Below are positions 1-60,467 of a stretch of DNA of 60,467 bases, piece after piece. Positions within the stretch are counted from its first letter, which is position 1. Every line of letters starts with the position of its first letter. Source of the DNA: Patescibacteria group bacterium (lineage in GTDB: Bacteria; Patescibacteriota; Minisyncoccia; 2-02-FULL-40-12; IGHO2-01-FULL-4-A); NCBI GenBank assembly GCA_038061865.1, contig JBBTYI010000009.1, positions 1-60,467 on the forward strand, read 5' to 3'. Under the pieces are notes generated by a model. It had not been told where the DNA came from. It did not search any database and worked only from the letters and a program-made list of their open reading frames with translations. A program made the translations under genes and the position numbers.

Positions 1-106
1 TGCGGCTCCGCCGCCTTTCCGAATTTTCGCGGGGGGACTTCCTCGCCGCCGCAGACGGCGAAAGCGGTTCGGACTAATTCAAGTATTCTACGCAAGATTT
101 ACTAAT

Positions 107-141
107 TGAAAAGCCCCGCCGCGGCGGGGCTTTTCAATTAG
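107..141. terminator. GC-rich hairpin (gccccgcc-gc-ggcggggc) flanked by A-run and T-run; bidirectional intrinsic terminator upstream of recG
   Basis: Perfect 8-bp GC stem with aaaa on the 5' side and tttt on the 3' side, seen directly in the sequence. Confidence 0.55.
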
Positions 142-165
142 TCGGTCAAGTGTTATTAAAAGATT

Positions 166-2340
166 ATGCTTTCGCTGACTACTCCGATTGAAAACCTAGG
201 TTTCGTCGGGACAAAAAACGCGCCGCGGTTGAAGCGGTTGGGTATTAAAACCGTCAAAGATCTACTTTGGCATTTTCCTACCCGCTATGAGGACTATTCT
301 CAACAAACTAATATCGGCGACATCAAAGAGGCCGGCGGCACGGTGAGTATCCGGGGCGAGATAACCGATATTAAAAACGCTTTCACTTGGAAGCGGCGGT
401 TGATGGTTACTGAAGCCATGGTATCCGACGGCACCGGTTGGCTTCGAGTAACTTGGTTTAATCAACCTTACCTTGAAAAAACGCTGGCGCCTGGCACTGG
501 AGTAAGTCTGGCCGGCAAAATTGCTTTGGATAAGAAGGGCTTGTATCTTTCAAGCCCAGCATACGAAAAGGTACCCCCATTAAAATCTATAACCTATAAC
601 TTAAAACCTGATTTAACCCACACCGGGCGATTGGTTCCGGTTTACCCGGAAACGGAAGGGGTGTCCTCGAAATACCTTCGGTTCTTAATTCGGCGGGCTT
701 TGCCCAAGATTGATAATCTGGCCGATCCTCTACCCGAAGCATTAGTTAAACAATATGACTTCCCTAATATCGGCTCCGCCCTGCAAACCATTCACTTTCC
801 CAAAACCGTCCAACAGGCCGAAGCCGCCCGCCAGAGATTCGCCTTTGAAGAATTACTATTATTCCAGCTGCGCGCCCTGCGCGACCGGCGCCAACTGCAA
901 ATTCTCCAAGCGCCAAAAATTGTTTTTGACAAAGAGTTGGTCAGTAATTTTGTCAGAGGTTTGCCTTTTGAATTGACCAATGACCAGCGTCTGGCGACAT
1001 ATGAAATATTGAAGGATTTGGGAAAGCCCTACCCGATGAATCGCCTGCTCAACGGCGATGTTGGGTCAGGTAAAACAGTGGTCGCCCTGATTGCCGCTTA
1101 CCAAACCGCCAGCCAGAATTGGCAAACGGTATTCATGGCCCCGACGGAAATATTGGCGAAGCAACATTTTCAGACAATAACTGCGCTGTTGTCAAATCTC
1201 AAATTAGGAATTTCAATCGGGTTGCTTACCGGGAGTGAATCAAAAATATTTGACGAGTGCGGCGAACAAAAAACATCCAAGCCGAAATTAAAACAAAAAA
1301 TCGCCAAAGGCGAAGTTGACATCGTCATTGGTACGCATGCGGTTATCCAAAAAGATGTCAGGTTTGCCAAGCTCGGTTTAGTAATAATTGACGAACAGCA
1401 CCGTTTCGGCGTGCAACAACGGATGAAGCTTCTCAAGGACTCTCAACCTAAAACCTTAGTCCCCCATCTACTCTCTATGACGGCTACTCCCATTCCGCGA
1501 ACTTTAGCTTTGACCATCTACGGCGACCTGGATGTTTCGCTAATCAAAGAAAAACCCAAAGGCCGGCAGGAAATTGTGACGAGAGTCATCCCCCACAGCA
1601 AACGCCAATCGGCTTATAGATTTATTGAAGAGCAGATCAAAGGCGGCCGGCAGGTGTTTGTGATTTGTCCGCGTATCGAAACTTCCAGTTTCGATACGAA
1701 TCGCCAATCACTAACTACTAATCCTCAATTTTCAATAAATAAACTACTTTGGTCAGAGGTTAAAGCCGTTACCGCTGAATACGAAAAACTAAACAAAGAG
1801 ATCTTCCCCCACCGGCGGGTGGCGATGCTCCATGGCAAATTAAAAGCCAAAGAAAAAAACGAGGTAATGAAAAAATTCAAAGCTGGTCATTACGACATTC
1901 TGGTCTCTACTTCAGTGGTGGAAGTCGGCGTGGACATACCCAATGCGGCGATTATGATGATTGAATCGGCCGAGCGTTTCGGTTTGGCCCAGTTGCACCA
2001 GTTTCGCGGTCGGGTCGGTCGCGGCCGGCACCAATCATATTGCCTACTTTTTACCTCTGGGGACACCGCCACTACCCGCCGCCTGCGGGCGCTGGAAAAA
2101 ACCAATAATGGTTTCGAACTGGCCGAAGCCGACCTGCGGCTCCGCGGCCCGGGCGAGTTTACTGGCCTTAAACAATCCGGCCTGCCCGATCTGGCCATGG
2201 CCTCGTTGAGTAATTTGGAACTAATAAAAACTGCCCGGCAAGAAGCCAAACTATTGCTCAAAGATAACCCCACCCTCACTCATCATCCCGCCTTACTTGC
2301 CCGTCTTAATGAGATGCAACGGCTGGTGCATTTTGAGTGA
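166..2340 (+). CDS. recG: ATP-dependent DNA helicase RecG
   Basis: 724 aa; Walker A GDVGSGKT, DEQHRFG (DEQH box) and helicase C motifs QFRGRVGRG; wedge/OB N-terminus; low-complexity insert at about aa 505-530. Confidence 0.9.
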   Translation: MLSLTTPIENLGFVGTKNAPRLKRLGIKTVKDLLWHFPTRYEDYSQQTNIGDIKEAGGTVSIRGEITDIKNAFTWKRRLMVTEAMVSDGTGWLRVTWFNQPYLEKTLAPGTGVSLAGKIALDKKGLYLSSPAYEKVPPLKSITYNLKPDLTHTGRLVPVYPETEGVSSKYLRFLIRRALPKIDNLADPLPEALVKQYDFPNIGSALQTIHFPKTVQQAEAARQRFAFEELLLFQLRALRDRRQLQILQAPKIVFDKELVSNFVRGLPFELTNDQRLATYEILKDLGKPYPMNRLLNGDVGSGKTVVALIAAYQTASQNWQTVFMAPTEILAKQHFQTITALLSNLKLGISIGLLTGSESKIFDECGEQKTSKPKLKQKIAKGEVDIVIGTHAVIQKDVRFAKLGLVIIDEQHRFGVQQRMKLLKDSQPKTLVPHLLSMTATPIPRTLALTIYGDLDVSLIKEKPKGRQEIVTRVIPHSKRQSAYRFIEEQIKGGRQVFVICPRIETSSFDTNRQSLTTNPQFSINKLLWSEVKAVTAEYEKLNKEIFPHRRVAMLHGKLKAKEKNEVMKKFKAGHYDILVSTSVVEVGVDIPNAAIMMIESAERFGLAQLHQFRGRVGRGRHQSYCLLFTSGDTATTRRLRALEKTNNGFELAEADLRLRGPGEFTGLKQSGLPDLAMASLSNLELIKTARQEAKLLLKDNPTLTHHPALLARLNEMQRLVHFE

Positions 2341-2353
2341 GGTTCGAGACAGG

Positions 2354-2392
2354 ATTATTTGCCTTGAGGACACTCCTCAATTTATTGAGGAG
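2354..2392. terminator. 15-bp near-perfect hairpin (ttgaggacactcctcaa / ttgaggagtgttctcaa) between the convergent recG and glycosyltransferase genes
   Basis: Inverted repeat with loop tttat lying between two convergent stop codons. Confidence 0.55.
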
Positions 2393-2406
2393 TGTTCTCA
2401 AGAAAG

Positions 2407-3972
2407 TTATTTTCTATACTTGGGGGTGTTCCAAAACCCCATATACTTTCCCAGCATCAGGCGGGTTTGGGCGTCAACCGCCGGAATGGCGCCAAAGACA
2501 ATAAAGTTAATTGGGAACAACAGCCATTGCAAAATCATCCAAAGCCATTTCCAGCGGCCGTAGTTGGACGGCTTGGGCGGTAAAAGAATCACTGAAATAA
2601 TCGCCGAAGAAACCAAACCGAACATTGCCAGATACATAACATTACGGGTAAAATGAGGCAAATTGAAAGACAAAACCGTGCGGTTGAACTCCGGCCCGCC
2701 GAACAGCAAGGGCAGCCAGCCCAAAAGGAAAATTATCAGTGGGTTGGTGGCGGCGGAATGGGTTTTCTCGCCCATCAGCCAAGTCAGGCGCCACTTGGCC
2801 CGGCGCGGAATGTTTTTGTTTTTCAGAAAGCCGAACATAAAATAGGGATTGTTTTCCACGCCCCAGTGCCAGCGCCGGATCTGCTTGTACTGGTTCTTCA
2901 TCGTCTGCCAGAAAGTCGGCGCCACGTTGGCATCCATGTAAACCGGATAATACAGCGGCACCGTTTCCCAGTCGCCGTCGTAACGCAAAAGGCATTGCCA
3001 GAAAATGCGTGAATCTTCGGAGACGACATTGGTCTGCCACCAGCCGACATCGGCCAGCGCCTTGAGACCGATGGCTTGCGAAGAAAAAGTGACCAATTGT
3101 TCCGGCCGGGCTTGTTGGATCATCTGCCAAAAAGTGGTGGCGAAAGCGAACACCCGGGCCGGCGGCGGCGCCTCCCAAATGTTGTTGACGTAAAGCGGGA
3201 CTGGCTGGAAAGACGAACGTAAAGAATCCCGCGCCGTCAGATATTTGTAAGTTAAAATCGCGAAATATTGGCTCGGGATAACCGTGTCAATGTCCAAATT
3301 GGAAACGATTACATGCTTGTAAGGAATGTCTAATTGGTCAATTACCTCCGTTACCGCTTGTTTAATTGCCCAAGTGGCGTTGGCGCCTTTGCCGGCTAAT
3401 TCACCGGGAATGTCAGCCGGATGCCGGGTTACCAAAAACTTAAAAAATTTATTGCCATACTCCCTTTGGGCAAATTCCTTCACGCTCTCGGCCTGGTCGC
3501 GCGCCCGTTCTTCCTGCGCCAATACGACAATCATTTTGGTTTTGGGATAATCGCTTCGCACCAGTCCTGCCAAAGTTAAGCCGACCACCTCAACCCCTTC
3601 TTTGGCTACGGGCAGAATTATTAAATGATATACATCCCGCCAGTGGACAATAGACGATAGACGATAGTCAATAGTCGGGAGTTCATCTAATTTTTTAAGC
3701 CAATTTATTTTCAAATTAGCGCGCATTTTGCGAAAACTGGCGTTCATGTGGAACGATAAGTAAATTGTTTTGAAAAGCCAATAAGTGTCAAACAGGATAA
3801 TAAAAATGGCAATAAAAGCCGGACTTTTAAAAGACAAAATAACTATCAAAATCAAAGTCGCCCAAGTTAAAAATCCGGGCAGGATTTCAAAAAACCGGTA
3901 AACTTTCTGGTCTTTGGGATTACTAACATCCTCGGCTTTGCCGATATGGAGATAGTCGTAAGCAGCGGCCAT
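2407..3972 (-). CDS. Membrane-embedded family-2 glycosyltransferase (processive, cellulose/chitin-synthase-like)
   Basis: 521 aa; N- and C-terminal TM helices, central GT-A region, QIRRWHWG (QxxRW) motif typical of processive GT2 enzymes. Confidence 0.6.
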   Translation of the reverse strand: MAAAYDYLHIGKAEDVSNPKDQKVYRFFEILPGFLTWATLILIVILSFKSPAFIAIFIILFDTYWLFKTIYLSFHMNASFRKMRANLKINWLKKLDELPTIDYRLSSIVHWRDVYHLIILPVAKEGVEVVGLTLAGLVRSDYPKTKMIVVLAQEERARDQAESVKEFAQREYGNKFFKFLVTRHPADIPGELAGKGANATWAIKQAVTEVIDQLDIPYKHVIVSNLDIDTVIPSQYFAILTYKYLTARDSLRSSFQPVPLYVNNIWEAPPPARVFAFATTFWQMIQQARPEQLVTFSSQAIGLKALADVGWWQTNVVSEDSRIFWQCLLRYDGDWETVPLYYPVYMDANVAPTFWQTMKNQYKQIRRWHWGVENNPYFMFGFLKNKNIPRRAKWRLTWLMGEKTHSAATNPLIIFLLGWLPLLFGGPEFNRTVLSFNLPHFTRNVMYLAMFGLVSSAIISVILLPPKPSNYGRWKWLWMILQWLLFPINFIVFGAIPAVDAQTRLMLGKYMGFWNTPKYRK

Positions 3973-3986
3973 GCCCCAACAGAATA

Positions 3987-4955
3987 TTACGAAAGGGCGA
4001 TTTGGTAAAGCAGGTCGGTAATGTCAATCAAGCCGTTTTTGATTTGGATGTCGGCTTCAGCCAAACGGGAAAATTTCTGTTTAAGTTCGCCCAGCTCAAA
4101 TTGGCGCGACTGCTCCAGCATTTTTTTGACGGCAAAGGGGTGGAGGCCGGTTTTTTGGGCGATGGCCGCGGCTCCGCCCGGCCCAGCCGCCGCGGCCAGA
4201 TCTTTGACCCTCAACAAATTCCGAAACTGATAAACAAACATTGAAAAAAGATAATGGGGGTCGTCGCCGGCCGCCAAATGGCGGCTAAGCAGGGTGATCG
4301 CCTTGCCCTTGTCCCGCCGGCCGAGCGCATCAATGGTTTCAAAAATATTCTGGCTGGCCGGTTTAGTAACCAAGAGTTCAACATCGGCAGTTTTAATCAA
4401 TCTCCTGTCATACCCGAATGAGTGATTAGCCAGTTTGATTATTTCTTGACTCAACCGCCAAACGTCGTCGCCCGCGTAAAGGACTAATTGTTTAATTGCC
4501 GGCGGCTCAATCTCCAGACCGAGAGTTTTGGTTTCTTTGGCAATCCAATTCTCCAGCTGCTTGCCGGCCAGCGGGTTAAACGCTTTAGCCACGCTTGGCT
4601 TGGCGGTCAATTGGGCCAGTAATTTTTTGGATGTTTTAGCCATCTCCGCTTGACTGGCATTCTCGCAAACCGCCAGAATCGTCTCCTTATCCCCAACCAA
4701 ATCGTATTTTTTAATGTCCCGCAGAATCTTCTCGGCCTGTGAAAAAACATTTTTCACGATAATCAGTTTTTTCTCGTTGAAAAACGAGGCGGTCTTGACC
4801 GCGTTCTCAAATTTTTCAAACTTTTCCTCCCCCTCCGCTAGATCAACACGCAAAACTCCCATCCCATTGGGATTCTTCGCCAAATATTCCCTGACTATTC
4901 TGTCGGCATTCTGTTTTACCCGATAAGCATCCTTCCCATATAGAAACACGATCAT
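3987..4955 (-). CDS. holA: DNA polymerase III delta subunit (HolA-like)
   Basis: 322 aa; N-terminal MIVFLYGKDAYRV and overall helical layout resemble clamp-loader delta; no Walker A, so not dnaX. Confidence 0.6.
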   Translation of the reverse strand: MIVFLYGKDAYRVKQNADRIVREYLAKNPNGMGVLRVDLAEGEEKFEKFENAVKTASFFNEKKLIIVKNVFSQAEKILRDIKKYDLVGDKETILAVCENASQAEMAKTSKKLLAQLTAKPSVAKAFNPLAGKQLENWIAKETKTLGLEIEPPAIKQLVLYAGDDVWRLSQEIIKLANHSFGYDRRLIKTADVELLVTKPASQNIFETIDALGRRDKGKAITLLSRHLAAGDDPHYLFSMFVYQFRNLLRVKDLAAAAGPGGAAAIAQKTGLHPFAVKKMLEQSRQFELGELKQKFSRLAEADIQIKNGLIDITDLLYQIALS

Positions 4956-5072
4956 AAGTACCCTAATTTAAGCCCAAAATCACCCTCTTTCCAATCCTTG
5001 ACAAAGCCCCGATTTGTGGAGATTTTCTTTTGGTAAAATAACGTCTTGCGATGACGTGAGATAACTGACGCG

Positions 5073-5309
5073 GGGCGGAGTGGTTTTGAGGGCTGCTGTG
5101 CCCAAGCTAGGCGAGTCATCAGACCTCACGCCGGGCGCTCATGGCTGTGTGATTGCACGGTTGGCGAGCAGTATAACAATCCAGCACTGCGAGCCAAATC
5201 CACAGACATGAGCGAGTCCGTTTTCTCGCTGGGAAAACGGACGTCCCGCCGGAGGTCTGGGGCGAGCCGAAGCGCTGGGCGCGAGGAAGCCCCTCAAAAC
5301 CACTCCGCC
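5073..5309. ncRNA. Candidate structured RNA, class unresolved, possibly a 6S- or SRP-like rod; not RNase P or tmRNA
   Basis: A 360-nt GC-rich non-coding gap between two minus-strand genes. Nested long-range complementarity: 5075-5092 pairs with 5290-5309 (18-20 bp), 5121-5128 with 5252-5259, 5136-5143 with 5208-5215, 5140-5149 with 5200-5209, and an apical hairpin sits at 5161-5197. An extended -10 TGgTAAAAT at 5031-5039 lies on the plus strand. Confidence 0.45.
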
Positions 5310-5313
5310 GTGA

Positions 5314-6348
5314 TCAATGTGCGTCTATCTCTACCCACACCTTCCCTACCGCTAACTCTATCTCTCTATGATTTTGGTCGTAGAAATAGAGTTTGGCTTT
5401 GTCATCTTTTTTCTCCCATGTCCCCGTCACTACCGTGCCGTTTTTGTAAAGCAGCAGCCCGCCCGAGCCGACGGTTTTGACTCGGATGTAGTCCTGGTTT
5501 ATCGGCGACCAGGTAGTTTTCATTATTATCACGTTGCCGGCGGATACCGGCTGGCCGGTATTTTTGTCAATTTCTGGCTGGCCGGAGCGTTCGCGCCAGT
5601 AGCGATTGGCAGTTTTATCGTAGCGCCAGACCACCTGAAATTTTTCATTGAAAATCGGCGCGGGCTGGACTTCACCTTGGCTTTTCAAGCTGCCTTCGTG
5701 CGGATAAGTAACTTTGGCATCGGTCAGATTATAACCCAATTCTCCGGAAATCTTGGTCAACAAGTCAAAGTCGGTAAAGGCATTGTGCGGTCGCGGGATT
5801 GACGATTTACGATAATAATAAGTGCCATCGTATTTGAGTCCGTCAAGGTTGTCTATTACCCCGTTTCTCAATTGTTCAAGCGCCTCGCGCTCCCCGCCGA
5901 AATGGGCATAGATGGCATTAACGCCTAGGGCCAGCGGCACGAAATCCAGCCGCGCGGAACGCACCGAGCCGACCTCACGCGGCCGTCCGCACTGATAAAC
6001 CGCCATCATTCGGGTGAAACCGTTTTCCACCACCGGCATTTCAAATACCCAGTCCGCCTCGCCGATGCCCGATAACGGCCGCGCCTCTTTGTCCGAGGAA
6101 ACCATCACGGCGAAAGGCCGACTGGCGGCAGTCGCGCACTGCTCGCCGGTCAGCGGGCTCTTTTTTATGTTTTCTTTTTTACCCGAACTGAAAAATTGAA
6201 GCAGTCCGGCCGGCTTTTCGCCGGTATTAGATATCTCAATACTCCTTCGGGCAAATTTGAAAAAACCAAAAAGCAAAACAATAGCCAGGATACCGAGCCA
6301 AATATAAAGTTTGGTTTTAGAAATCATCATTTTTGGTGAACCGGACAA
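5314..6348 (-). CDS. DUF3048-family lipoprotein (YerB-like)
   Basis: 344 aa; signal/TM N-terminus; ARPLSGIGEADWVFEMPVVENGFTRMMAVY matches the DUF3048 N-domain signature (ARPQsGL...EGGiTR). Confidence 0.55.
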   Translation of the reverse strand: MSGSPKMMISKTKLYIWLGILAIVLLFGFFKFARRSIEISNTGEKPAGLLQFFSSGKKENIKKSPLTGEQCATAASRPFAVMVSSDKEARPLSGIGEADWVFEMPVVENGFTRMMAVYQCGRPREVGSVRSARLDFVPLALGVNAIYAHFGGEREALEQLRNGVIDNLDGLKYDGTYYYRKSSIPRPHNAFTDFDLLTKISGELGYNLTDAKVTYPHEGSLKSQGEVQPAPIFNEKFQVVWRYDKTANRYWRERSGQPEIDKNTGQPVSAGNVIIMKTTWSPINQDYIRVKTVGSGGLLLYKNGTVVTGTWEKKDDKAKLYFYDQNHREIELAVGKVWVEIDAH

Positions 6349-7250
6349 AAATGGGCCGAACGGTTGTTAACTTTGATGCGCTTGATCATGCCGCCGTCGC
6401 GCTTTTGGCACTTTTGGCCGGTCAGTTGGTAGGCCTTGGTCATATTTTGGTAATTGCCGAATTTGCCTTCAAGCGTTCGGTAATCCTGCTGGCTATCGCC
6501 TTTGGCGACGATGGCCTTTTTTAATACGAATTTTATGTATTTGTAAACTTTCCTAATCTCCGATTCCTTCAGTGTTTCAGCGGTTCTCAGTGGTTGAATC
6601 CCGGCATACCACAAAATTTCATCCGAATAAATATTGCCGATGCCGGCAATGACAAATGGGTCTATCAGTACTTTTTTGACCACTCCCTTTCTTTTGGCCA
6701 TCATCGTTTTGAACTTGGCAAAAGTAAATTTTGGGTCTAGGGGCTCCGGCCCGAGCTTGCCGATTTCGTTGATATTTTCAATTTTTCCGGTATCCCCCAA
6801 AAAAACTTTGCCAAACCGGCGCAAGTCGGAAAGTCCCAGCATCCAGCCGTTGCTTAAAAACAGAATAAACCTTATGAACCGGTTATATGGGTCATCTCTC
6901 AACGGCCCTGGAATTGCAGCTATCCACTTCTGGTTTTTCTTATTCGCGGCATTCGCATACATTTGTAGATTTGCATTATATTTATTTTTTATCCATTTCC
7001 CGTAGAGCAAGTGCCCCGAGATTTTTTGATGAATTATCAGCGATTTGCCTCCCGAGAGGTCTATTATAATATATTTTGCCCGGCGGCGCGCCCGCAAAAT
7101 CTTCCGACCGGCAATGTCGGCAACAAAATTAGTTAGCGTATGAGTTCGGATCATTTTGGCCCAATCAGTCCAGGCATCCAAAATTTTCAGGCCTTTGACC
7201 TTGCGGTTCAGCTCGCGAACAATTGTTTCTACTTCCGGTAATTCCGGCAT
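6327..7250 (-). CDS. mutM: Formamidopyrimidine-DNA glycosylase (Fpg/MutM; Nei not excluded)
   Basis: N-terminal MPELPEVE with catalytic Pro2/Glu3, H2TH region, C-terminal zinc finger CxxC...CxxC. The listed ORF start was trimmed to the M that precedes PELPEVE. Confidence 0.85.
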   Translation of the reverse strand: MPELPEVETIVRELNRKVKGLKILDAWTDWAKMIRTHTLTNFVADIAGRKILRARRRAKYIIIDLSGGKSLIIHQKISGHLLYGKWIKNKYNANLQMYANAANKKNQKWIAAIPGPLRDDPYNRFIRFILFLSNGWMLGLSDLRRFGKVFLGDTGKIENINEIGKLGPEPLDPKFTFAKFKTMMAKRKGVVKKVLIDPFVIAGIGNIYSDEILWYAGIQPLRTAETLKESEIRKVYKYIKFVLKKAIVAKGDSQQDYRTLEGKFGNYQNMTKAYQLTGQKCQKRDGGMIKRIKVNNRSAHFCPVHQK

Positions 7251-7252
7251 AA

Positions 7253-9751
7253 TTAAACTTGTCTCATTTCCTGCCAATTATCCCCCGCTTTTACTTCCGC
7301 CACTATCGGTACTGCTAGCTGATGGACTGACTCCATAATTGATTTGATTTCTTTGGCTGCTTTTTCTACCAGGTCGGTTTTTACTTCACAAACAATTTCA
7401 TCATGCACTTGGAGTAGAAGCTTGGCGTCGGCGGAATTGAAATTTTCATGAAGATACTTGTCCGCGTTAATCATCGCCAATTTCATCAGGTCGGCGGCGG
7501 TGCCTTGGATAGGATGGTTGATGGCCGCCCGCTCGGCCCCGGCTTGGATTTGGGGCATAGTTGAGTAAATGTCCAACAGCGGGCGGCGCCGGCCGAACAG
7601 CGTTTGGACGTAGCCATCCCGGCGGACCTTGTCTTTTATCTCTTCCATATAGCGCGCCACGCCGGAGAACTCGGCAAAATAGCGGTCAATGAACTGGCGG
7701 GCGCGTTGGCGGTCCACGCCGGCGGCCCGGGCAAAACCAAGCGCGCCCATGCCGTAGATGATGCCGAAGTTTAGCGCCTTGGCCTGACGTCTCATTTTTT
7801 TAGTCACTTCTTGAGGTTCAACTTCAAAGATTTCCATCGCCGTACGGGTGTGGATGTCCTCGCCGCGCCGAAAAATTTCAATCATTTTTTCATCTTTGGC
7901 GATGTGGGCGACAATGCGCAGTTCCAATTGAGAGTAGTCAAAAGAAACCAATTGACAACCGTCCTCGGCGACAAAGGCCTTGCGGAATTCCTGCCCCAGT
8001 TCGGTTTTAATCGGGATATTCTGCAGGTTGGGGTTTTCCGAAGATAGCCGACCGGTGGCGGTGCCGGTTTGATTGTAAGTAGTATGTATCCGACCGTCTC
8101 TGGCGATAAGTTGTGGAAACGGCTCAATGTAAGTGGTTTTGAGTTTTTGCAGTTCGCGGTATTCCAAAATCAAATCAATGATCGGATGTTCGTCGCGCAG
8201 TTTTTCCAGTTCCGGCGCGGCGGTGGAAAGAGCGCCTTTGCCGGTTTTGCGCACCCGTCCACCAGCTGGCGGATTGATCGCCAGCTGGCGGTACAGCACC
8301 TCGCCCAATTGCTGGGGCGAATTAACATTGAACGGCGCTCCGGCCAGACGGTAGATTTCTTTTTCCAATTTCTCCAGCCGCGCGCTGATTGATTTGAGCA
8401 GTTTGGCCAACCCTTTGGCGTTAACTTTGATGCCGTTTAATTCCATCTCGGCCAGCACCGGGATCAGCGGCATTTCAATCTTCTCAAAAACCTCCAGTAA
8501 ATCGGCTGGCTGCATTTTGTCCCAGAGGCGATTTTTCAGCCGCCGGAGATAAGCGGATTTCTGGTCGGGGTCGTCTGCGTTTTCGCGAAACTCGCCGTAA
8601 TAAATCTTGTGAAAATCGTAGTCCGGCAAATCCGGGTGCAATAGCCAAGCGGCAATTTGTGTGTCAAACAACTTGGTTGGGATATCAGTACCGGATTGAA
8701 TGGCAGATTTAACGGTTTCTTTGAGACCATGGCCAGTAAGTATCTCTTGGTCAACGGCCATAACCGGATTTCCCTTGGCTTCACTTTTGACCGTAGGCAA
8801 CGCCATTTCGGTTTGTGGCGATAGATTAATTTCTACCAAGCGCTTCAACAAACTGAAAAACCCCAAATCCTTGAAGTTTTTCTCAATTTTCGGCAAATTC
8901 AGATTCTTCCGCCAATCGGCTTTGGCCAGCGAAAAATCAATGTCCAAATCGGTGACAATTTCCGAAAGTTGTTTTGAAAAAAAGGCCTGTTTTTTGTTAG
9001 CCAGCAATTTCTCTACCAGTTTTTCGGAAATTATCTTATCTTTCGTTCCCTTGTTTTGCGCCTTTCGCTTTGCACTTTTCGCTTCCAAAAATTTGTATAA
9101 TCCATCCAAGCTGCCAAATTTTTGGATTAGCTCCCCCGCCGTTTTCTCTCCGATTCCCGGCACGCCCGGAATATTGTCGGAGGGGTCGCCTTTCAGCCCC
9201 CGATAATCGCTCAATTGTTTGGGCTTTAATCCATAGCGTTCAAGGACCGCGTCCTCATCATAAATTATCGTATCGGTCATGCCCTTACGTAAAGTAAAAA
9301 CGACGACTTTTTTGCCGTCAACCAATTGCAGCGTATCTAAATCACCGGTGGCGATGATGGTTTGTAATCCGCCGGCGGGCGGATTTTTTTTAGCCCGCGT
9401 TGCCAGCGTACCGATCAAGTCATCGGCTTCATAGTTCGTTTTTTCATAAACCGGTATGCCAAACGCGGCCAAAATTTCTTTGACCAACGGAATTTGCCGA
9501 TAAAGCTCCTCGGGCGCTTTAACGCGATGGACTTTGTAGTCCTCAAACTGCTCATGGCGGAAAGTCGGGCCGGCTAAATCAAAAGCGGCGGCGATATAGT
9601 CGGGCTTGAGGTCCTTGATGGTCTTGAGCAGTATTGAGGTGAAACCATAAGCGGCGTTAGTCACCACTCCCTTAGCCGACGTCAAAGCCGGCAAGGCGTG
9701 AAAAGCCCGATGCACCAGAGCATTGCCGTCAATGAGGATAAGCTTGCGCAT
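7253..9751 (-). CDS. polA: DNA polymerase I (5'-3' exonuclease plus polymerase; Taq-like length)
   Basis: 832 aa; N-terminal FEN/5' nuclease domain (LILIDGNALVHRAFHAL); polymerase motif A DYSQLELR, motif B RRQAKALNFGIIYG, motif C VHDE. Confidence 0.95.
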   Translation of the reverse strand: MRKLILIDGNALVHRAFHALPALTSAKGVVTNAAYGFTSILLKTIKDLKPDYIAAAFDLAGPTFRHEQFEDYKVHRVKAPEELYRQIPLVKEILAAFGIPVYEKTNYEADDLIGTLATRAKKNPPAGGLQTIIATGDLDTLQLVDGKKVVVFTLRKGMTDTIIYDEDAVLERYGLKPKQLSDYRGLKGDPSDNIPGVPGIGEKTAGELIQKFGSLDGLYKFLEAKSAKRKAQNKGTKDKIISEKLVEKLLANKKQAFFSKQLSEIVTDLDIDFSLAKADWRKNLNLPKIEKNFKDLGFFSLLKRLVEINLSPQTEMALPTVKSEAKGNPVMAVDQEILTGHGLKETVKSAIQSGTDIPTKLFDTQIAAWLLHPDLPDYDFHKIYYGEFRENADDPDQKSAYLRRLKNRLWDKMQPADLLEVFEKIEMPLIPVLAEMELNGIKVNAKGLAKLLKSISARLEKLEKEIYRLAGAPFNVNSPQQLGEVLYRQLAINPPAGGRVRKTGKGALSTAAPELEKLRDEHPIIDLILEYRELQKLKTTYIEPFPQLIARDGRIHTTYNQTGTATGRLSSENPNLQNIPIKTELGQEFRKAFVAEDGCQLVSFDYSQLELRIVAHIAKDEKMIEIFRRGEDIHTRTAMEIFEVEPQEVTKKMRRQAKALNFGIIYGMGALGFARAAGVDRQRARQFIDRYFAEFSGVARYMEEIKDKVRRDGYVQTLFGRRRPLLDIYSTMPQIQAGAERAAINHPIQGTAADLMKLAMINADKYLHENFNSADAKLLLQVHDEIVCEVKTDLVEKAAKEIKSIMESVHQLAVPIVAEVKAGDNWQEMRQV

Positions 9752-9838
9752 AATTTCTAATATCTAATTACTAATTTCTAAATAATAACTAATGTCTAAT
9801 TGGGGCTTGGACATTGAAATTTGTTTAGAAATTAAAAA

Positions 9839-10318
9839 TTAGGAATTAGTAATTTTAATTGTTCTCTCATTTTGCGAAATATGGTCCATATGCACCCAAA
9901 TACATTTTTTCGGCAAAATCGGCTTCACTCTCTCCGCCCATTCAATTAGCACAATATTTCCCGGCTCGGCGATGATTTTCTTAATTCCCAGCGGCAGCAA
10001 ATCTTTGTAATTTTTCAGGCGATAGCAGTCAATGTGGACCAATTGGTTATAGGTTTTAGGTGATAGGTGATAGGCGCGCATCAATACAAATGTGGGGCTG
10101 GTCAATTTTTGCTTTACTCCCAATGCCTTGGCGAAGGCTTTGGCAAAAGTGGTCTTGCCGGCGCCCAACTCACCCTCTAGAGCTACCACCGTAGCCCTAC
10201 CCGGGGCGCTTGCCCACCGCAGTTTTGGCGAAGGCGGGAAGCGGAGGGTGATCAGCTTGCGCGCAAGTTCGGCAGCAATTTTTTGTGTTTGGGTAACGCT
10301 CTCTGACCGGTATTTCAT
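9839..10318 (-). CDS. tsaE: tRNA t6A biosynthesis ATPase TsaE (YjeE)
   Basis: 159 aa; P-loop GELGAGKTTFAKAF; size and layout typical of TsaE. Confidence 0.8.
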   Translation of the reverse strand: MKYRSESVTQTQKIAAELARKLITLRFPPSPKLRWASAPGRATVVALEGELGAGKTTFAKAFAKALGVKQKLTSPTFVLMRAYHLSPKTYNQLVHIDCYRLKNYKDLLPLGIKKIIAEPGNIVLIEWAERVKPILPKKCIWVHMDHISQNERTIKITNS

Positions 10319-10337
10319 ACGAGATTATAGCTTTTCC

Positions 10338-10368
10338 CGGGCAGTTTTTCAACAAAAAAGACCCGCCT
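10338..10368 (-). terminator. Intrinsic terminator (gacccgc...gcgggtc followed by tttttt on the minus strand) after the glycine-zipper gene
   Basis: 7-bp GC stem followed by a T-run on the minus strand. Confidence 0.55.
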
Positions 10369-10869
10369 TCAGAAGTGCGGGTCAAACCGTCTGCCTGCCC
10401 GAGAATAGTAATGATAGCGGCGATAGGACTGGTCGGTCTGGTTAAGGTAAGCGTCGTCATAGCGCCAGCCCCGTACGAAGCGGCGGGGTTGCCGCCGGTC
10501 ATTGCGACTTTGACTAGCTAACCAGCCAATACTACCGCCGACTATTGCTCCGATAGCCGCACCCTTGCCTTTGCCGGCTATTGCTCCAATCACTGTGCCC
10601 AGCGCCGCGCCGCCCAGTACGGCCCGGGCGCGCGGACCAAGATTCAGATCGTAATAGCCGCTGTAGTATTCCGGATAGAAACCGCCAAACTGACCGTAGC
10701 GGCTATTAATTACCCAATAGCCGTCGTAGCCACTGCCATAGTAAACCCACTGCGGACCCCAGACCCTGACCGGGACCGGCACGGGATACCAGTATTGGTA
10801 TTGAGCTTGCAGTTCGCTGGCGGCGGTCAGTCCAAGCAACAATGCTGACATCACAAAGAACTTTTTCAT
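10369..10869 (-). CDS. Secreted Tyr/Gly-rich glycine-zipper (YMGG-like) protein
   Basis: 166 aa; signal peptide MKKFFVMSALLLGLTAA; GxxxG zipper GGAALGTVIGAIAGKGKGAAIGAIVGG; AGGAGG Shine-Dalgarno upstream. Confidence 0.55.
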   Translation of the reverse strand: MKKFFVMSALLLGLTAASELQAQYQYWYPVPVPVRVWGPQWVYYGSGYDGYWVINSRYGQFGGFYPEYYSGYYDLNLGPRARAVLGGAALGTVIGAIAGKGKGAAIGAIVGGSIGWLASQSRNDRRQPRRFVRGWRYDDAYLNQTDQSYRRYHYYSRAGRRFDPHF

Positions 10870-10985
10870 TACCTGCCTCCTGAAAATACCTTAGCGCACA
10901 TCACTGCCTATTTCAACCCAAATCTCTATCTAGTTGTATATGACGTATGGGCGCGGCAAGTAGTGAAATAAGGCAAAATAAAAAG

Positions 10986-11006
10986 ACCACACGGGGAGTG
11001 TGGTCG
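10986..11006 (-). terminator. Intrinsic terminator (gaccacac-gggga-gtgtggtc followed by ttttt on the minus strand)
   Basis: 8-bp stem with a T-run, lying downstream of the 11051 gene on the minus strand. Confidence 0.55.
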
Positions 11007-11050
11007 GGGCCTAAGAGCCAGGCCCGAAAGAACTTATCCCCTGCTTGCCT

Positions 11051-11548
11051 CTATTGAGGGCGGCGGTAGCAGGGATCAACCGGCTCGCAAGGGCGGGCCG
11101 GGGGAGGTGGGGGCGGGATTTGGTGGATGACGATGTCCACCTTTGCCATAGCCGGTTCCGGCTTGGGGACCGGTTTCGGCTTCTCCTTCACCTGTCTGCG
11201 CAGGGCTTTGAGCTCCGCCTCGCGGACGGCCGCTTCCACTCGCGTGGAGCAGTCGTCGCAACCCAATGCCTTGCGATGGGCATCGGCTGCGGCGATGATT
11301 GCGGTGGCTCTTTCAAGCTCTGCGACAGCCGGAGCCAGAGTAGGAGGTGGTCCCTTGGCGGGAACGGCGGGAGTGCCACCGTTACGCCCGGTGGCGAGAA
11401 AAATTAGGGTGGCGAGGAGGAACAAAGCAAAGCCTCCTGCAATCAGCCACCAGACCCAGCTGGTCTGAGTGGTTGTGCGGCCGGCGGGAACCGGTCGGGC
11501 GGGTGTCACCGGCGCAAGGCCGGGCGGTACTACGGGTGGTGCTGCCAT
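11051..11548 (-). CDS. Proline-rich single-pass membrane protein (hypothetical)
   Basis: The start was reassigned to the internal ATG at 11548, which is preceded by AAGGAG at a 5-nt spacing. One TM helix (WVWWLIAGGFALFLLATLIFL), then a PPPPPP stretch and a KPKPVPKPEP tail. High-GC codon usage. Confidence 0.5.
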   Translation of the reverse strand: MAAPPVVPPGLAPVTPARPVPAGRTTTQTSWVWWLIAGGFALFLLATLIFLATGRNGGTPAVPAKGPPPTLAPAVAELERATAIIAAADAHRKALGCDDCSTRVEAAVREAELKALRRQVKEKPKPVPKPEPAMAKVDIVIHQIPPPPPPARPCEPVDPCYRRPQ

Positions 11549-11598
11549 TATTTCTCCTTCAGGTTTAGGCGACGGGCTTAGCCGCCGCCGGAAAAACG

Positions 11599-12282
11599 TT
11601 AATAAATTTGCCAACTGCCGGCAACGGAATGGACGTGGCGCTGTTCAAGTGGACTCCACTCCGTCCCCGTCCAAGCCCAGAACTCTGGTTGGCCGGTTAC
11701 TTCGGCTCGCTGACGCGGGTGGAGAATTTGGTCACCACTGTTCGTGCGAACCAGTACAATGGTTCGCTCAAAGCAGTTTTCAACAGCCATAGCCATTCCA
11801 GTCGGAGTCAGCCTAAGTGGTGGCGGCGGGGCAGTGGGTACCTGCTGGTGGAGCTCCTCTTTCTCGTGGCGTTCAAGCTGCCACTTTTGCTCCTCTTTAA
11901 GTCGCTCTTGCTCCTGTCGGTCGCAGGCAATCTGGGCGGCGAGCATGTCTTCTCGGAGCCCACGCAGATCACGGCGCTGGCGCCAGCCAGTTATCTCTTG
12001 CTTAACCACACTGGCACCCCCGACATAGCTGGCAACTTGCGCAATGGTGCGCCAGTCGCGGGTCGTCCCCCGCGCAATCAGGGCGCCCAACCCAGCGTCA
12101 CGGCCGGTTTCCCAAGCCCTATTCCACCCCGAACGGGTGGACGAGTACTCACCGCGGGCAGCAAAGTACTCTTGCTCCAGCAGCTCCGCCTGCCGGCAGA
12201 TCCCGGATTGGGCGGCGGCCGGGGGGGCCGCAAAAACCACAACCAGTGCGACCAACGCGGTCGCACAAATTATTCTTTTCAT
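11599..12282 (-). CDS. Secreted hypothetical protein (signal peptide plus coiled-coil)
   Basis: The start was reassigned to MKRIICATALVALVVVFAAPPAAAQ (a signal peptide), preceded by an AAGGAGAAGGAG ribosome-binding site. The 259-aa plus-strand ORF on the opposite strand was judged a GC-rich antisense artefact. Confidence 0.5.
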   Translation of the reverse strand: MKRIICATALVALVVVFAAPPAAAQSGICRQAELLEQEYFAARGEYSSTRSGWNRAWETGRDAGLGALIARGTTRDWRTIAQVASYVGGASVVKQEITGWRQRRDLRGLREDMLAAQIACDRQEQERLKEEQKWQLERHEKEELHQQVPTAPPPPLRLTPTGMAMAVENCFERTIVLVRTNSGDQILHPRQRAEVTGQPEFWAWTGTEWSPLEQRHVHSVAGSWQIY

Positions 12283-12346
12283 ACTCCTTCTCCTTTGCGG
12301 CGCGAGGCCGCGTTTTCGGGTTTTTGGTTTAGTATTTATAAAAAAA

Positions 12347-12364
12347 CAGTCCTTTTCTGGACTG
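12347..12364. terminator. Bidirectional intrinsic terminator (cagtcc-ttttct-ggactg flanked by A and T runs)
   Basis: The hairpin lies immediately downstream of the flotillin-like gene stop on the minus strand. Confidence 0.5.
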
Positions 12365-12418
12365 TTTGCAATAATAGCAAAAGCTGAAAACATTGTCAAG
12401 GGCGAGCCGGATGGCCAG

Positions 12419-14146
12419 TTATTGGGGCTTTCCGCCGGGACTAAAGGTCTGCAAAATATTTTTCAGAAAATCCGGGTCGCTGGCCGCCATTTGCACTACC
12501 TTTATCAACCACGATTCCCCGTCCACCCGCTTCAGCGCCGCGGCCAAACCTTCACCTTTGGCGGCAATGGCTTTTTTCAAAAGCTCGGCCGCATCGGTAT
12601 TTAACTCGGCCACCGCTGTAATGGTTTGATTCGCTGCCAGCGCGTTTTGCCGTTGTAATTTGACTCTCTCTCCGGCAACCTTGGTCTGGGCAACAACCAG
12701 TGCCTCTTCTCTCCGGGCATTCACTTCGCCAGTGCGCAATTTCAGATATTCCGCAAGCGCCGTGTGTTCTTCCACATCAATTTTCTTTATGCGGAAGAAA
12801 AGGATTTTCGCGAAAAAGTTTTCTTCGTTGATTACTGCACGGAGCTGTTTCAGCACATCCCCCACGATATCTGCCCGCTTCTCAAAAAACTCATACACTT
12901 CTTTTCGCGAAGCCACTGACAAAATGATGTCATTGAGCTGGGGACTGACAGTGTCGTTGACAAACTCCCCAATCTTCCCCGACACGGCGATAAACCGAGG
13001 TGCGTCGACGACCCTGATTCCAACTTCAACTTGAACGTGAAAATCAAAGCCATCTTTGGTATAAACCAGGATCGGGTCAAATTCCGTTTCTTCTTGGTCG
13101 TCCCAGCAGATTGTCCGCGGAGTCATATCCACGCGAATTAATCTCTGGGCAACAGGGTGAACAAAGTGAAAACCGGGACCGAGCGGCTTGGGCAGAATTC
13201 CCCGGCGGTCGATTACTAGTCTATCGTCCACTTTCTCCCGCAAAACGGTTATCTGTCGGCCGTTTTGGGTTCCCAAAATTTCCAACTCGTCTTCACTTGG
13301 CTCACTGCCGGCGCTGGAGATAACCACCCCCACGAACCCGGCCGAAATAAATTCGGCTTCAATCTGTTTTACGTTGACTGCTTCCGGATTGATGATGTAG
13401 GCGCCGGGTTCTAAAATTTCCTCCTGGACGCCCTTTTGCCCGCCCATGGCAAGAAAAGCTGCCAGGTCCTGAAAATTGTCGTGGGTTGAGAAGTAAGCGT
13501 TCAACCGCGGCCGCTCGGCCAAAATCCGCCCGCCTTTTTCTTCCAGTTCACGGCCGATTTTCACGGTCACCAGGCCAAACCGAGGCACTTCTCTTTTGAG
13601 CATTCGCTTTTCGCCTTTAATCTCTTCTTCAAGCTCCTTCTCCACGGCCGTGATAATCACCGGATCAATCAACCGGATTTCAAACAGCTCGTGGTTAAAA
13701 GTGTAATCCCCCGGCGGGAGCAAATTAAGCTGCGGCCCGCGCTGGCCGCCCGACCGCAAAAAGGCGTCGCCGTCCAAAATGTCCGGAATGACTATCGGCC
13801 GCTCGGTCATGATTTGGCGCGGCCCGAGCGGCTCGCCGTCTCTGGCAATGACCAGCCCGCGTCTGCCCACCGGAACCGTAAACAAATTCCAGCGAGTTAT
13901 TTCCCCAAACATTTTCACGAAGGGGATAAAGTGAACTCCGGGTCCGTACACCCGGGCCCAAATTCCCTGCTCGCCCACCAAGGCGATAAAATTACCCGCT
14001 GGCGGCCGAGGGGACAGGAAAAAACGCCAGTTAATCAGCGCGTATTCTTTTTCCCCGACACGGAAAAGACTGGTGCCGAGAAAGATAAAGATAGCGATGA
14101 AAACCAACAACATAAACCCTAAAATCAGAAATTCCGTTGAGAACAT
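12419..14146 (-). CDS. SPFH/band-7 flotillin-like membrane protein
   Basis: 575 aa; N-terminal TM; SPFH-like core (GPGVHFIPFV...); C-terminal Ala/Glu-rich coiled region typical of flotillins; AAGGAGGT Shine-Dalgarno. Confidence 0.55.
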   Translation of the reverse strand: MFSTEFLILGFMLLVFIAIFIFLGTSLFRVGEKEYALINWRFFLSPRPPAGNFIALVGEQGIWARVYGPGVHFIPFVKMFGEITRWNLFTVPVGRRGLVIARDGEPLGPRQIMTERPIVIPDILDGDAFLRSGGQRGPQLNLLPPGDYTFNHELFEIRLIDPVIITAVEKELEEEIKGEKRMLKREVPRFGLVTVKIGRELEEKGGRILAERPRLNAYFSTHDNFQDLAAFLAMGGQKGVQEEILEPGAYIINPEAVNVKQIEAEFISAGFVGVVISSAGSEPSEDELEILGTQNGRQITVLREKVDDRLVIDRRGILPKPLGPGFHFVHPVAQRLIRVDMTPRTICWDDQEETEFDPILVYTKDGFDFHVQVEVGIRVVDAPRFIAVSGKIGEFVNDTVSPQLNDIILSVASRKEVYEFFEKRADIVGDVLKQLRAVINEENFFAKILFFRIKKIDVEEHTALAEYLKLRTGEVNARREEALVVAQTKVAGERVKLQRQNALAANQTITAVAELNTDAAELLKKAIAAKGEGLAAALKRVDGESWLIKVVQMAASDPDFLKNILQTFSPGGKPQ

Positions 14147-14184
14147 GGTACCTCCTTAGGTTTTTAACGGACTGTGTCTTTCGG

Positions 14185-14216
14185 AGAATAAAATAAAAAC
14201 TTGACTTAGTCAAGGT
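14185..14216 (-). terminator. Intrinsic terminator after nfo (cttgac-tta-gtcaag followed by tttttatttt on the minus strand)
   Basis: Hairpin with a T-run on the minus strand, directly after the nfo stop. Confidence 0.55.
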
Positions 14217-14240
14217 TAACGGCATTTAAAAACACATTTT

Positions 14241-15077
14241 CTATCCCCTGATTTTTTTGAGCACTTCTATATCCTCCCCGCGCCCTTCCGTTTCCGTTTC
14301 CAGAATCCAATCAATTTTGGAGAACTCGGGAGTTTGTAAAATTACCCGCAAACCTTCACACCCTATATACCCTTCCCCCAAATGTTCGTGGCGGTCTTTT
14401 TTGGCGCCGAGATCAAATTTGGAATCGTTGACGTGAACGAGCTTGAGCCATTTCAGGCCAATTTCTTTATCAAATTCTTCGAGGATTCTCCTCAACCCGG
14501 CCAGCGTGCGGAAATCATAACCGGAAGCGAAAGCATGACAGGTGTCGAAACACACCCCGCCGAAACCGGAAAAGTTTTTTATTTGCGAAACTATCACGCC
14601 GATTTCTTCAAACTTGTCGCCGATAATATTACCGGAGCCGGCGGAAATTTCCAAAAGTAATTCGGTGGTACCCTGATAATCCTCCGAAATTTTCTGGACG
14701 GCGGCAATTACTTTCTCAATCCCCTGTTCAATGGTCTGCCCGCTGTACGAGCCCAGATGGGTCATTACATATTTTGCGCCTAGCAGAGTACCCCGCTCCA
14801 GCTCCTCGCGGCAAACTCGGATGGACGCTTCACGAATCGCCGGTTTGAGGGAAGCGAAATTCAGATAGTAAGGCGTGTGAATATAAAAATTCTCCATCCC
14901 AAATTTCTTCATTGCTGATTTGAAGTTGGTGATTAGTGATGGCGTAAGCATTGGTGCCGGCCCGCCTTGGGGCGGCCGGGTGAAACACTGGAACACTTCG
15001 CAACCCTCCGCTTGCGCCCGCGCCGGCGCTTTATCTATCCCACCCGCCACCGACACGTGAGCTCCAATTTTATTCAT
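14241..15077 (-). CDS. nfo: Endonuclease IV (AP endonuclease, TIM barrel)
   Basis: 278 aa; MNKIGAHVSVAGG N-terminus; metal-binding His/Glu/Asp pattern of the Nfo family. Confidence 0.85.
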   Translation of the reverse strand: MNKIGAHVSVAGGIDKAPARAQAEGCEVFQCFTRPPQGGPAPMLTPSLITNFKSAMKKFGMENFYIHTPYYLNFASLKPAIREASIRVCREELERGTLLGAKYVMTHLGSYSGQTIEQGIEKVIAAVQKISEDYQGTTELLLEISAGSGNIIGDKFEEIGVIVSQIKNFSGFGGVCFDTCHAFASGYDFRTLAGLRRILEEFDKEIGLKWLKLVHVNDSKFDLGAKKDRHEHLGEGYIGCEGLRVILQTPEFSKIDWILETETEGRGEDIEVLKKIRG

Positions 15078-15095
15078 AACTAAGCAGCTAGTAAG

Positions 15096-15473
15096 CTAAC
15101 TATAATCCTCGGCGACATTTTTGAAATGCTTAATTTTTGCCTTCTTGGTCGATTGATTAAAAGTAACAGAAATAATGTCTACCTGCCACTCGGCTTTCGG
15201 AGCGGATGTTTCTTGGGTCATATAGAGGGCGGCGGTCTTGATAATCTTGCTTAATTTTTCCGGATTGACTCGGACCTCTGGATTAAAATCGCCGATAAAT
15301 TCCTGACGGTTAGCTTTGACTTCAACAAAATAAAGCGCGCCGTCTTTGGCGGCGATAACATCAATTTCACCCCACGGTTTGCGGAAATTACGTTCGATCA
15401 CCCGATAGCCCTTGCTCTCAAGGTGCCGCGCCGCAATATTTTCCGCCAAAAAACCCAGTTCTTTAGTATCCAC
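15096..15473 (-). CDS. YraN-family (UPF0102) endonuclease
   Basis: 125 aa; LGFLAENIAARHLESKGYRVIERNFR...GEIDVIA matches the YraN signature. Confidence 0.8.
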   Translation of the reverse strand: MDTKELGFLAENIAARHLESKGYRVIERNFRKPWGEIDVIAAKDGALYFVEVKANRQEFIGDFNPEVRVNPEKLSKIIKTAALYMTQETSAPKAEWQVDIISVTFNQSTKKAKIKHFKNVAEDYS

Positions 15474-15485
15474 AGCTGGTATTGA

Positions 15486-15519
15486 CTTTCAATAAAAAAG
15501 ATATAAAATCAAAGTAATC
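15486..15519 (+). promoter_or_regulatory. Sigma-70-like promoter (TTGACT, 16-nt spacer, TAAAAT) for the LysM/M23 gene
   Basis: Spacing of the -35 and -10 hexamers as seen in the sequence. Confidence 0.45.
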
Positions 15520-15535
15520 TTCGTACAGAGGATTT

Positions 15536-16654
15536 TTGTTTTATACCGCCGTTTTAAGTTTAATACTTATTAAGACCTGGCTCAAAAACTTCACTTCCAA
15601 GCTAGACCATATTTTCCGAAACGACAAGGTCGCTTTTTTCGGTTTTATGTGCCTGGCAATACTTCTAATAATCTTCAAAGGCGCTTCCACTTCCGAAGGC
15701 CAGGCCAGTGTTTTCAGCAAATTCTTAACCGGTTATATTGAAGAGACTGCTGCTTCGGTCACAACCAATATTCCTCAACATCAACTCGCTGATATCAACA
15801 GCGTTTTTGCTTTTTCTAACGGCTCCAGCCGAGCGCCCCAGCCATCGGTTTTAAGCATCATCCAGGACAACTCTCTTGTTTCCCGGGCCACCATCCTGAC
15901 GAATATTTTAGATGAGTTTTCCGACCGGGGCAGCGAGATTCAGGAGTATGAAGTTCAGGAAGGCGATACTTTATCGTTTATCGCTTCTGATTACGGGGTC
16001 AGTGTTACTACCATTGTCAATGCCAATAATTTAAGAAGTCCTGATGATATTAAACCCGGCATTAAGCTGAAAATTCCGCCGGTTGACGGGGTAATTCACA
16101 GAGTGAAGAAAGGCGATACGGTTGAATCCATCGCTAAAAAATACGGGGCGGAAGCGGGCAAAATTATCAGCTTCAACAGTCTGCCCAAAGCCGGCGAGCT
16201 TCAGATTGATGATGAGCTGATTGTGCCCGGCGGCAAGTTGCAAGGTTCCTCGGCCATCGCCGGCGCGAGTATCGCCAAGCGATTTGCCTATCTGCCAAAC
16301 TTGGGTGACTTTTTCTCCATGCCAACTGTTGGCTTCAACTGGGGCCGGCTGCACGGCAGAAATGGGGTGGATATAGCTAATTCTTGCGGCACCGGCATAT
16401 TTGCTTCAGCTGAAGGCACGATCACTCTAGCCAAAAATTCCGGCTGGAACGGGGGATTTGGGAAATATATAAAGATTATTCACCCGAACGGAACCGAAAC
16501 GCTTTACAGCCATTTAAGCAAAATCCTGATCTCGGCAGGCGAGTATGTCGGCAGGGGTCAGCAAATTGGTTTAATGGGCTCAACTGGTCGTTCCACCGGA
16601 TGCCATTTGCATTTTGAAGTTCACGGGGCTAAGAATCCATTAGCTAAATATTAG
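15536..16654 (+). CDS. LysM-domain M23-family peptidoglycan endopeptidase
   Basis: 372 aa; N-terminal TM; two LysM repeats (EGDTLSFIASDYG, KGDTVESIAKKYG); C-terminal M23 motif HLHFEVH. Confidence 0.85.
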   Translation: MFYTAVLSLILIKTWLKNFTSKLDHIFRNDKVAFFGFMCLAILLIIFKGASTSEGQASVFSKFLTGYIEETAASVTTNIPQHQLADINSVFAFSNGSSRAPQPSVLSIIQDNSLVSRATILTNILDEFSDRGSEIQEYEVQEGDTLSFIASDYGVSVTTIVNANNLRSPDDIKPGIKLKIPPVDGVIHRVKKGDTVESIAKKYGAEAGKIISFNSLPKAGELQIDDELIVPGGKLQGSSAIAGASIAKRFAYLPNLGDFFSMPTVGFNWGRLHGRNGVDIANSCGTGIFASAEGTITLAKNSGWNGGFGKYIKIIHPNGTETLYSHLSKILISAGEYVGRGQQIGLMGSTGRSTGCHLHFEVHGAKNPLAKY

Positions 16655-16693
16655 TTTTCCGAATAAATATCAGACCACACTTTCTCTTTTTAC

Positions 16694-16772
16694 GTAAGTA
16701 TGACACTATGTCATACTTACGCTGATGGTAAATATGTGTTGTAATAGGGTAGGTATGACACGTGTCATACCT
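16694..16772. repeat. Two related perfect palindromes sharing a TATGACA...TGTCATA core (P1 16694-16720, P2 16751-16772) between convergent genes
   Basis: P1 has a 12-bp stem with loop cta; P2 is a 22-nt perfect palindrome centred on acgt; neither is followed by a U-tract. Confidence 0.6.
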
Positions 16773-16842
16773 CCATCGGCAGATGAACAAAATTCTTCGG
16801 CAGCTAAAATAATTTTTTTTTATTTCCATTTCCTCACGAAAC

Positions 16843-18408
16843 TCAAACTAAGCCGAAAAATGATTCACTTTCGGTTTTAATTTTGTAACCCTTGGCTTCA
16901 AAAATATTATTCTCACTGATGATTTTTTTACCGTCAATGTCCGCCAAAGTGCGGGCGATTTTTAAAATCTTGTGATAGCCGCGGCCGGAAATCGCGTTCT
17001 CAACTACAAATTTTTTTAAAACTTTTTCCGCTTCATCAGTCAACTGGCAGAACTTTTTAATTTCCTTCGGCCCCATTTCACTGTTGGTTTGGATTTTTGT
17101 GCCCCTAAATCTTTCCTGCTGCACTTGTCTGATGTTCTGAACCGTCAATCGTATTTCGTTACTGGTTTGCCCTTCTATTTTCTGACTGCTGATTTTTTCA
17201 TAGGTCTCGCGCGGGACGGAAATTTGAATGTCAATGCGGTCCAGCAATGGACCGGAAATTTTTCTCTGATATTTAAAAACTGATTGGGGGGTGCAAGTGC
17301 AGGCCTTAATTTCATCTCCGTAATTTCCGCAAGGACAAGGATTCATTGCCGCTACCAGCATAAAGCGGGAGGGGAATTTTACCGTGCTGGCGGCGCGAGC
17401 AACAGTGACTTCGCCGCTTTCCATCGGCTGGCGCAGGGCCTCAATCACATTTCTGGCAAATTCCGGGAATTCATCCAGAAACAAAACGCCTCGGTGAGCC
17501 AGTGAAATTTCGCCGGGTTTCGGCCAGGTACCGCCGCCAATCACCGCCACCGCCGAAGTAGTATGATGCGGACTGCGAAAAGGCCGGCCGGAAATTATTG
17601 ACCGGCCATTCACTAATCCGGAAATGCTGTAAATCTTGGTCACTTCCAGCGCTTCTTCGTAGGACATCTTGGGCAAAATGCCGGCCATCGCTTGGGCCAG
17701 CAGTGTTTTACCCGAACCGGGCGGGCCGTACATCAGCAGGTTATGGCCGCCGCAAGCGGCGATCAGTAAGGCCCTCTTGGCCACATTTTGACCTTTAATA
17801 TCGGTCATATCCAGCATTTCACGGGTCCCATAATCCTCGGCTTGTCCAATTATCTCATAGTCAATCGGCTCAACTGGGATAATATCCGTTTTGCCTTTTA
17901 AGTATTCGCAAAGCTCCTTTAGGTTTTTAACCCCGATGACCTTCAGACCTCTGACCACAGCCGCTTCATTGGCATTGTCTTTGGGAACGATGATCTCTTT
18001 TAAGCCCCGGTTTTTAGCCATGAAAGCCGCCGGCAAAACGCCATTTACCCGCCGCAACGAGCCGTCTAAAGAAAGTTCGCCCAGAAAAAGCTTATCATCA
18101 GTTAGAAACTGAATTTGTTTAGTTGTCAAGAGATAGCCCAGAGCAATCGGCAAATCATAAGCCGGCCCTTCTTTTTTGACATCGGCTGGGGCCAGGTTAA
18201 CAATGACTCTGCGGTTTTTTTGTTTGGGCGCGATAAAACCGCTGTTTTTAATCGCGGCGGCGATGCGATCCTTGGACTCTTGAACGGCCTTATCGGCCAA
18301 GCCAACAATGTTGAAGAAATGCAAACCCGGCGTGGAGTCAACTTCCACTTCTACGGCAAAGGCGTCAAGACCAATAACCGCTCCGGAGAAAACTCGGACC
18401 GATGGCAT
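16843..18408 (-). CDS. comM: ComM / YifB-family Mg-chelatase-like AAA+ ATPase
   Basis: 521 aa; Lon-like N-domain, AAA+ core (GPPGSGKT), C-terminal ChlI region. Confidence 0.85.
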   Translation of the reverse strand: MPSVRVFSGAVIGLDAFAVEVEVDSTPGLHFFNIVGLADKAVQESKDRIAAAIKNSGFIAPKQKNRRVIVNLAPADVKKEGPAYDLPIALGYLLTTKQIQFLTDDKLFLGELSLDGSLRRVNGVLPAAFMAKNRGLKEIIVPKDNANEAAVVRGLKVIGVKNLKELCEYLKGKTDIIPVEPIDYEIIGQAEDYGTREMLDMTDIKGQNVAKRALLIAACGGHNLLMYGPPGSGKTLLAQAMAGILPKMSYEEALEVTKIYSISGLVNGRSIISGRPFRSPHHTTSAVAVIGGGTWPKPGEISLAHRGVLFLDEFPEFARNVIEALRQPMESGEVTVARAASTVKFPSRFMLVAAMNPCPCGNYGDEIKACTCTPQSVFKYQRKISGPLLDRIDIQISVPRETYEKISSQKIEGQTSNEIRLTVQNIRQVQQERFRGTKIQTNSEMGPKEIKKFCQLTDEAEKVLKKFVVENAISGRGYHKILKIARTLADIDGKKIISENNIFEAKGYKIKTESESFFGLV

Positions 18409-18439
18409 TAAAAATTACTAGTAATCAGTTACTAATTAT

Positions 18440-18515
18440 TATTCGCATGCGCTATGAATTATTCGCGCACACTATTCGTCAAGTGTATGCAACTACTATT
18501 CGTAAGCGTAGTAAC
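18440..18515. repeat. Copy of the ATTCGCATGCGCTATTCGTAAGCGTATGTAAC-family repeat, downstream of the DksA-like gene
   Basis: Sequence identity with the elements at 18904-19060 and, in reverse orientation, at 56399-56550. Confidence 0.6.
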
Positions 18516-18522
18516 TATTATA

Positions 18523-18897
18523 TCAGAGTGGGCGGGCGGTTTTGGCGCAGTCAAAACATAAGCGGACCGCCGACATCGCCTGGAGCCGTTTTCCATCAAT
18601 GTTAGAACGGCATTTTTCACAAACGCCGTAACTGCCGCTCTCCAGTTTGGCTAAGGTATCTTTTATTTCTTTCAGGCGCATTTCCAGACTTTGTTCGACC
18701 GCCCGTTCATTTTCATAGTCGGTAACACTGCGGGCTTTTTCGTCCAGCGTATCGGAGTTTTCCGTTTTGGGGAAAACTGATTGATAATCATCCCTGACGA
18801 CCGGATTTTTCACGGCAAAACGGCCGAGTTCGGCTTCAATTATCTGTATCTCTTGGAGTAAATCTTCTCTTAATTTTTGCAACTCTTGGGGCGTCAT
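18523..18897 (-). CDS. DksA/TraR-family C4 zinc-finger protein
   Basis: 124 aa; coiled-coil N-terminus; C-terminal CEKC...CFDC (CxxC-17-CxxC). Confidence 0.7.
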   Translation of the reverse strand: MTPQELQKLREDLLQEIQIIEAELGRFAVKNPVVRDDYQSVFPKTENSDTLDEKARSVTDYENERAVEQSLEMRLKEIKDTLAKLESGSYGVCEKCRSNIDGKRLQAMSAVRLCFDCAKTARPL

Positions 18898-18903
18898 CAG
18901 TGG

Positions 18904-19060
18904 ATTCGCATGCGCTATTCGTAAACGTATGTAACCATTTTAGAAGTTAAGGCTAGCACGAATATTAAAAATAATCAATGAATAATTCGCGTGCGCTACA
19001 AACGATTCGCATGCGCTATTCGTAAGCGTATGTAACCACTATTTGTAAGCGTAGGTAACT
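18904..19060. repeat. Two near-identical 34-bp direct repeats (18904-18937 and 19005-19038) plus degenerate units, upstream of the DksA-like gene
   Basis: attcgcatgcgctattcgta[a/g][a/c]gtatgtaacca occurs twice about 67 bp apart; partial copies at 18985-19004 and 19040-19059. Confidence 0.65.
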
Positions 19061-19126
19061 ATTTCTGGGTAATAAAAAGGACATCAAACAAGTAACCCAC
19101 AAGAAGATGTGTGGACAATTAGCGGA

Positions 19127-20335
19127 TTATTTGCCGGGGACTGCGTTGGGGTCGATGCTTTTTATTTTATCGATCACCGCGTAAATGTGGGTTTTTGAAC
19201 TGGCAAAAACCAAGTAACTTTCGCCGTTGGGCGCATCCACTACGGCATAATCAACTGTATCCAACGGATCGGGAAAGTTGCGGTAGCGGATAGCCGCGCC
19301 TTGATAAGTGTTATCTAGAAAACCAGTGGAGATGGCCCGCGCTACATTCAGGCGAAACAGGTTTTTCAGATCATTTGAAATGGTAGTTTCCCAGTTTCTC
19401 AACGCGGCGCCCGCCGCGGCCGAGTCATTGACTTTAACGATCCAGCCGTAGCTAAAAGTGCTGTCATTCTTACGCATCAGGGAGGCATAGAATTGGCCAT
19501 CATTTAAAGCGGCAATCAAAGTAGCTGGCGCGTTCGGAAAGCTAGCGGAAGCAAACTGGCTAAAAGGAAAATGTTCGCCGCTAACTGGATCGCCTATCTT
19601 ATAAAGCGCTGGGTCACCTAGGGTCAAACTTTGGGTATCACTTAGGCTAGTTAAGCTAGCGAAGAGATCGGGAGTAACATTGGCAATCGGCCCATACACT
19701 TGGGTAAAGACCGTTTCCAGCGGCGGTATGACCACCGGAGTCGGAGTAACCGTAATGCTCGGGGTCGGTGATTCAACGACGGCCGGCGAGGGCTCATAGA
19801 AAACCAAAAACCAAAGCGAAAAACCGCCAATTATCAAAACGGTCAGAATAGCCAGCAATCCGGAACGGCCGAAAACCGGTTTTTTAGGAGTTGGCGGTAC
19901 GGCGATTTGCGCGCTGATGCCGGGCGATGGCCGACTGGTCGGAATCCCGGCAGGAGGAGGAGGGGCAAAAACAGGCCGAGGCGGGGAGACGGGTGATGCA
20001 GGTGTAATAGGCGGTTTTGGAACCACTGAAATAGGTCTTTCCGGAGTAATACCAATGGGAGGTTTCCCTTTGCTCAAAGCGGTTAAATCATCCTGCATTG
20101 TGCGAATTGACGATTTAATATTTGGGCTGGGTGCCGGCGGCGGCATCGTCCCCGCCATAGTTTTTGGCGCTGGGGGTGAAAAAATCACAGGGCCGGTCGG
20201 AGACGGCTGGGGCGGTTTTAACGGAGAAGGGGGAGGCGCCGGCGGGCGGGCGGGGGATGGCGGAATATTTCCGGTTGGTAAATTCGGCGGCGGAATTTTG
20301 AGGTCGAAACCGGAAGATTGGTTTTGATCGGCCAT
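19127..20335 (-). CDS. Proline-rich membrane-anchored hypothetical protein
   Basis: The start was trimmed to MADQNQ. An approximately 150-aa Pro-rich N-terminal region is followed by one TM helix (LLAILTVLIIGGFSLWFLVF) and an extracytoplasmic domain. Confidence 0.5.
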   Translation of the reverse strand: MADQNQSSGFDLKIPPPNLPTGNIPPSPARPPAPPPSPLKPPQPSPTGPVIFSPPAPKTMAGTMPPPAPSPNIKSSIRTMQDDLTALSKGKPPIGITPERPISVVPKPPITPASPVSPPRPVFAPPPPAGIPTSRPSPGISAQIAVPPTPKKPVFGRSGLLAILTVLIIGGFSLWFLVFYEPSPAVVESPTPSITVTPTPVVIPPLETVFTQVYGPIANVTPDLFASLTSLSDTQSLTLGDPALYKIGDPVSGEHFPFSQFASASFPNAPATLIAALNDGQFYASLMRKNDSTFSYGWIVKVNDSAAAGAALRNWETTISNDLKNLFRLNVARAISTGFLDNTYQGAAIRYRNFPDPLDTVDYAVVDAPNGESYLVFASSKTHIYAVIDKIKSIDPNAVPGK

Positions 20336-20402
20336 GCTAACACAACTGCCAACTTCCAATTTCTAACTAATAAAGCATTCGTTAGCGATTGGCGGTTAGC
20401 AA

Positions 20403-22532
20403 TTAGTTGTTGCGCGAGCGCATTGTCAGATTTATTCTACCATACTCATCAATATTTTTTACCCACACGTGGACAACTTGACCAAGCTTCAAAATATCGG
20501 CCGGCCGGCGGATGTGTTCGCCGGCGATTTCCGAGACGTGCACCATTCCTTCCTGGCCGGGTTTAAATTCAACAAATGCTCCAAAATCCATTAGTCGCGT
20601 TACTTGCCCCTTAAACTCATCACCGGGTTTGGCTTCGTAGGTCAGCTCTTCAATCCACTTGATTGCTTTTCCCATCCCTTCGGGGTCGATAGAAGTTATA
20701 AACACCGAGCCGTCATCTTCAATATCAATCTGCACTCCGGTTTTGTCTATAATTTCATTTATCACTTTGCCCTGCGGACCGATAACGGTTCTGATTTTTT
20801 CCGGATTAATTTTAATGATTTTCACCCGGGGCGCGTAAACGGATAATTCCGGGCGGGGCGTGCTGATGGCTTTGCTCATTTGCTCAAGGATTTCTAAGCG
20901 GGCTTGTTTAGTCTGGGCCAGTACTTTCTCCAGCACTTCAATACCAATGCCTTCCACCTTGACATCCATCTGCATTGCCGTGATACCGTCTCTGGTGCCG
21001 GCAACTTTCATATCCATATCGCCGTGATGATCCTCCGGCCCTTGGATGTCAGTTAAGATTTTGTACTTTGGGGCTTGGCCTTCCGAAGCCTTTGGCGAAG
21101 GAGGTTCAAACATCAGGCCCATAGCGATACCGGCGGCCGGCGCTTTGATCGGCACCCCGCCGTCCATCATTGCCAATGACGCGCCGCAAACCGAAGCCAT
21201 TGAGGATGAACCGTTAGAAGACAAAATTTCGGACACCACCCGAATGGTATAGGGAAATTCTTCTTTGCTGGGAATTAACGGTTCCAGCGCCCGCTCGGCC
21301 AAGGCGCCGTGGCCGATTTCCCGCCGGCCGGTAAAACCGATCCGCCCCACTTCGCCCACGCTGAAAGGCGGAAAAACATAGTGGTGCATAAAACGTTTTT
21401 TGGTCAGATTAATTTCCATCGTCTCAATCCACTGTTCCATCCCCGGCGCGGCCAGTGTCAGCGAAGACAAGGCCTGGGTAGTACCACGTTGGAATAGCCC
21501 AGTGCCATGAGAGTGCGGAAGCACGGCAATCTCGGCGCTAATCGCCCGCAGTTCGTCAATTTTTCTACCGTCGGGACGTTTCTCCCCTTCCAGAATATTT
21601 TTGTGAACGATACGGTCAATTTCTTCCTCAAAAATCAGGTTGGCTTCTTTGATTTTTTTGTCCAGTTCCGGGTGGCCGGTAAATTGAGTGGAGAGATATT
21701 CACCCAACTCCGCCTGGGTTTTTTTCAAACCCTCCACATAGGCCTGTTTGTGCGGCGTGTAAAGCACCTTTTCCAATTTAGGCGCGACAAAATCGCTGAC
21801 CATTTTTTTCAAGGCCTCATCGTGGGCAAAAATATTCAAAGTTTTCTTGGCTGTGCCGATTTCTTCGGCGATTTTTTCCTGCAATTTGTTTAACTTTTGC
21901 AGTTCCTTGAAACCGTATTCAACCGCTTCAGCAATGTCTTTCTCCGGCACAATTTTGGCGCCGGCTTCAATCATATTGATTTTGTTGGCGGTGCCGGCCA
22001 CCACGATGTCAAAGTCGCTTTTTGGACGTTCTTCATAAGTCGGATTGGCAATCAATTTGCCGTCAACACGGCCAACCCGGACGGCGGAAATCGGGCCGTC
22101 AAAAGGGATGTCGGAAATCATCAGCGCCAGCGAGGCGCCGAACAACGCCGGAATGTCTGGGTCGTTGATTGAGTCAAAAGTCAGCACCGTAGGCACGATT
22201 TGGACTTCGTTTCGAATGTTGTGGTCAAACCGCGGGCGGATTGAGCGGTCAATCAGGCGGCCGGTCAAAATTGCTTCGTCCGAGGGCCGGGTTTCGCGCT
22301 TGATCCATCTTGAACCTTTGATCTTGCCGGCGGCGTAATACTTTTCCTCATAATCCACCGAGAGGGGAAAGTAGTCGGCGTCTTTCTCGCGTTCTGACAT
22401 GGTGGCCGTCACCAGCACGGTTGACTCCCCATACTGCACGCGGCAGGAACCATTGGCTTGCCCGGCCAGACGGCCGATTTCAACCAAAAGCGGCCTGCCG
22501 GCAAAATCCTCTTTATATGTTTTCACTTTCAT
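20403..22532 (-). CDS. pnp: Polynucleotide phosphorylase
   Basis: 709 aa; two RNase PH domains, KH and S1 C-terminal domains (GQVVHVWVKNIDEYGRINL). Confidence 0.95.
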   Translation of the reverse strand: MKVKTYKEDFAGRPLLVEIGRLAGQANGSCRVQYGESTVLVTATMSEREKDADYFPLSVDYEEKYYAAGKIKGSRWIKRETRPSDEAILTGRLIDRSIRPRFDHNIRNEVQIVPTVLTFDSINDPDIPALFGASLALMISDIPFDGPISAVRVGRVDGKLIANPTYEERPKSDFDIVVAGTANKINMIEAGAKIVPEKDIAEAVEYGFKELQKLNKLQEKIAEEIGTAKKTLNIFAHDEALKKMVSDFVAPKLEKVLYTPHKQAYVEGLKKTQAELGEYLSTQFTGHPELDKKIKEANLIFEEEIDRIVHKNILEGEKRPDGRKIDELRAISAEIAVLPHSHGTGLFQRGTTQALSSLTLAAPGMEQWIETMEINLTKKRFMHHYVFPPFSVGEVGRIGFTGRREIGHGALAERALEPLIPSKEEFPYTIRVVSEILSSNGSSSMASVCGASLAMMDGGVPIKAPAAGIAMGLMFEPPSPKASEGQAPKYKILTDIQGPEDHHGDMDMKVAGTRDGITAMQMDVKVEGIGIEVLEKVLAQTKQARLEILEQMSKAISTPRPELSVYAPRVKIIKINPEKIRTVIGPQGKVINEIIDKTGVQIDIEDDGSVFITSIDPEGMGKAIKWIEELTYEAKPGDEFKGQVTRLMDFGAFVEFKPGQEGMVHVSEIAGEHIRRPADILKLGQVVHVWVKNIDEYGRINLTMRSRNN

Positions 22533-22711
22533 CTGACAAAAACAGACGAAACAGAGAGGGGAGTAATCAGGCTTCAGGCCAAAATTCTTGAGTCATCAAG
22601 CTCTTTGGCGCGTGCCCCATCACCTTCCATTCCTCTCACTCACTACTTCATTTGTTAATTAATAATCAAACAATATTGAAACAAAAGCGGAATAAGTTTT
22701 GTTCATAAAGA

Positions 22712-22939
22712 TTAGAGCAATTCTAAGAATTCTTCTACGGTTAACTTTGCGTCGTTAATAATCGCCCGCACAAGAGATTTTTTGAGTGTTTTGCCAGCAT
22801 GAATTGGGATAACCGTTCTTGTGTTGGTCTTGGGATTTATCAGAATCAGATGACTGCCTTTTTGACGATCCTCTAAAAATCCTATTCTTTTGAGAATTTT
22901 GACAACTTTTTTGGCAACTAGAGCTGGAATCTTATCCAT
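22712..22939 (-). CDS. hicA: HicA-family toxin (YcfA-like mRNA interferase), copy 1
   Basis: 75 aa; KxVKILKRIGF...GSHLIL...IPIH motifs of HicA. Confidence 0.7.
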   Translation of the reverse strand: MDKIPALVAKKVVKILKRIGFLEDRQKGSHLILINPKTNTRTVIPIHAGKTLKKSLVRAIINDAKLTVEEFLELL

Positions 22940-22940
22940 A

Positions 22941-23198
22941 CTATCGGACGGGAAGTGAAACAGGAATCACTACAGTGCTTTGAAAAGATTTTGTTTCTTC
23001 CGGAATTGGCTCGTGGTGAGCAACCAAACTTTCTATGTAAAGCTCAATTGCTTCTTTAATATTTTTTTCAGCTTCTTCTAGAGTTTCGCCTTGGCTGTAG
23101 CAACCCGGAAGAGTTGGTGCAATCACGACAAAACCGCCATCCGGGTCTGACTCATAAAATACGGGGTAAGAATAGATTTTCTTGTTAATTTTTGACAT
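22941..23198 (-). CDS. hicB: HicB-family antitoxin (UPF0150 N-domain only), copy 1
   Basis: 85 aa; YPVFYESDPDGGFVVIAPTLPGCYSQGETLEEAEKNIKEAIELY matches the HicB N-domain; adjacent to hicA with a 1-nt gap. Confidence 0.65.
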   Translation of the reverse strand: MSKINKKIYSYPVFYESDPDGGFVVIAPTLPGCYSQGETLEEAEKNIKEAIELYIESLVAHHEPIPEETKSFQSTVVIPVSLPVR

Positions 23199-23250
23199 TT
23201 GTTCACTTTACCACATTACTTAACAAACTTAAAGGTGGAGAGGATTTGAT
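23199..23250 (-). promoter_or_regulatory. Conserved promoter/operator-like block upstream of hicB copy 1 (shared with the 24230-24290 block)
   Basis: About 40 nt are nearly identical to the sequence upstream of hicB copy 2 (aatcctctccacctttaagttt...taatgtgg). Putative -35 TTAAGT and -10 TAAAGT/TAGATT with a 16-nt spacer. Confidence 0.4.
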
Positions 23251-23761
23251 CTGCGGTTTTTTCGTAGTTGGACTGCACAAAAAACTCGAAAATGCTTTGA
23301 CTGCTTTCAATAAAGTAAAACATTTGAAATTGTGAGGGGTCTTGACGATAGAATCTCTTTACTACAATAAACTTATTACCCCCCAATATTCTCGATTTGC
23401 TTTCCGACAATAAAACTTCGGGGCTAAGGGGAATATCTCGTACCGCCGCTTCAATGTTGGAGGACTTGCTAAACAGTTCTAAGGTAATTCCACAGAATGG
23501 TGATCCGATTCCTTGATTACAACCACCATTTTCAAATATCTCTTTTTTATCAAAAGCAATTATCCCTCCAGCGGAATTGTCATAAGAAAAATTATTCGGA
23601 TACTTGACCTCAAACCCATACTCCTCATTCCGATAGGTTTGCCAGCCTGCCAGAGGGTTAGGAGTTGGACTACTTCCAGACAAATACCAGTACAACCCTA
23701 GACCGGCTAAGGTGAGAATAACGATGAGGGGGATGAGAGCAAAACCAGATTGAGTTTTCAT
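23216..23761 (-). CDS. Small secreted hypothetical protein
   Basis: 181 aa; signal/TM N-terminus (ALIPLIVILTLAGLGLYWYL); the start overlaps the hicA copy-2 stop (ATGA). Confidence 0.5.
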   Translation of the reverse strand: MKTQSGFALIPLIVILTLAGLGLYWYLSGSSPTPNPLAGWQTYRNEEYGFEVKYPNNFSYDNSAGGIIAFDKKEIFENGGCNQGIGSPFCGITLELFSKSSNIEAAVRDIPLSPEVLLSESKSRILGGNKFIVVKRFYRQDPSQFQMFYFIESSQSIFEFFVQSNYEKTADQILSTFKFVK

Positions 23762-23979
23762 TTTAGCAATTCTTCAAACTCTTGAGGAGTTATCTCGGCA
23801 TCTCTTAAAATCTTCCTCAACAAACCACGGCCTATGTCTTTATAGTCAGGAATGGTTATTGATTTTTTACTTGAGTGAGACAAACGTATATGGCTGCTTT
23901 GCCTACGAACTTCCTTATAACCAATCGTGGATAGAATTCTTACCATTTCTCTCCCTGAAAGTATTGGCAAACGAGGCAT
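23758..23979 (-). CDS. hicA: HicA-family toxin, copy 2 (divergent; GSH replaced by SSH)
   Basis: 73 aa; alignable to copy 1 (MPRLPILSGREMVRILSTIGY...SSH...IP). Confidence 0.6.
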   Translation of the reverse strand: MPRLPILSGREMVRILSTIGYKEVRRQSSHIRLSHSSKKSITIPDYKDIGRGLLRKILRDAEITPQEFEELLK

Positions 23980-23980
23980 T

Positions 23981-24229
23981 CTAGAGAATAATTGTTCTGA
24001 GGCTTAATTCTTTCGGGTGGTATGAGTTAAGAATATTGAGAGTTTTTTCTTCTTCAAGAATCATTTTTATAACTTCTCTGATATTGCCTAGTGCTTCTTT
24101 AAGAGTTTTTCCCTGCGTATAACAGCCTTCAAAAACAGGACATTCAACAACATAAAAGCCATCTTCGTCTTTCTCAATCAAAAGAGGAAGCTTTTTCCCG
24201 CGAAATTTTGATAAAGATTGAGATTTCAT
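23981..24229 (-). CDS. hicB: HicB-family antitoxin, copy 2
   Basis: 82 aa; DGFYVVECPVFEGCYTQGKTLKEALGNIREVIKM. Confidence 0.6.
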   Translation of the reverse strand: MKSQSLSKFRGKKLPLLIEKDEDGFYVVECPVFEGCYTQGKTLKEALGNIREVIKMILEEEKTLNILNSYHPKELSLRTIIL

Positions 24230-24290
24230 GTTGATAACAAATCTACCACATTATTCCAAAAACTTAAAGGTGGAGAGGATTTTAATAAAT
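24230..24290 (-). promoter_or_regulatory. Second copy of the conserved hicB upstream block; overlaps the NYN gene 3' end
   Basis: A 22-nt identical core, aaacttaaaggtggagaggatt, plus a flanking accacatta block. Confidence 0.4.
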
Positions 24291-24800
24291 CAAAAATTTC
24301 TTCTGGTCGGAGCCGAGGTCGGTGAAGACATCTACGGTTTCTTTGAGCTTGGCAGAGGTGCTGCGGTCAAAGGAGACCAGTTCCACTTTAAGCCCTTTGT
24401 TGACTTTGAGATACTCAACCAGCGGCATAAAATCGCCGTCACCGGTGACTAACACAGCCACATCAATCTTGTCAGCGAGAATCACCGCATCCACCGCCAT
24501 ACCCACATCCCAATCGGCTTTTTTCATCCCGCCGGCAAAGACCTGTAAGTCCTTGACCTTGATTTCATAGCCGCTTTTTTCCAGCGCCTCAATGAACGCT
24601 TTTTCTTCGCCGGTTTCGGTCTTGATAACATAGACAAAAGCCCGGATTAATTGACGCCCGGCCACGGCTGTTTCCAGCACTTTTTTGAAATTGACTTTGG
24701 CGTGGTAAAGATTTTTGGCCGAGTGATACATATTCTGGGCGTCAACAAAGACCCCCACGCGCTGGTGTTCCGATGTTAGATTAGATTTCCGAATTACCAT
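24282..24800 (-). CDS. NYN-domain (LabA-like/DUF88) putative RNase
   Basis: 172 aa; RVGVFVDAQNMYH...DVAVLVTGDGDFMPLV matches the NYN/LabA signature. Confidence 0.65.
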   Translation of the reverse strand: MVIRKSNLTSEHQRVGVFVDAQNMYHSAKNLYHAKVNFKKVLETAVAGRQLIRAFVYVIKTETGEEKAFIEALEKSGYEIKVKDLQVFAGGMKKADWDVGMAVDAVILADKIDVAVLVTGDGDFMPLVEYLKVNKGLKVELVSFDRSTSAKLKETVDVFTDLGSDQKKFLIY

Positions 24801-24835
24801 AAATTCCGAGTGGTGGCCAGAGGGACTACGGCAAG

Positions 24836-25102
24836 CTAACGCTTCAGTCCTAATTGTTTCACCACTTTGGCGTGTCTTTCCGGCGACTGCTTGAGCAAAT
24901 AATCCAAAAGTCGTTTGCGCTTGGCGACCATTTTCAAAAGCCCGGTGCGGGAGCTGTTGTCCTTGGCGTGCTTCTTAAGGTGCTTGGCTAGACGTTCAAT
25001 TTCTTCCGTAAACAAAGCGATCTGCACCTCGGGTGAACCGGTGTCTTTCTCATGGACGGCGTGCTTGGAAATAATGTCAGTCTTTTGTTTAGCTTTAAGC
25101 AT
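24836..25102 (-). CDS. rpsO: 30S ribosomal protein S15
   Basis: The start was trimmed to MLKAKQK (88 aa). DTGSPEVQIALFTEEI...HAKDNSSRTGLLKMVAKRKRLLDYL aligns to S15. Confidence 0.9.
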   Translation of the reverse strand: MLKAKQKTDIISKHAVHEKDTGSPEVQIALFTEEIERLAKHLKKHAKDNSSRTGLLKMVAKRKRLLDYLLKQSPERHAKVVKQLGLKR

Positions 25103-25239
25103 TGCACCTATAATACCAGAAACTAATTTAGATGACAATTCCCTTATTATGTCGTAAAATAAGACTTGTTGCGGCACACCTGTCGCAAAATGCATTGAGA
25201 TTGTACAACGTTAAGCACATCGCACAATCTCAATATCAA

Positions 25240-26178
25240 ATGCCTGACCTCAAGCAACTCAAAACCCAATTTCTGGAATATCTGGAAATTGAGAAAAACC
25301 GCTCCGCCAAGACGGCGGGGAATTACGACCATTACTTGACTAGGTTCTTGGAGTTCGCCTCCGCCCACGGACGGATCAATCGAGCTGAAGATATCACCGA
25401 AGAATTAATCCGCAAGTTCCGGCTGCAGCTCAACCGCCGGCGTGACCAATTCGGTCGGCCGCTTAAACGCGTCACCCAGAATTATCACGTTATCGCTTTG
25501 CGTTCATTCCTGAAATATTTAGCCAAGCGCGATATCCAAACGGTCTCGGCGGAAAAACTGGAGTTGGGCAAGCAGGAGGAACGGGAAGTTACCTTTCTGG
25601 AACCGCATGAGCTTGAGAGATTTTTGAAGTCGCCGTCAGGCACTGACCTAGCCAGCCGGCGCGACCGGGCAATACTTGAGACACTTTTTTCCACCGGTTT
25701 GCGGGTATCGGAACTGTGCTCGCTCAACCGGGATGAGATAGACCTCAAGCGGGGAGAGTTTTCGGTCAGAGGCAAGGGCAGCAAAATCCGGGTGGTTTTT
25801 TTATCGGACACCGCCAGCGCCGCCTTGACCAATTACTTGGATAAGCGTACTGACGCCGACCCGGCGCTGTTTATCCGCGTGCCCAAAAACGAAAAGTTTG
25901 AAAAATTTGGAGAATTGCGGCTGACGCCGCGCAGTGTCCAGCGCATCATTAAAAAATACGCCGCCGTCGCCGGCATCATCGGAAAAAAAATATCACCTCA
26001 CAGTTTACGCCATAGTTTCGCCACTGACCTTTTACGCAACGGCGCCGATATTCGTTCGGTTCAAGCCCTGCTCGGCCACGCCTCTGTCACCACCACCCAG
26101 ATCTACACCCATGTCACCGACAAACAACTGCGTGAAACCCACCAAAAATACCACGGTAAACAAAAAGGGGTGTCTTAA
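25240..26178 (+). CDS. Tyrosine recombinase, XerC/XerD family
   Basis: The start was trimmed to MPDLKQLK. SAM-like N-domain; catalytic R...HxxR...Y (LRHSFATDLL...GHASVTTTQIYTHV). Confidence 0.8.
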   Translation: MPDLKQLKTQFLEYLEIEKNRSAKTAGNYDHYLTRFLEFASAHGRINRAEDITEELIRKFRLQLNRRRDQFGRPLKRVTQNYHVIALRSFLKYLAKRDIQTVSAEKLELGKQEEREVTFLEPHELERFLKSPSGTDLASRRDRAILETLFSTGLRVSELCSLNRDEIDLKRGEFSVRGKGSKIRVVFLSDTASAALTNYLDKRTDADPALFIRVPKNEKFEKFGELRLTPRSVQRIIKKYAAVAGIIGKKISPHSLRHSFATDLLRNGADIRSVQALLGHASVTTTQIYTHVTDKQLRETHQKYHGKQKGVS

Positions 26179-26186
26179 CACCCCCG

Positions 26187-27101
26187 CTATACTTGGCGCT
26201 CGGAATAAACTGCATCAAGCCAAGAGAAGTTGGAATCAAGCTGGGAAGTGATAAAATTTCTTTCCACTTCCGGCAAAACTAAGCCATTGAGTATATCACT
26301 GAATCCAGAGCGGATTTTACCTACATCCATCTCACAACTTTCGCTCCAGAGTTTCTCGGCTAGTCGGTAAAAGCGTAAGATCGCACCTTCGCGCGTAGCG
26401 GTTACAGCCAACAGATTTTTTTCCGGCAAAGAGTCCAATTTGGTCGTGTAGCTAAGCCAATGACCAGCGTTATCAATCTCCTTTGGCCCGAACAGATCCA
26501 CAAAATAGAGTTTACCCTGTTCATTAAGAACAACGTTGGCCAGTTTTAAATCTAAGCCGTGCGGCAGCAAACTTACTTCCTGGCCGGCAACAACTTTTCG
26601 ATGAACGGATGGCGGCGGATACTTTGCCAGCGTTTCCAAAACCGAGTGGAGGATAAACCATTTACGAAAGTTTGGTTCTTCGCGATTGGCTACCATGAAT
26701 TCGCCGTCACCACCAGTAATCAGTTCCTCATAGGAAAAGATTTGCGCTTCGGTACCCAGTTCCACCGGCTGGGTATAGAACAAAATTGGCAAGTTCCAGC
26801 CATAAGCTGCCAGCTCCTTTTTATAAGGCCCCAGCCGACTGTGTAAATTAGCCGCTAATTCCAGGGAAAGCCCTCTGCCCGCACCCATTCTTTTCCACAG
26901 CACTCGCCGGGATTGGTCTTCTACCTTGTATTCCAGCACGGAAACTTTCGATTGCCGGCCTTCGCTAATTCCGCGATAAGGCACTATCTTAAAATCCGCT
27001 AGATGCTCGTGCCGCTTCAAAATATCCATTTCTTTCTCCTTCGGTTGGAAAAGTTCAGCGTGCGATTTAAAAACGTCAGTTTCCACTAACTGATTTTTCA
27101 T
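26187..27101 (-). CDS. Protein-kinase-like fold phosphotransferase (APH/CHK-like), hypothetical
   Basis: 304 aa; catalytic-loop-like PHGLDLKLANVV and DFG-like VDLFG. Confidence 0.4.
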   Translation of the reverse strand: MKNQLVETDVFKSHAELFQPKEKEMDILKRHEHLADFKIVPYRGISEGRQSKVSVLEYKVEDQSRRVLWKRMGAGRGLSLELAANLHSRLGPYKKELAAYGWNLPILFYTQPVELGTEAQIFSYEELITGGDGEFMVANREEPNFRKWFILHSVLETLAKYPPPSVHRKVVAGQEVSLLPHGLDLKLANVVLNEQGKLYFVDLFGPKEIDNAGHWLSYTTKLDSLPEKNLLAVTATREGAILRFYRLAEKLWSESCEMDVGKIRSGFSDILNGLVLPEVERNFITSQLDSNFSWLDAVYSERQV

Positions 27102-27125
27102 ATGGTAATCCTAACGTAAACTTTT

Positions 27126-27665
27126 TCAGCTTACCAGCAGTTTCCGCAATACTTCCAAGTTCTTCTTCGCCCCGTTCATTGCCCGATGGGGTTTGGGTTC
27201 CGGTTCAATACCGAAGTATTTGCACATTGATGACAAACTAAACTTAGCCAGCCCGGGGAACCGGTCGCGACGCGACCAGCCGATGGAAAACAAATCCAAT
27301 CGGTGGTAGTCCAGCGGGTCCTCCACGGCAGATTTTTTAAATGCTTCGTTGATAAACGCCCAATCGGAGTAGGCGTTTTGGGCGAGAAATATCGCGTTTT
27401 TCGTTTTTTCGGCATAAATTTCCAGCGCGTCTTTCAGTGGCCAAGCTCGCTTCCAATCCCTTTCATTATAACCGTTGGCTTCCAGCGCTTTCCTGACCGC
27501 GGTTTTAATATGTTCCGGCTTGATTTTGACTTCAAATTTATCAATCACTTTCAGTGTTTTTTGGTCCATCACCAAAAGTCCCAATTCAATAATTTCGTGG
27601 ATTTGGGCGTCCAGACCGGTTAATTCAAGGTCGGTTATGGCCAGTGGTCTTTTGAAAAATTCCAT
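27126..27665 (-). CDS. DEDD-family 3'-5' exonuclease (DnaQ/oligoribonuclease-like)
   Basis: The start was trimmed to MEFFKRP; the listed ORF starts at an upstream TTG. Exo I ITDLELTGLD, Exo II-like NAYSDWAF, Exo III-like HRAMNGA. A TATAAT -10 box lies 7 nt upstream. Confidence 0.55.
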   Translation of the reverse strand: MEFFKRPLAITDLELTGLDAQIHEIIELGLLVMDQKTLKVIDKFEVKIKPEHIKTAVRKALEANGYNERDWKRAWPLKDALEIYAEKTKNAIFLAQNAYSDWAFINEAFKKSAVEDPLDYHRLDLFSIGWSRRDRFPGLAKFSLSSMCKYFGIEPEPKPHRAMNGAKKNLEVLRKLLVS

Positions 27666-27688
27666 CCTGATAATTATACCCCAGCTGA

Positions 27689-27732
27689 CCCCTATCAAAA
27701 ACCCCCGCCTAGGCGGGGGTTTTTGATAGGGG
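27689..27732. terminator. 21-bp perfect hairpin (cccctatcaaaaacccccgcc-ta-ggcgggggtttttgatagggg) at the tmRNA 3' end
   Basis: Perfect reverse complement over 21 bp with a 2-nt loop; abuts the tmRNA acceptor end. Confidence 0.6.
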
Positions 27733-28080
27733 TGGACTTGGGGGAAATCGAATCCCCGTCTGGAGGTTCATTTACACAAGCGCTACAAGTTTAGCCCGTC
27801 TTGTTTTAAGTAACCGCGTAAAAGACGGGCGAAATAGCGATTACTTGCTTTGAGGGTTGCGACCGGCGATCGGCAAAGCAACCAGATGCCGGAAGTTCCC
27901 GCTGATGACGTTGGTGACTGACTAGCGGGGTCGTCAGGCCAACGGCTACCTAAATGATGTTAGGCGGCAAACGCGAAATTTTGGTTTGCGTTTAGATTTT
28001 TGATTGTTGATTAAAGCGGTGACAATCATCCGCTACTTGCGCTGGTTATAAACGTACCGCCATCAAAGCCGGTCAAGCCC
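27731..28080 (-). ncRNA. ssrA: tmRNA (SsrA), about 350 nt, tag peptide (A)ANQNFAFAA
   Basis: Minus-strand read: 5' GGGCUUGACCGGCUUUGAUGGCGG resembles the consensus 5' GGGGCUGAUUCUGGAUUCGACGGG. The 3' end has a T-arm GGGGA-UUCGAUU-UCCCC and an acceptor strand CAAGUCC pairing with the 5' GGGCUUG. In frame is GCA AAC CAA AAU UUC GCG UUU GCC GCC UAA. An upstream TTGGAC-17-CATAGT promoter is present, and smpB is 1.8 kb away. Confidence 0.85.
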
Positions 28081-28225
28081 GTCTAAGTTTTTGGACTATG
28101 ACTGCTGGCTGCCCGCTGTCCAAAAATTTTGGCGGGCAAGCCCGTTATTTGACTAGCATACTACTAAATGTTAGCGTAGTCAAACTAGTTTCCTTTAACA
28201 ATTTTACTCAAAACGGAGGTGTGTT

Positions 28226-28783
28226 TTGGACAAAAAGCAAATCGTGATTGTTTGCGGCTATGGCTGTCACCTGACCCCCGGCTACCAGGAATACTTACGC
28301 CGGGTAGTCAGATATATCGGCGAGAATTTTGTTGAGCTGATTATTGTCTGCGGCGGAAAGAGTCAACAAAAAACCGCGCCGGACAAAAGCGAGGCAGAGG
28401 TTATAAGTTCTTTTCTGCAGAACGAACCGGATTGGGAAGAGCTCTATGCCGGCCGTTGTGGACTGCCAAAAATTATTTGCGAAACTTGCTCGTTGACGAC
28501 CCTGAAAAATCTTGGGAACGCCAAGGATTTCATCGGCGAATTTAGCCCGAAGGAGTACCGGTTAATAATTTTCTGCGATGCCAGCCAGGCGTTGAAGGTA
28601 AAATTGCTGGCAATGTCCATCTTTCCCGAGTATGACATCCAAATAGAAACCTACGACCTCTCCAGCCGAGGCGAGGTCAAGAAACAGCTAATGGCCACCA
28701 ATTTCGAAGTATTAGCCCTGAAATTTCCGTTCTTGTCCCGCTGGCATCACCAGCAGCGGGTGAAGCGGGCGGGGCGGATTTAA
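28226..28783 (+). CDS. DUF218 (YdcF/ElyC-like) domain protein
   Basis: 185 aa; TTG start with a GGAGG Shine-Dalgarno; IVIVCGYG...ELIIVCGG pattern. Confidence 0.4.
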   Translation: MDKKQIVIVCGYGCHLTPGYQEYLRRVVRYIGENFVELIIVCGGKSQQKTAPDKSEAEVISSFLQNEPDWEELYAGRCGLPKIICETCSLTTLKNLGNAKDFIGEFSPKEYRLIIFCDASQALKVKLLAMSIFPEYDIQIETYDLSSRGEVKKQLMATNFEVLALKFPFLSRWHHQQRVKRAGRI

Positions 28784-28813
28784 CAATCGTCACAAAAAAG
28801 GGATAATGAGATC

Positions 28814-29854
28814 ATGAAAGAAACGGAATTGCTAGCAGAATATACTGCCCACGCGCGGGAGTTGGATTTTATCGCCGATCCAGCCGAACCGGCTTGGCAG
28901 GTGTCGGTATATCCCGGCGAGTTCCGGGAAATCAAGCAGCATGGCACACGGTTTGGTCAGCCGGTAACATTCAATGCGATTGACCGGCAGTATTTGCCGG
29001 AGAACCATAACCAACAACTGGAAATTTTACTGGCTTATAACCAGTTGGTGGAGAAGCGGTCCGTTAGCGACGCGCCAGTGATCCGCTTGCCGGCAGTGCA
29101 ATGTATGCACGATTACCAGGCAACATTGGCCATTGTCTGGGAAAAACCGGAGGGCCAACGGATAATCAGCGACGAGGAATATGGAAAGTATTTTTCCCGC
29201 GGCGACGCTATCTGGCGAAAAATTGAAGAAACCGCCACTCTGATTCGATTAACTGTAGAGCAACTCGAAGACCTTCGCTTCCATAACAGCGACGCGGTGG
29301 GAGAATTACTACACGGAAAATCCTACGCCGATTACTTTTTAGAAAGATTCAGCAGGTGGAACGCCGAACGTCAAAAGGCCGGGAAAATATCCGACTATGA
29401 TCAACTGGAACAGCAGAAGTTTGCCGTTTTGCGGACGATTTTCAGTCGCGGTTCAACTGCTGGTACTGGCCTGCAACTCGCTTGGAATGTCTGCGGCAAC
29501 ACTGACATCATCAAGACAGCCGATGGACAATATTACCTGGTTAACGGCCGCTTTGAGGCCAAGCCGCCCAGCTTCCTACCGGCGGCTTGGATTTGGAACC
29601 TGACGCTACATGGCGCTTGGCTAAAAAGTTCAGAACAGCTTGTGGAAAATATTTTGGATTGCTGCCAAATCTTCAGTGTCCAGCGGTTTTTTAGCCCTTT
29701 TCTGAATGACAACCTGCTGGAGCGGCTGTTTGCCGCTCGTTGGGTGGACGCCGATCTGCGGCGCAGTCCATTTAACCGGGTTAGTGACTTGGAATGGCAA
29801 CGAGCGATTGATAATCTGGACTATGTATTACGCCAGCTATTGCGTTCCCTTTAG
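28814..29854 (+). CDS. Hypothetical protein
   Basis: 346 aa; no recognisable motif. Confidence 0.45.
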   Translation: MKETELLAEYTAHARELDFIADPAEPAWQVSVYPGEFREIKQHGTRFGQPVTFNAIDRQYLPENHNQQLEILLAYNQLVEKRSVSDAPVIRLPAVQCMHDYQATLAIVWEKPEGQRIISDEEYGKYFSRGDAIWRKIEETATLIRLTVEQLEDLRFHNSDAVGELLHGKSYADYFLERFSRWNAERQKAGKISDYDQLEQQKFAVLRTIFSRGSTAGTGLQLAWNVCGNTDIIKTADGQYYLVNGRFEAKPPSFLPAAWIWNLTLHGAWLKSSEQLVENILDCCQIFSVQRFFSPFLNDNLLERLFAARWVDADLRRSPFNRVSDLEWQRAIDNLDYVLRQLLRSL

Positions 29855-29880
29855 CCCCGAAGTAAGGGGGCTTTTTATTT
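29851..29880 (+). terminator. Intrinsic terminator (gcccc-gaagtaa-ggggc followed by tttttattt)
   Basis: Stem with a T-run after the 28814 gene. Confidence 0.5.
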
Positions 29881-29887
29881 CTGCCGA

Positions 29888-30331
29888 TTACTTTATTCTT
29901 CGCAACGCCCGTTCTGTCTCCCGCCGTTTGACCACTTCCCGTTTGTCGTATTTTTTCTTGCCGCGGGCGACGGCAATTTCTAACTTAATCAGCCCCCTTT
30001 TGTCGTAAAGTTTGAGCGGCGCAAGAGTGAGACCTTGCTCTTGGGATTTGCCAATCAGATATTTAAGCTCGGATTTTTTGAGCAGAAGCTTGCGGGAGCG
30101 CTGGGGGTCATAGGGAGGTCCGCCAGCTGGCGGATTGCCCGGCTGGTAAGGGGAGACAGTTGCACCGACCAACCACGCTTCGCCACCCAGTATTTTCACA
30201 TACGCTCCTTTGATAGACACTTTACCGGTTTTGACTGACCTTACTTCCTGTCCGGTCAAAACTAAACCAGCTCGGAATGTTTCCAATACTTCATAATCAA
30301 ACCGGACTTTGGGATTGTCGGCGTAGGTCAT
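29888..30331 (-). CDS. smpB: SsrA-binding protein SmpB
   Basis: The start was trimmed to MTYADNP (147 aa). VLETFRAGLVLTGQEV...GKVSIKGAYV; C-terminal basic tail. Confidence 0.9.
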   Translation of the reverse strand: MTYADNPKVRFDYEVLETFRAGLVLTGQEVRSVKTGKVSIKGAYVKILGGEAWLVGATVSPYQPGNPPAGGPPYDPQRSRKLLLKKSELKYLIGKSQEQGLTLAPLKLYDKRGLIKLEIAVARGKKKYDKREVVKRRETERALRRIK

Positions 30332-30468
30332 AGCGGTGCTGGAGGTTATCCACACTTGTTATCTCGCCTCTTTAACTTATCATTTATCGTATAAGAAATT
30401 AATTGTCGGCACTGTGACGCACCGCGCGTTAGAGCGAGTGATAAGGTTTGCCGGCTTGAGCAGAAAAA

Positions 30469-30876
30469 TTGAAAAAAGATTCCGAGGCGCCTCCCTCTAT
30501 TAGCCTCGCCGGAAAATACCGCCGACTTAAATGTTGGGGGATGTTGGCGTCGCTGGATATTTACGGCTGTGCGCCCAGCCGCATCCGCGATCCCAAAAAA
30601 ATCCGCGAGTTTATCGTCGGGCTTTGCGCCCATATTGATATGAAACGCTACGGCGAACCGATGATCAAACGCTTCGGCGAAGGCGAGTTGGAGGGCTACT
30701 CCGCCCTGCAGTTCATCCACACTTCCTCTATCACTGTCCATTTTGACGAGACCCGAAACCGTGCCTTTATTGAAATCTTCTCCTGTAAATTCTTTGACCC
30801 CAAAAAAGCCGAACAGTTTTGTAAGTCCTTCCTTAAGGCCAAAAAGTCAAAACTCAAACACTTTTTTAGGTATTAA
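30469..30876 (+). CDS. S-adenosylmethionine decarboxylase-like (SpeH-family pyruvoyl-enzyme fold) protein; start uncertain
   Basis: LASLDIYGC aligns to the SpeH N-terminus HLxxDLYGC; FIHTSSITVHFDE...FIEIFSC aligns to the SpeH ESHxxIHTWPE...DxFTCG region, but the E-S self-cleavage dipeptide is not conserved. Confidence 0.45.
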   Translation: MKKDSEAPPSISLAGKYRRLKCWGMLASLDIYGCAPSRIRDPKKIREFIVGLCAHIDMKRYGEPMIKRFGEGELEGYSALQFIHTSSITVHFDETRNRAFIEIFSCKFFDPKKAEQFCKSFLKAKKSKLKHFFRY

Positions 30877-31157
30877 TCAAAAAGACGCTTTAATCTTTTA
30901 TAAAACTCGCCGCGCGGTCCAATGTATTGGATTATAATTTTCCTTTCGCCGGTATTAATTGTGTAGGCGGCCCGAAAGTTCTGACCAAAAACGCTAAAAT
31001 GATAGGAATAAAGAAAAGCCAGCGGCCCAGAGAGGCGTTCGCCCAAGTGTGGTTCTAGAGATAACTTTGCTAATCGAGCAACAACTTCTTCGCGCATACG
31101 CCGCGGAAATTTTTTGAATACCCTATCGGCCGCGGTAGCGATAAACAACTGATACAT
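30873..31157 (-). CDS. RelE/ParE-family toxin
   Basis: 94 aa; RelE/ParE-like layout (...KKFPRRMREEVVARLAKL...). Confidence 0.6.
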   Translation of the reverse strand: MYQLFIATAADRVFKKFPRRMREEVVARLAKLSLEPHLGERLSGPLAFLYSYHFSVFGQNFRAAYTINTGERKIIIQYIGPRGEFYKRLKRLFD

Positions 31158-31163
31158 ATTTGG

Positions 31164-31370
31164 CTAAGCGCGGAGTTTTTTGATTTTGCCCCGGTTTGTA
31201 TCCCGTAAACCCTTTTGGATTGTTCTCATGGCCGGCCGGTCCAGCATCAACTCCAAAGTGGTTAGGTCGGAACGCGAAAGTTTGCGCAATCCAGTGGCCA
31301 GTTGTTCGAGAGAAATAGGCAAGTGTATGACATTTGTTTTTGAATTCATCTCGGTTTCCATAATCGCCAT
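31164..31370 (-). CDS. Putative cognate antitoxin (small DNA-binding protein)
   Basis: 68 aa; lies immediately upstream of and on the same strand as the RelE/ParE gene; family not recognised. Confidence 0.4.
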   Translation of the reverse strand: MAIMETEMNSKTNVIHLPISLEQLATGLRKLSRSDLTTLELMLDRPAMRTIQKGLRDTNRGKIKKLRA

Positions 31371-31605
31371 TTTAGCAGTTGCCCCTTGGTCAAGTCAATG
31401 TCTTTAAGAGCTAGACTAGCTAGTGGGGTGATTGCTTTTCAAGAATACCGTCGCAGCCACAGTATTTAGTAGGAACGAATAAGCGGAACTGAATAGCCCG
31501 CGCAGCGGAGAGTTACCTGTTATTTTCCTTACTTACTGGGCTAGGTTGAGTTAGATCCGGAACGAGGGAGGAACAAAGAGAAAAAAGGCAGGATGGGATT
31601 GGCGA

Positions 31606-32670
31606 CTACTTTCTTTCCTCCAGCACCGTCTTTACCTGTATCGTCTCCTTGCCTCGCATCACCATCATTTCGCAGGGATCGCCGACTTTGAGGGTCTGGA
31701 CAACGTCGGCCAGTTCGTGTTTATCGGTCAGTTTGTGGCCGTTCATTTCTAAAACAATGTCATTTTCCTTGATGCCGGCTTTATGAGCGGGGGAGCCGGC
31801 TACTACCGCTTCGGTGCCCGGCACGTGATCTTTGATCACCAGCGCGCCGTAATCCACCGGCAGGGTGTATTTTTTTTGGAGCTCCGCGTTGAGCATAATG
31901 TAGCGCAGGCCGATGTAGGGCCGGATGATGCGACCGTGTTTGATAATGTCTTCCAAATCGGCCTTGGCCCAATTGACCGGCAAAGCAAAACCAATATTCT
32001 GCGCGCCGTAGATGATGGCCGTGTTGATGCCGATTACTTCCCCCTCCAGATTGACCAGCGGACCGCCGGAATTGCCTTGGTTGATGGCCACGTCGGTTTG
32101 GATAACGTTGCGCAGGTTCTCGATCTCCCCGCCCTGCCCGAGCGAAGCAGAAATCTTCCGGCCCAACCCGGAGATGATGCCTTTAGAAACAGTGTTGGTA
32201 AACATTCCCAAAGCGTTGCCAATGGCCACTACCGTTTGGCCCAGTTCAATGCGGTTGGAATTGCCCAAGCGCGCCGTGGGCAGGCCCTTGGCTTGAATTT
32301 TCAGCACCGCCACGTCGTTGATCGGGTCGCGGGAGATCACTCGACCGCTATGCTCTTTTTCGTCGGCGGTAATGATGGTGTATTCGGCATCCGGGTCAAA
32401 AACCACGTGCTTGTTGGTTAAAACCAAACCATCGGGATGGACGATAAACCCCGAGCCGCCGCCGACTTTGATTTTTTCTTTGGGGCCGTTTTCAATTCCG
32501 TCCATTGGCTGATTGGGTAAGCTCTGGTCGGGCAAACCAAAGCCAAACGGCCCGAAAAATGGGTTGAAAGGCAGCTGCTTGACCGTCGGCATCATTTTGG
32601 AAATGACGATGCTGACCACAGCCGGTGAGACCTTTTTGACCGTCTCAATTGTTTGACGTTCCATGTCCAT
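31606..32670 (-). CDS. htrA: HtrA/DegP-family serine protease with a PDZ domain
   Basis: 354 aa; trypsin-like motif GNSGGPLVNLEGEVIGINTAI; C-terminal PDZ. Confidence 0.9.
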   Translation of the reverse strand: MDMERQTIETVKKVSPAVVSIVISKMMPTVKQLPFNPFFGPFGFGLPDQSLPNQPMDGIENGPKEKIKVGGGSGFIVHPDGLVLTNKHVVFDPDAEYTIITADEKEHSGRVISRDPINDVAVLKIQAKGLPTARLGNSNRIELGQTVVAIGNALGMFTNTVSKGIISGLGRKISASLGQGGEIENLRNVIQTDVAINQGNSGGPLVNLEGEVIGINTAIIYGAQNIGFALPVNWAKADLEDIIKHGRIIRPYIGLRYIMLNAELQKKYTLPVDYGALVIKDHVPGTEAVVAGSPAHKAGIKENDIVLEMNGHKLTDKHELADVVQTLKVGDPCEMMVMRGKETIQVKTVLEERK

Positions 32671-32687
32671 GATTTACTATTCTACCA

Positions 32688-33257
32688 ATGAAGCACAAAA
32701 AACTCAACCAGAATTTTTTCGCCCGCCCAACGCTTCAAGTGGCCAGAGAGCTTTTGGGCAAGTTTTTAGTTCGTAAAATCGGCCAGCGCCAGATTGCCGC
32801 AATGATTACCGAAACCGAGGCCTATCGCGGGCCAAACGATCTGGCTTCGCACGCTTCGCACGGACCTGCCTGGCCGGCAGGCAGACGGACGCCGCGGACC
32901 GAAGTAATGTTCGGCCCGCCCGGCCACGCTTATATTTATCTGATTTACGGGATGTATCATTGCCTGAATATCGCCACGGAAAAGGAGGGCTACCCCGCCG
33001 CTGTCTTGATTCGTGGTGCTTCATTATTCCCTAAAACCTATAACCTAACACCTACCCTGAACGGGCCGGGGAAATTATGCCGTTTTTTAAAAATAGATAA
33101 AATGCTAAATGGGGATAATCTGACTATCAGTCCGCGGCTGTGGTTGGAGGATCGGGGCAACAAAATCAGACCCAATCAGATTAAAAGGACCAAAAGAATC
33201 GGGGTGGATTATGCCGGGCCATACAAAGACAAATTGTGGCGGTTTATGATAAAGTGA
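32688..33257 (+). CDS. DNA-3-methyladenine glycosylase (Mpg/AAG family)
   Basis: 189 aa; ARELLGKFLVRK...ITETEAYRG...GHAYIYLIYGMYHCLNIAT. Confidence 0.85.
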   Translation: MKHKKLNQNFFARPTLQVARELLGKFLVRKIGQRQIAAMITETEAYRGPNDLASHASHGPAWPAGRRTPRTEVMFGPPGHAYIYLIYGMYHCLNIATEKEGYPAAVLIRGASLFPKTYNLTPTLNGPGKLCRFLKIDKMLNGDNLTISPRLWLEDRGNKIRPNQIKRTKRIGVDYAGPYKDKLWRFMIK

Positions 33258-33266
33258 AGAATAACA

Positions 33267-34976
33267 ATGATCATCAAAGATCGGGTCAAAGAATTGGTGA
33301 ATCAGGCGGTAGCCGACACTGGGTTTGGAACGGTGGACTTTCAGGTGGAAAAACCGAAGAGTGACTTCGGGGATTATGCCGTCAATGCGGTGTTTGGATT
33401 GGCTAAGAAATTAAAAAAAACTCCGGGCGAGGTCGCCAGGCAACTGGCGGAGAAAATCAGTCAGAGTTTACCGGAAGAAATTGAGCAGGTGGAAGCGGTC
33501 GGGGGATACATTAATTTTTTCTTGAGCCGGCAATATCTGCAGAGTGCGCTTTCTGACATCGCAAGTCAGAAAAATTACGGGCGAAGTGAGGAATTAAAAG
33601 GCCAGACCGTGATGGTGGAATATACCGACCCCAATCCTTTTAAGCTATTCCATATCGGCCATCTGATGAGCAACGCCATTGGCGAGGCTATCGCCCGGCT
33701 TTACGAAGCCCAAGGAGCAAAAGTAATCCGCGCCAATTATCAGGGCGATATCGGGCTGCATGTGGCCAAAGCTATCTGGGGGACGCAAGGACAACTGCCG
33801 GGTGAGAGCGTCGGCTTGGCTGAGAAAGTAAAATTTTTGGGCGCCGCTTACGCCCGCGGCGCGGCCGCTTACGAAAACCAGCCGGAAACCAAGTCGGCTA
33901 TTGAGGAAATAAATGAAAAAATTTTTAATCGGAGCGACCCGGAAGTTAATCGTCTTTATCAAATCGGTCGGCGGTGGAGTTTAGAATATTTTGAAATAAT
34001 TTATGCCAAATTGGGTACTAAGTTTGACCGCTATTTTTTTGAAAGCGAAACCGCCTCGGATGGGCTAACTATCGTCCGCCAACATCCTGACGTTTTTCGG
34101 GAAAGCGCCGGAGCAATCATTTTCCCCGGCGAGCAGTACGGTTTGCACAATCGGGTGTTCATTAACGCGCGCGGCCTGCCCACCTATGAAACCAAAGAAC
34201 TGGGGCTGAACAAAAAAAAGTTTGAACTGTATCCGGAGCTGGCGCAATCGCTGATTATTACCGGCAACGAGATCAACGAATATTTTCGGGTTTTGCTGAA
34301 AACGATGGCACTGACCATCCCGGAGGCAGCGGCCAAAACCCGCCATATTGGGCACGGCATGCTGCGTCTGCCCGGGGGGAAACTGTCTTCGCGCACCGGC
34401 GAGGTGGTAACGGCGGAAGAGCTGATCGAGCAGGTAGTTGGGAAATTGCGCGAGATTGTCAGCCCGAAAAGTGGTCTAAGCGAGTGGGAACGGGAGACCA
34501 CCTATGAACCATTGGCTATCAGCGCCATCAAATATTCTATTCTCAAACAAAGCCCCGGCCATGATATTATTTTTGACTTTGACAAATCCCTATCCATCCG
34601 AGGCGATTCGGGTCCTTATTTGCAGTACACCTACGCCCGGCTGAACAGCATTCTGACTAAAGCGGGGGAAGCTGCGCCAAGCAGCAATTTTGCGCCGGAC
34701 CAACTGAAAGAAGAGTCCGAGCTCAAGCTAATCAAACAGCTGTTTGAACTGCCTAACGTCATCAGCGAGAGCTGCCAGAAAATCGCGCCCCAGCACCTAG
34801 TCTTGTACCTTTTTGAATTAGCCAATCTGGCCAACAATTTCTACGAGAAAATTCATATAATTGGGGATGAAAACACCGAACGCCTGACTGCTCGGCTGGT
34901 TTTGGTCAAAACCACGGCCCAAATGCTGAAAAGCGGCTTAACTCTTTTGGGTATCGGAGCGCTTGAAAAGATTTAG
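33267..34976 (+). CDS. argS: Arginyl-tRNA synthetase
   Basis: 569 aa; class I HIGH (FHIGHLMS); anticodon-binding C-domain. Confidence 0.95.
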   Translation: MIIKDRVKELVNQAVADTGFGTVDFQVEKPKSDFGDYAVNAVFGLAKKLKKTPGEVARQLAEKISQSLPEEIEQVEAVGGYINFFLSRQYLQSALSDIASQKNYGRSEELKGQTVMVEYTDPNPFKLFHIGHLMSNAIGEAIARLYEAQGAKVIRANYQGDIGLHVAKAIWGTQGQLPGESVGLAEKVKFLGAAYARGAAAYENQPETKSAIEEINEKIFNRSDPEVNRLYQIGRRWSLEYFEIIYAKLGTKFDRYFFESETASDGLTIVRQHPDVFRESAGAIIFPGEQYGLHNRVFINARGLPTYETKELGLNKKKFELYPELAQSLIITGNEINEYFRVLLKTMALTIPEAAAKTRHIGHGMLRLPGGKLSSRTGEVVTAEELIEQVVGKLREIVSPKSGLSEWERETTYEPLAISAIKYSILKQSPGHDIIFDFDKSLSIRGDSGPYLQYTYARLNSILTKAGEAAPSSNFAPDQLKEESELKLIKQLFELPNVISESCQKIAPQHLVLYLFELANLANNFYEKIHIIGDENTERLTARLVLVKTTAQMLKSGLTLLGIGALEKI

Positions 34977-35360
34977 CGTTGAGGCAAGCGCGAACGCCGC
35001 CGCGCCCAGCGTGTCCATCACCAAGTCCTGAACGGTATCGTCCAGGTCGCCCATGAAATAGACGCGGTAGCGGAAAACATCATAAATCGGCTGGCTTAAT
35101 TTTTTGTTGCCGACATATTCGGCCATTTCCCAAAACACCCCCACTGCCACCGTCAGCGCCACTATCGTCAAGACCCGCCGCGGTTGAGAAAGGCGGCTGA
35201 ATTCGCTATTGTAAAAAGAGGCTAAAAGCATCGCCACGAAAAAGCCGCCCAGAAAGTGGTAGGCCATGCTGATGGCCATTACCTCGCTTAAGTTCTCCAG
35301 TACGACGTACAGGTTGGAAACAAAAAGCGCGATTAGCGCCCAGAAGGCAAATTTAGACAT
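34938..35360 (-). CDS. Small polytopic membrane protein (VanZ-like?)
   Basis: The start was trimmed to MSKFAFWAL (140 aa, 4 TM). The upstream 125 codons of the listed ORF lie antisense to the ileS start. Confidence 0.4.
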   Translation of the reverse strand: MSKFAFWALIALFVSNLYVVLENLSEVMAISMAYHFLGGFFVAMLLASFYNSEFSRLSQPRRVLTIVALTVAVGVFWEMAEYVGNKKLSQPIYDVFRYRVYFMGDLDDTVQDLVMDTLGAAAFALASTLNLFKRSDTQKS

Positions 35361-35375
35361 ATCCCGGATACTACC

Positions 35376-38300
35376 ATGACATTGGATGATTTCAAAAAGA
35401 ACGAAGAGAAAATACTGAAATTTTGGGGGGACAGCAAAATTTTTGAAAAAAGTTTGGCGCAAAGAAAAGGCGCCAAGCCGTTTGTTTTTTATGAAGGTCC
35501 GCCCACCGCCAACGGCCTGCCCCATATCGGCCATCTCCTCACTCGCATCTTCAAGGACCTCTACGGCCGGTATAAAACTATGCGCGGCTATTACGTCCTG
35601 CGCCGGGCCGGCTGGGACACCCACGGCTTGCCGGTGGAGATTGAAGTGGAAAAGCAGCTGGGACTGAAAACTAAAAAAGACATAGAAGAATTCGGCATCG
35701 CCCGCTTCAACAAAAAGGCGAGAGAAAGCGCGCAAAAGTACAAGGCCGAATGGGAAAGAATGACCGAAAGGATGGGTTTTTGGCTGGACTTGGACAACCC
35801 CTATATCACTTACCGGCCCGATTATATTGAATCAGTTTGGGCGATAATCAAAAAAATTTGGGACAAGAAATTGCTTTACCAAGGCCACAAGGTGATACCT
35901 TTCTGCACCCGTTGCGGCACGCCGCTTTCCAGCCATGAAGTGGCCCAGGGATATGAGGACATTACCGAAACAGCGGTGATAGTAAAGTTAAAAATCAAAG
36001 AACCTTTAGAAGCTATAAGCCATAACCTAACACCTAACACCTATTTTCTGGCTTGGACAACGACCCCGTGGACTTTGCCGGGCAATGTCGCTTTGGCGGT
36101 AGGGGAAAGTATTAAGTATCTAATAGTAAGTATTAAGGGAGGAAATGAGAAATACGTTTTGGCGGAAGATCGGGCAGAAAAGGTGCTTAATGCCGAATAT
36201 GAGATACTTGATACCGTCTCTGGAAAAGACTTGGTCGGTTTGGAATACGAACCGCTGTTTGACGTTGCCGCGCTAAAATCAAAAAATTCTTACAAAGTTT
36301 ACCCGGCTGATTTTGTCACTACCGAGGAGGGCACTGGCATTGTCCATACGGCGGTGATGTACGGTGAGGAGGATTATGAACTAGGCAAAAAAGTCGGTTT
36401 GCCGACTCGCCATACCGTGGACGAGCAAGGGCGGTTCACTGCCGATGTCGCCGCTTTTTCCGGCCAATATGTCAAAGACGCCGAGCCAGGCATCGTGAAA
36501 TATCTGCGCGATAAAAACCGGCTGTTCAAAGAAGAACTCCACCTCCACACTTATCCTTTTTGCTGGCGCTGCCACACGCCATTGCTTTACTACGCCACCG
36601 ATTCGTGGTTCATCAAAATGTCCGCCCGGCGCCAGCAGCTATTGAAAAACAACCGCCAGATAAACTGGAAACCGAAGCACATGAAGGAAGGGCGGTTTGG
36701 CGAATTCATCAAAGAAACCAAGGATTGGGCCTTGAGCCGTAAGCGTTACTGGGGAACGCCGCTGCCGATTTGGCAATGCGCTAATAAACATCATCTGGTG
36801 GTCAGCGCGCTGGCCGATTTGGAAAGACATCGTTTTCGTCCAGCCAATACTTATTATCTGATCCGCCACGGCACCAGCACTAAAAATGTCGTGCCCGGCA
36901 AGGATATCATCTCTTCCAAACTGGAAAAGGATGCTTACGAACTGACTAGTCAAGGCCGCGCCGAGGTAAAAGAAACGGCCCGCCAGCTCAAACGGGCCAA
37001 CGGGGCGGACTTGATTATCAGCTCGCCGTTTTTGCGCACCAAACAAACCGCGCAGATTATTGCCGACTACTTGAACCAGCCGGTAAAAATTGACAAACGG
37101 CTGAAAGAAATAGATCTGGGGTCCGCTAACGAAGGCCGACTGTACGACGAAGCTATTCCGCCGGTGCCGGATTTTGAGACCAAACTTGACGACGGCGAGA
37201 GCCGGCACGATGTCAGAAGGCGGGTCTGGTCATTGATACGTGAGCTGGAAGAAAAATATTCCGGCAAAAAGATCATTTTGGTCAGCCACGGAGATCCCAT
37301 CTGGTTATTGGACGGGCTGTCACGCAATCTGGATGAGCCGGCCATGTTGTTGCATCGGGCACAGGATTATCTTAAAAAAGGCGGGGTCAGGAAAGTTACT
37401 TTTGCCAACTATCCGCGCAATGAAGATGGTGAAGTGGATCTGCACCGGCCGTATGTGGATGAGATAGCGCTGAAATGTCCCGAATGCAATGAAGCAATGC
37501 GCCGTGTACCCGACTTGATAGACGTTTGGTTTGATTCGGGCGCTATGCCGCTGGCCCAGTGGCATTACCCGTTTGAGAATAAAAAGTTAGTTGACAGCGG
37601 ACAACAGTATCCGGCCGATTTCATTGTTGAAGCCATTGACCAGACCCGGGGCTGGTTTTATACAATGCTGGCTATTGCCACCGCTTCGGGTCGCAAACCG
37701 CCTTATAAAAATGTGATGGTGCTCGGCCACACGCTGGATGAAAAGGGCCGCAAAATGTCCAAGTCCAAAGGCAATGTCATCATGGCGCACGACATTTTGG
37801 AACAGTTTGGCGCCGATGTTGTCCGTTGGTATCTGTTCACGCTGTCCGACCCGGCCGATGGCAAGCCGATCAGCCCTAAAGACATAGCACAAAAGTACCG
37901 GGGATTTTTCGGCACCTTGCAAAATACTTTACGCTTTTTTGAATTGTACGCCTCCTCGGCCAAACCCAGCGGCTCGCCTGAACCGCAGAGCGAATTAGAC
38001 CAGTGGCTCTTCGCCCGTTTGGCCCAACTGACTGCCACCGTCACAGAAAATCTGGACGCCTATGCACCCACTATCGCCGCCCGGGCGATTGAGGAGTTCG
38101 TGGTGGATGATTTGTCTAACTGGTGGGTCAGGCGGTCAAGAAAAAGATTCCAGCACCCGGTTAGTAATGAGGAACTGGTCTATGTCGCTTCAATTTTACG
38201 ATATGCGCTTTTGGAATTGGCAAAAATTATAGCTCTGTTTATACCCTTCACTGCCGAATGGCTGCATTCCGAACTGCACCGCGGCCAGACGGCCGGGACG

Positions 38301-38864
38301 GAGAGCGTGCATTTGCATGATTGGCCGCTGACGCAACTACCAACTACTAATCATCAACTACTAACAACTAATATGGAGGAGGTCAGAAAGTTTGTGGCGG
38401 CGGGATTGGGAGAAAGAAAAGCGAAAAATATAAAAGTTCGGCAGCCGCTGGCCGGGGCTACGCTCAAACGGGCGGAAAAATTTGCCGGCGGGCTGGAGGA
38501 ATTGATTAAAGATGAGCTGAATATCAAGACAATCAATTATAATGCCGATGCTGAAGCCGTAATTGCCCTGGATGAGCGTATCACCGAGGATTTAATCCGG
38601 GAGGGTTGGGCGCGAGAAGCGATGCGCCAAATTCAAGATATGCGCAAAGAAGTTAAGTATAAGTTAAATGAAAAGGTATTCGCCGCCTGGGAAACGGACA
38701 ATGCTGAACTGGCCACTGCCATGAAAAATTTCAGTTCTACCATTACCACCGACACTTTGCTCAAATCCTTCATTCGCGGGCATCAACTAAACCTAAAATA
38801 CGATGTCGAAAAAGATTTCAACCTAGCTGAAGGAGTAAAGATTTGGTTAGGGGTGAGGAAATAA
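35376..38864 (+). CDS. ileS: Isoleucyl-tRNA synthetase carrying an inserted histidine-phosphatase (PGAM-like) domain
   Basis: 1162 aa; HIGH PHIGHLLTR, KMSKS RKMSKSKGN, CP1 editing domain. Between WQCANKHH and DLHRPYVD lie about 200 extra residues. Confidence 0.9.
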   Translation: MTLDDFKKNEEKILKFWGDSKIFEKSLAQRKGAKPFVFYEGPPTANGLPHIGHLLTRIFKDLYGRYKTMRGYYVLRRAGWDTHGLPVEIEVEKQLGLKTKKDIEEFGIARFNKKARESAQKYKAEWERMTERMGFWLDLDNPYITYRPDYIESVWAIIKKIWDKKLLYQGHKVIPFCTRCGTPLSSHEVAQGYEDITETAVIVKLKIKEPLEAISHNLTPNTYFLAWTTTPWTLPGNVALAVGESIKYLIVSIKGGNEKYVLAEDRAEKVLNAEYEILDTVSGKDLVGLEYEPLFDVAALKSKNSYKVYPADFVTTEEGTGIVHTAVMYGEEDYELGKKVGLPTRHTVDEQGRFTADVAAFSGQYVKDAEPGIVKYLRDKNRLFKEELHLHTYPFCWRCHTPLLYYATDSWFIKMSARRQQLLKNNRQINWKPKHMKEGRFGEFIKETKDWALSRKRYWGTPLPIWQCANKHHLVVSALADLERHRFRPANTYYLIRHGTSTKNVVPGKDIISSKLEKDAYELTSQGRAEVKETARQLKRANGADLIISSPFLRTKQTAQIIADYLNQPVKIDKRLKEIDLGSANEGRLYDEAIPPVPDFETKLDDGESRHDVRRRVWSLIRELEEKYSGKKIILVSHGDPIWLLDGLSRNLDEPAMLLHRAQDYLKKGGVRKVTFANYPRNEDGEVDLHRPYVDEIALKCPECNEAMRRVPDLIDVWFDSGAMPLAQWHYPFENKKLVDSGQQYPADFIVEAIDQTRGWFYTMLAIATASGRKPPYKNVMVLGHTLDEKGRKMSKSKGNVIMAHDILEQFGADVVRWYLFTLSDPADGKPISPKDIAQKYRGFFGTLQNTLRFFELYASSAKPSGSPEPQSELDQWLFARLAQLTATVTENLDAYAPTIAARAIEEFVVDDLSNWWVRRSRKRFQHPVSNEELVYVASILRYALLELAKIIALFIPFTAEWLHSELHRGQTAGTESVHLHDWPLTQLPTTNHQLLTTNMEEVRKFVAAGLGERKAKNIKVRQPLAGATLKRAEKFAGGLEELIKDELNIKTINYNADAEAVIALDERITEDLIREGWAREAMRQIQDMRKEVKYKLNEKVFAAWETDNAELATAMKNFSSTITTDTLLKSFIRGHQLNLKYDVEKDFNLAEGVKIWLGVRK
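36807..37409 (+). other. In-frame histidine-phosphatase domain insertion within ileS (aa about 478-678)
   Basis: Motifs LIRHGTS, LTSQGRAEV...ARQL, DLIISSPFLRTKQTA, EIDLGSANEG and ILVSHGD match the PGAM-branch histidine phosphatase superfamily. Confidence 0.7.
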
Positions 38865-38867
38865 TCT

Positions 38868-39398
38868 ATGCGCACTCAAGCGGTGATTCTCAAAAAAATC
38901 CCGGTCAAGGAATATGACGCGCTGGTGGTTTGCTATACCGACATCGCCGGCAAGCAGACTTATCAGGCCAAAAGTGTGTTGAAACCAACCTCGGTGCAGA
39001 GCGGACATTTAGATTTGTTTAATCTGGTGGACTTTGCGCTGGTAGAGGGCAATGGGCACGCGATTATCACCGGAGCGCACTCGTTGAGAGCTTATTCGCG
39101 CTTAAAAAATAATCTGGCGGCGCTGGCGGCGGCCTATTTTTTGCTGGAATGTTTTGACAAACTGATTTTTGCCGGCGAGCCGGACCCGAAATTATGGCGG
39201 TTTCTGACGGCGCGGCTGGAGTTTTATGATCAGGTTGCCGAAAATGCCGCCGCTGATTGGTTCTTAATTATCAAATCAACCAAAACAGAACTGCTTAAAA
39301 CCCTCGGCTACGACGCCACCGCCTCAATCGAGGAACTGACCGGCGGCCATTTCCGGTCGTTACAGTTTGCCAAAAAAGTGGTAGGATATACTTTGTAG
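38868..39398 (+). CDS. recO: DNA repair protein RecO (short form)
   Basis: 176 aa; N-terminal OB fold AVILKKIPVKEYDALVVCYTDIAGK. Confidence 0.65.
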   Translation: MRTQAVILKKIPVKEYDALVVCYTDIAGKQTYQAKSVLKPTSVQSGHLDLFNLVDFALVEGNGHAIITGAHSLRAYSRLKNNLAALAAAYFLLECFDKLIFAGEPDPKLWRFLTARLEFYDQVAENAAADWFLIIKSTKTELLKTLGYDATASIEELTGGHFRSLQFAKKVVGYTL

Positions 39399-39403
39399 TA
39401 TTT

Positions 39404-41188
39404 ATGGACTTCCAAGTAACTCCACTTGAACCAACGGCGCCAATACCGCCGCCATCTTTTTGGAAACGCCGCCGCGGCAAAATTATCGGCGGGGCGGCTG
39501 GTTTGCTGGTTTTGTTTCTGGTCTGGTCAATCTTTCTGGGCCGCAGCAATTTCAGCGAGGCCAAAGTTGATTTTAAGATTGACGGCCCGACCGAGATTTC
39601 CTCGGGTGAACTGGTAAGCTACAAAATCAGTTACAAAAATGGCAATAAAGCCGGGCTGAACGACGTCAAGCTGACTTTTTTCTACCCGCCCGATGCCGTG
39701 CCGGTGCGCGACGGCAACATTGCCAGCGCCGTTAACGAAAGTATAATTATCGGCGGTCTGGCCGGCGGCGAAGCCGGTGAGAGGATTATCACCGCCTATT
39801 TGGTCGGCGACCGAGGCAACATCAAAACGGCTAAGGCAGTCTTGGTCTTCAAACCGGAAAACGTCCAGTCCAGTTTCAAAAAAGAAACTTCCGTGGCGAC
39901 CACTATCACCCAACTCGCCATTCCGCTGACTTTAGTCGCCCCGCCCAGCGTTATCAACGGCCAAAACATCACTTATCTGGTTGACTACCGCAATCAGGCC
40001 CAGCAGAATTTCAATGATTTACGCTTCGCCGTCAAGTATCCAGACGGTTTCCGTTTTTCGAACGCCACGCCCGCGCCCAGCGCCGGCCAAAATATTTGGG
40101 ACCTCAAAACTTTGAAGCAGAGCCAGGGAGCTCGCATCACCATTCAGGGCGTTTTGCGCGGCGAGGAACTTTCCAGCAAATTGGTGTCTTTGGTTTTGCA
40201 AAAAAAAGTCACTACGCCAAACGGTGACGTCTATGTTGATTTTGAAAAAGTGGAAGCCACTTCGGTTATCGCCAACCCTTTCTTAAGCGTCAGTTTGAAC
40301 GTCAACGACTCGGCCAATTACACCGCTCACCTGGGAGACGATCTGCAGTATCTGATAAATTTCAAAAACAGCAGCAATGTTGACATCAGCAATCTGACTT
40401 TGACGGCAACGCTGGAGGGGGTAATGTTTGACCCGGCCACGGTCCGCTCCAACGCTTTTTTTGACGGCCGGAACAATACCGTCAGCTGGAACGCCTCGGT
40501 AATACCGGAGTTGGCTCTCTTACGGCCGGGCCAAAGCGGTCAGGCCGCTTTCGCCGTCCGTTTGAAAAACAGTTTCAGCGGCGGCACCGGCTCGGCTAAT
40601 TCTTTAGTTAAAGTCACCGCCCGCCTGGAATCGCCGAATATTCCGGCTAATTTAGACATTGATAAGCTCGCCGCCGATGACCAATTGATAACCCGGATTT
40701 CTTCGGTGCCCAGTTTTGACCAAAAGATTTTATTGAGTGATTCGGCCTTCGGCTCCAGCGGTCCCTTCCCGCCCAAAGTCAACCAAAAAACCGTTTTCAC
40801 GGTCCGCTGGCAATTAGTCAATCCCGCCAATGACCTGTCGCCGGCCAAAGTCACGGCCGTCCTGGCGCCGGGAGTGAAATGGGAAAACCGCGTCCGCAGC
40901 GGAGCCAACCAGCCCCCGCCTGGTTACGATTCCCGAACCAGCGCCATAACTTGGGATTTGAGCACTTTGCCTGGCGGCAGCGGTGTCGGTTTGCCCAAGT
41001 ATGAGGCGTTTTTCCAGATTTCAATCACCCCGTCGGTCAACCAGGTCGGCCAGGCACCGCCGCTTTTGAAGAACACCCGTTTTGACGGCATCGACGCCTT
41101 TACCAAAGAAAATATTTCCCGTAGTGTTCAAGACAGCACTACCTATAATATTGATGACAGCAATGAAAACGGAAGCGTTGAAAAATAA
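39404..41188 (+). CDS. Large surface protein with DUF11/CARDB-like beta-sandwich repeats
   Basis: 594 aa; N-terminal TM anchor; repeated segments of the form xGdxxtYxIxYKNxGxxxLndVxLT. Confidence 0.5.
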   Translation: MDFQVTPLEPTAPIPPPSFWKRRRGKIIGGAAGLLVLFLVWSIFLGRSNFSEAKVDFKIDGPTEISSGELVSYKISYKNGNKAGLNDVKLTFFYPPDAVPVRDGNIASAVNESIIIGGLAGGEAGERIITAYLVGDRGNIKTAKAVLVFKPENVQSSFKKETSVATTITQLAIPLTLVAPPSVINGQNITYLVDYRNQAQQNFNDLRFAVKYPDGFRFSNATPAPSAGQNIWDLKTLKQSQGARITIQGVLRGEELSSKLVSLVLQKKVTTPNGDVYVDFEKVEATSVIANPFLSVSLNVNDSANYTAHLGDDLQYLINFKNSSNVDISNLTLTATLEGVMFDPATVRSNAFFDGRNNTVSWNASVIPELALLRPGQSGQAAFAVRLKNSFSGGTGSANSLVKVTARLESPNIPANLDIDKLAADDQLITRISSVPSFDQKILLSDSAFGSSGPFPPKVNQKTVFTVRWQLVNPANDLSPAKVTAVLAPGVKWENRVRSGANQPPPGYDSRTSAITWDLSTLPGGSGVGLPKYEAFFQISITPSVNQVGQAPPLLKNTRFDGIDAFTKENISRSVQDSTTYNIDDSNENGSVEK

Positions 41189-42467
41189 CTTGCTGGAGAA
41201 AATTGTTTCGCTGTGCAAACGGCGGGGTTTTATCTTCCCCGGCTCGGAGCTTTACGGGGGACTGGCCGGTTTTTGGGATTACGGGCCGCTGGGCGTGGAG
41301 TTGAAAAACAACATTAAAAAACAGTGGTGGCAAGACATGGTTTACCGGCGGGACAATATTGTTGGACTGGACGCCGCCATCATTATGAACCCGCAGGTCT
41401 GGGAGGCCTCGGGACACACCGACAGTTTCACCGACCCGCTGGTGGAATGCAAGCTTTGCCACAAAAGATTCCGAGCTGACCAGGAAGATAAAATCAAAGA
41501 ACATGAAGACGAGCACAAGCAAACAGTGGAGTGGACCGAACCCAAAACTTTCAATTTGTTGACTGAAGTTTATCTCGGCGTTACCGAACCAAAGGAAAAA
41601 ACTTATCTGCGCGGCGAGATAACCCAGGGGGTTTTCGTCAATTTCGCCAATGTCGTTTCCTCCACCCGGGTCAAACTTCCTTTTGGCATTGCCCAGATCG
41701 GCAAGGCCTTCCGCAACGAAATCACGCCCGGCAATTTTACCTTCCGCAGCCGGGAGTTTGAGCAGATGGAGCTGGAATATTTTATTAAGCCCGACGAAAA
41801 AGAAGCCGGGAAGGTTTTTGATTTTTGGAAAAAAGAACGGCTGGCTTGGTATGCCGGTCTGGGCATCAGCCAAGAAAATTTGCGGTTCCGCGAACACGCC
41901 GCTGACGAGCGCGCTCATTACGCCCGTTTTGCCGAAGATATTGAATACCACTCGCCTTTCGGCTGGAAAGAATTTGAAGGCATCCATCACCGCGGCGATT
42001 GGGATCTAAGCCGGCATAAATTGGCCTACCAGGACAGTGAAACAGGAGAGGAATATGTGCCTTGGGTGATAGAGACCTCCGGGGGAGTGGACCGGGCAGC
42101 CTTGTTTTTTCTGCTGGACGCCTATTATGAGGACGGCGAACGGATAGTTTTGAAGCTCAATCCCAAATTGGCGCCCTATAAGGCGGCGGTCTTTCCACTG
42201 GTTGCCAACAAACCGGAGCTGGTCAAAAAAGCCCGCGAGATTTATGATGAACTAAGAAAACATTTTACCGTTGCTTGGGACGACCGGGGCAACATCGGCA
42301 AAAGATACTACGCGCAGGACGAAATCGGCACGCCGTTTTGCATTACGGTTGATTATCAGACCTTGGAAAACGAGAGTGTCACCACCCGCGACCGTGACAC
42401 GATGGAACAAGGACGTGTCAAAATAGAATCACTGGTTGATTGCCTTCAAAAGAAACTGGGTCATTAG
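41163..42467 (+). CDS. glyQS: Glycyl-tRNA synthetase (class II dimeric)
   Basis: The start was chosen at MKTEALKNN. FPGSELYGGLAGFWDYGPLG motif 1; anticodon-binding C-terminus. Confidence 0.9.
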   Translation: MKTEALKNNLLEKIVSLCKRRGFIFPGSELYGGLAGFWDYGPLGVELKNNIKKQWWQDMVYRRDNIVGLDAAIIMNPQVWEASGHTDSFTDPLVECKLCHKRFRADQEDKIKEHEDEHKQTVEWTEPKTFNLLTEVYLGVTEPKEKTYLRGEITQGVFVNFANVVSSTRVKLPFGIAQIGKAFRNEITPGNFTFRSREFEQMELEYFIKPDEKEAGKVFDFWKKERLAWYAGLGISQENLRFREHAADERAHYARFAEDIEYHSPFGWKEFEGIHHRGDWDLSRHKLAYQDSETGEEYVPWVIETSGGVDRAALFFLLDAYYEDGERIVLKLNPKLAPYKAAVFPLVANKPELVKKAREIYDELRKHFTVAWDDRGNIGKRYYAQDEIGTPFCITVDYQTLENESVTTRDRDTMEQGRVKIESLVDCLQKKLGH

Positions 42468-42505
42468 TAAAGGTAAGTACTTAAACAATTGAACAGGGGG
42501 AAGAA

Positions 42506-43015
42506 ATGGATAGTACGCGAACCGCCCAAACCGCAAAGAATTTTTTGGCTTTTTTGTCGTCGGGTTATACCAAGATGCTCTTGGAAAAACCCTACGATGA
42601 GTTTTTCCAGACCGAGTTAGGCATCAAGTTAAAGCGGTTGGGTCTGGTCAGCAAGAACGCAATGGTCGTTGCTCTGGGACTTTTGGCTTTTTTTCTTGAA
42701 CAAAAACTTTCGGACGATACAGTTTTGAAAAAAATGTTCAAAGAAGTCGCCACCGATGCCTGGCCGGAATTTTCCAAGCGGTTACTCAACGGCTTTACCG
42801 ATTTTCTGGTTAGTCGTTCCGCCGCCGCTTCTGGCGAGGAGAAAGTGGCGATTGATAAACTTAGCCAGACCAAGCCGGAGGAGTTAAACGAGTTGCTGGT
42901 TGCTTTGGCCCGAGACGTCAAAAGCCGGCACTCGGATTTCTTGGATCGGGCAACGGAGAGAATTCGAAAATCTAGGGAAAAACTTCAAAATCGAAAGCGA
43001 GGTGTGTTATGGTGA
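42506..43015 (+). CDS. Hypothetical protein
   Basis: 169 aa; helical; no recognisable motif. Confidence 0.4.
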   Translation: MDSTRTAQTAKNFLAFLSSGYTKMLLEKPYDEFFQTELGIKLKRLGLVSKNAMVVALGLLAFFLEQKLSDDTVLKKMFKEVATDAWPEFSKRLLNGFTDFLVSRSAAASGEEKVAIDKLSQTKPEELNELLVALARDVKSRHSDFLDRATERIRKSREKLQNRKRGVLW

Positions 43016-44544
43016 ATTTCCTGTTGGAACTGGCTGGCTGGAGCATGGACGCGGTCAGCACCACTTTTGTTACCACACTGCGTTGGACTTTGCGCGTTGT
43101 TGCGCTGGTCCTTGGAACTTTCTCACTGTTTTTGATCGCCTCCGGTCTCAGTTTCGGGTCGGTGGCAATCTTTTTGCTTTGGCTGTTGGTGGCTGAAGTT
43201 GCTGCTTTAGCGCTAGTTTTCATCCCCGTGCTGACACTTTTAAAAATGAATCAACGCTTGAAGCAGTTTGCCGATACTACCTGGCATAGTTTGGCCAGCT
43301 TGTTTCTCTGGCTACTAACGGCGGGAATTTCGCTGACGCTGTTTCTGCGCTGGGGAGAGATTAAATACGCGCCCTTGCTGGCATTGGTGTTCATCGTCAC
43401 TGCGCTAGGTTACTGGGTATGCGATATGCGCTTTAGCGCCAAGGCAGCGGTATACCGTAACTGGTTGATCGTTGCAGCAATATTGGCATTAGTCGCCCTA
43501 CCTTCGCTTGGTTTGGTCATTTTGAGTGGGACAACGGGAATTGACGATGCCCTGCGTAAAAGCACCTGGCCAAAGTCGGAGTCATATCGGCCAGACCTGG
43601 AATTCTTTTTTGATCCAGCTGATGGTAAGCCACGCTATTGGTATTGCGAGTGCGACCTGGAGAACGTTTTTAGCGGCGTGGTTGGCCAGGCATTCCATCC
43701 CAAGACTGGCATTGCTCTTAAACCGCTGACTCACGAGAAAGAGCAAGAATTCCGGCGCCGCTGGGAACAAAAACGGGAGACGGAACGCAGGACCCAATTA
43801 GCCGAGGAACAGAAACAGCGCCAACTTGCCGAGGCCCAACGCGCTGAAGCTCAACGTTTGGAAGAACAAAGTCAGTGGGAAGTGGCTCAACTCGCAACTG
43901 ACCCGCAAATATCAACCGTGTCTGCCCCGCCACCAACAACCCCAATCACTATTAAAGAGATGGTATCCGAAAATCTTGACGGAGATGAAATTGCTAAAAT
44001 GCTGGAACCGCATAAGCGGGGTACCTCAAAACCAGAAGTTATTTTGGATAAGGGAGAACAGCTGGTGGTTTTATTGGAGCAAAACCTGAACACCGATAAA
44101 AACCAGGTGGGAGATCATTTCCAAGCTGTTCTTTATGAGGATTTGGGTTATACCAGTGGGGGTGGCTTGCTTTTCCCCAAAAATACTCGGGTCAGCGGCC
44201 AAATTAACGAACTGGTCAAAGCCGGCAGGACCAAAGGGCGAGCCAGGATATCTCTATTGCTGACAGAAATCGGGGGTACCGCGCTAGAAACCTACCCCCT
44301 GGTTATTGAAGCCGATCCTTCCATCAAGAAGGATGCCGGCAAAATAGCAAGAGATGTTGGCGTGGGCTTGCTTATCGGTTTATTGGGCGGCGGGAAAAAG
44401 GGTGCGGCGATTGGCGGCGGCATCGGCGCGGGCGCGGGAGTGACTGAAGTTTTGTTGACACGCGGTCGGGCCGTTAAACTTCCCGCCGAAACCAAATTGG
44501 TCTTTTATCTTGCGAAACCCCTTATTTTTACTCCGTATCGCTAG
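43009..44544 (+). CDS. Polytopic membrane protein with a coiled-coil and a C-terminal glycine-zipper
   Basis: 511 aa; 5-6 TM N-terminus; EQKQRQLAEAQRAEAQRLEEQ; GLLIGLLGGGKKGAAIGGGIGAGAGV. Confidence 0.5.
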   Translation: MVNFLLELAGWSMDAVSTTFVTTLRWTLRVVALVLGTFSLFLIASGLSFGSVAIFLLWLLVAEVAALALVFIPVLTLLKMNQRLKQFADTTWHSLASLFLWLLTAGISLTLFLRWGEIKYAPLLALVFIVTALGYWVCDMRFSAKAAVYRNWLIVAAILALVALPSLGLVILSGTTGIDDALRKSTWPKSESYRPDLEFFFDPADGKPRYWYCECDLENVFSGVVGQAFHPKTGIALKPLTHEKEQEFRRRWEQKRETERRTQLAEEQKQRQLAEAQRAEAQRLEEQSQWEVAQLATDPQISTVSAPPPTTPITIKEMVSENLDGDEIAKMLEPHKRGTSKPEVILDKGEQLVVLLEQNLNTDKNQVGDHFQAVLYEDLGYTSGGGLLFPKNTRVSGQINELVKAGRTKGRARISLLLTEIGGTALETYPLVIEADPSIKKDAGKIARDVGVGLLIGLLGGGKKGAAIGGGIGAGAGVTEVLLTRGRAVKLPAETKLVFYLAKPLIFTPYR

Positions 44545-44565
44545 AGAAAGATAGTGATCGGTCCC

Positions 44566-44595
44566 GACATCATGCCGGGATTTTTTATTTCCCCC
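44566..44595 (+). terminator. Intrinsic terminator (tcccg-acatcatgc-cggga followed by ttttttattt)
   Basis: Stem with a T-run after the 43009 gene. Confidence 0.45.
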
Positions 44596-44616
44596 CGCCT
44601 GTGCTATTTTAAATTT

Positions 44617-45903
44617 ATGGAAACCAAAATGCCATTTTCTTTTTTCACCTTCCCCAACGGCCTCCGCTTGATTACCGTGCCGGTAACCAGCACCGACAGC
44701 GTAACGGTTTTGGTGATGGTCGGCACTGGTTCAAGATACGAAAACAAAGAGATTAACGGCATTTCCCACTTTCTGGAACACATGATGTTCAAAGGCACGG
44801 CCAAGCGGCCCAAAGTCACCGATATCGCCCTGGAGCTGGACACCATCGGCGCCGAGTACAATGCTTTCACGGGCAAGGAATACACCGGCTACTATGTCAA
44901 ATGCGCCGCCGAAAAAGTGGATACCGCCCTGGACGTGATTTCCGATATTTTCCAAAACTCAAAACTTGACGCCGAGGAGATGGAGCGGGAGCGGGGGGTA
45001 ATTATTGAAGAAATCAATATGTATCTAGACACGCCGGCCCGCTATGTCGGCGACCTGTTTGAAGAACTGATGTACGGCGACCAGCCGCTGGGCTGGCACA
45101 TCACCGGCCCCAAGGAAGTTATCCGCAAATTAAGCCGCGGCGATTTTGTCAAATACTTCACCACTCACTATTTTGATAAAAATACCGTCATCGCCGTCGC
45201 CGGCAATATTGACCCGGGGCAAATCAAGCAAAAAGTTTCCAGTTATTTTTCAGACGTTCGCACCAACCAAAAACTGGAAGCGCTCAAGGTAAAAGAAGAA
45301 CAAGACCGGCCACGCCTGAAAATTCACAACAAAAAGACCGACCAGACCCACTTTATTATTGGTTTCCGGGCCTTTGACTATTTCAGCGATAAAGAGGCAG
45401 TGTTGAATGTGATGTCTCTGGTATTGAGCGCCGGTTTCAGCTCGCGGCTGTGGAACGAGTTCCGCGATAAACGCGGTTTATCTTACTATATCCGGGCGAC
45501 TAACAATAGTTACGCCGATGCCGGCTATTTTGAAATTAGCGCCGGAGTGGACAACACCCGCTTGACCGAAGCGCTTGACGCCGCTCTGGCGGAATGTAAA
45601 AAGTTAGCCGACCAAGCGGTCTCCGCAGCCGAACTTAAAAAAGTCAAAGATTACGCCCACGGCAAGCTGGCAATCGGTCTGGAAACTTCGGACGAGCTGG
45701 CTTCTTTTTACGCCGACCAGGAATTGCTTAAGCGGGAAATTCTGACGCCCGAGCAGAAACTGGCGAAAATTGACGCTGTGACTGCCGAACAGCTCCAAGC
45801 GGCGGCCCAAGAGATTTTCAGACCGGAACGCCTCAATCTGGCATTGATCGGTCCGTTCGAGCAAGACGATATCAAGATTAACAAAATTATCAATTCGTGG
45901 TAA
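44617..45903 (+). CDS. M16-family zinc peptidase (insulinase/pitrilysin-like)
   Basis: The start was chosen at METKMPF. Inverted zincin motif HFLEHMMFKGT; two M16 domains. Confidence 0.85.
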   Translation: METKMPFSFFTFPNGLRLITVPVTSTDSVTVLVMVGTGSRYENKEINGISHFLEHMMFKGTAKRPKVTDIALELDTIGAEYNAFTGKEYTGYYVKCAAEKVDTALDVISDIFQNSKLDAEEMERERGVIIEEINMYLDTPARYVGDLFEELMYGDQPLGWHITGPKEVIRKLSRGDFVKYFTTHYFDKNTVIAVAGNIDPGQIKQKVSSYFSDVRTNQKLEALKVKEEQDRPRLKIHNKKTDQTHFIIGFRAFDYFSDKEAVLNVMSLVLSAGFSSRLWNEFRDKRGLSYYIRATNNSYADAGYFEISAGVDNTRLTEALDAALAECKKLADQAVSAAELKKVKDYAHGKLAIGLETSDELASFYADQELLKREILTPEQKLAKIDAVTAEQLQAAAQEIFRPERLNLALIGPFEQDDIKINKIINSW

Positions 45904-45904
45904 A

Positions 45905-45985
45905 CTAGCTTATTAGCTTTTTAGCTGCTTAGCTGCCTAGGGAATCCCTAAGAAGCTAAGAAGCTAGGCAGCTAATTAGCTGCCC
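45905..45985. repeat. AGCT-rich low-complexity region containing an imperfect inverted repeat (cttagctgcctaggg / ccctaag...ctaggcagctaa)
   Basis: 12-bp perfect inverted repeat TTAGCTGCCTAG/CTAGGCAGCTAA plus tandem TAGCT units. Confidence 0.5.
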
Positions 45986-47047
45986 GTGCCCGACCGTCAA
46001 GCCGTTGATCTCCACATCCACGCCGCTACTGTCGTCAAGATTATTTTCATAGTCCTGTTTTTTGTTTTTCTCTATCTGTTGCGCGATGTAATCTTAATAT
46101 TACTGCTGTCAATCATTATTGCTTCGGCGGTTGGACCGTTCGCCAATTGGCTGGAGAGTAAGCGCATTCCCCGCATCCTGGGCGTACTTTTGCTATATCT
46201 GGCCTTTTTCGGTCTGGTGATTTTCCTGCTTTCGCTGATGATCCCCTTTGTTTCTTTTGAAATCGGCCAGTTGACTCAAGCCCTGCCGAAATTTGTGGCC
46301 GGTCTTTCTGGCGCTCTGGAAAAAGCCCAGCAGACTACTACTTCCCGCTATTTTGACTTCTTCGGTGAAATCCAAAATTGGCTGGACAGTTTCTCGCAGT
46401 TTTTGCAGGTTTCATCGCAGTCAGCGCTTAATGTCATCGTCAACATTTTCGGCGGTGTGGTTTCTTTCTTTGCTGTAATTATCATTTCCTTCTACCTGTC
46501 GGTAATGCGCCGGGGCATTGTCGGCTTTATGTCTTCGGTCGTGCCCGAAAAGTACGAGGATTACATTATTGGTTTGTGGAAAAGGACGGAAAAAAAAGTC
46601 GGCCGCTGGTTTCAGGGCCAATTGCTGATGGCTTTGTCCGTCGGGGTGATAGTTTTTGTCGGCTTGTCGCTTTTTAAGATAAAGTATGCTCTCCTTTTAG
46701 GCATCATCGCCATGGTTTTTGAAATCGTCCCGGTGGCCGGGCCGGTGATTTCGGCCATCCCGGGCGTGGGTTTGGCTTTTGCTCAATCGCCGACCCTCGG
46801 GTTCTGGGTGCTAGTTTTTTACATCATCGTCCAGCAAATCGAAAGCCATGTTTTCGCGCCGCTGATTCTGGGCAAAACCACCGGTCTTAATCCGGTCACG
46901 GTAGTGATCGCGATTCTTGTCGGCGCCAAGATGGCCGGTATTTTGGGCATAATTCTGTCGGTGCCGGTGGCGGTGGTGATTGTGGAAATTCTGGACGATC
47001 TGGCCAAACAAAAAGAAGACCGCCGCCTGTCAGCCAACTCCGGCTAG
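45986..47047 (+). CDS. AI-2E family transporter (PerM/YhhT, UPF0118)
   Basis: 353 aa; 8 TM; typical AI-2E layout with a conserved GxxPG region. Confidence 0.75.
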   Translation: MPDRQAVDLHIHAATVVKIIFIVLFFVFLYLLRDVILILLLSIIIASAVGPFANWLESKRIPRILGVLLLYLAFFGLVIFLLSLMIPFVSFEIGQLTQALPKFVAGLSGALEKAQQTTTSRYFDFFGEIQNWLDSFSQFLQVSSQSALNVIVNIFGGVVSFFAVIIISFYLSVMRRGIVGFMSSVVPEKYEDYIIGLWKRTEKKVGRWFQGQLLMALSVGVIVFVGLSLFKIKYALLLGIIAMVFEIVPVAGPVISAIPGVGLAFAQSPTLGFWVLVFYIIVQQIESHVFAPLILGKTTGLNPVTVVIAILVGAKMAGILGIILSVPVAVVIVEILDDLAKQKEDRRLSANSG

Positions 47048-47070
47048 CGCAATTGGCTGTTTTGCGATAA

Positions 47071-47092
47071 TCTGAAACAGCCAAGCGGGCTG
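47071..47092 (+). terminator. Intrinsic terminator (cagcc-aagcg-ggctg followed by ttttt)
   Basis: Stem with a T-run; preceded by a second 10-bp hairpin at 47055-47086. Confidence 0.5.
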
Positions 47093-47103
47093 TTTTTCAA
47101 TTT

Positions 47104-48579
47104 ATGGGCAAGTTTTACATTACAACCTCAATCGCTTATACCAATACCTTCCCTCACATCGGGTATGCCTTAGAGCTGGTTCAAGCTGATGTTTTGGCCC
47201 GCCATCAGGAACAACTAGGTAAAGAGGTTTTCTTTTTGACCGGCACCGATGAGCATGGTGCTAAAATTGCTCGAGCAGCGAAGGATGAAGGCAAAAAGCT
47301 CCGAGATTTTGTTGACCTAATTTCAGATGAATTTCGCCAGCTGGCCAAAATTTTAAATATCTCCAACAACGATTTCATCCGTACTACTGACCGGACCCGT
47401 CACTGGCCGGCTGTGGTTAAGATTTGGCAAGCTCTGGGAAAAGCCGGCGATCTGTATAAAGCCGATTATCACGGCCATTATTGTGTCGGTTGCGAAAGAT
47501 TTATCAAACCCAGCGAACTAATCAATGGCGAATGCCCGCTCCACAAACAAAAACCGGAAATTATTGAAGAAGAAAACTGGTTCTTCCGGCTGACTAAATA
47601 CAAAAAAGAGGTTAAGCAGAAAATTGCCAGCGGCGAATTAAAAATCCTACCGGCCAGCCGCGCCAATGAAGTACTGGGGTTAATTGCTGATGCTGAAGAT
47701 GTCAGTTTCTCTCGACCGAGCAAGGATTTGAAATGGGGAATACCGGTGCCGGGAGATTCCACTTCCACCGTTTATGTTTGGGCGGATGCTTTAACTAACT
47801 ATCTTTCGGCACTGGATTACGCTAATAATGGCGAAAAGTTCCAAAAATATTGGCCGGCGGATATTCAGCTGATTGGCAAAGACATTTTGCGCTTCCACGC
47901 TATTATCTGGCCGACAATGTTGTTATCGGTCGGCTTACCTTTGCCTAGGAGTATTTATGTACACGGCTTCATTACAGTAGAAGGCGAAAAAATCTCCAAA
48001 AGTTTAGGCAACGTCATTGACCCGTTTCAGCTAGTGAAAAAATACGGTGTGGACCCGGTGCGCTACTATCTCCTGCGCGAAATACCGTCCAACGAAGACG
48101 GCGACTTTTCCGAGACCAAATTAGTTGAGCGCTATAACGGTGACTTAGCCAATAATCTCGGAAACTTGGTCAGCCGGGTGGCTAAATTAATTGAGACAAA
48201 GCTGAACGGCGAATTGATTTTTGAGGAAAAGTTTTTGAATAAAGGGGTCAAAGCGAAAATTGCAACTGTGCAAGCGGCTTATGAAAAATATATCGCTGAC
48301 TTCAAACTGCATGAGGCTATCGGTCAGGTCTGGGAATTGTTCACCTACGCCAACGGCTATATTGACGGTAAAAAACCCTGGGCCGACCCTGACCCCACCC
48401 ACTTATTGCAAACCCTGACCGGCAGTGTGACCTTGCTGACCGCCGGTGCTAAGCTGGTCTGGCCGTTCCTGCCGGAGACCGCCCAAAAGATTTTCGCTGC
48501 TCTTGGTCAAACCCTTATCAGTAAAGAAACGGTTTACCGCGTGATCAAAACCAAGCCGTTGTTCCCGAGACTAAAATAA
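47104..48579 (+). CDS. metG: Methionyl-tRNA synthetase (short form without the C-terminal dimerisation domain)
   Basis: 491 aa; HIGH-like FPHIGYALE, KISKSLGN (KMSKS), zinc knuckle CxxC...CPLH. Confidence 0.95.
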   Translation: MGKFYITTSIAYTNTFPHIGYALELVQADVLARHQEQLGKEVFFLTGTDEHGAKIARAAKDEGKKLRDFVDLISDEFRQLAKILNISNNDFIRTTDRTRHWPAVVKIWQALGKAGDLYKADYHGHYCVGCERFIKPSELINGECPLHKQKPEIIEEENWFFRLTKYKKEVKQKIASGELKILPASRANEVLGLIADAEDVSFSRPSKDLKWGIPVPGDSTSTVYVWADALTNYLSALDYANNGEKFQKYWPADIQLIGKDILRFHAIIWPTMLLSVGLPLPRSIYVHGFITVEGEKISKSLGNVIDPFQLVKKYGVDPVRYYLLREIPSNEDGDFSETKLVERYNGDLANNLGNLVSRVAKLIETKLNGELIFEEKFLNKGVKAKIATVQAAYEKYIADFKLHEAIGQVWELFTYANGYIDGKKPWADPDPTHLLQTLTGSVTLLTAGAKLVWPFLPETAQKIFAALGQTLISKETVYRVIKTKPLFPRLK

Positions 48580-48588
48580 TCCCAACAA

Positions 48589-48613
48589 TCCGAATTTATC
48601 CGAATACTCCGAA
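48589..48613. repeat. Left inverted repeat flanking the GxxExxY gene (ccgaatttatccgaat + ccgaat)
   Basis: Reverse complement of attcggataaattcg at 48997-49011. Confidence 0.55.
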
Positions 48614-49014
48614 TGGAGAAAATAATTCATAAGGAGATGTCTTATAAGTTAGGTGGGTTGTTTTTCAAAACTCATAATGATTTGGGTAGATTTAGAAAAG
48701 AGTACCAATATTGCAAGCACTTTGAGGGTCTCTTGAAAAATAGCAACATCAGCTACGTAAGAGAATATAAGATTAATTCTCCCGACAAAGCACTAAATAA
48801 GGTAGATTTCTTCATTGAAAACGCCATACTCGTGGACTTTAAGGCCAAGCCATTTATCACCAGGGAAGATTATTATCAGATGAGAAGGTATCTAGAACTG
48901 GTGGGACTAGACTTAGGTTTGATAGTTAATTTTAGACAAAAATATCTTAAGCCGAAACGGGTTTTAAACTCCAAATCCACCTCATCTATTCGCAGCATTC
49001 GGATAAATTCGTAG
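48613..49014 (+). CDS. GxxExxY-family protein
   Basis: 133 aa; EKIIHKEMSYKLGG...ENAILVDFKA...GLIVNF matches the GxxExxY family layout. Confidence 0.75.
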   Translation: MEKIIHKEMSYKLGGLFFKTHNDLGRFRKEYQYCKHFEGLLKNSNISYVREYKINSPDKALNKVDFFIENAILVDFKAKPFITREDYYQMRRYLELVGLDLGLIVNFRQKYLKPKRVLNSKSTSSIRSIRINS

Positions 49015-49024
49015 TTTCGGATTA
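48997..49024. repeat. Right inverted repeat flanking the GxxExxY gene (attcggataaattcg...tttcggatta)
   Basis: 16/16 match to the reverse complement of the left copy; overlaps the gene stop. Confidence 0.55.
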
Positions 49025-49791
49025 TGTTAATTGACTCCCATTGCCATCCGCAATTTCCCCAATATGACAGCGACCGGGAGGAAGTAATTAAACGCGCCCT
49101 GGATGGCGGTGTCCGGATAATCTGCGTGGGTACGGATCTAGAAAAATCTAAGCAAGCGATTGAGTTGGCGGAAAAATATGATGGGGTGTGGGCAACGGTC
49201 GGTTTGCATCCCAATGACCGGTCGGAAAATTTTCAGATTGCGGATTATGAAAAACTGTTAGGCCATCCAAAAGTAGTGGCAATAGGGGAAGTAGGTTTGG
49301 ACTATTACCGCACGCCGGAATCAGAAAAACAAAAACTGCAACGTGGTGTTTTACAGCAATTTCTGACGCTGGCTACGGAAGTCAAATTACCCCTGATCGT
49401 CCATTGCCGCAATGCCCACGCCGATATGCTTGCTATGTTCCGTGCTTCAAGCTCTATGTTCCATGGGGTAGTCCACTCTTTCACCGGCACTTGGGAGCAA
49501 GCCCAGCAATACATTGATTTAGGGTTTTATATCGGCTTAAATGGAATTATCACTTTTTCTGACCAATACCGGGAAATGATTGAAAAAATACCGCTTGACC
49601 GGATTTTACTGGAAACCGACGCGCCCTATCTAACGCCCACGCCCTACCGCGGCAAACGCAACGAACCGTTCTACATTACCACAGTCGCCCAAAAGATCGC
49701 CGAATTGAAACAAATACCGTTGGAACAAGTCGCCGAAATCACTACTCAAAACGCGGAAAAATTTTTCAAAATTTCTGACTCCAGTCGATGA
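49024..49791 (+). CDS. TatD-family metal-dependent hydrolase/DNase
   Basis: 255 aa; MLIDSHCHPQF, conserved His/Glu/Asp pattern. Confidence 0.9.
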   Translation: MLIDSHCHPQFPQYDSDREEVIKRALDGGVRIICVGTDLEKSKQAIELAEKYDGVWATVGLHPNDRSENFQIADYEKLLGHPKVVAIGEVGLDYYRTPESEKQKLQRGVLQQFLTLATEVKLPLIVHCRNAHADMLAMFRASSSMFHGVVHSFTGTWEQAQQYIDLGFYIGLNGIITFSDQYREMIEKIPLDRILLETDAPYLTPTPYRGKRNEPFYITTVAQKIAELKQIPLEQVAEITTQNAEKFFKISDSSR

Positions 49792-49816
49792 CTATTACCG
49801 TACTAGAATAGTCAAA

Positions 49817-52144
49817 ATGCCCAAATACGACCACAAAAAAACGGAAAAATACTGGCAAGCCAAATGGCTCAAGGAGAAAATCTACGAGCCGGACTTAAAG
49901 AGTCCGCGCGGGAAGGGTAAGTTCTATAACCTGATGATGTTCCCGTATCCCTCGGCCGAGGGTCTGCATGTCGGCAATGTGTACGCTTTCGTCGGCAGCG
50001 ATATTTACGGACGTTATCAACGGATGCGGGGCTACGATGTGTTTGAGCCGATCGGTTTGGATGGCTTTGGCATCCATTCCGAGAACTACGCTTTGAAAAT
50101 CGGCAAGCATCCGGCTGACCAAGCCAAAATCTCGGAAAAAAAATTCTATAAACAATTGAGGGCCATCGGCAACGGTTTCGCTTGGGATGAGAAACTGGAA
50201 ACCTACGACCCGGAATACTATCGCTGGACGCAATGGATTTTTATCCAAATGTTTAAACACGGGCTGGCTTACCGCAAAAAGCAGGCCGTCAACTGGTGCC
50301 CTTCCTGTCTGACCGTGCTGGCTGACGAACAAGTAATCGCCGGCGAGTGCGAGCGCTGTGAGAGCAAGGTGATTAAAAGGGAGCTGGAGCAGTGGTTTTT
50401 CAAAATCACCGATTATGCCGAGCGGCTGTTGAACAATCTGGATAAAATTGACTGGTCGGAAAAGATTAAGATTGCCCAAAGAAATTGGATTGGCAAAAAC
50501 ACCGGCGCCCTGATAGGTTTTAAGTTACAAGCTACAAGTTACAAAATTGACGTCTTCACTACCCGTCCTGATACGCTGTTTGGTGCCACTTATATGGTTC
50601 TGGCTCCCGAACATGAGTTAATCCGCCAGCTTAAACCGCAAATCCAAAATTGGTCGGGGGTGGAGACATATATCAATACCGCCAAGGCCAAAACCACCGA
50701 ACAGCGGATCGCTGAAGGCAAAGAAAAAACCGGGGTAGAACTGAAAGGCGTGATGGCCGTTAATCCCGCCAATCAAAAGGAGATTCCGGTTTGGGTAGCC
50801 GACTACGTACTCACCGGCCACGGTACCGGCGCGATTATGGCCGTACCGGCGCATGATGAACGGGATGCGGAGTTTGCCAAAAAATTCGGCTTGCCGGTTA
50901 GTGACGCACCATTAGTGGATAATGAAGAAATCATCAAAAAAGTCGGCGGCCAGAAAATCACCAACTACCGCTTGCGCGATTGGCTAATCTCCCGTCAGCG
51001 CTATTGGGGGCCGCCGATTCCGATGATTTACTGCGATCCGCCAGCTGGCGGATGTAATTGGCAGCCGGTGCCGGAGGAGGATCTGCCGGTGGTGTTACCA
51101 AAGGTTAAAGACTTCCGTCCGACTGGCACCGATAAATCACCGCTGGCTTCGGTGGAAAAGTTTTACCAAACCAAATGTCCCAAGTGCGGCGGCCCCGCCC
51201 GGCGCGAAACCGATGTGTCGGACACCTTCCTTGATTCAGCTTGGTATTATTTGCGCTATCCGTCAGTCAAAGACAAAAAAACCCCTTTTGGTCCCGCGAT
51301 AACCAAAACTTGGCTGCCAGTTGACGTGTACATTGGGGGAGCCGAACATGCTGTTCTACACCTGCTTTATGTTCGTTTTGTGGCTATGGCACTGCACGAT
51401 TGGGGGCTGGTGGATTTTTCCGCCAAAGGCGGAGAACCGGCCACGCGTTTCCGAGCGCATGGACTGTTAATCAGCGGCGGCGCCAAAATGTCCAAGTCGC
51501 GCGGCAACGTCGTCAACCCGGATGAATACATCAAAAAATACGGGGCTGACGTTTTGCGGATGTATCTGATGTTTCTGGGGCCGTTTGACCAAGGCGGGGA
51601 TTTCAGAGATGAGGGCGTGGCTGGGATTGTACGGTTTATCAATCGCGTTTGGTCGCTAAAAGAAAAAATAGCCAGTCAAGATAGCCTAGAACTTAACCGA
51701 CCCCTCCATAAATCAATTAAAAAAGTCAGCGAGGATATTGCCGAGCTTCACTACAACACGGCCATCAGCCAGCTGATGATTTTGTCGCGGGAAATGGAAA
51801 ATGGTTTTTCCGCAGAACAATTGGAAATTTTCCTGAAATTGCTGGCTCCCTTTGCTCCGCATATTACTGAAGAAATTTGGCACAGTATTCTGAAAAACAA
51901 GGAGTCAATCCATATTGCCCCCTGGCCGGAATATAACCCCAAACTCATCGCCGACGAGATGATTGACTTCATCATCCAGATTAACGGCAAGGCCCGAGGG
52001 GTGGTTACGTTGGCTCAAAATAGCACCGAACCAGAGGTCAGCGCGGCGGCCCAAACCAACGCCAACATCAAAAAACATCTCGCCGACAAGACAATCATTA
52101 AGACTGTTTTTGTCCCAAACCGGCTCATCAATTTCGTCATCTGA
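49817..52144 (+). CDS. leuS: Leucyl-tRNA synthetase
   Basis: 775 aa; HVGN (HIGH), KMSKSRGN, CP1 editing region. Confidence 0.95.
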   Translation: MPKYDHKKTEKYWQAKWLKEKIYEPDLKSPRGKGKFYNLMMFPYPSAEGLHVGNVYAFVGSDIYGRYQRMRGYDVFEPIGLDGFGIHSENYALKIGKHPADQAKISEKKFYKQLRAIGNGFAWDEKLETYDPEYYRWTQWIFIQMFKHGLAYRKKQAVNWCPSCLTVLADEQVIAGECERCESKVIKRELEQWFFKITDYAERLLNNLDKIDWSEKIKIAQRNWIGKNTGALIGFKLQATSYKIDVFTTRPDTLFGATYMVLAPEHELIRQLKPQIQNWSGVETYINTAKAKTTEQRIAEGKEKTGVELKGVMAVNPANQKEIPVWVADYVLTGHGTGAIMAVPAHDERDAEFAKKFGLPVSDAPLVDNEEIIKKVGGQKITNYRLRDWLISRQRYWGPPIPMIYCDPPAGGCNWQPVPEEDLPVVLPKVKDFRPTGTDKSPLASVEKFYQTKCPKCGGPARRETDVSDTFLDSAWYYLRYPSVKDKKTPFGPAITKTWLPVDVYIGGAEHAVLHLLYVRFVAMALHDWGLVDFSAKGGEPATRFRAHGLLISGGAKMSKSRGNVVNPDEYIKKYGADVLRMYLMFLGPFDQGGDFRDEGVAGIVRFINRVWSLKEKIASQDSLELNRPLHKSIKKVSEDIAELHYNTAISQLMILSREMENGFSAEQLEIFLKLLAPFAPHITEEIWHSILKNKESIHIAPWPEYNPKLIADEMIDFIIQINGKARGVVTLAQNSTEPEVSAAAQTNANIKKHLADKTIIKTVFVPNRLINFVI

Positions 52145-52168
52145 TACACCTTGTGTTAGAATTATCTC

Positions 52169-52567
52169 ATGGAAACGTCTCCCAAATTGGAGCGGGAAAT
52201 TGCCGAGATTGAGCAAAAATTGGCTGAAAAAAAGCAGGAACTAAACCGGGAAACTTTGCATTCCGTGGTTCAGGAAAAAATCCAGGAACATATCTCTGAT
52301 TATCAACCGGCCGGGCCGCCGACGGATGTTTCGTCCCTACCGCCGGTCATTCCACCACCGGTCACCGAGCCGCCAGCTTACCTGTCTGACGAGTTTAAAA
52401 ACAAAGTTCAGGAGTTGGTCAATGTCGCTTTCAATGAAAGTTTAGACACTGCTTTTAAGGCCCTGAAACAAACCGGAAATCCGGCCCTGATTGACGCTTT
52501 TCACGATGTTTTAGTAGACCAGCTTTACGATGTTCTGGTAGAGCGAGGAAAACTGAAAAAAATATAG
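52169..52567 (+). CDS. Hypothetical coiled-coil protein
   Basis: 132 aa; N-terminal coiled coil, central Pro-rich linker. Confidence 0.4.
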   Translation: METSPKLEREIAEIEQKLAEKKQELNRETLHSVVQEKIQEHISDYQPAGPPTDVSSLPPVIPPPVTEPPAYLSDEFKNKVQELVNVAFNESLDTAFKALKQTGNPALIDAFHDVLVDQLYDVLVERGKLKKI

Positions 52568-52575
52568 TATCAACT

Positions 52576-55011
52576 ATGCCACAACTGATTCTCTACGTTG
52601 TTCTTCTGACAGTACTCGGTCTGATACTGTTGGCCGGTTGGGTTGCCCTGAACGGCTTGCAGAGCAAAGGCCGAGTGCAAAAAGCGCTTAATCTGACTTT
52701 GCTTTTGATTAAGGTGCCGCGCGAGGCGATGAGCGGTCAGGCGGGCGGCGGCGGTCAGCCGAAGAATGAAAAGGAGCTCATCGGCATTGCCGAGCAGTTG
52801 ATTTCCAGTTTCACCAACCTTCACTCCAAGGGTCTGGATAAATTTCTTTACGGCGAGCCCTACTTGGTTTTGGAAATGGCCGTGCACCATATCGGCGAGG
52901 AGACCCATTTTTATCTGGCCGTGCCCCGGAACAGCGAGGGAATTATTGAAAAACAAATTTATGGATTTTATCCCAGCGCCGAAATCGGCCGGGTTTCTGA
53001 CTACAATATTTTCAATCCCGCCGGCTCGGCCGCCGGTAGCTATCTGACCTACACTCAAAACCCGATCTTGCCTTTCAAAACCTATCAAAAGCTGGAAGCC
53101 GACCCGATTGGCGGCATTTTGACGGCTCTATCCAAGCTGGAAACTGAAGGCGAGGGCGCGGCTATGCAAATTTTAATTCGCCCGGCTCACGCCAACAGCC
53201 AGAAATCATTGGCCGCCAAAGTAGCCAGAGAAATGCAGTCGGGCTACCAATTCAAAGAGGCTCTGCGGCGAGCCAAACATCCGCCCAAACCCAAAAAACC
53301 AGAACCCGGCCAGCCGCCGGAACCGGAAAAACCGCGGCTAATCACTCCGGCCGACGACGAGGTAATCAAAGCGATTGCCGCCAAAGCCGGCAAGCAGAAT
53401 TTTGACGTCAATATCCGGCTTTTAACTTCGGCAATTTCCTCCGAGCGCGCCGGGCAGATTCTGCAGGATCTGGAGGGTTCTTTGACCCAGTTTTCTTCGC
53501 CCGACCTCAACGGTTTTAAGACGGCTAAACTTTCCGGCTCGGCCTTGGAAAAACTGGCTTACAATTTCGCCTTCCGGCTGTTTGACGAAAGACAAAAAAT
53601 GGTGATGTCCACCGAGGAAATTGCCAGTTTTTATCACTTTCCGTTAGCGACGACAGCCACGCCCAAAGTCAAATTTTTGAAAGCCAAACAATCCGAGCCG
53701 CCCGCCAATCTGCCGGCTGAAGGCGTGGTGCTGGGCGCCAGTGTTTTCCGCGGGCAAGAAGTGCCCATCAGAATGGCCGACGGTGACCGCCGCCGGCATC
53801 TTTATGTCATCGGCCAGACCGGCACCGGCAAATCCTCGTTGATGAAGCAGATGATTAGGCAAGACATCGCTAACGGCAAGGGCGTCTGCTTGGTTGACCC
53901 GCACGGCGAATTCGCCGATTACGTGCTGTCGGTGGTACCGCCCGGCCGCGCCGAAGAGGTGATTCATTTCAACCCGGGCGACATTGACCGGCCGCTGGGA
54001 CTGAATATGCTGGAAATTGACCCGGCGCGGCCGGAACAGAAAACTTTTGTCGCCAACGAAATGCTGGCTATCGTCAAAGCGCTTTACCAAGACCTGCCCG
54101 AGGCCTTTGGCCCGATGTTTGAGCAATATTTCAAAAATGCCATTTTACTTTTGCTTGACGACTACGCCACTGAAATCCCGACTTTGGCCGAATTGCCCAA
54201 AGTACTGGCCAACGCCGACTACCGGCGCGATAAGTTAAGCCGCGAGCTAAATCCGCTGGTGAAAAACTTCTGGGAGCTGGAAGCTGAGAAAGCCGGCGGG
54301 GAAGCGGCGCTGGTCAATATGGTGCCCTACATTACCTCCAAACTGAATCCCTTTCTGGCTAACGATTACGTCCGGCCGATCATCGGCCAGCAAAAGAGCG
54401 CCTTCAATTTCCGGGAAGTGATTGACGGCGGAAAAATCCTCATCGTTAATCTTTCCAAAGGCCGCATTGGCGACATTAACGCTAATCTGCTTGGGATGAT
54501 TATTGTCAGCAAACTGCTGATGGCTTCCTTATCACGGGTGGATATCGCTGATGAAAACCAGCGCCGGGATTTTTATTTTTACATTGACGAGTTCCAAAAT
54601 TTCACTACCGAAAGCATCGCCACTATCCTTTCCGAAGCCCGCAAGTACCGGCTGGATTTGATTGTCGCCCATCAGTATATCAAGCAACTGCAGGAAAATA
54701 TCCGCGACGCCGTTTTCGGCAATGTCGGTTCCATGGCCGTGTTCCGCGTCGGCGCCGATGACGCCGAATATTTGAAAAACCAGTTTGAGCCGGTTTTCAG
54801 CGTCCAGGATTTGATGAGCATAGATAATTTTCACTGTTACCTCAAGTTGCTGATTAATAACCAAACCACCCGGCCCTTCAGCATCCAGACCAGCCGCGAA
54901 CCGGACGGCTCGGCGGAAGTAAGAGAACAAATCCGGGAATTATCGCGACTGAAATACGGCCGCCCCCGGGAGGAAGTTGAGACAGAGATAGCTGGCCGAT
55001 ATCAGGTTTAG
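52576..55011 (+). CDS. Membrane-anchored FtsK/HerA/TraD-superfamily P-loop ATPase (T4SS coupling-protein-like / DUF87-like)
   Basis: 811 aa; N-terminal TM; Walker A GQTGTGKSS; DPHGEF (HerA/TraD-type); Walker B YFYIDEFQNF. Confidence 0.55.
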   Translation: MPQLILYVVLLTVLGLILLAGWVALNGLQSKGRVQKALNLTLLLIKVPREAMSGQAGGGGQPKNEKELIGIAEQLISSFTNLHSKGLDKFLYGEPYLVLEMAVHHIGEETHFYLAVPRNSEGIIEKQIYGFYPSAEIGRVSDYNIFNPAGSAAGSYLTYTQNPILPFKTYQKLEADPIGGILTALSKLETEGEGAAMQILIRPAHANSQKSLAAKVAREMQSGYQFKEALRRAKHPPKPKKPEPGQPPEPEKPRLITPADDEVIKAIAAKAGKQNFDVNIRLLTSAISSERAGQILQDLEGSLTQFSSPDLNGFKTAKLSGSALEKLAYNFAFRLFDERQKMVMSTEEIASFYHFPLATTATPKVKFLKAKQSEPPANLPAEGVVLGASVFRGQEVPIRMADGDRRRHLYVIGQTGTGKSSLMKQMIRQDIANGKGVCLVDPHGEFADYVLSVVPPGRAEEVIHFNPGDIDRPLGLNMLEIDPARPEQKTFVANEMLAIVKALYQDLPEAFGPMFEQYFKNAILLLLDDYATEIPTLAELPKVLANADYRRDKLSRELNPLVKNFWELEAEKAGGEAALVNMVPYITSKLNPFLANDYVRPIIGQQKSAFNFREVIDGGKILIVNLSKGRIGDINANLLGMIIVSKLLMASLSRVDIADENQRRDFYFYIDEFQNFTTESIATILSEARKYRLDLIVAHQYIKQLQENIRDAVFGNVGSMAVFRVGADDAEYLKNQFEPVFSVQDLMSIDNFHCYLKLLINNQTTRPFSIQTSREPDGSAEVREQIRELSRLKYGRPREEVETEIAGRYQV

Positions 55012-55029
55012 CATTCTGGTTTTAAAAAC

Positions 55030-55153
55030 AATACCCCGCCCCCTTTCACTGCCCGAACTCGGATGAGGCGCGGTTTTAATGGTTTTATAAAAATAGTACC
55101 GCTTATTGCTTCAGCCTCAATCCTTATTAGGCAGTGAAAGGGGGCGGGGTATT
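55030..55153. repeat. 124-bp element with perfect 24-bp terminal inverted repeats (AATACCCCGCCCCCTTTCACTGCC)
   Basis: 55030-55053 is the exact reverse complement of 55130-55153; the 76-nt interior is AT-rich. Confidence 0.65.
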
Positions 55154-55362
55154 TAGGAGGTGTTTCGCCGCCTTTCATTTTTGCTTATCCGCCCGTAGGC
55201 GGACTGCGCTGGTGAAGAATGATTACCATAACACTGAATAAGACGCAGGAAGAATAAATAGGGTTGCTCGCTGGCCAATTCTTTGCCGCTATTGTCCTTT
55301 GCCGAGTTTTCACATTTGCAACTTTAGCTAGTTCGTTTGCGTCTTAGTTTTATTAGGGGGTA

Positions 55363-55374
55363 TTTTGGTGGTAT
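55363..55374 (+). promoter_or_regulatory. Extended -10 promoter (TGgTATAAT) 12 nt upstream of the ECF sigma start codon
   Basis: tggtataat at 55366-55374; ATG at 55387. Confidence 0.45.
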
Positions 55375-55386
55375 AATCAAAACAGC

Positions 55387-55935
55387 ATGAATGCCAGACA
55401 ATTAAGAAAATTTGAAGGCATCGCGGAGGAGCATCAAAAGAGCATCGTCAACTTTCATTACCGTTTCGTCGGCGACCGGTATGAGGCCGAGAATCTGGCC
55501 CAAGATACTTTCATTAAGGCCTTCCTCAAACTCAAAACCCTGAAAGACAAGAAAAAGCTTAAGAGCTGGCTGTTCGCCATTGCCCGCAATGTGGTTATTG
55601 ACTTTTTCAGGAAAAACAAGAACCGGGAAATTGCTTTGGGCAATGAGATGATTGAAAATTTTATTGAGACCGCTTCCTCGGTCAAGCTTGATTCCAGAAT
55701 CAATGAAGATGAAATTTCACGGGAATTGCAAAGGTGCATTGACCAGCTTTCCAGTCAGGACCGGAGGTTGATCAAGCTTTTATACTACGAGGGCTTTTCC
55801 TACAAAGAAATCAGCCAGATTTTGAGAATCAACCAGAACACCCTGAAAAGCCGTTTGCACCGCACCCGCGCGATTCTGCTGGAGATCATTCAACAGAACG
55901 ATTTATTAAAAGACGTAGCCATGCAGTATAAATAG
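55387..55935 (+). CDS. ECF-family RNA polymerase sigma factor
   Basis: 182 aa; region 2 (WLFAIARNVVIDFFRK) and region 4 HTH (YKEISQILRINQNTLKSRLHRTR). Confidence 0.85.
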   Translation: MNARQLRKFEGIAEEHQKSIVNFHYRFVGDRYEAENLAQDTFIKAFLKLKTLKDKKKLKSWLFAIARNVVIDFFRKNKNREIALGNEMIENFIETASSVKLDSRINEDEISRELQRCIDQLSSQDRRLIKLLYYEGFSYKEISQILRINQNTLKSRLHRTRAILLEIIQQNDLLKDVAMQYK

Positions 55936-55992
55936 TTCAGCGACACCATCTTTAATACACATAAAAAAAGAGAAAGAGCGCTTGATAAATAC

Positions 55993-56388
55993 TTGAGAAC
56001 CAAGGTCCCATATTTTATTATGCACAAACATTTGATAAACCCCGCCCCTGACTTTACCGAACGGTTGATGCTGAAAGTCGCCAAAATCAACCAGCAAAAA
56101 AAGCTGGTTTATGATGTTTTGATTGCCTTTCTGCTTTTTAGTCCGTTTTTGGTGCGGCAGGTTTGGTTGTGGCTGGCCGCCAGCCATGATTACTTTTCCG
56201 CCGGCCGTTTGCCTTTCAGCCAAACGGTTTTAACCGCTTACGGGTTTTTCCTATCAACCGTTGCCGCCTACATTCTCTTGAGTTTCGGGCTGGCGGCGGC
56301 ATTGATTTACCGCTTGGGTTGGCGGCGTCTAGCCCTGGCCGTCAAGTCAATTAGCCAGGTTTTCAACCCGGCCCGTTTCCGCACCTAG
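55993..56388 (+). CDS. Putative membrane anti-sigma factor
   Basis: 131 aa; 3 TM; assigned only by its position downstream of the ECF sigma gene. Confidence 0.35.
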   Translation: MRTKVPYFIMHKHLINPAPDFTERLMLKVAKINQQKKLVYDVLIAFLLFSPFLVRQVWLWLAASHDYFSAGRLPFSQTVLTAYGFFLSTVAAYILLSFGLAAALIYRLGWRRLALAVKSISQVFNPARFRT

Positions 56389-56398
56389 TTTATGTACC

Positions 56399-56550
56399 TT
56401 ATTCGTTGTTACATACGCTTACAAATAGCGCACACGAATATACATAAGCGTACGTAACTGGGTATTGCCAAAATCAGGTTTCTTAAGCATAATCCAAAAA
56501 GCGTTGGGTTGTTTTGTTGTTGCATACACTTAACGAATAGTGCATACGAA
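56399..56550. repeat. Reverse-orientation copies of the 18440/18904 repeat family, upstream of tsaC
   Basis: gttacatacgcttacaaatagcgca is the reverse complement of tgcgctatttgtaagcgtatgtaac. The second unit at 56518-56550 is the reverse complement of ctattcgtcaagtgtatgcaac at 18467-18488. Confidence 0.6.
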
Positions 56551-56558
56551 TTACTTAG

Positions 56559-57251
56559 ATGAAGATTATTTCTGTCAATCTCAAAGGAGACCTTACCGAA
56601 GCGCTGCTTGCCGCTTTGGACGTCCTTAAAAAAGGCGGGGTGGTGGCTTATCCGACCGACACTATTTACGGTTTGGGCGCTAACGCTTGCGATTACAAAG
56701 CGGTGGAGCAGATTTTCAAAATCAAAAACCGGCCCTTCTCCAAGCCCCTGCCGATCATTGCCCGGGATCTGAATTGGGTCAGAGAACTGGCCTATCTGCC
56801 GCCCAAGCTGGAAAAACTATTGGCGGAAATCTGGCCTGGTTCGATCACGGCAATTTTGACCAGGAAAGATATCGTGCCGCCGATCGTCACCGCCGGGAGC
56901 AGTAAAGTTGGCGTCCGCATTCCGGATTTTGAGTTCACCGAAAAACTGCTGGCTAAATTCGGCTACCCGCTGACCGCTACTTCCGCCAATCTTTCCGGCG
57001 AAGAGGGCACCGGCAATATCGCCGCCGTCATCAATTTCTTCAAAGACCAGCTGTGGCAGCCGGATTTGATCATTGACGCCGGCAATTTGCCTAAGTCCCT
57101 GCCTTCAACTATTCTTGACCTTTCCACTCTCAAGCCAAAGATTCTGCGGGTCGGCCCGACCAAACCGGATTTTTTGATGAAACTATTAGGCGCCACTTAT
57201 GCTGAAAAAGCTAATCCAAAAAGAAGCGCTCCGCCAGCGGAGGGTTATTAA
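56559..57251 (+). CDS. tsaC: L-threonylcarbamoyladenylate synthase TsaC (YrdC-only)
   Basis: 230 aa; VAYPTDTIYGLGANA, KPLPIIAR. Confidence 0.9.
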   Translation: MKIISVNLKGDLTEALLAALDVLKKGGVVAYPTDTIYGLGANACDYKAVEQIFKIKNRPFSKPLPIIARDLNWVRELAYLPPKLEKLLAEIWPGSITAILTRKDIVPPIVTAGSSKVGVRIPDFEFTEKLLAKFGYPLTATSANLSGEEGTGNIAAVINFFKDQLWQPDLIIDAGNLPKSLPSTILDLSTLKPKILRVGPTKPDFLMKLLGATYAEKANPKRSAPPAEGY

Positions 57252-58374
57252 TTTCATCCCTTCCGAAAACTATGTCTCCAAAAACGTTTTGGCGGCTTTG
57301 GGTTCGCCCCTGACCAACAAATATGCCGAGGGGCAAGCGCACCGGCGCTACTACTTCGGCAATCAAATCATTGACGAGATTGAAGACGAAGTAAAAAAAT
57401 TGGTTTACAAATGCTTTAAGGTCACACCGGCTAAATATGGTGTCAATGTCCAGCCGTATTCAGGCAGTATTGCTAATCTGGCGGCCTATCTGGGCGCATT
57501 AGTGGATGGCGACCCCGAGAAGCTTCGCAACGGGGCAAGCCGGATATTAGCAATGTCGCTTGCTCACGGCGGCCATCTGACTCACGGCCATAGTGTCAGC
57601 TGGACTGGTAAACTTTTTAATTTTAGACACTATGGCGTTGGTCGGGACGGCTGGCTGGATTATGACGCAATTGCCAAACTGGCTAAACAGTTCAAGCCCA
57701 AACTAATCGTCTGCGGTGCGACGGCTTACCCACGGAAGATTGATTTTAAAAAATTCCGCCGGATTGCCGACTCGGTCGGTGCGCTGCTCATGGCCGATAT
57801 TTCCCATATTGCCGGTTTGGTGGTTGGGGGAGCATACCCCTCACCTTTTCCTTACGCCGATATTGTTACTACCACCACTCACAAAACTCTGCGCGGCCCC
57901 CGCGGGGCAATAATTATTTCTAAAAAGGAGCTGGCTGATAAAATCGATAAGACCATTTTCCCGGGCCTGCAAGGCGGGCCGCAGATGCACACCATAGCCG
58001 CGATTGGGGTTTGTCTGGAAGAAGCATTGCACCCAAGCTTCAAGAAATATGTCAAACAAGTCGTAGTCAATGCCAAAGCATTGGCAGGAGAATTAAGGCA
58101 TTTGGGGGTTAAGGTAATATCGGGCGGGACGGACAATCATCTGCTTTTGGTTGATGTCACCCCGCTGGGCATTAGCGGCAAAACTGCCGGCGAGCGTCTA
58201 GAAAAGCACGGTATCATTGTCAATAAAAACGCGATTCCTTACGATATCCGCCAGCCCTGGGATCCGTCGGGCATCCGCCTGGGCACCCCGGCCGTAACCA
58301 CGCGGGGGATGAGGGAAAAGGATATGATAAAAATCGCGAGAAGAATACGCGCGATTTTAATGACTGATTCTTAA
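57199..58374 (+). CDS. glyA: Serine hydroxymethyltransferase
   Basis: 391 aa; SENYVS, PLP-lysine motif TTTTHKTLRGPRG; the listed start overlaps tsaC by 53 nt. Confidence 0.9.
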   Translation: MLKKLIQKEALRQRRVINFIPSENYVSKNVLAALGSPLTNKYAEGQAHRRYYFGNQIIDEIEDEVKKLVYKCFKVTPAKYGVNVQPYSGSIANLAAYLGALVDGDPEKLRNGASRILAMSLAHGGHLTHGHSVSWTGKLFNFRHYGVGRDGWLDYDAIAKLAKQFKPKLIVCGATAYPRKIDFKKFRRIADSVGALLMADISHIAGLVVGGAYPSPFPYADIVTTTTHKTLRGPRGAIIISKKELADKIDKTIFPGLQGGPQMHTIAAIGVCLEEALHPSFKKYVKQVVVNAKALAGELRHLGVKVISGGTDNHLLLVDVTPLGISGKTAGERLEKHGIIVNKNAIPYDIRQPWDPSGIRLGTPAVTTRGMREKDMIKIARRIRAILMTDS

Positions 58375-58387
58375 TTACTAATTTCTA

Positions 58388-59170
58388 ATGATTGTCGATG
58401 GCAGGGAAATTGCCGAAGAAATATTAAATCGGTTGGCCGAGGAGGTAAAAAAACTGAAACCGCTCACTTTAGCGGCGGTTTTAGCGGGTAATAATCCGAA
58501 CAGTAAAAAGTTTATAGGGCTCAAGCGGAAAGCAGCCGAGAAAATCGGCATTGGGTTTGTTATCCACGAATTTCCGGAAAAATTATCTTCCGAAGAACTA
58601 AAAAAAGAAATTGCTAAATTGAGCAAATTAAATGACGGCATAATTGTTGAATTGCCTTTACCGCCGCACATTAATACCCTATATGTCCTGAACGCCATTC
58701 CCGAGGAAAAAGATGCGGATGTTTTATCGCAAAAAGCGCAGGACGCTTTTTTCGCGAATCAGTCAAAAATCCTGCCGCCCTCGGTGGAAGCAGTCAAAAC
58801 AATATTCGCCAAATATGACATTAATCCGATTGGTAAAAACTGCGCTGTTTTTGGTCATGGTCTATTGGTCGGCAAACCAATTAGCCACTGGCTTACCGCT
58901 CAAGGCGCCAATGTTTCAATTATCACCGAACACACCCTAAATCCTACGCCCCACACCCTTTCCGCGGATATAATCATCTCCGGCGTCGGTATACCCAACC
59001 TAATCACCGCCGACCTGGTCAAAGCGGGAGCGATAGTAATCGATTTTGGCCCCGATGTGGATTTTGAACCGGTCAGCGCTAAGGCCTCCCTCATCACCCC
59101 GCCCACCGGCGGCGTCGGCCCGATTGTTATTGCCGGTGTGTTGAAGAATTTGGTGGGGTTGGGGGAATAA
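58388..59170 (+). CDS. folD: Bifunctional methylene-THF dehydrogenase/cyclohydrolase FolD
   Basis: 260 aa; Rossmann GHGLLVGKP; YxxxK active-site region. Confidence 0.9.
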   Translation: MIVDGREIAEEILNRLAEEVKKLKPLTLAAVLAGNNPNSKKFIGLKRKAAEKIGIGFVIHEFPEKLSSEELKKEIAKLSKLNDGIIVELPLPPHINTLYVLNAIPEEKDADVLSQKAQDAFFANQSKILPPSVEAVKTIFAKYDINPIGKNCAVFGHGLLVGKPISHWLTAQGANVSIITEHTLNPTPHTLSADIIISGVGIPNLITADLVKAGAIVIDFGPDVDFEPVSAKASLITPPTGGVGPIVIAGVLKNLVGLGE

Positions 59171-59273
59171 AAAAACCGCGCCGAGCGGCAAGGGTTTTCC
59201 CCCACAAAATCAATGGGCGGCACTTTGTGCCGCCCACGATCTGGCTCTCAAAAAGCCGTCTAGTTTTGTCTTG

Positions 59274-59384
59274 GTGCAGTATTCTTGAATTAGTCCGAAC
59301 GCATTTCGCCGCCGCAGGCGGCGAGGAAGTCCCCCCGCGAAAATTCGGAAAGGCGGCGGAGCCGCACCGCTGACAATTTCAAGT
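59274..59384. repeat. GC-rich hairpin element; an inverted copy is present at positions 1-92 (truncated by the window edge)
   Basis: 59301-59365 matches the reverse complement of 1-65 except in one hairpin, where cgccg-tctg-cggcg is replaced by cgccgcc-gca-ggcggcg (compensatory change). The element ends cttgaatt...aatttcaag pair with each other. Confidence 0.6.
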
Positions 59385-59487
59385 TTTTCTTTGGCGGCAT
59401 TCAATCCAAGGATTCGGGGAGCGAACTACTGAAATTTTAGCAAATTTCAGCTTCGGCGACAAATTCTTTGTTCTTTCAAATTTAGAA

Positions 59488-59525
59488 AAAGAAAAGGGCG
59501 CGACTCTATGAAGAGAAGCGCCCGG
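59488..59525 (-). terminator. Intrinsic terminator (gggcgc...gcgccc followed by ttttcttttt on the minus strand) after the GtrA operon
   Basis: 6-bp GC stem with a T-run on the minus strand. Confidence 0.5.
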
Positions 59526-60000
59526 TTACCCCTTGTTGTTGAGTGGGGCAACGAACTCAAGTTCGCCACGAATCACGCCACCGATCTTAAGAACGCAAAT
59601 CGAGAAGACCCGAAGTGTGCCAACTTCTTTCAAAGTTAGCGACAACTCGAAGTCCGTTCCTTTCAGAATGTTCTTGAGATAGCGAAGGTCGCTCCGGCGA
59701 AACCACATCTTGCACTCGACCATGAGCCGCTTGAATGTCTCGTAGTCCGCGAAGTCGAAGTCGGCAACCTTGTCTTGAATCAGGAAGCCGACCAGAACAT
59801 ACGAGAGCTGTGAGAGACAACGGACGTATTGCTCCGCCGTCACGTACTCAATCGGCTGACGAGTGTACGAGTGGGAACGCGGTACGGCAAACCGTCCGGT
59901 TGCCGACTTCTGTTCTACCGAGTACGCCACCACCTCGCGGAGGTAGACGGCTTCCGGCACATACAGAAGTTCGAGTAGCTCACGGGCTCTGTCGCTCATG
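59526..60000 (-). CDS. Hypothetical protein (possibly hotdog-fold), translationally coupled to gtrA
   Basis: The start was reassigned to MSDRAR, with ATGA overlapping the GtrA stop; 158 aa; elevated GC. Confidence 0.45.
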
Positions 60001-60403
60001 TTAACCTCCTTTCGTTTTTGAAGATTCTGCCGGAGATGATGAAACTCAAGACAGAGATGACTATCGTGAGAATCACTTGCGCTCCGATGTACCAAAGGTG
60101 CAGATACTCCACCATAAGGTACAGCAAGAGTGTGTTGCCGATGAGAAAGGAAACGGTCATGGCGACATACAGCGCGAGCTGACGGCCAACCATGTGAGTT
60201 TCCTTGTTCTGGAATGTCCAGAATTTCTGAAGTGTGAAGTTCAGTCCGGTATTCAGGACGAAACCAATCACCGCAGAAATGACATACCAGACACCCAGGT
60301 ACTCGGTGAGGCCGTACAGAGCGGCATAGTAAGCAATAACGCCGGCGGCTCCTGCAACGCAGAACCGCACGACTTGCCTGAGGCGAGACGTTTCGGTTCG
60401 CAT
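59996..60403 (-). CDS. GtrA-family membrane protein (polysaccharide-synthesis associated)
   Basis: 135 aa; 4 TM; RFCVAGAAG...LNFTLQKFWTF matches the GtrA signature. Confidence 0.65.
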   Translation of the reverse strand: MRTETSRLRQVVRFCVAGAAGVIAYYAALYGLTEYLGVWYVISAVIGFVLNTGLNFTLQKFWTFQNKETHMVGRQLALYVAMTVSFLIGNTLLLYLMVEYLHLWYIGAQVILTIVISVLSFIISGRIFKNERRLT

Positions 60404-60467
60404 TGAGGATACCTCCTTTCAGTTTTTGGTTTGTGAATGTACTACTTCGTTGAACCGAAGTTCAATG

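What the first reader, a model, noticed from the sequence alone, without database searches (positions are those of the whole stretch)
36807..37409. IleRS with a complete histidine-phosphatase (PGAM-like) domain inserted in frame
Every hallmark of the histidine phosphatase superfamily (RHG-T/S, LT..G..Q/E, SSP..R...TA, E.D.G..EG, VSHG) lies between the IleRS WxC zinc-knuckle and the conserved DLHRPYVD segment. That is where canonical IleRS has only about 40-60 residues. The reading frame is continuous, and both flanks are bona fide IleRS sequence. This is therefore neither an intein (no Cys/Ser...His-Asn splice motifs) nor a gene fusion artefact. A catalytic-looking phosphatase module embedded in an essential aminoacyl-tRNA synthetase has not been described as far as I know. 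It could act on a phospho-substrate, edit a mischarged or phosphorylated product, or be a moonlighting module.
Basis: partly seen in the sequence, partly recalled or inferred. Interest (0 to 1): 0.8.

Follow-up and report, generated by a model that had tools for sequence, protein, structure and literature searches.

The report
Phosphatase domain built into IleRS
The isoleucyl-tRNA synthetase of this uncultured Patescibacteria bacterium, like that of hundreds of related species, carries a complete and apparently active histidine-phosphatase enzyme spliced into one of its surface loops; the domain came from the gene next door, and nobody has described it.

Summary
ORF 35376..38864 (+, 1162 aa) is a type-2 IleRS (TIGR00392, 878 bits). 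A ~200-aa His_Phos_1 domain (PF00300, E 5.6e-28) sits in frame at aa 488-687 (nt 36837..37436). It lies inside the Zn-binding CP3 subdomain, between C468 and C701/C704.

It is not an artefact. All 120 best homologues carry it at the same site, as do 74 of 80 species-representative loci fetched. The catalytic set R497/H498/R554/E578/H638 is invariant.

New here: relatives have a free-standing 189-200-aa copy of the same phosphatase between argS and an insert-less ileS. Others have it fused to the ArgRS C-terminus, fused to YrdC/TsaC, or present in 2-3 or more copies in IleRS, including at a second site. The window's clade therefore captured its neighbour gene as an internal domain.

No characterised subfamily cut-off is met (dPGM, CobC, PspA, SixA). 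The substrate is unknown.

My best guess is an active phosphohydrolase tethered to adenylate-forming tRNA enzymes, with PPi as the most logical shared ligand. A neutral "captured housekeeping enzyme" reading remains a serious rival.

No paper was found that describes it, although the proteins are in public databases (e.g. UniProt A0A0G0XP42).

The parts
35376..38864 (+). ileS: type-2 isoleucyl-tRNA synthetase, 1162 aa, with an embedded phosphatase domain (NCBI MEK7507082.1, named 'class I tRNA ligase family protein')
   Evidence: ORF. TIGR00392 scores 877.8 bits against a cut-off of 621.4. Best PDB match is 8c8u IleRS2, E 1.4e-254. Accession.
35376..36836 (+). IleRS N-terminal body (aa 1-487). 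Contains the first half of the Rossmann fold with PHIGH (aa 49-53), the CP core Zn site (C177/C180/C396/C399), the CP1 editing domain (WTTTPWTLPGN 227-237; GTGIVHTAVMYGEEDY 319-334), CP2, the CP2-CP3 linker (TKDWALSRKRYWG 448-460) and the start of CP3 with C468.
   Evidence: Domain names follow PMC7191050 and PMC7955072.
36837..37436 (+). Inserted histidine-phosphatase (PGAM-like, His_Phos_1) domain, aa 488-687. The Pfam match covers aa 494-645 (nt 36855..37310).
   Evidence: PF00300 E 5.6e-28. Gap against insert-less IleRS. AF2 domain model pLDDT 93.4, pTM 0.91. Foldseek hits to PDB phosphatases, TM 0.75-0.80.
36864..36869 (+). Codons for R497-H498 (RHG motif; H498 is the predicted phospho-accepting nucleophile)
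   Evidence: Invariant in 56 aligned full-length homologues. Intact in every complete domain copy of the 185 scored.
37035..37037 (+). Codon for R554 (SPFxR motif, phosphate pocket)
   Evidence: Invariant.
37107..37109 (+). Codon for E578 (predicted general acid/base)
   Evidence: Invariant in 56 IleRS homologues. E or D in all 185 copies.
37287..37289 (+). Codon for H638 (SHG motif, second pocket histidine)
   Evidence: Invariant. 184 of 185 copies have it.
36777..36779 (+). C468: first half of the CP3 zinc knuckle. Here it reads WQCANKHH; the family consensus is WxCxxC.
   Evidence: The CP3 of T. thermophilus IleRS binds zinc (PMC7191050).
37476..37487 (+). C701-P-E-C704: second half of the CP3 zinc knuckle, downstream of the insert
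37437..38861 (+). IleRS C-terminal body (aa 688-1162). Contains DLHRPYVD, DVWFDSG (716-722), KMSKS (793-797), the anticodon-binding domain (PF08264, 875-1025) and the type-2 C-terminal domain (DUF5915).
33267..34976 (+). argS (ArgRS, 569 aa): upstream member of the conserved argS-[hisphos]-ileS-recO block. In relatives the phosphatase is free-standing downstream of argS or fused to the ArgRS C-terminus.
   Evidence: Pfam. Synteny.
38868..39398 (+). recO-like gene: downstream member of the same conserved block (context only)
   Evidence: Pfam RecO_N. Same order in L086, L063 and L075.

Best explanation
SHOWN. The window encodes a bifunctional-looking enzyme. It is a complete type-2 IleRS into whose surface-exposed, zinc-binding CP3 subdomain a whole ~200-aa PGAM-like histidine phosphatase has been inserted. 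The same phosphatase subfamily is restricted, as far as seen, to Patescibacteria. In relatives it is a free-standing gene packed tightly between argS and an insert-less ileS. In other relatives it is fused to the ArgRS C-terminus or to YrdC/TsaC, or it occurs two or more times inside IleRS. The window's clade therefore took its neighbour gene in as an internal domain and no longer has the separate copy at that locus.

INFERRED, about 0.8. The domain is catalytically active. H498 attacks a phosphoryl group held by R497, R554 and H638. E578 protonates the leaving group. The phospho-histidine is then hydrolysed, as in other branch-1 enzymes.

INFERRED, about 0.45. Tethering is functional. All three partner families (IleRS, ArgRS, TsaC) split ATP into an adenylate plus PPi and feed tRNA. 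The phosphatase would then act on a phosphorylated ligand common to them.

The most logical candidate is pyrophosphate, about 0.15-0.2 on its own. Removing it pulls the reversible adenylation step forward. AMP or another nucleotide phosphate is the alternative. The varied attachment points argue that proximity or stoichiometry matters, not a fixed geometry. These points are CP3, a second IleRS site before the anticodon domain, and the C-termini of ArgRS and YrdC. Tandem copies fit the dimeric habit of this fold.
For: Architecture.

Lineage-wide:
- 120 of 120 best homologues (51-66% identity) carry PF00300, and the insert is 208-226 aa in all.
- 199 stretches in the one-genome-per-species collection encode a relative. 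In 74 of the best 80 the domain is flanked by IleRS segments.
- The names span Yanofsky-, Nealson-, Uhr-, Harrison-, Azam-, Ryan- and Colwellbacteria and Paceibacterota.

Selection:
- The insert is 43% identical on average, against 59% for the IleRS body. R497, H498, S550, R554, E578, R616 and H638 are nevertheless invariant.
- Of 185 domain copies, 146 read RHREH, 30 RHRDH, 8 are N-truncated fragments and 1 is RHRES. Every copy in multi-copy proteins is intact.

Fold: pLDDT 93.4. Top PDB hits are GpgP, PspA, PhoE and CobC. In the full-length model the insert and its linkers have pLDDT 93-96.

Origin and synteny:
- Free-standing gene between argS and a 952-962-aa ileS in L051, L063, L073, L084 and L046.
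- ArgRS fusions P0265, P0389 and P0390 sit in the same block.
- There is only one copy per locus and no remnant or second copy in the window.

Other fusions: YrdC::His_Phos lies next to the CCA-adding enzyme, TGT and TruD. IleRS homologues have 2-3 or more copies and a second insertion site.

PPi logic: TC-AMP synthesis is energetically unfavourable, is reversed by PPi and is strongly activated by pyrophosphatase (PMC6004061).

Site: the CP2-CP3 linker lines the tRNA CCA-end pocket (PMC7955072). CP3 varies in topology between IleRSs and serves as a docking surface in human IARS1.
Against: - No substrate is established. No NCBIfam equivalog cut-off is met, and the nearest structures are generic small-molecule phosphomonoesterases.
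- I found no precedent for a branch-1 histidine phosphatase hydrolysing inorganic PPi.
- The conserved block also holds recO, a surface protein and an M16 peptidase. Gene order alone therefore says little about function. The argS and ileS associations are not independent, because the two genes are neighbours.
- Other synthetases in the window (LeuRS, MetRS, a class II enzyme) and its own YrdC lack the domain. A general PPi-removal benefit might be expected to spread more widely.
- The relative orientation of the two active sites could not be measured, because model coordinates and PAE are not available.
Confidence: 0.45

Rival explanations
1. Neutral capture ('ratchet'). The phosphatase is a housekeeping metabolic enzyme unrelated to translation, for example an archaeal-type dPGM-like mutase or a phosphoserine or sugar-phosphate phosphatase. 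It happened to lie between argS and ileS in a tightly packed genome. Loss of a stop codon fused it to ArgRS in some lines, and a local rearrangement dropped it into the tolerant CP3 loop of IleRS in others. Once the free copy was lost, the embedded copy had to be kept. Catalytic conservation then reflects its own independent job.
For: - The free-standing gene is separated from its neighbours by only 1-5 nt or overlaps them, so fusion is mechanically easy.
- The block is functionally mixed: recO, a DUF11 surface protein and an M16 peptidase.
- The best NCBIfam hit is archaeal dPGM, and a Picrophilus dPGM is 37% identical.
- The closest structures are metabolic phosphatases.
- CP3 is structurally plastic.
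- The attachment geometry is not conserved.
Against: - Every fusion partner seen for this subfamily is an ATP-to-adenylate-plus-PPi enzyme of the tRNA pathway (IleRS, ArgRS, YrdC). The YrdC fusion is at a different locus.
- A second, separate insertion site in IleRS and repeated copy gain suggest selection for attachment to IleRS.
- dPGM, CobC and PspA cut-offs are missed by a wide margin: 75-98 against 225, 57-91 against 163, and 55-75 against 350.
- At least one Parcubacterium is reported with a cofactor-independent PGM (figure legend of PMC5220378).
Confidence: 0.3
2. tRNA-directed phosphatase. The domain removes a phosphate from tRNA itself, so that the attached synthetase or t6A enzyme receives a usable substrate. 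The phosphate could be a 3'-phosphate or 2',3'-cyclic-phosphate-derived end left by a nuclease, or another tRNA phosphate.
For: - All partners belong to tRNA pathways.
- CP3 follows the CP2-CP3 linker that lines the tRNA CCA-end pocket.
- YrdC::His_Phos sits beside a CCA-adding enzyme with an HD domain, plus TGT and TruD.
- Histidine-phosphatase domains joined to nucleic-acid proteins exist: the PRK07238 RNase H/acid phosphatase family hits at E 7e-21, and TFIIIC tau55 (2yn0) hits weakly.
Against: - No RNA-end phosphatase is known in this fold family, from my own knowledge.
- The attachment points do not converge on the acceptor end. They are the ArgRS C-terminus after the anticodon-binding DALR domain, a second IleRS site before the anticodon domain, and TsaC, which makes TC-AMP without holding the tRNA 3' end.
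- The domain also exists free-standing and as tandem-only proteins.
Confidence: 0.1
3. Non-catalytic module. The domain has become a structural, dimerisation or ligand-sensing (regulatory) appendage of IleRS and no longer turns over substrate.
For: - PGAM-like proteins are usually dimers, so an embedded copy could dimerise IleRS. Tandem copies exist.
- Linkers are predicted with high confidence.
- Non-catalytic histidine-phosphatase domains are known, such as TFIIIC tau55 and the flea salivary proteins of PMC10728186.
Against: The full catalytic set is kept in essentially every copy across about 180 diverged sequences, although the rest of the domain drifts to 33-54% identity. Pseudo-enzymes normally lose such residues.
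Confidence: 0.05
4. Artefact or mobile element: an assembly chimera, a frameshifted gene fusion or an intein.
For: None beyond the unusual architecture. Two of 80 related loci (L019, L071) show a frame change near the domain.
Against: - The window has a continuous frame and flat GC across the junctions.
- The same site and size recur in 120 proteins from NCBI, JGI, ENA and Logan assemblies. One cluster alone was seen on 16 contigs.
- 72 of 80 GTDB loci are in a single frame.
- There is no Hint/intein domain.
- The flanks align residue for residue with insert-less IleRS.
Confidence: 0.01

Closest known systems
Small branch-1 histidine phosphatases of the PGAM-like fold: PhoE/YhfR (1h2e, 1ebb), phosphoserine phosphatase PspA/iPSP1 (4ij5), glucosyl-3-phosphoglycerate phosphatase Rv2419c (4pz9), alpha-ribazole phosphatase CobC (6e4b)
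   Same: They share the fold (Foldseek TM 0.75-0.80, probability 1.00), a size of about 200 aa, the RHG...R...E...H catalytic set and the D-x-R-L-x-E...G..EG and GES motifs.
   Different: Identity is only 22-27%. No family-specific cut-off is met. The domain has its own loop after RHG (S..LE.D.Y.LT) and a C-terminal Y-P-x-x-G strand. Here it is embedded in, or fused to, tRNA-pathway enzymes instead of free-standing.
Archaeal-type cofactor-dependent phosphoglycerate mutase (NCBIfam NF038349; e.g. Picrophilus oshimae, P0042)
   Same: It is the best-scoring NCBIfam model for the insert (E 7e-26), with about 37% identity to the Picrophilus protein over about 60% of the query.
   Different: The insert scores 91-94 bits against a cut-off of 225. 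A true member (P0042) scores 232. Mutase activity is untested.
Type-2 (eukaryote-like) bacterial IleRS, e.g. Priestia megaterium IleRS2 (8c8u) and Thermus thermophilus IleRS (1ile)
   Same: The body aligns along its full length (E 1e-254). It has HIGH, KMSKS, the CP1 editing motifs, two Cys clusters as in TtIleRS and the DUF5915 C-terminal domain.
   Different: About 200 extra residues split the CP3 zinc knuckle. The known structures have a 4-5-residue connection at that point.
IleRS with an N-acetyltransferase domain (NCBIfam NF040702 'ileS_w_GNAT')
   Same: It is a curated precedent for an IleRS that carries an extra enzymatic domain. One relative found here (P0374) has both His_Phos and a GNAT domain.
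   Different: The window protein has no GNAT domain and scores 344 bits against a cut-off of 1999. The extra domain is of a different kind, and I did not check the GNAT position in that family.
CP1 editing domain of class Ia synthetases, and the 'leucine-specific domain' of LeuRS
   Same: Both are hydrolytic or accessory domains inserted into loops of the Rossmann fold of a class I synthetase (general knowledge; domain scheme).
   Different: Those are ancient and universal within their enzymes, and they act on aminoacyl-adenylate or aminoacyl-tRNA. This one is a lineage-specific phosphoryl-transfer enzyme with a free-living ancestor still present in sister genomes.
Sua5 (YrdC domain + linker + SUA5 domain) of t6A synthesis
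   Same: The Patescibacteria YrdC::His_Phos proteins place the phosphatase where Sua5 has its SUA5 domain. In Sua5 the linker binds the PPi product.
   Different: The SUA5 domain is a Rossmann-like fold with no phosphatase motifs. The window's own YrdC (56559..57251) is single-domain.
Bifunctional RNase H / acid phosphatase (PRK07238, Rv2228c type)
   Same: A branch-1 histidine phosphatase is joined to a nucleic-acid enzyme. The phosphatase half hits the insert at E 7e-21.
   Different: That is an end-to-end fusion, not an internal insertion. The partner is different, and the score of 75 bits is far below the cut-off of 326.

Membership tests
Histidine phosphatase superfamily, branch 1 (Pfam PF00300, PGAM-like) | Sequence match above Pfam's gathering score | tested here: met
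   98.4 bits against 21.7 in the full protein, and 102.1 bits for the excised segment.
Histidine phosphatase superfamily, branch 1 (Pfam PF00300, PGAM-like) | RHG motif with the nucleophilic histidine, plus the second Arg and second His of the phosphate pocket and an acidic proton donor | tested here: met
   R497, H498, R554, E578 and H638 are present. They are invariant in 56 homologues and kept in every complete copy of the 185 scored.
Histidine phosphatase superfamily, branch 1 (Pfam PF00300, PGAM-like) | Alpha/beta fold of the family | tested here: met
   AF2 pLDDT 93.4, pTM 0.91. 297 PDB chains at E<=0.001; the top hits are all family members, TM 0.75-0.80.
Histidine phosphatase superfamily, branch 1 (Pfam PF00300, PGAM-like) | Phosphoryl transfer through a phospho-histidine intermediate | not testable with these tools
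   Needs enzyme assays and an H498A control.
Isoleucyl-tRNA synthetase (TIGR00392; type 2) | Equivalog model above its curated cut-off | tested here: met
   877.8 bits against 621.4, matched in two stretches on either side of the insert.
Isoleucyl-tRNA synthetase (TIGR00392; type 2) | Class I signature motifs HIGH and KMSKS, plus the CP1 editing-site motifs | tested here: met
   PHIGH 49-53, KMSKS 793-797, WTTTPWTLPGN 227-237 and GTGIVHTAVMYGEEDY 319-334. All are invariant or nearly so in homologues.
Isoleucyl-tRNA synthetase (TIGR00392; type 2) | Charges tRNA-Ile | not testable with these tools
   No second ileS is in the 60-kb window. The rest of the genome was not available.
Cofactor-dependent phosphoglycerate mutase (NF038349 archaeal type; TIGR01258) | Equivalog or subfamily model above its cut-off | tested here: not met
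   Insert: 91-94 bits against 225, and 17.9 against 81.7. Free-standing relatives: 75-98 against 225.
Alpha-ribazole phosphatase CobC (TIGR03162) | Equivalog model above its cut-off | tested here: not met
   57-61 bits against 162.9. Free-standing relatives: 61-91.
Phosphoserine phosphatase PspA (NF045917) | Equivalog model above its cut-off | tested here: not met
   55-60 bits against 350.
Phosphohistidine phosphatase SixA (TIGR00249) | Equivalog model above its cut-off | tested here: not met
   28-32 bits against 74.5. Only the N-terminal ~75 residues match.
IleRS with GNAT domain (NF040702) | Model above its cut-off, and a GNAT domain present | tested here: not met
   343.8 bits against 1999. 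No acetyltransferase Pfam hit in the window protein.
Intein | Hint/intein splicing domain interrupting a host protein | tested here: not met
   Pfam finds no intein/Hint family. The whole insert is accounted for by one His_Phos fold.

The most novel reading that the evidence does not exclude
This PGAM-like subfamily would be a previously unrecognised accessory catalytic module of adenylate-forming tRNA enzymes in Patescibacteria. It would act either as a built-in pyrophosphatase or nucleotide phosphatase that drives amino-acid and TC-AMP activation, or as a tRNA-end phosphatase. On this reading it was recruited repeatedly to IleRS (two sites, one to several copies), ArgRS and TsaC because local removal of a phosphorylated product or block raises charging efficiency in these energy-poor, minimal cells. 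It would be the first phosphoryl-transfer domain shown to work inside an aminoacyl-tRNA synthetase.
Probability: 0.35. Interest if true: 0.85.

Novelty: new variant of a known kind. Interest (0 to 1): 0.66.

Why it matters
Aminoacyl-tRNA synthetases are among the most conserved enzymes known. Their accessory domains (editing, tRNA-binding, eukaryotic signalling appendages) have each opened a field.

Here an intact enzyme of an unrelated chemistry sits inside the catalytic core of an essential class I synthetase. It has been kept under selection across a large radiation of uncultured bacteria. The evolutionary intermediates are still visible: a free gene next door, an end-to-end fusion to ArgRS, and internal insertions in one or several copies.

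This has four consequences.
- It provides a natural 'Rosetta stone' that ties an uncharacterised phosphatase subfamily to adenylate-forming tRNA enzymes.
- It yields a directly testable hypothesis: PPi or nucleotide-phosphate removal, or tRNA repair, coupled to charging.
- It shows that CP3 of IleRS tolerates a 200-residue domain, which is useful for engineering.
- It reveals an annotation problem, because NCBI's pipeline demotes these proteins to 'class I tRNA ligase family protein'.

If the neutral-capture rival is right, it is still a clean case of how an essential enzyme can pick up an unrelated domain in reduced genomes.

Tried and rejected
- Short query (aa 455-720). It returned only proteins under 470 aa and no self-hit, which at first made the architecture look nearly unique (one 210-aa fragment, P0008). 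The full-length query corrected this.
- Genome scan with the mixed alignment A1. It failed for lack of a conserved 7-10-column stretch. It was repeated with closer inserts (A3). That biases the 199 hits towards proteins with the exact motif [VI]SHGDPLW[LI], so free-standing and divergent forms are under-sampled.
- Neighbour-joining tree of 151 domain copies. Free-standing forms, with the ArgRS fusion nested among them, group mostly at one end and embedded forms at the other. The two are interleaved, however, and some 'free' entries are probably contig-end fragments. The number of insertion events is therefore not resolved.
- Search for a remnant of a free-standing copy, or a second copy, in the window (tblastn). 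None was found. The 400-nt gap between argS and ileS is occupied by a minus-strand membrane-protein gene.
- Rfam scan for a leader RNA upstream of ileS. It found only the tmRNA.
Model coordinates and PAE are not exposed, so the distance between the two active sites could not be measured.
- Literature searches found nothing on this architecture. One search found no precedent for PPi hydrolysis by a branch-1 enzyme. Searches did not settle whether Parcubacteria lack a soluble pyrophosphatase.
- Rejected readings: intein, assembly chimera and pseudo-enzyme (see the rival explanations).
Full report
WHAT IS THERE

The region lies in one uninterrupted ORF, 35376..38864 on the + strand, 1162 aa. Pfam splits the class I synthetase family PF00133 into two stretches. 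Between them it places His_Phos_1 (PF00300) at aa 494-645, with E 5.6e-28 and 98 bits against a gathering score of 21.7. The excised segment alone gives E 4e-29.

NCBIfam identifies the host as IleRS: TIGR00392 scores 877.8 bits against a cut-off of 621.4. The best solved relatives are type-2 IleRSs, namely Priestia megaterium IleRS2 (8c8u, E 1e-254) and Thermus thermophilus 1ile. The alignment to 8c8u stops at chain residue 478 and resumes at 483, while the query jumps from 486 to 684. Aligning the window protein with insert-less IleRS of related Parcubacteria shows a clean insertion of about 200 residues, aa 488-687 = nt 36837..37436.

The host is otherwise intact:
- PHIGH at 49-53 and KMSKS at 793-797.
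- The editing-site motifs at 227-237 and 319-334.
- The DVWFDSG strand.
- Two cysteine clusters: C177/C180/C396/C399 and C468...C701/C704.

Published IleRS structures name the segment after the CP2-CP3 linker (yeast 453-ARDWNVSRNRYWG-465; here TKDWALSRKRYWG, 448-460) the CP3 subdomain. They report that CP3 of T. thermophilus IleRS carries a zinc-binding motif. They also report that CP3 topology differs between IleRSs and that the CP2-CP3 linker lines the pocket for the tRNA CCA end (PMC7191050; PMC7955072). The phosphatase therefore splits the zinc knuckle of CP3. GC content is flat across the junctions.

IS IT REAL AND MORE THAN CHANCE?

Yes. The full-length protein retrieves itself (NCBI MEK7507082.1, on a 60467-nt contig, i.e. 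this window). It also retrieves 119 further cluster representatives at 51-66% identity from NCBI, JGI, ENA and Logan assemblies. Every one has PF00300 among its precomputed domains. In my alignment the insert is present in all 120, at the same site, and is 208-226 aa long. One homologous cluster (UniProt A0A0G0XP42) was seen on 16 contigs.

In the one-genome-per-species collection, 199 stretches matching [VI]SHGDPLW[LI] encode a relative. Of the best 80 loci, 74 have the domain flanked by IleRS segments on the same strand. 72 of these are in a single frame, and L019 and L071 show a frame change. Record names span Yanofskybacteria, Paceibacterota, Nealson-, Uhr-, Harrison-, Azam-, Ryan- and Colwellbacteria and Spechtbacterales. 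This excludes a chimera. No intein family is detected.

IS THE DOMAIN A LIVE ENZYME?

The insert evolves faster than its host: mean identity to the window is 43%, against 59% for the IleRS body. Even so, R497, H498, S550, R554, E578, R616 and H638 are invariant in 56 aligned full-length proteins.

Across 185 domain copies from all architectures the five catalytic positions read as follows:
- RHREH in 146 copies.
- RHRDH in 30 copies.
- Missing only through N-terminal truncation in 8 copies.
- RHRES in 1 copy.

Each copy in multi-copy proteins is intact. An AF2 model of the insert has pLDDT 93.4 and pTM 0.91. It superposes on small PGAM-like phosphatases at TM 0.75-0.80 and 22-27% identity: Rv2419c GpgP, Hydrogenobacter PspA, PhoE and CobC. 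In the full-length model (pLDDT 84.8, pTM 0.71) the insert and both linkers score 93-96. This pattern is that of an enzyme under purifying selection, not a decayed passenger. That it actually turns over substrate remains an inference.

WHERE IT CAME FROM

A profile of the domain finds 554 cluster representatives at E<=1e-30 in 1.84 billion proteins. The best 150 fall into a few architectures:
- IleRS with one copy. This is the majority.
- IleRS with adjacent tandem copies at the same site (P0247, P0257, P0296, P0287, P0350). The fragment P0242 has three to four copies.
- IleRS with a second copy at a different site, between the KMSKS/stem-contact region and the anticodon-binding domain (P0244, P0258, P0259, P0286).
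- ArgRS with the domain at its C-terminus (P0265).
- YrdC/TsaC with the domain at its C-terminus (P0001-P0003).
- Proteins made only of two tandem copies (P0280, P0343, P0351, P0370).
- Many free-standing ~190-aa proteins.

The six loci that lack an embedded copy are decisive. In L051, L063 and L073 the order is argS, a 189-194-aa phosphatase gene, then a 960-961-aa insert-less ileS. The genes are separated by a few nucleotides or overlap. L084 (P0004, Staskawiczbacteria) has the same order. L046 has the gene just upstream of an insert-less ileS. L075 has argS, the phosphatase and recO, with ileS elsewhere.

The ArgRS fusions lie in the same block: L086 reads argS::hisphos, recO, a DUF7619 protein, a class II synthetase and an M16 peptidase. 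L087 reads argS::hisphos followed by ileS. The window has the same block: argS 33267..34976, ileS, recO 38868..39398, a DUF11/DUF7619 protein, a class II synthetase and, at 44554..45903, an M16 peptidase.

No locus holds both an embedded and a free copy, and the window has only the embedded one. The simplest history is one ancestral neighbour gene that was either left free, read through from argS, or moved about 1.4 kb into the CP3 loop of ileS. A rough neighbour-joining tree is compatible with this but does not resolve the number of events.

WHAT IT DOES

No characterised subfamily claims it. Scores against archaeal dPGM, CobC, PspA, GpmB and SixA are all far below the curated cut-offs. This holds for the insert and for the free-standing relatives, whereas a true Picrophilus dPGM passes its model.

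The only functional handles are the partners. Every fusion partner seen (IleRS, ArgRS, YrdC/TsaC) converts ATP into an adenylate plus PPi and serves tRNA. The YrdC fusion is at an unrelated locus, next to the CCA-adding enzyme, TGT, a queuosine-salvage gene and TruD. The attachment points differ: CP3, a second IleRS site, and two C-termini. This suggests that proximity or stoichiometry matters, not a precise geometry. The tandem copies are easily explained by the dimeric habit of this fold (my own knowledge).

Among the ligands shared by the partners, ATP would be harmful to destroy and AMP wasteful. PPi removal would be useful, because adenylation is reversible. For TsaC/Sua5 the literature states that TC-AMP formation is unfavourable, is reversed by PPi and is strongly stimulated by pyrophosphatase. 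It also states that the Sua5 linker binds PPi (PMC6004061).

I therefore commit to an active phosphohydrolase tethered to adenylate-forming tRNA enzymes that clears a shared phosphorylated product. The probabilities I give are:
- About 0.8 for 'active'.
- About 0.45 for 'functionally coupled'.
- About 0.15-0.2 for PPi specifically.

The weak points are plain:
- I found no precedent for PPi hydrolysis by a branch-1 enzyme.
- The conserved gene block is functionally mixed.
- argS and ileS are neighbours, so those two associations are not independent.
- LeuRS, MetRS, a class II synthetase and YrdC in this same window lack the domain.

The main rival (about 0.3) is neutral capture of a housekeeping metabolic phosphatase or mutase, kept because the free copy was lost. 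A tRNA-end phosphatase (about 0.1) fits the CP3 position near the CCA pocket but not the other attachment points. A non-catalytic role (about 0.05) is contradicted by the conserved catalytic residues.

COMPARISON WITH WHAT IS KNOWN, AND NOVELTY

Both parts are members of well-known families: PF00300 branch 1 and type-2 IleRS. All sequence and fold criteria are met, and the activities are untested.

The combination is not in the literature I could search. The proteins have been public since the 2015 groundwater genomes (KKS26589.1 / A0A0G0XP42). They carry automatic PF00300 hits, and NCBI often names them only 'class I tRNA ligase family protein'.

The nearest precedents are IleRS with a GNAT domain (NF040702, not met here), the CP1 editing domain and other CP insertions of class Ia synthetases, Sua5, and the RNase H/acid-phosphatase fusion PRK07238. 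I rate it a new variant of a known kind: a synthetase with an accreted domain, but one with an unprecedented chemistry, an internal position and a visible evolutionary path. Interest is 0.66.

A synthetase specialist would be surprised by it, and it gives a testable link between phosphate chemistry and tRNA charging. The function is open, however, and a neutral explanation is not excluded.

Noticed in passing
window 34938..35361 (- strand): The 400-nt space between argS and ileS is not empty. It holds a minus-strand gene for a small hydrophobic protein of about 141 aa (MSKFAFWALIALFVSNLYVV...). Its probable ATG is at 35361, 15 nt upstream of the ileS start. The 265-aa ORF listed at 34938..35735 is an over-extension from a TTG inside ileS. 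Relatives have the phosphatase gene, or nothing, at this position.
   Followed up: partly
window 36771..36800 (aa 466-475): The first half of the CP3 zinc knuckle reads WQCANKHH here. Almost all homologues have WxCxxC, so the window protein has lost one of the four cysteines (His472 or His473 might substitute). The second half (C701-P-E-C704) is intact.
   Followed up: partly
window 37098..37190 (aa 575-605); homologues P0128, P0132, P0138, P0164 and others: Most embedded copies have a conserved D-H-G-x-x-C-E-G-K-x-H-x-x-C motif in the cap region after the catalytic Glu. This could be a metal site or a disulfide. The window protein (DLGSANEGRLYDEAIPP) and the free-standing proteins lack it.
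   Followed up: partly
proteins P0244, P0258, P0259, P0286 (second site); P0247, P0257, P0296, P0287, P0350, P0242 (tandem): Some Patescibacteria IleRSs of 1380-1470 aa carry two to four catalytically intact copies of the same phosphatase. The copies are either adjacent in CP3 or include one at a second site just before the anticodon-binding domain.
   Followed up: partly
protein P0374 (1066 aa): This IleRS relative has an IS200-like Y1 transposase domain (aa 340-461) inside the editing-domain region. It also has a His_Phos domain (680-854) and a C-terminal GNAT acetyltransferase domain. It may be a heavily decorated or disrupted gene.
   Followed up: no
L086 6001..8070 (P0265); L087 6001..8163 (P0390); P0389: These ArgRS proteins carry the same phosphatase fused to their C-terminus. 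There are three clusters, 49-88% identical to each other, and they lie in the same syntenic block as the window. In L086 ileS is absent from the block.
   Followed up: yes
L081 1964..3292 (P0002); window 56559..57251: YrdC/TsaC::His_Phos fusions put the phosphatase where Sua5 has its SUA5 domain. They lie beside a CCA-adding enzyme, TGT, a queuosine-salvage gene and TruD. The window's own YrdC is a plain single-domain protein of 230 aa.
   Followed up: partly
window 33267..34976, 41082..42467, 47104..48579, 49817..52144: Five synthetase genes lie within 19 kb: ArgRS, IleRS, a class II enzyme with an HGTP anticodon domain, MetRS and LeuRS. Only IleRS carries the phosphatase.
   Followed up: partly
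window 27730..28080 (- strand) and 25132..26178 (+): A tmRNA gene (tag peptide ANQNFAFAA; Rfam 116.6 bits) lies about 1.5 kb from a tyrosine recombinase of the XerC/D or phage-integrase type.
   Followed up: no
window 35376..38864; database names: NCBI's annotation pipeline names many of these proteins 'class I tRNA ligase family protein' or 'hypothetical protein' instead of isoleucine--tRNA ligase. The cause is presumably that the insert disturbs the naming rules.
   Followed up: partly
L084 1..558 and L087 5324..6004: A small amino-acid-kinase-family gene (PF00696, 185-226 aa) directly precedes argS in two loci that have the free or ArgRS-fused phosphatase. It is absent upstream of argS in the window, where a methylpurine-DNA glycosylase gene lies at 32688..33257.
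   Followed up: no

Follow-up and report, generated by a model that had tools for sequence, protein, structure and literature searches.

A conserved hairpin-bearing repeat as the probable end of small, serine recombinase-associated gene cassettes in CPR/Patescibacteria

Inverted repeats and cargo genes at the two ends of the window

The window, a 60,467-nt stretch of contig JBBTYI010000009.1 from a Patescibacteria group bacterium, starts within one copy of a GC-rich repeat upstream of recG and contains a second, inverted copy between folD and an operon with a GtrA gene. A repeat search of the window identified positions 1-89 and 59278-59366 as inverted arms of 89 nt with 90% complementarity, and a pairwise alignment of the left and right copies contained an identical block of 53 nt. 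A 26-nt sub-pattern of the repeat occurs exactly twice in the window, compared with 0.00 occurrences expected from 100 shuffles. The first-pass annotation had described a 65-nt pair (1-65 and 59301-59365); the inverted repeat is real, but 65 nt is too short, as the left copy reaches to about position 95.

The left core copy (1-95, + strand from the inner to the outer side; nhmmer match at 1-90) belongs to class 1 of the two core classes described below and has an attR-type outer end, which is degenerate and reads ..AAGTATTCTACGCAA in place of ..AAGTATTCTGCACCA. Its inner side is clipped by the start of the window and of the contig and is continued in L001, a sister contig from the same groundwater project that matches window 1-12334 at 99.8% identity and reaches 978 nt beyond it on the left. 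L001 944-1067 matches window 59402-59278 at 89%, the likeness to the right copy extending about 35 nt more. The body of the left-hand cassette, with a 215-aa ORF, lies to the left of the window, and the left end of L001 carries this cargo ORF together with a class-2-type inner segment at the contig start. Window 1-30 differs from L001 979-1008 at three positions (tttccgaatttt versus ttttctgatttt); at all three, the window agrees with the right-hand copy, possibly through bleeding of the consensus from one repeat copy into another at the contig end.

The right core copy (59272-59372, − strand; 101 nt, CAGCGGTGCGG...AATACTGCACCA) is also of class 1 and forms the attR-type end of a cassette containing the GtrA gene. 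Its outermost hexamer, GCACCA (59272-59277, − strand; TGGTGC on the + strand), is an identity block common to the cassette end and tRNA 3' ends. The class-1 inner segment on its other side, GCCGCCAAAGAAAAACTTGAAATTGTC (59372-59398, − strand), is a remnant of recombinase codons ~35 to 43 (AAKEKLEIV), as identified by comparison with the recombinase gene of contig L014 at 4340-4366. The self-complementary sequences cttgaatt (59285-59292) and aatttcaag (59376-59384), previously taken as the ends of the element, are present; they do not mark its boundary, because aatttcaag lies outside the shared core, is derived from recombinase codons, and is absent from the other copy class.

Inward of the right core, a sigma-70-like promoter (TTGTCG-17-TGcTAAAAT; 59434-59462, − strand) points outward through the core toward folD, and a terminator hairpin with a T-run (59496-59523, − strand), read from the sequence and laid out as in other cassettes, ends the cargo operon. 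The operon consists of a 157-aa ORF (59526-59999, − strand) without a Pfam or NCBIfam match and a 135-aa ORF of the GtrA/DPMS transmembrane family (59996-60403, − strand; PF04138, E = 7.8e-19), and it is preceded by a ribosome-binding site and part of the cargo promoter region (60404-60467, − strand), where the element runs past the window. Contig L003 contains, ~140 to 200 nt past the window, the promoter, a 5'UTR shared among cassettes, and the inner end of a recombinase-type terminal repeat (IR). Because of this sequence upstream of GtrA, the right-hand element is assigned to a type lacking the large serine recombinase (LSR) gene and extends ~150 to 250 nt beyond the window. The GtrA block had been singled out earlier as compositionally distinct, and it is indeed foreign, being cassette cargo.

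The sequence downstream of folD differs among independent assemblies, being the cassette in some and a tRNA gene in others, joined at exactly the same GCACCA (59272-59277). Contigs encoding an identical FolD protein are 99.98 to 100% identical to the window up to 59277 and diverge between 59277 and 59278. Beyond this point, L082 has the core, like the window, L083 has a tRNA 3' half in reverse complement (..GGTTCGAGTCCCTCACGGCGCACCA; 3' end ...GGCGCACCA), and the L081 scaffold has another tRNA and reaches the cassette only later. This is an occupied/empty polymorphism, with further rearrangement, located exactly at the tRNA 3' end downstream of folD, and the right-hand junction shows both presence/absence and neighbor swapping. 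In addition, the GtrA cassette, 99.2% identical, adjoins tRNA-Pro in a different context (L002). No empty site was found for the left copy. The window itself contains no LSR gene, IR, or tRNA gene, and its linkage to them runs through family membership and the sister contigs. The latter all break within the repeats, and a tRNA/IR junction upstream of GtrA and a class-2 core or LSR gene left of the 215-aa ORF were absent from all contigs examined.

Core family, cassette units, and the large serine recombinase

An exact pattern with 24 specified core bases was found in 77 stretches of GTDB species-representative genomes, almost all of them MAGs of Patescibacteria/CPR, often with several per genome and often at contig ends. 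The lineages include Saccharibacteria, Jorgensen-, Kaiser-, Yanofsky-, Doudna-, Gottesman-, Kerfeld-, and Falkowbacteria, WWE3, and others. The same pattern was present in more than 118 metagenome contigs, and, with regard to a viral origin, it had no match in IMG/VR. A profile search with nhmmer identified 284 core copies in 199 of the loci examined; rather than being unique to the window pair, which had been raised as a possible objection, the repeat is a multicopy family. The conserved core of ~100 nt reads (C/G)AGCGGTGCGGCTCCGCCGCCTTTCCGAATTTTCGCGGGGGGACTTCCTCGCCGCC-GCA-GGCGGCGAAATGCGTTCGGACTAATTCAAGAATACTGCAC(CA), and its outer end is conserved up to ..CTGCAC, followed by CA in 58 to 75% of copies. 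Its conservation exceeds that of the cargo and of the LSR, and its identity, near 95 to 100% across phylum-level lineages, points to recent horizontal spread and not to a genome-specific repeat family. A full-text search of the literature found no description of this element, and the core and cassette family appears to be undescribed so far.

The two core classes are told apart by the sequence on their inner side. Class 1, which includes both window copies, carries GCCGCCAAAGAAAAACTTGAAATTGTC on the inner side and follows an ORF with its terminator. In class 2, ..GGTTCGAGCCGATGTTTTT..GGTTCTTTTGCGGTTTTGA stands ahead of the core, and the reverse complement of such a copy runs into the shared 5'UTR (TTTTGGGGGAAGAAAATTTTTTAATC) and the start codon of the ORF. 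All but one of the 72 inverted core pairs (71/72) combine one class-1 with one class-2 core; they enclose units of 803 to 2,094 nt (median, 1,126 nt), each with one or two co-oriented ORFs. The cargo is diverse, with 45 ORFs falling into 40 unrelated clusters. Recognizable products include GtrA, SAM- and TylF-type methyltransferases, bPH_2 membrane proteins, PGDYG, dihydroorotate dehydrogenase (DHODH), an MBOAT fragment, and a PepSY-like protein. Both inner segments derive from the LSR gene: that of class 1 corresponds to the codons named above, and that of class 2 corresponds to codons ~50 to 56 fused to codons ~447 to 455, a deletion junction shared with a defective LSR unit in L095. The latter unit (L095 4600-5010; ~420 nt) is a miniature, MITE-like derivative of the LSR unit, in which IR, 5'UTR, codons 1 to 53, an internal deletion, and the last ~40 codons with the IR follow in this order, fused to a tRNA 3' end.

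Assignment of the repeat to the REP/MITE level holds in a loose sense, as it is a genuine multicopy, hairpin-bearing, mobile family, but it is neither a true REP nor a true MITE. All copies that could be resolved terminate coding cassettes tied to a serine recombinase system, and the cores bound ORF-containing units of 0.8 to 2.1 kb with no target-site duplication.

A long LSR match was present in 42 loci. The enzyme, of 510 to 520 aa, contains the Pfam domains Resolvase, Recombinase, and Zn_ribbon_recom and adjoins the cassette unit where resolved; L014, for example, a whole contig of 6.8 kb, has a unit directly beside a 520-aa gene with all three domains. The LSR proteins are 70 to 95% identical across lineages. 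They match the A118 integrase, SPbeta YokA/SprA, XisF, and CcrA/B weakly but significantly, the NCBIfam matches to XisF, Ccr, and related families all being far below the curated cutoffs. The LSR gene is flanked by inverted repeats of ~100 nt (the IR), one of which is the gene's own 3' coding end, while the other is an inverted copy upstream of the LSR 5'UTR. Of 71 evaluable class-2 cores, 61 have this IR next to their outer end. Beyond the outer end of class-1 cores lies unrelated host-like sequence in 151 of 160 cases and the IR in only 9. In L014 (~5700-5760), L171, and L087, the recombinase repeat is preceded by neither a tRNA nor a core but by a third recurrent sequence, TTTTGAAAATAGGTTCGAGCTTGGTACAATAAA(T/C)ACACCA, possibly a further type of arm.

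At its outer end, GCACCA-NNNN-GGAAA.., the IR is joined in 39 cases to the 3' end (...GCACCA) of a tRNA called by ARAGORN, covering 21 anticodon species, and in 59 cases to a core end (...CTGCACCA or ..AATACTGCACCA). Since the IR is joined to tRNA ends and core ends alike, the core occupies the position of a tRNA 3' end. At the 39 tRNA genes, insertion falls exactly at the final base. Two element forms were observed. The composite form has the order tRNA / IR-LSR-IR' / core2-cargo-core1 / flank (e.g., L009, L014, L030, L042, L069, L071, and L072), and the LSR-less form, with one core and one IR end instead of two cores, has the order tRNA / IR-5'UTR-cargo-core1 / flank (e.g., L010, L013, L045, L048, L058, L065, and L068). 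L068 is a clean example of the latter, with tRNA-Leu(caa) / IR-cargo-core / GACA-tRNA-Arg(ccg) and just GACA between the CACCA of the core and the next tRNA; class-1 outer flanks often run into the next tRNA gene of a cluster in this way. GCACCA is present at both the tRNA/IR and the core/flank junctions, and a core..GCACCA/IR junction was found inside composite elements. One exception, L045, has GTACCA at both junctions, which misfits a simple 2-nt crossover at a fixed GC. Inspection by eye of the core end and the IR start revealed no clear or convincing dyad symmetry around GCACCA. In L063, the recombinase unit is replaced by a 44-nt perfect palindrome (4256-4300; CAGAATATCAATACGCCACCC/GGGTGGCGTATTGATATTCTG) that separates a class-2 core end from the 3' end of a tRNA-Leu.

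Taken together, it is very likely that the core terminates small mobile, LSR-associated gene cassettes across the CPR/Patescibacteria and that both window copies are ends of two independent insertions. We infer that the LSR would integrate a circularized element at tRNA 3' ends by a crossover within the shared GCACCA. The core...GCACCA/IR junction would then serve as attP, with the tRNA end being regenerated by the CACCA that the element brings. A full composite would read from the tRNA ...GCACCA through the IR, the LSR gene, the inverted IR, the inverted class-2 core, the shared 5'UTR, one or two cargo genes, a terminator, and an outward promoter to the class-1 core, ending in ...CTGCACCA at the former downstream flank of the tRNA. 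Under this scheme, the window copies would be attR-type junctions of insertions in opposite orientations: on the left, a cassette with the 215-aa ORF upstream of recG, and on the right, an LSR-less cassette of ~1.45 kb (GtrA and the 157-aa ORF) at a tRNA 3' end downstream of folD. Assemblers break at such repeats, and the contig therefore begins and nearly ends in them. The sigma-70-like promoter directed outward through the core, present in the window, in L001 (903-931), and, as read by eye, in L068, probably drives whatever follows the core, which would be a host gene when the element is integrated and the IR-5'UTR with the recombinase or cargo in the circle.

Two features go beyond this scheme. 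First, the core of ~100 nt is longer, and its inner part more conserved, than an LSR half-site needs, which suggests that the inner 70 nt have a further function. Second, composites contain core and IR in two inverted copies each, more than one attP × attB event alone would account for. A broader and more tentative reading, which we consider possible but rather doubtful, is that the cores, the recombinase repeat, and the LSR form a pan-CPR cassette exchange platform, a serine-recombinase analogue of the integron, with the inner 70 nt of the core as a mimic of the tRNA end. Such a platform would capture single genes between hyperconserved palindromic arms, stack them, and pass them among phylum-level lineages by way of the CCA end common to all tRNA genes, and the inner 70 nt, with their ACCA tail and their own promoter upstream, might serve as an RNA or DNA scaffold for the recombinase.

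Two successive cassettes in L042 are joined by a long near-perfect palindrome (3286-3430) in which the outer arms are missing and a class-1 inner segment, core 2-67, the reverse core, and a class-2 inner segment follow each other in frame with the recombinase-derived codons. A crossover at the center of the GC sub-hairpin, as this palindrome might suggest, was considered as a possibility, but the polymorphic junctions map to GCACCA, and a center deletion within a long core-core palindrome explains the L042 sequence equally well.

Folding of the core and alternative explanations

The two window copies contain a GC-rich sub-hairpin with the same 7-bp stem. In the left copy it reads cgccgcc-gca-gacggcg (44-60; stem 44-50/54-60, with one stem mismatch at 55), and in the right copy it reads cgccgcc-gca-ggcggcg (59307-59323; stem 59307-59313/59317-59323), the loop of the latter being flipped relative to the arms in comparison with the left copy and L002. 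Both copies thus read cgccgcc-gca-g.cggcg on the + strand of the window although the elements are inverted. When compared in register, they differ by a reverse-complemented loop (gca/tgc) and one stem substitution (G to A at 55). The difference had been interpreted as a compensatory stem change and a sign of structural selection; it is instead a loop flip plus one substitution, and no double-sided compensatory change was detected by RNAalifold among 74 unique cores on either strand. Across the core family, the loop is GCA in 61 copies, TGC in 14, TGT in 4, and ACA in 3. Its orientation nearly always agrees between the two cores of one unit, which are therefore true inverted repeats. The sub-hairpin is wholly missing in some copies (L047, L059, L066, L078, and L081), and additional hairpins are present at three other loop-like positions in L009/L067, L015, L056/L075, and L071. 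With the lack of covariation, the loop flips, and the losses, the flip is best regarded as a recurrent property of a perfect small palindrome and gives no evidence of a selected helix; the GC sub-hairpin is such a palindrome, with a flipping or lost loop, and not a selected RNA helix.

The predicted fold of the core is a Y shape dominated by the GC sub-hairpin. A search of the repeat copies and L001 against Rfam gave no match at the gathering score. The sequence GAGGAAGUCC after the GC hairpin resembles P3/P4 of RNase P, and the best permissive match was to RNaseP_arch (14.4 bits versus a gathering score of 84), truncated to the 5' end of the model at window 1-80 (− strand). RNase P was ruled out, as nothing follows in the right copy, no RNase P is found to the left of the window in L001, and the sequence is a mobile repeat. 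A tRNA-like fold was likewise rejected; the core forms no cloverleaf, and ARAGORN and Rfam were negative, although a 5-bp acceptor-like pairing can be drawn between the 5' end of the core (GCGGT/GCAGT) and the ACTGC ahead of the ACCA tail.

Among the alternatives to the cassette-end reading, the one that survives best, although we judge it unlikely, is that the core is a structured noncoding RNA gene or a cis-regulatory RNA, transcribed from the adjoining promoter, with hairpins under RNA-structure selection. The promoter-like site pointing into the core in the window, L001, and L068, the terminators after the core, the conservation of the core above that of the cargo and LSR, the extra hairpins at the three loop-like positions, and the acceptor-like pairing would all suit a transcript. 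However, the folding z-scores are only −1.5 to −2.0, the Rfam matches amount to noise, compensatory changes are lacking on both strands, and the sub-hairpin is flipped or deleted in many copies. Moreover, the two copies of one unit lie on opposite strands, and the core is always positioned at a cassette boundary against the IR or host flank. Selection at the RNA level, as first proposed, is not borne out by these data, and a core transcript could arise as a by-product or leader.

It is highly improbable that the cores are the terminal inverted repeats of a nonautonomous DDE-type transposon whose transposase is located elsewhere and whose link to the LSR is incidental. The pairs of ~100-nt inverted repeats around 0.8- to 2.1-kb units, the TG...CA-like outer ends (GTGCAG...CTGCAC), and the breakage of contigs at cores, as at IS ends, resemble such an element, but no transposase ORF was noticed among the ORFs inspected in L014 and L042 or the cargo ORFs scanned. 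Target-site duplications are absent, the sole repeat at the two ends of a composite being the GCACCA shared with tRNA ends. A polarity toward the LSR that is fixed in 61 of 71 cases, the single core and single IR end of LSR-less units, and the insertions at the last base of 39 tRNA genes also speak against it.

We give equally little credence to the cores being sites of a Hin/Gin/shufflon-type inversion switch, at which the adjacent serine recombinase flips the cargo to switch its expression. Such a switch would fit inverted sites that flank a short segment beside a serine recombinase gene, share their loop orientation as true inverted repeats, and have promoters at both inner ends. Yet the orientation is essentially fixed, with the class-2 end facing the recombinase in those 61 cases, and the 9 class-1 ends followed by the IR are equally explicable as tandem units. 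The enzyme is an LSR of 510 to 520 aa with a zinc ribbon and not an invertase of ~190 aa; LSR-less single-core units occur at tRNA ends, and the window's units have no recombinase beside them.

An assembly artifact (a chimeric or fold-back join, or bleed-through of reads into the contig end) is largely refuted and hardly credible: the window does start within the repeat, its first 30 nt do match the right copy at the three positions that differ from L001, and the L081 scaffold has Ns beside the junction, but the copies differ at 10% of positions, which together with the recurrence of the junctions in independent ENA and Logan assemblies also disposes of a circular overlap, contigs obtained from different samples with different assemblers reproduce the recG junction (L001) and the right junction (L082 and L081/L002/L003), and the same architecture is found in 199 loci from unrelated projects.

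Comparison with known systems and other features of the window

If the cores are indeed the ends of LSR-associated cassettes, the system would work like LSR integrative elements and transposons and would functionally resemble tycheposons and integron cassettes. The elements of phages A118, SPbeta, phiC31, and Bxb1, TnpX/TndX of Tn4451/Tn5397, Ccr of SCCmec, and XisF share the same Resolvase/Recombinase/zinc-ribbon architecture; in them, as here, the ends share a short identity block with the target, and occupied and empty alleles differ precisely there. Unlike those elements, the autonomous unit described here is little more than a recombinase gene between 100-nt inverted repeats, and instead of a single locus it targets the GCACCA at the end of many different tRNA genes, of 21 anticodon species. 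In addition, one att arm is a hyperconserved, hairpin-rich module of ~100 nt, and recombinase-less single-gene cassettes with the same arms are common.

Like integron cassettes with attC sites, the units carry single genes of unrelated function, promoter-poor or self-contained, each ending in an imperfectly palindromic recombination module, and co-oriented cassettes lie beside a divergently transcribed recombinase gene, two of them joined in a row by a palindrome in L042. In contrast to integrons and their tyrosine recombinase IntI, the enzyme is of the serine type, no resemblance to the R and L boxes of attC is evident in the core sequence, the arrays contain at most two cassettes, and insertion takes place at tRNA ends and not at attI. 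The short GC-rich hairpin repeats of REP/BIME, MITEs, and Rickettsia palindromic elements are likewise multicopy, intergenic, and associated with assembly breaks, whereas the resolved copies described here bound coding cassettes and lack target-site duplications.

In Prochlorococcus, tycheposons are tRNA-integrating cargo elements that remodel the flexible regions of streamlined genomes; according to the available part of that report, they mostly encode tyrosine recombinases, with a minority using an LSR, integrate at 7 specific tRNAs, and usually contain replication modules and cargo of up to at least 10 kb (bioRxiv 10.1101/2020.12.28.424599). The same part of the report mentions no conserved 100-nt hairpin arm, and the host is a cyanobacterium and not a member of the CPR (bioRxiv 10.1101/2020.12.28.424599). 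The CPR units use an LSR and contain no replication genes, and the resemblance is functional only.

A nearly identical element is found across Saccharibacteria and Microgenomates-type and Parcubacteria-type groups. It apparently needs only one recombinase, targets a sequence offered by every tRNA gene, and carries a different gene in almost every copy. The element would provide a concrete route for horizontal gene flow in the CPR radiation and would explain the recurrent contig breaks and neighbor swapping at tRNA loci in CPR metagenome assemblies. In the window, both the GtrA block and what lies to the left of recG would accordingly be insertions and not part of the core genome. To our knowledge, no genetic tools are established for the CPR/Patescibacteria, with their tiny genomes, and the LSR with its att sites is a candidate integrase and att pair for such tools.

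Several other features were observed in the window. The sole RNA gene called is a tmRNA gene (27730-28080, − strand; Rfam, 116.6 bits) with the tag peptide ANQNFAFAA, and no tRNA gene was called in the 60 kb. A small palindromic repeat, (G)TCCGCCAGCTGGCGGATT(G), is located at 8257-8276, 9362-9385, 22224-22243, 30118-30137, and 51036-51055, and it is also inserted inside the core copy of L071 (3419-3525; ..CTTTCCGTCCGCCAGCTGGCGGATTCGCGG..). A motif of ~35 nt, ATTCGCATGCGCTATTCGTAAGCGTATGTAACCAC, occurs at least five times, in two oppositely oriented clusters separated by 37 kb, one on the + strand (18461-18496, 18903-18937, and 19004-19061) and one on the − strand (56405-56439 and 56516-56551). 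G+C content has a local peak at 11001-12000 (0.617 versus ~0.49 window-wide). An 811-aa gene at ~52576-55011 (+ strand; equivalent to L081 189-2624), with matches to DUF87, TrwB_AAD_bind, DUF8128, and, faintly, TraG-D_C, encodes a coupling-protein/VirD4-like ATPase and is followed by an ECF-type sigma factor, which suggests that another mobile or secretion-related module lies a few kilobases from the right-hand cassette. A perfect 24-nt inverted repeat (AATACCCCGCCCCCTTTCACTGCC) is present at 55030-55053 and 55130-55153, with a spacer of 76 nt.
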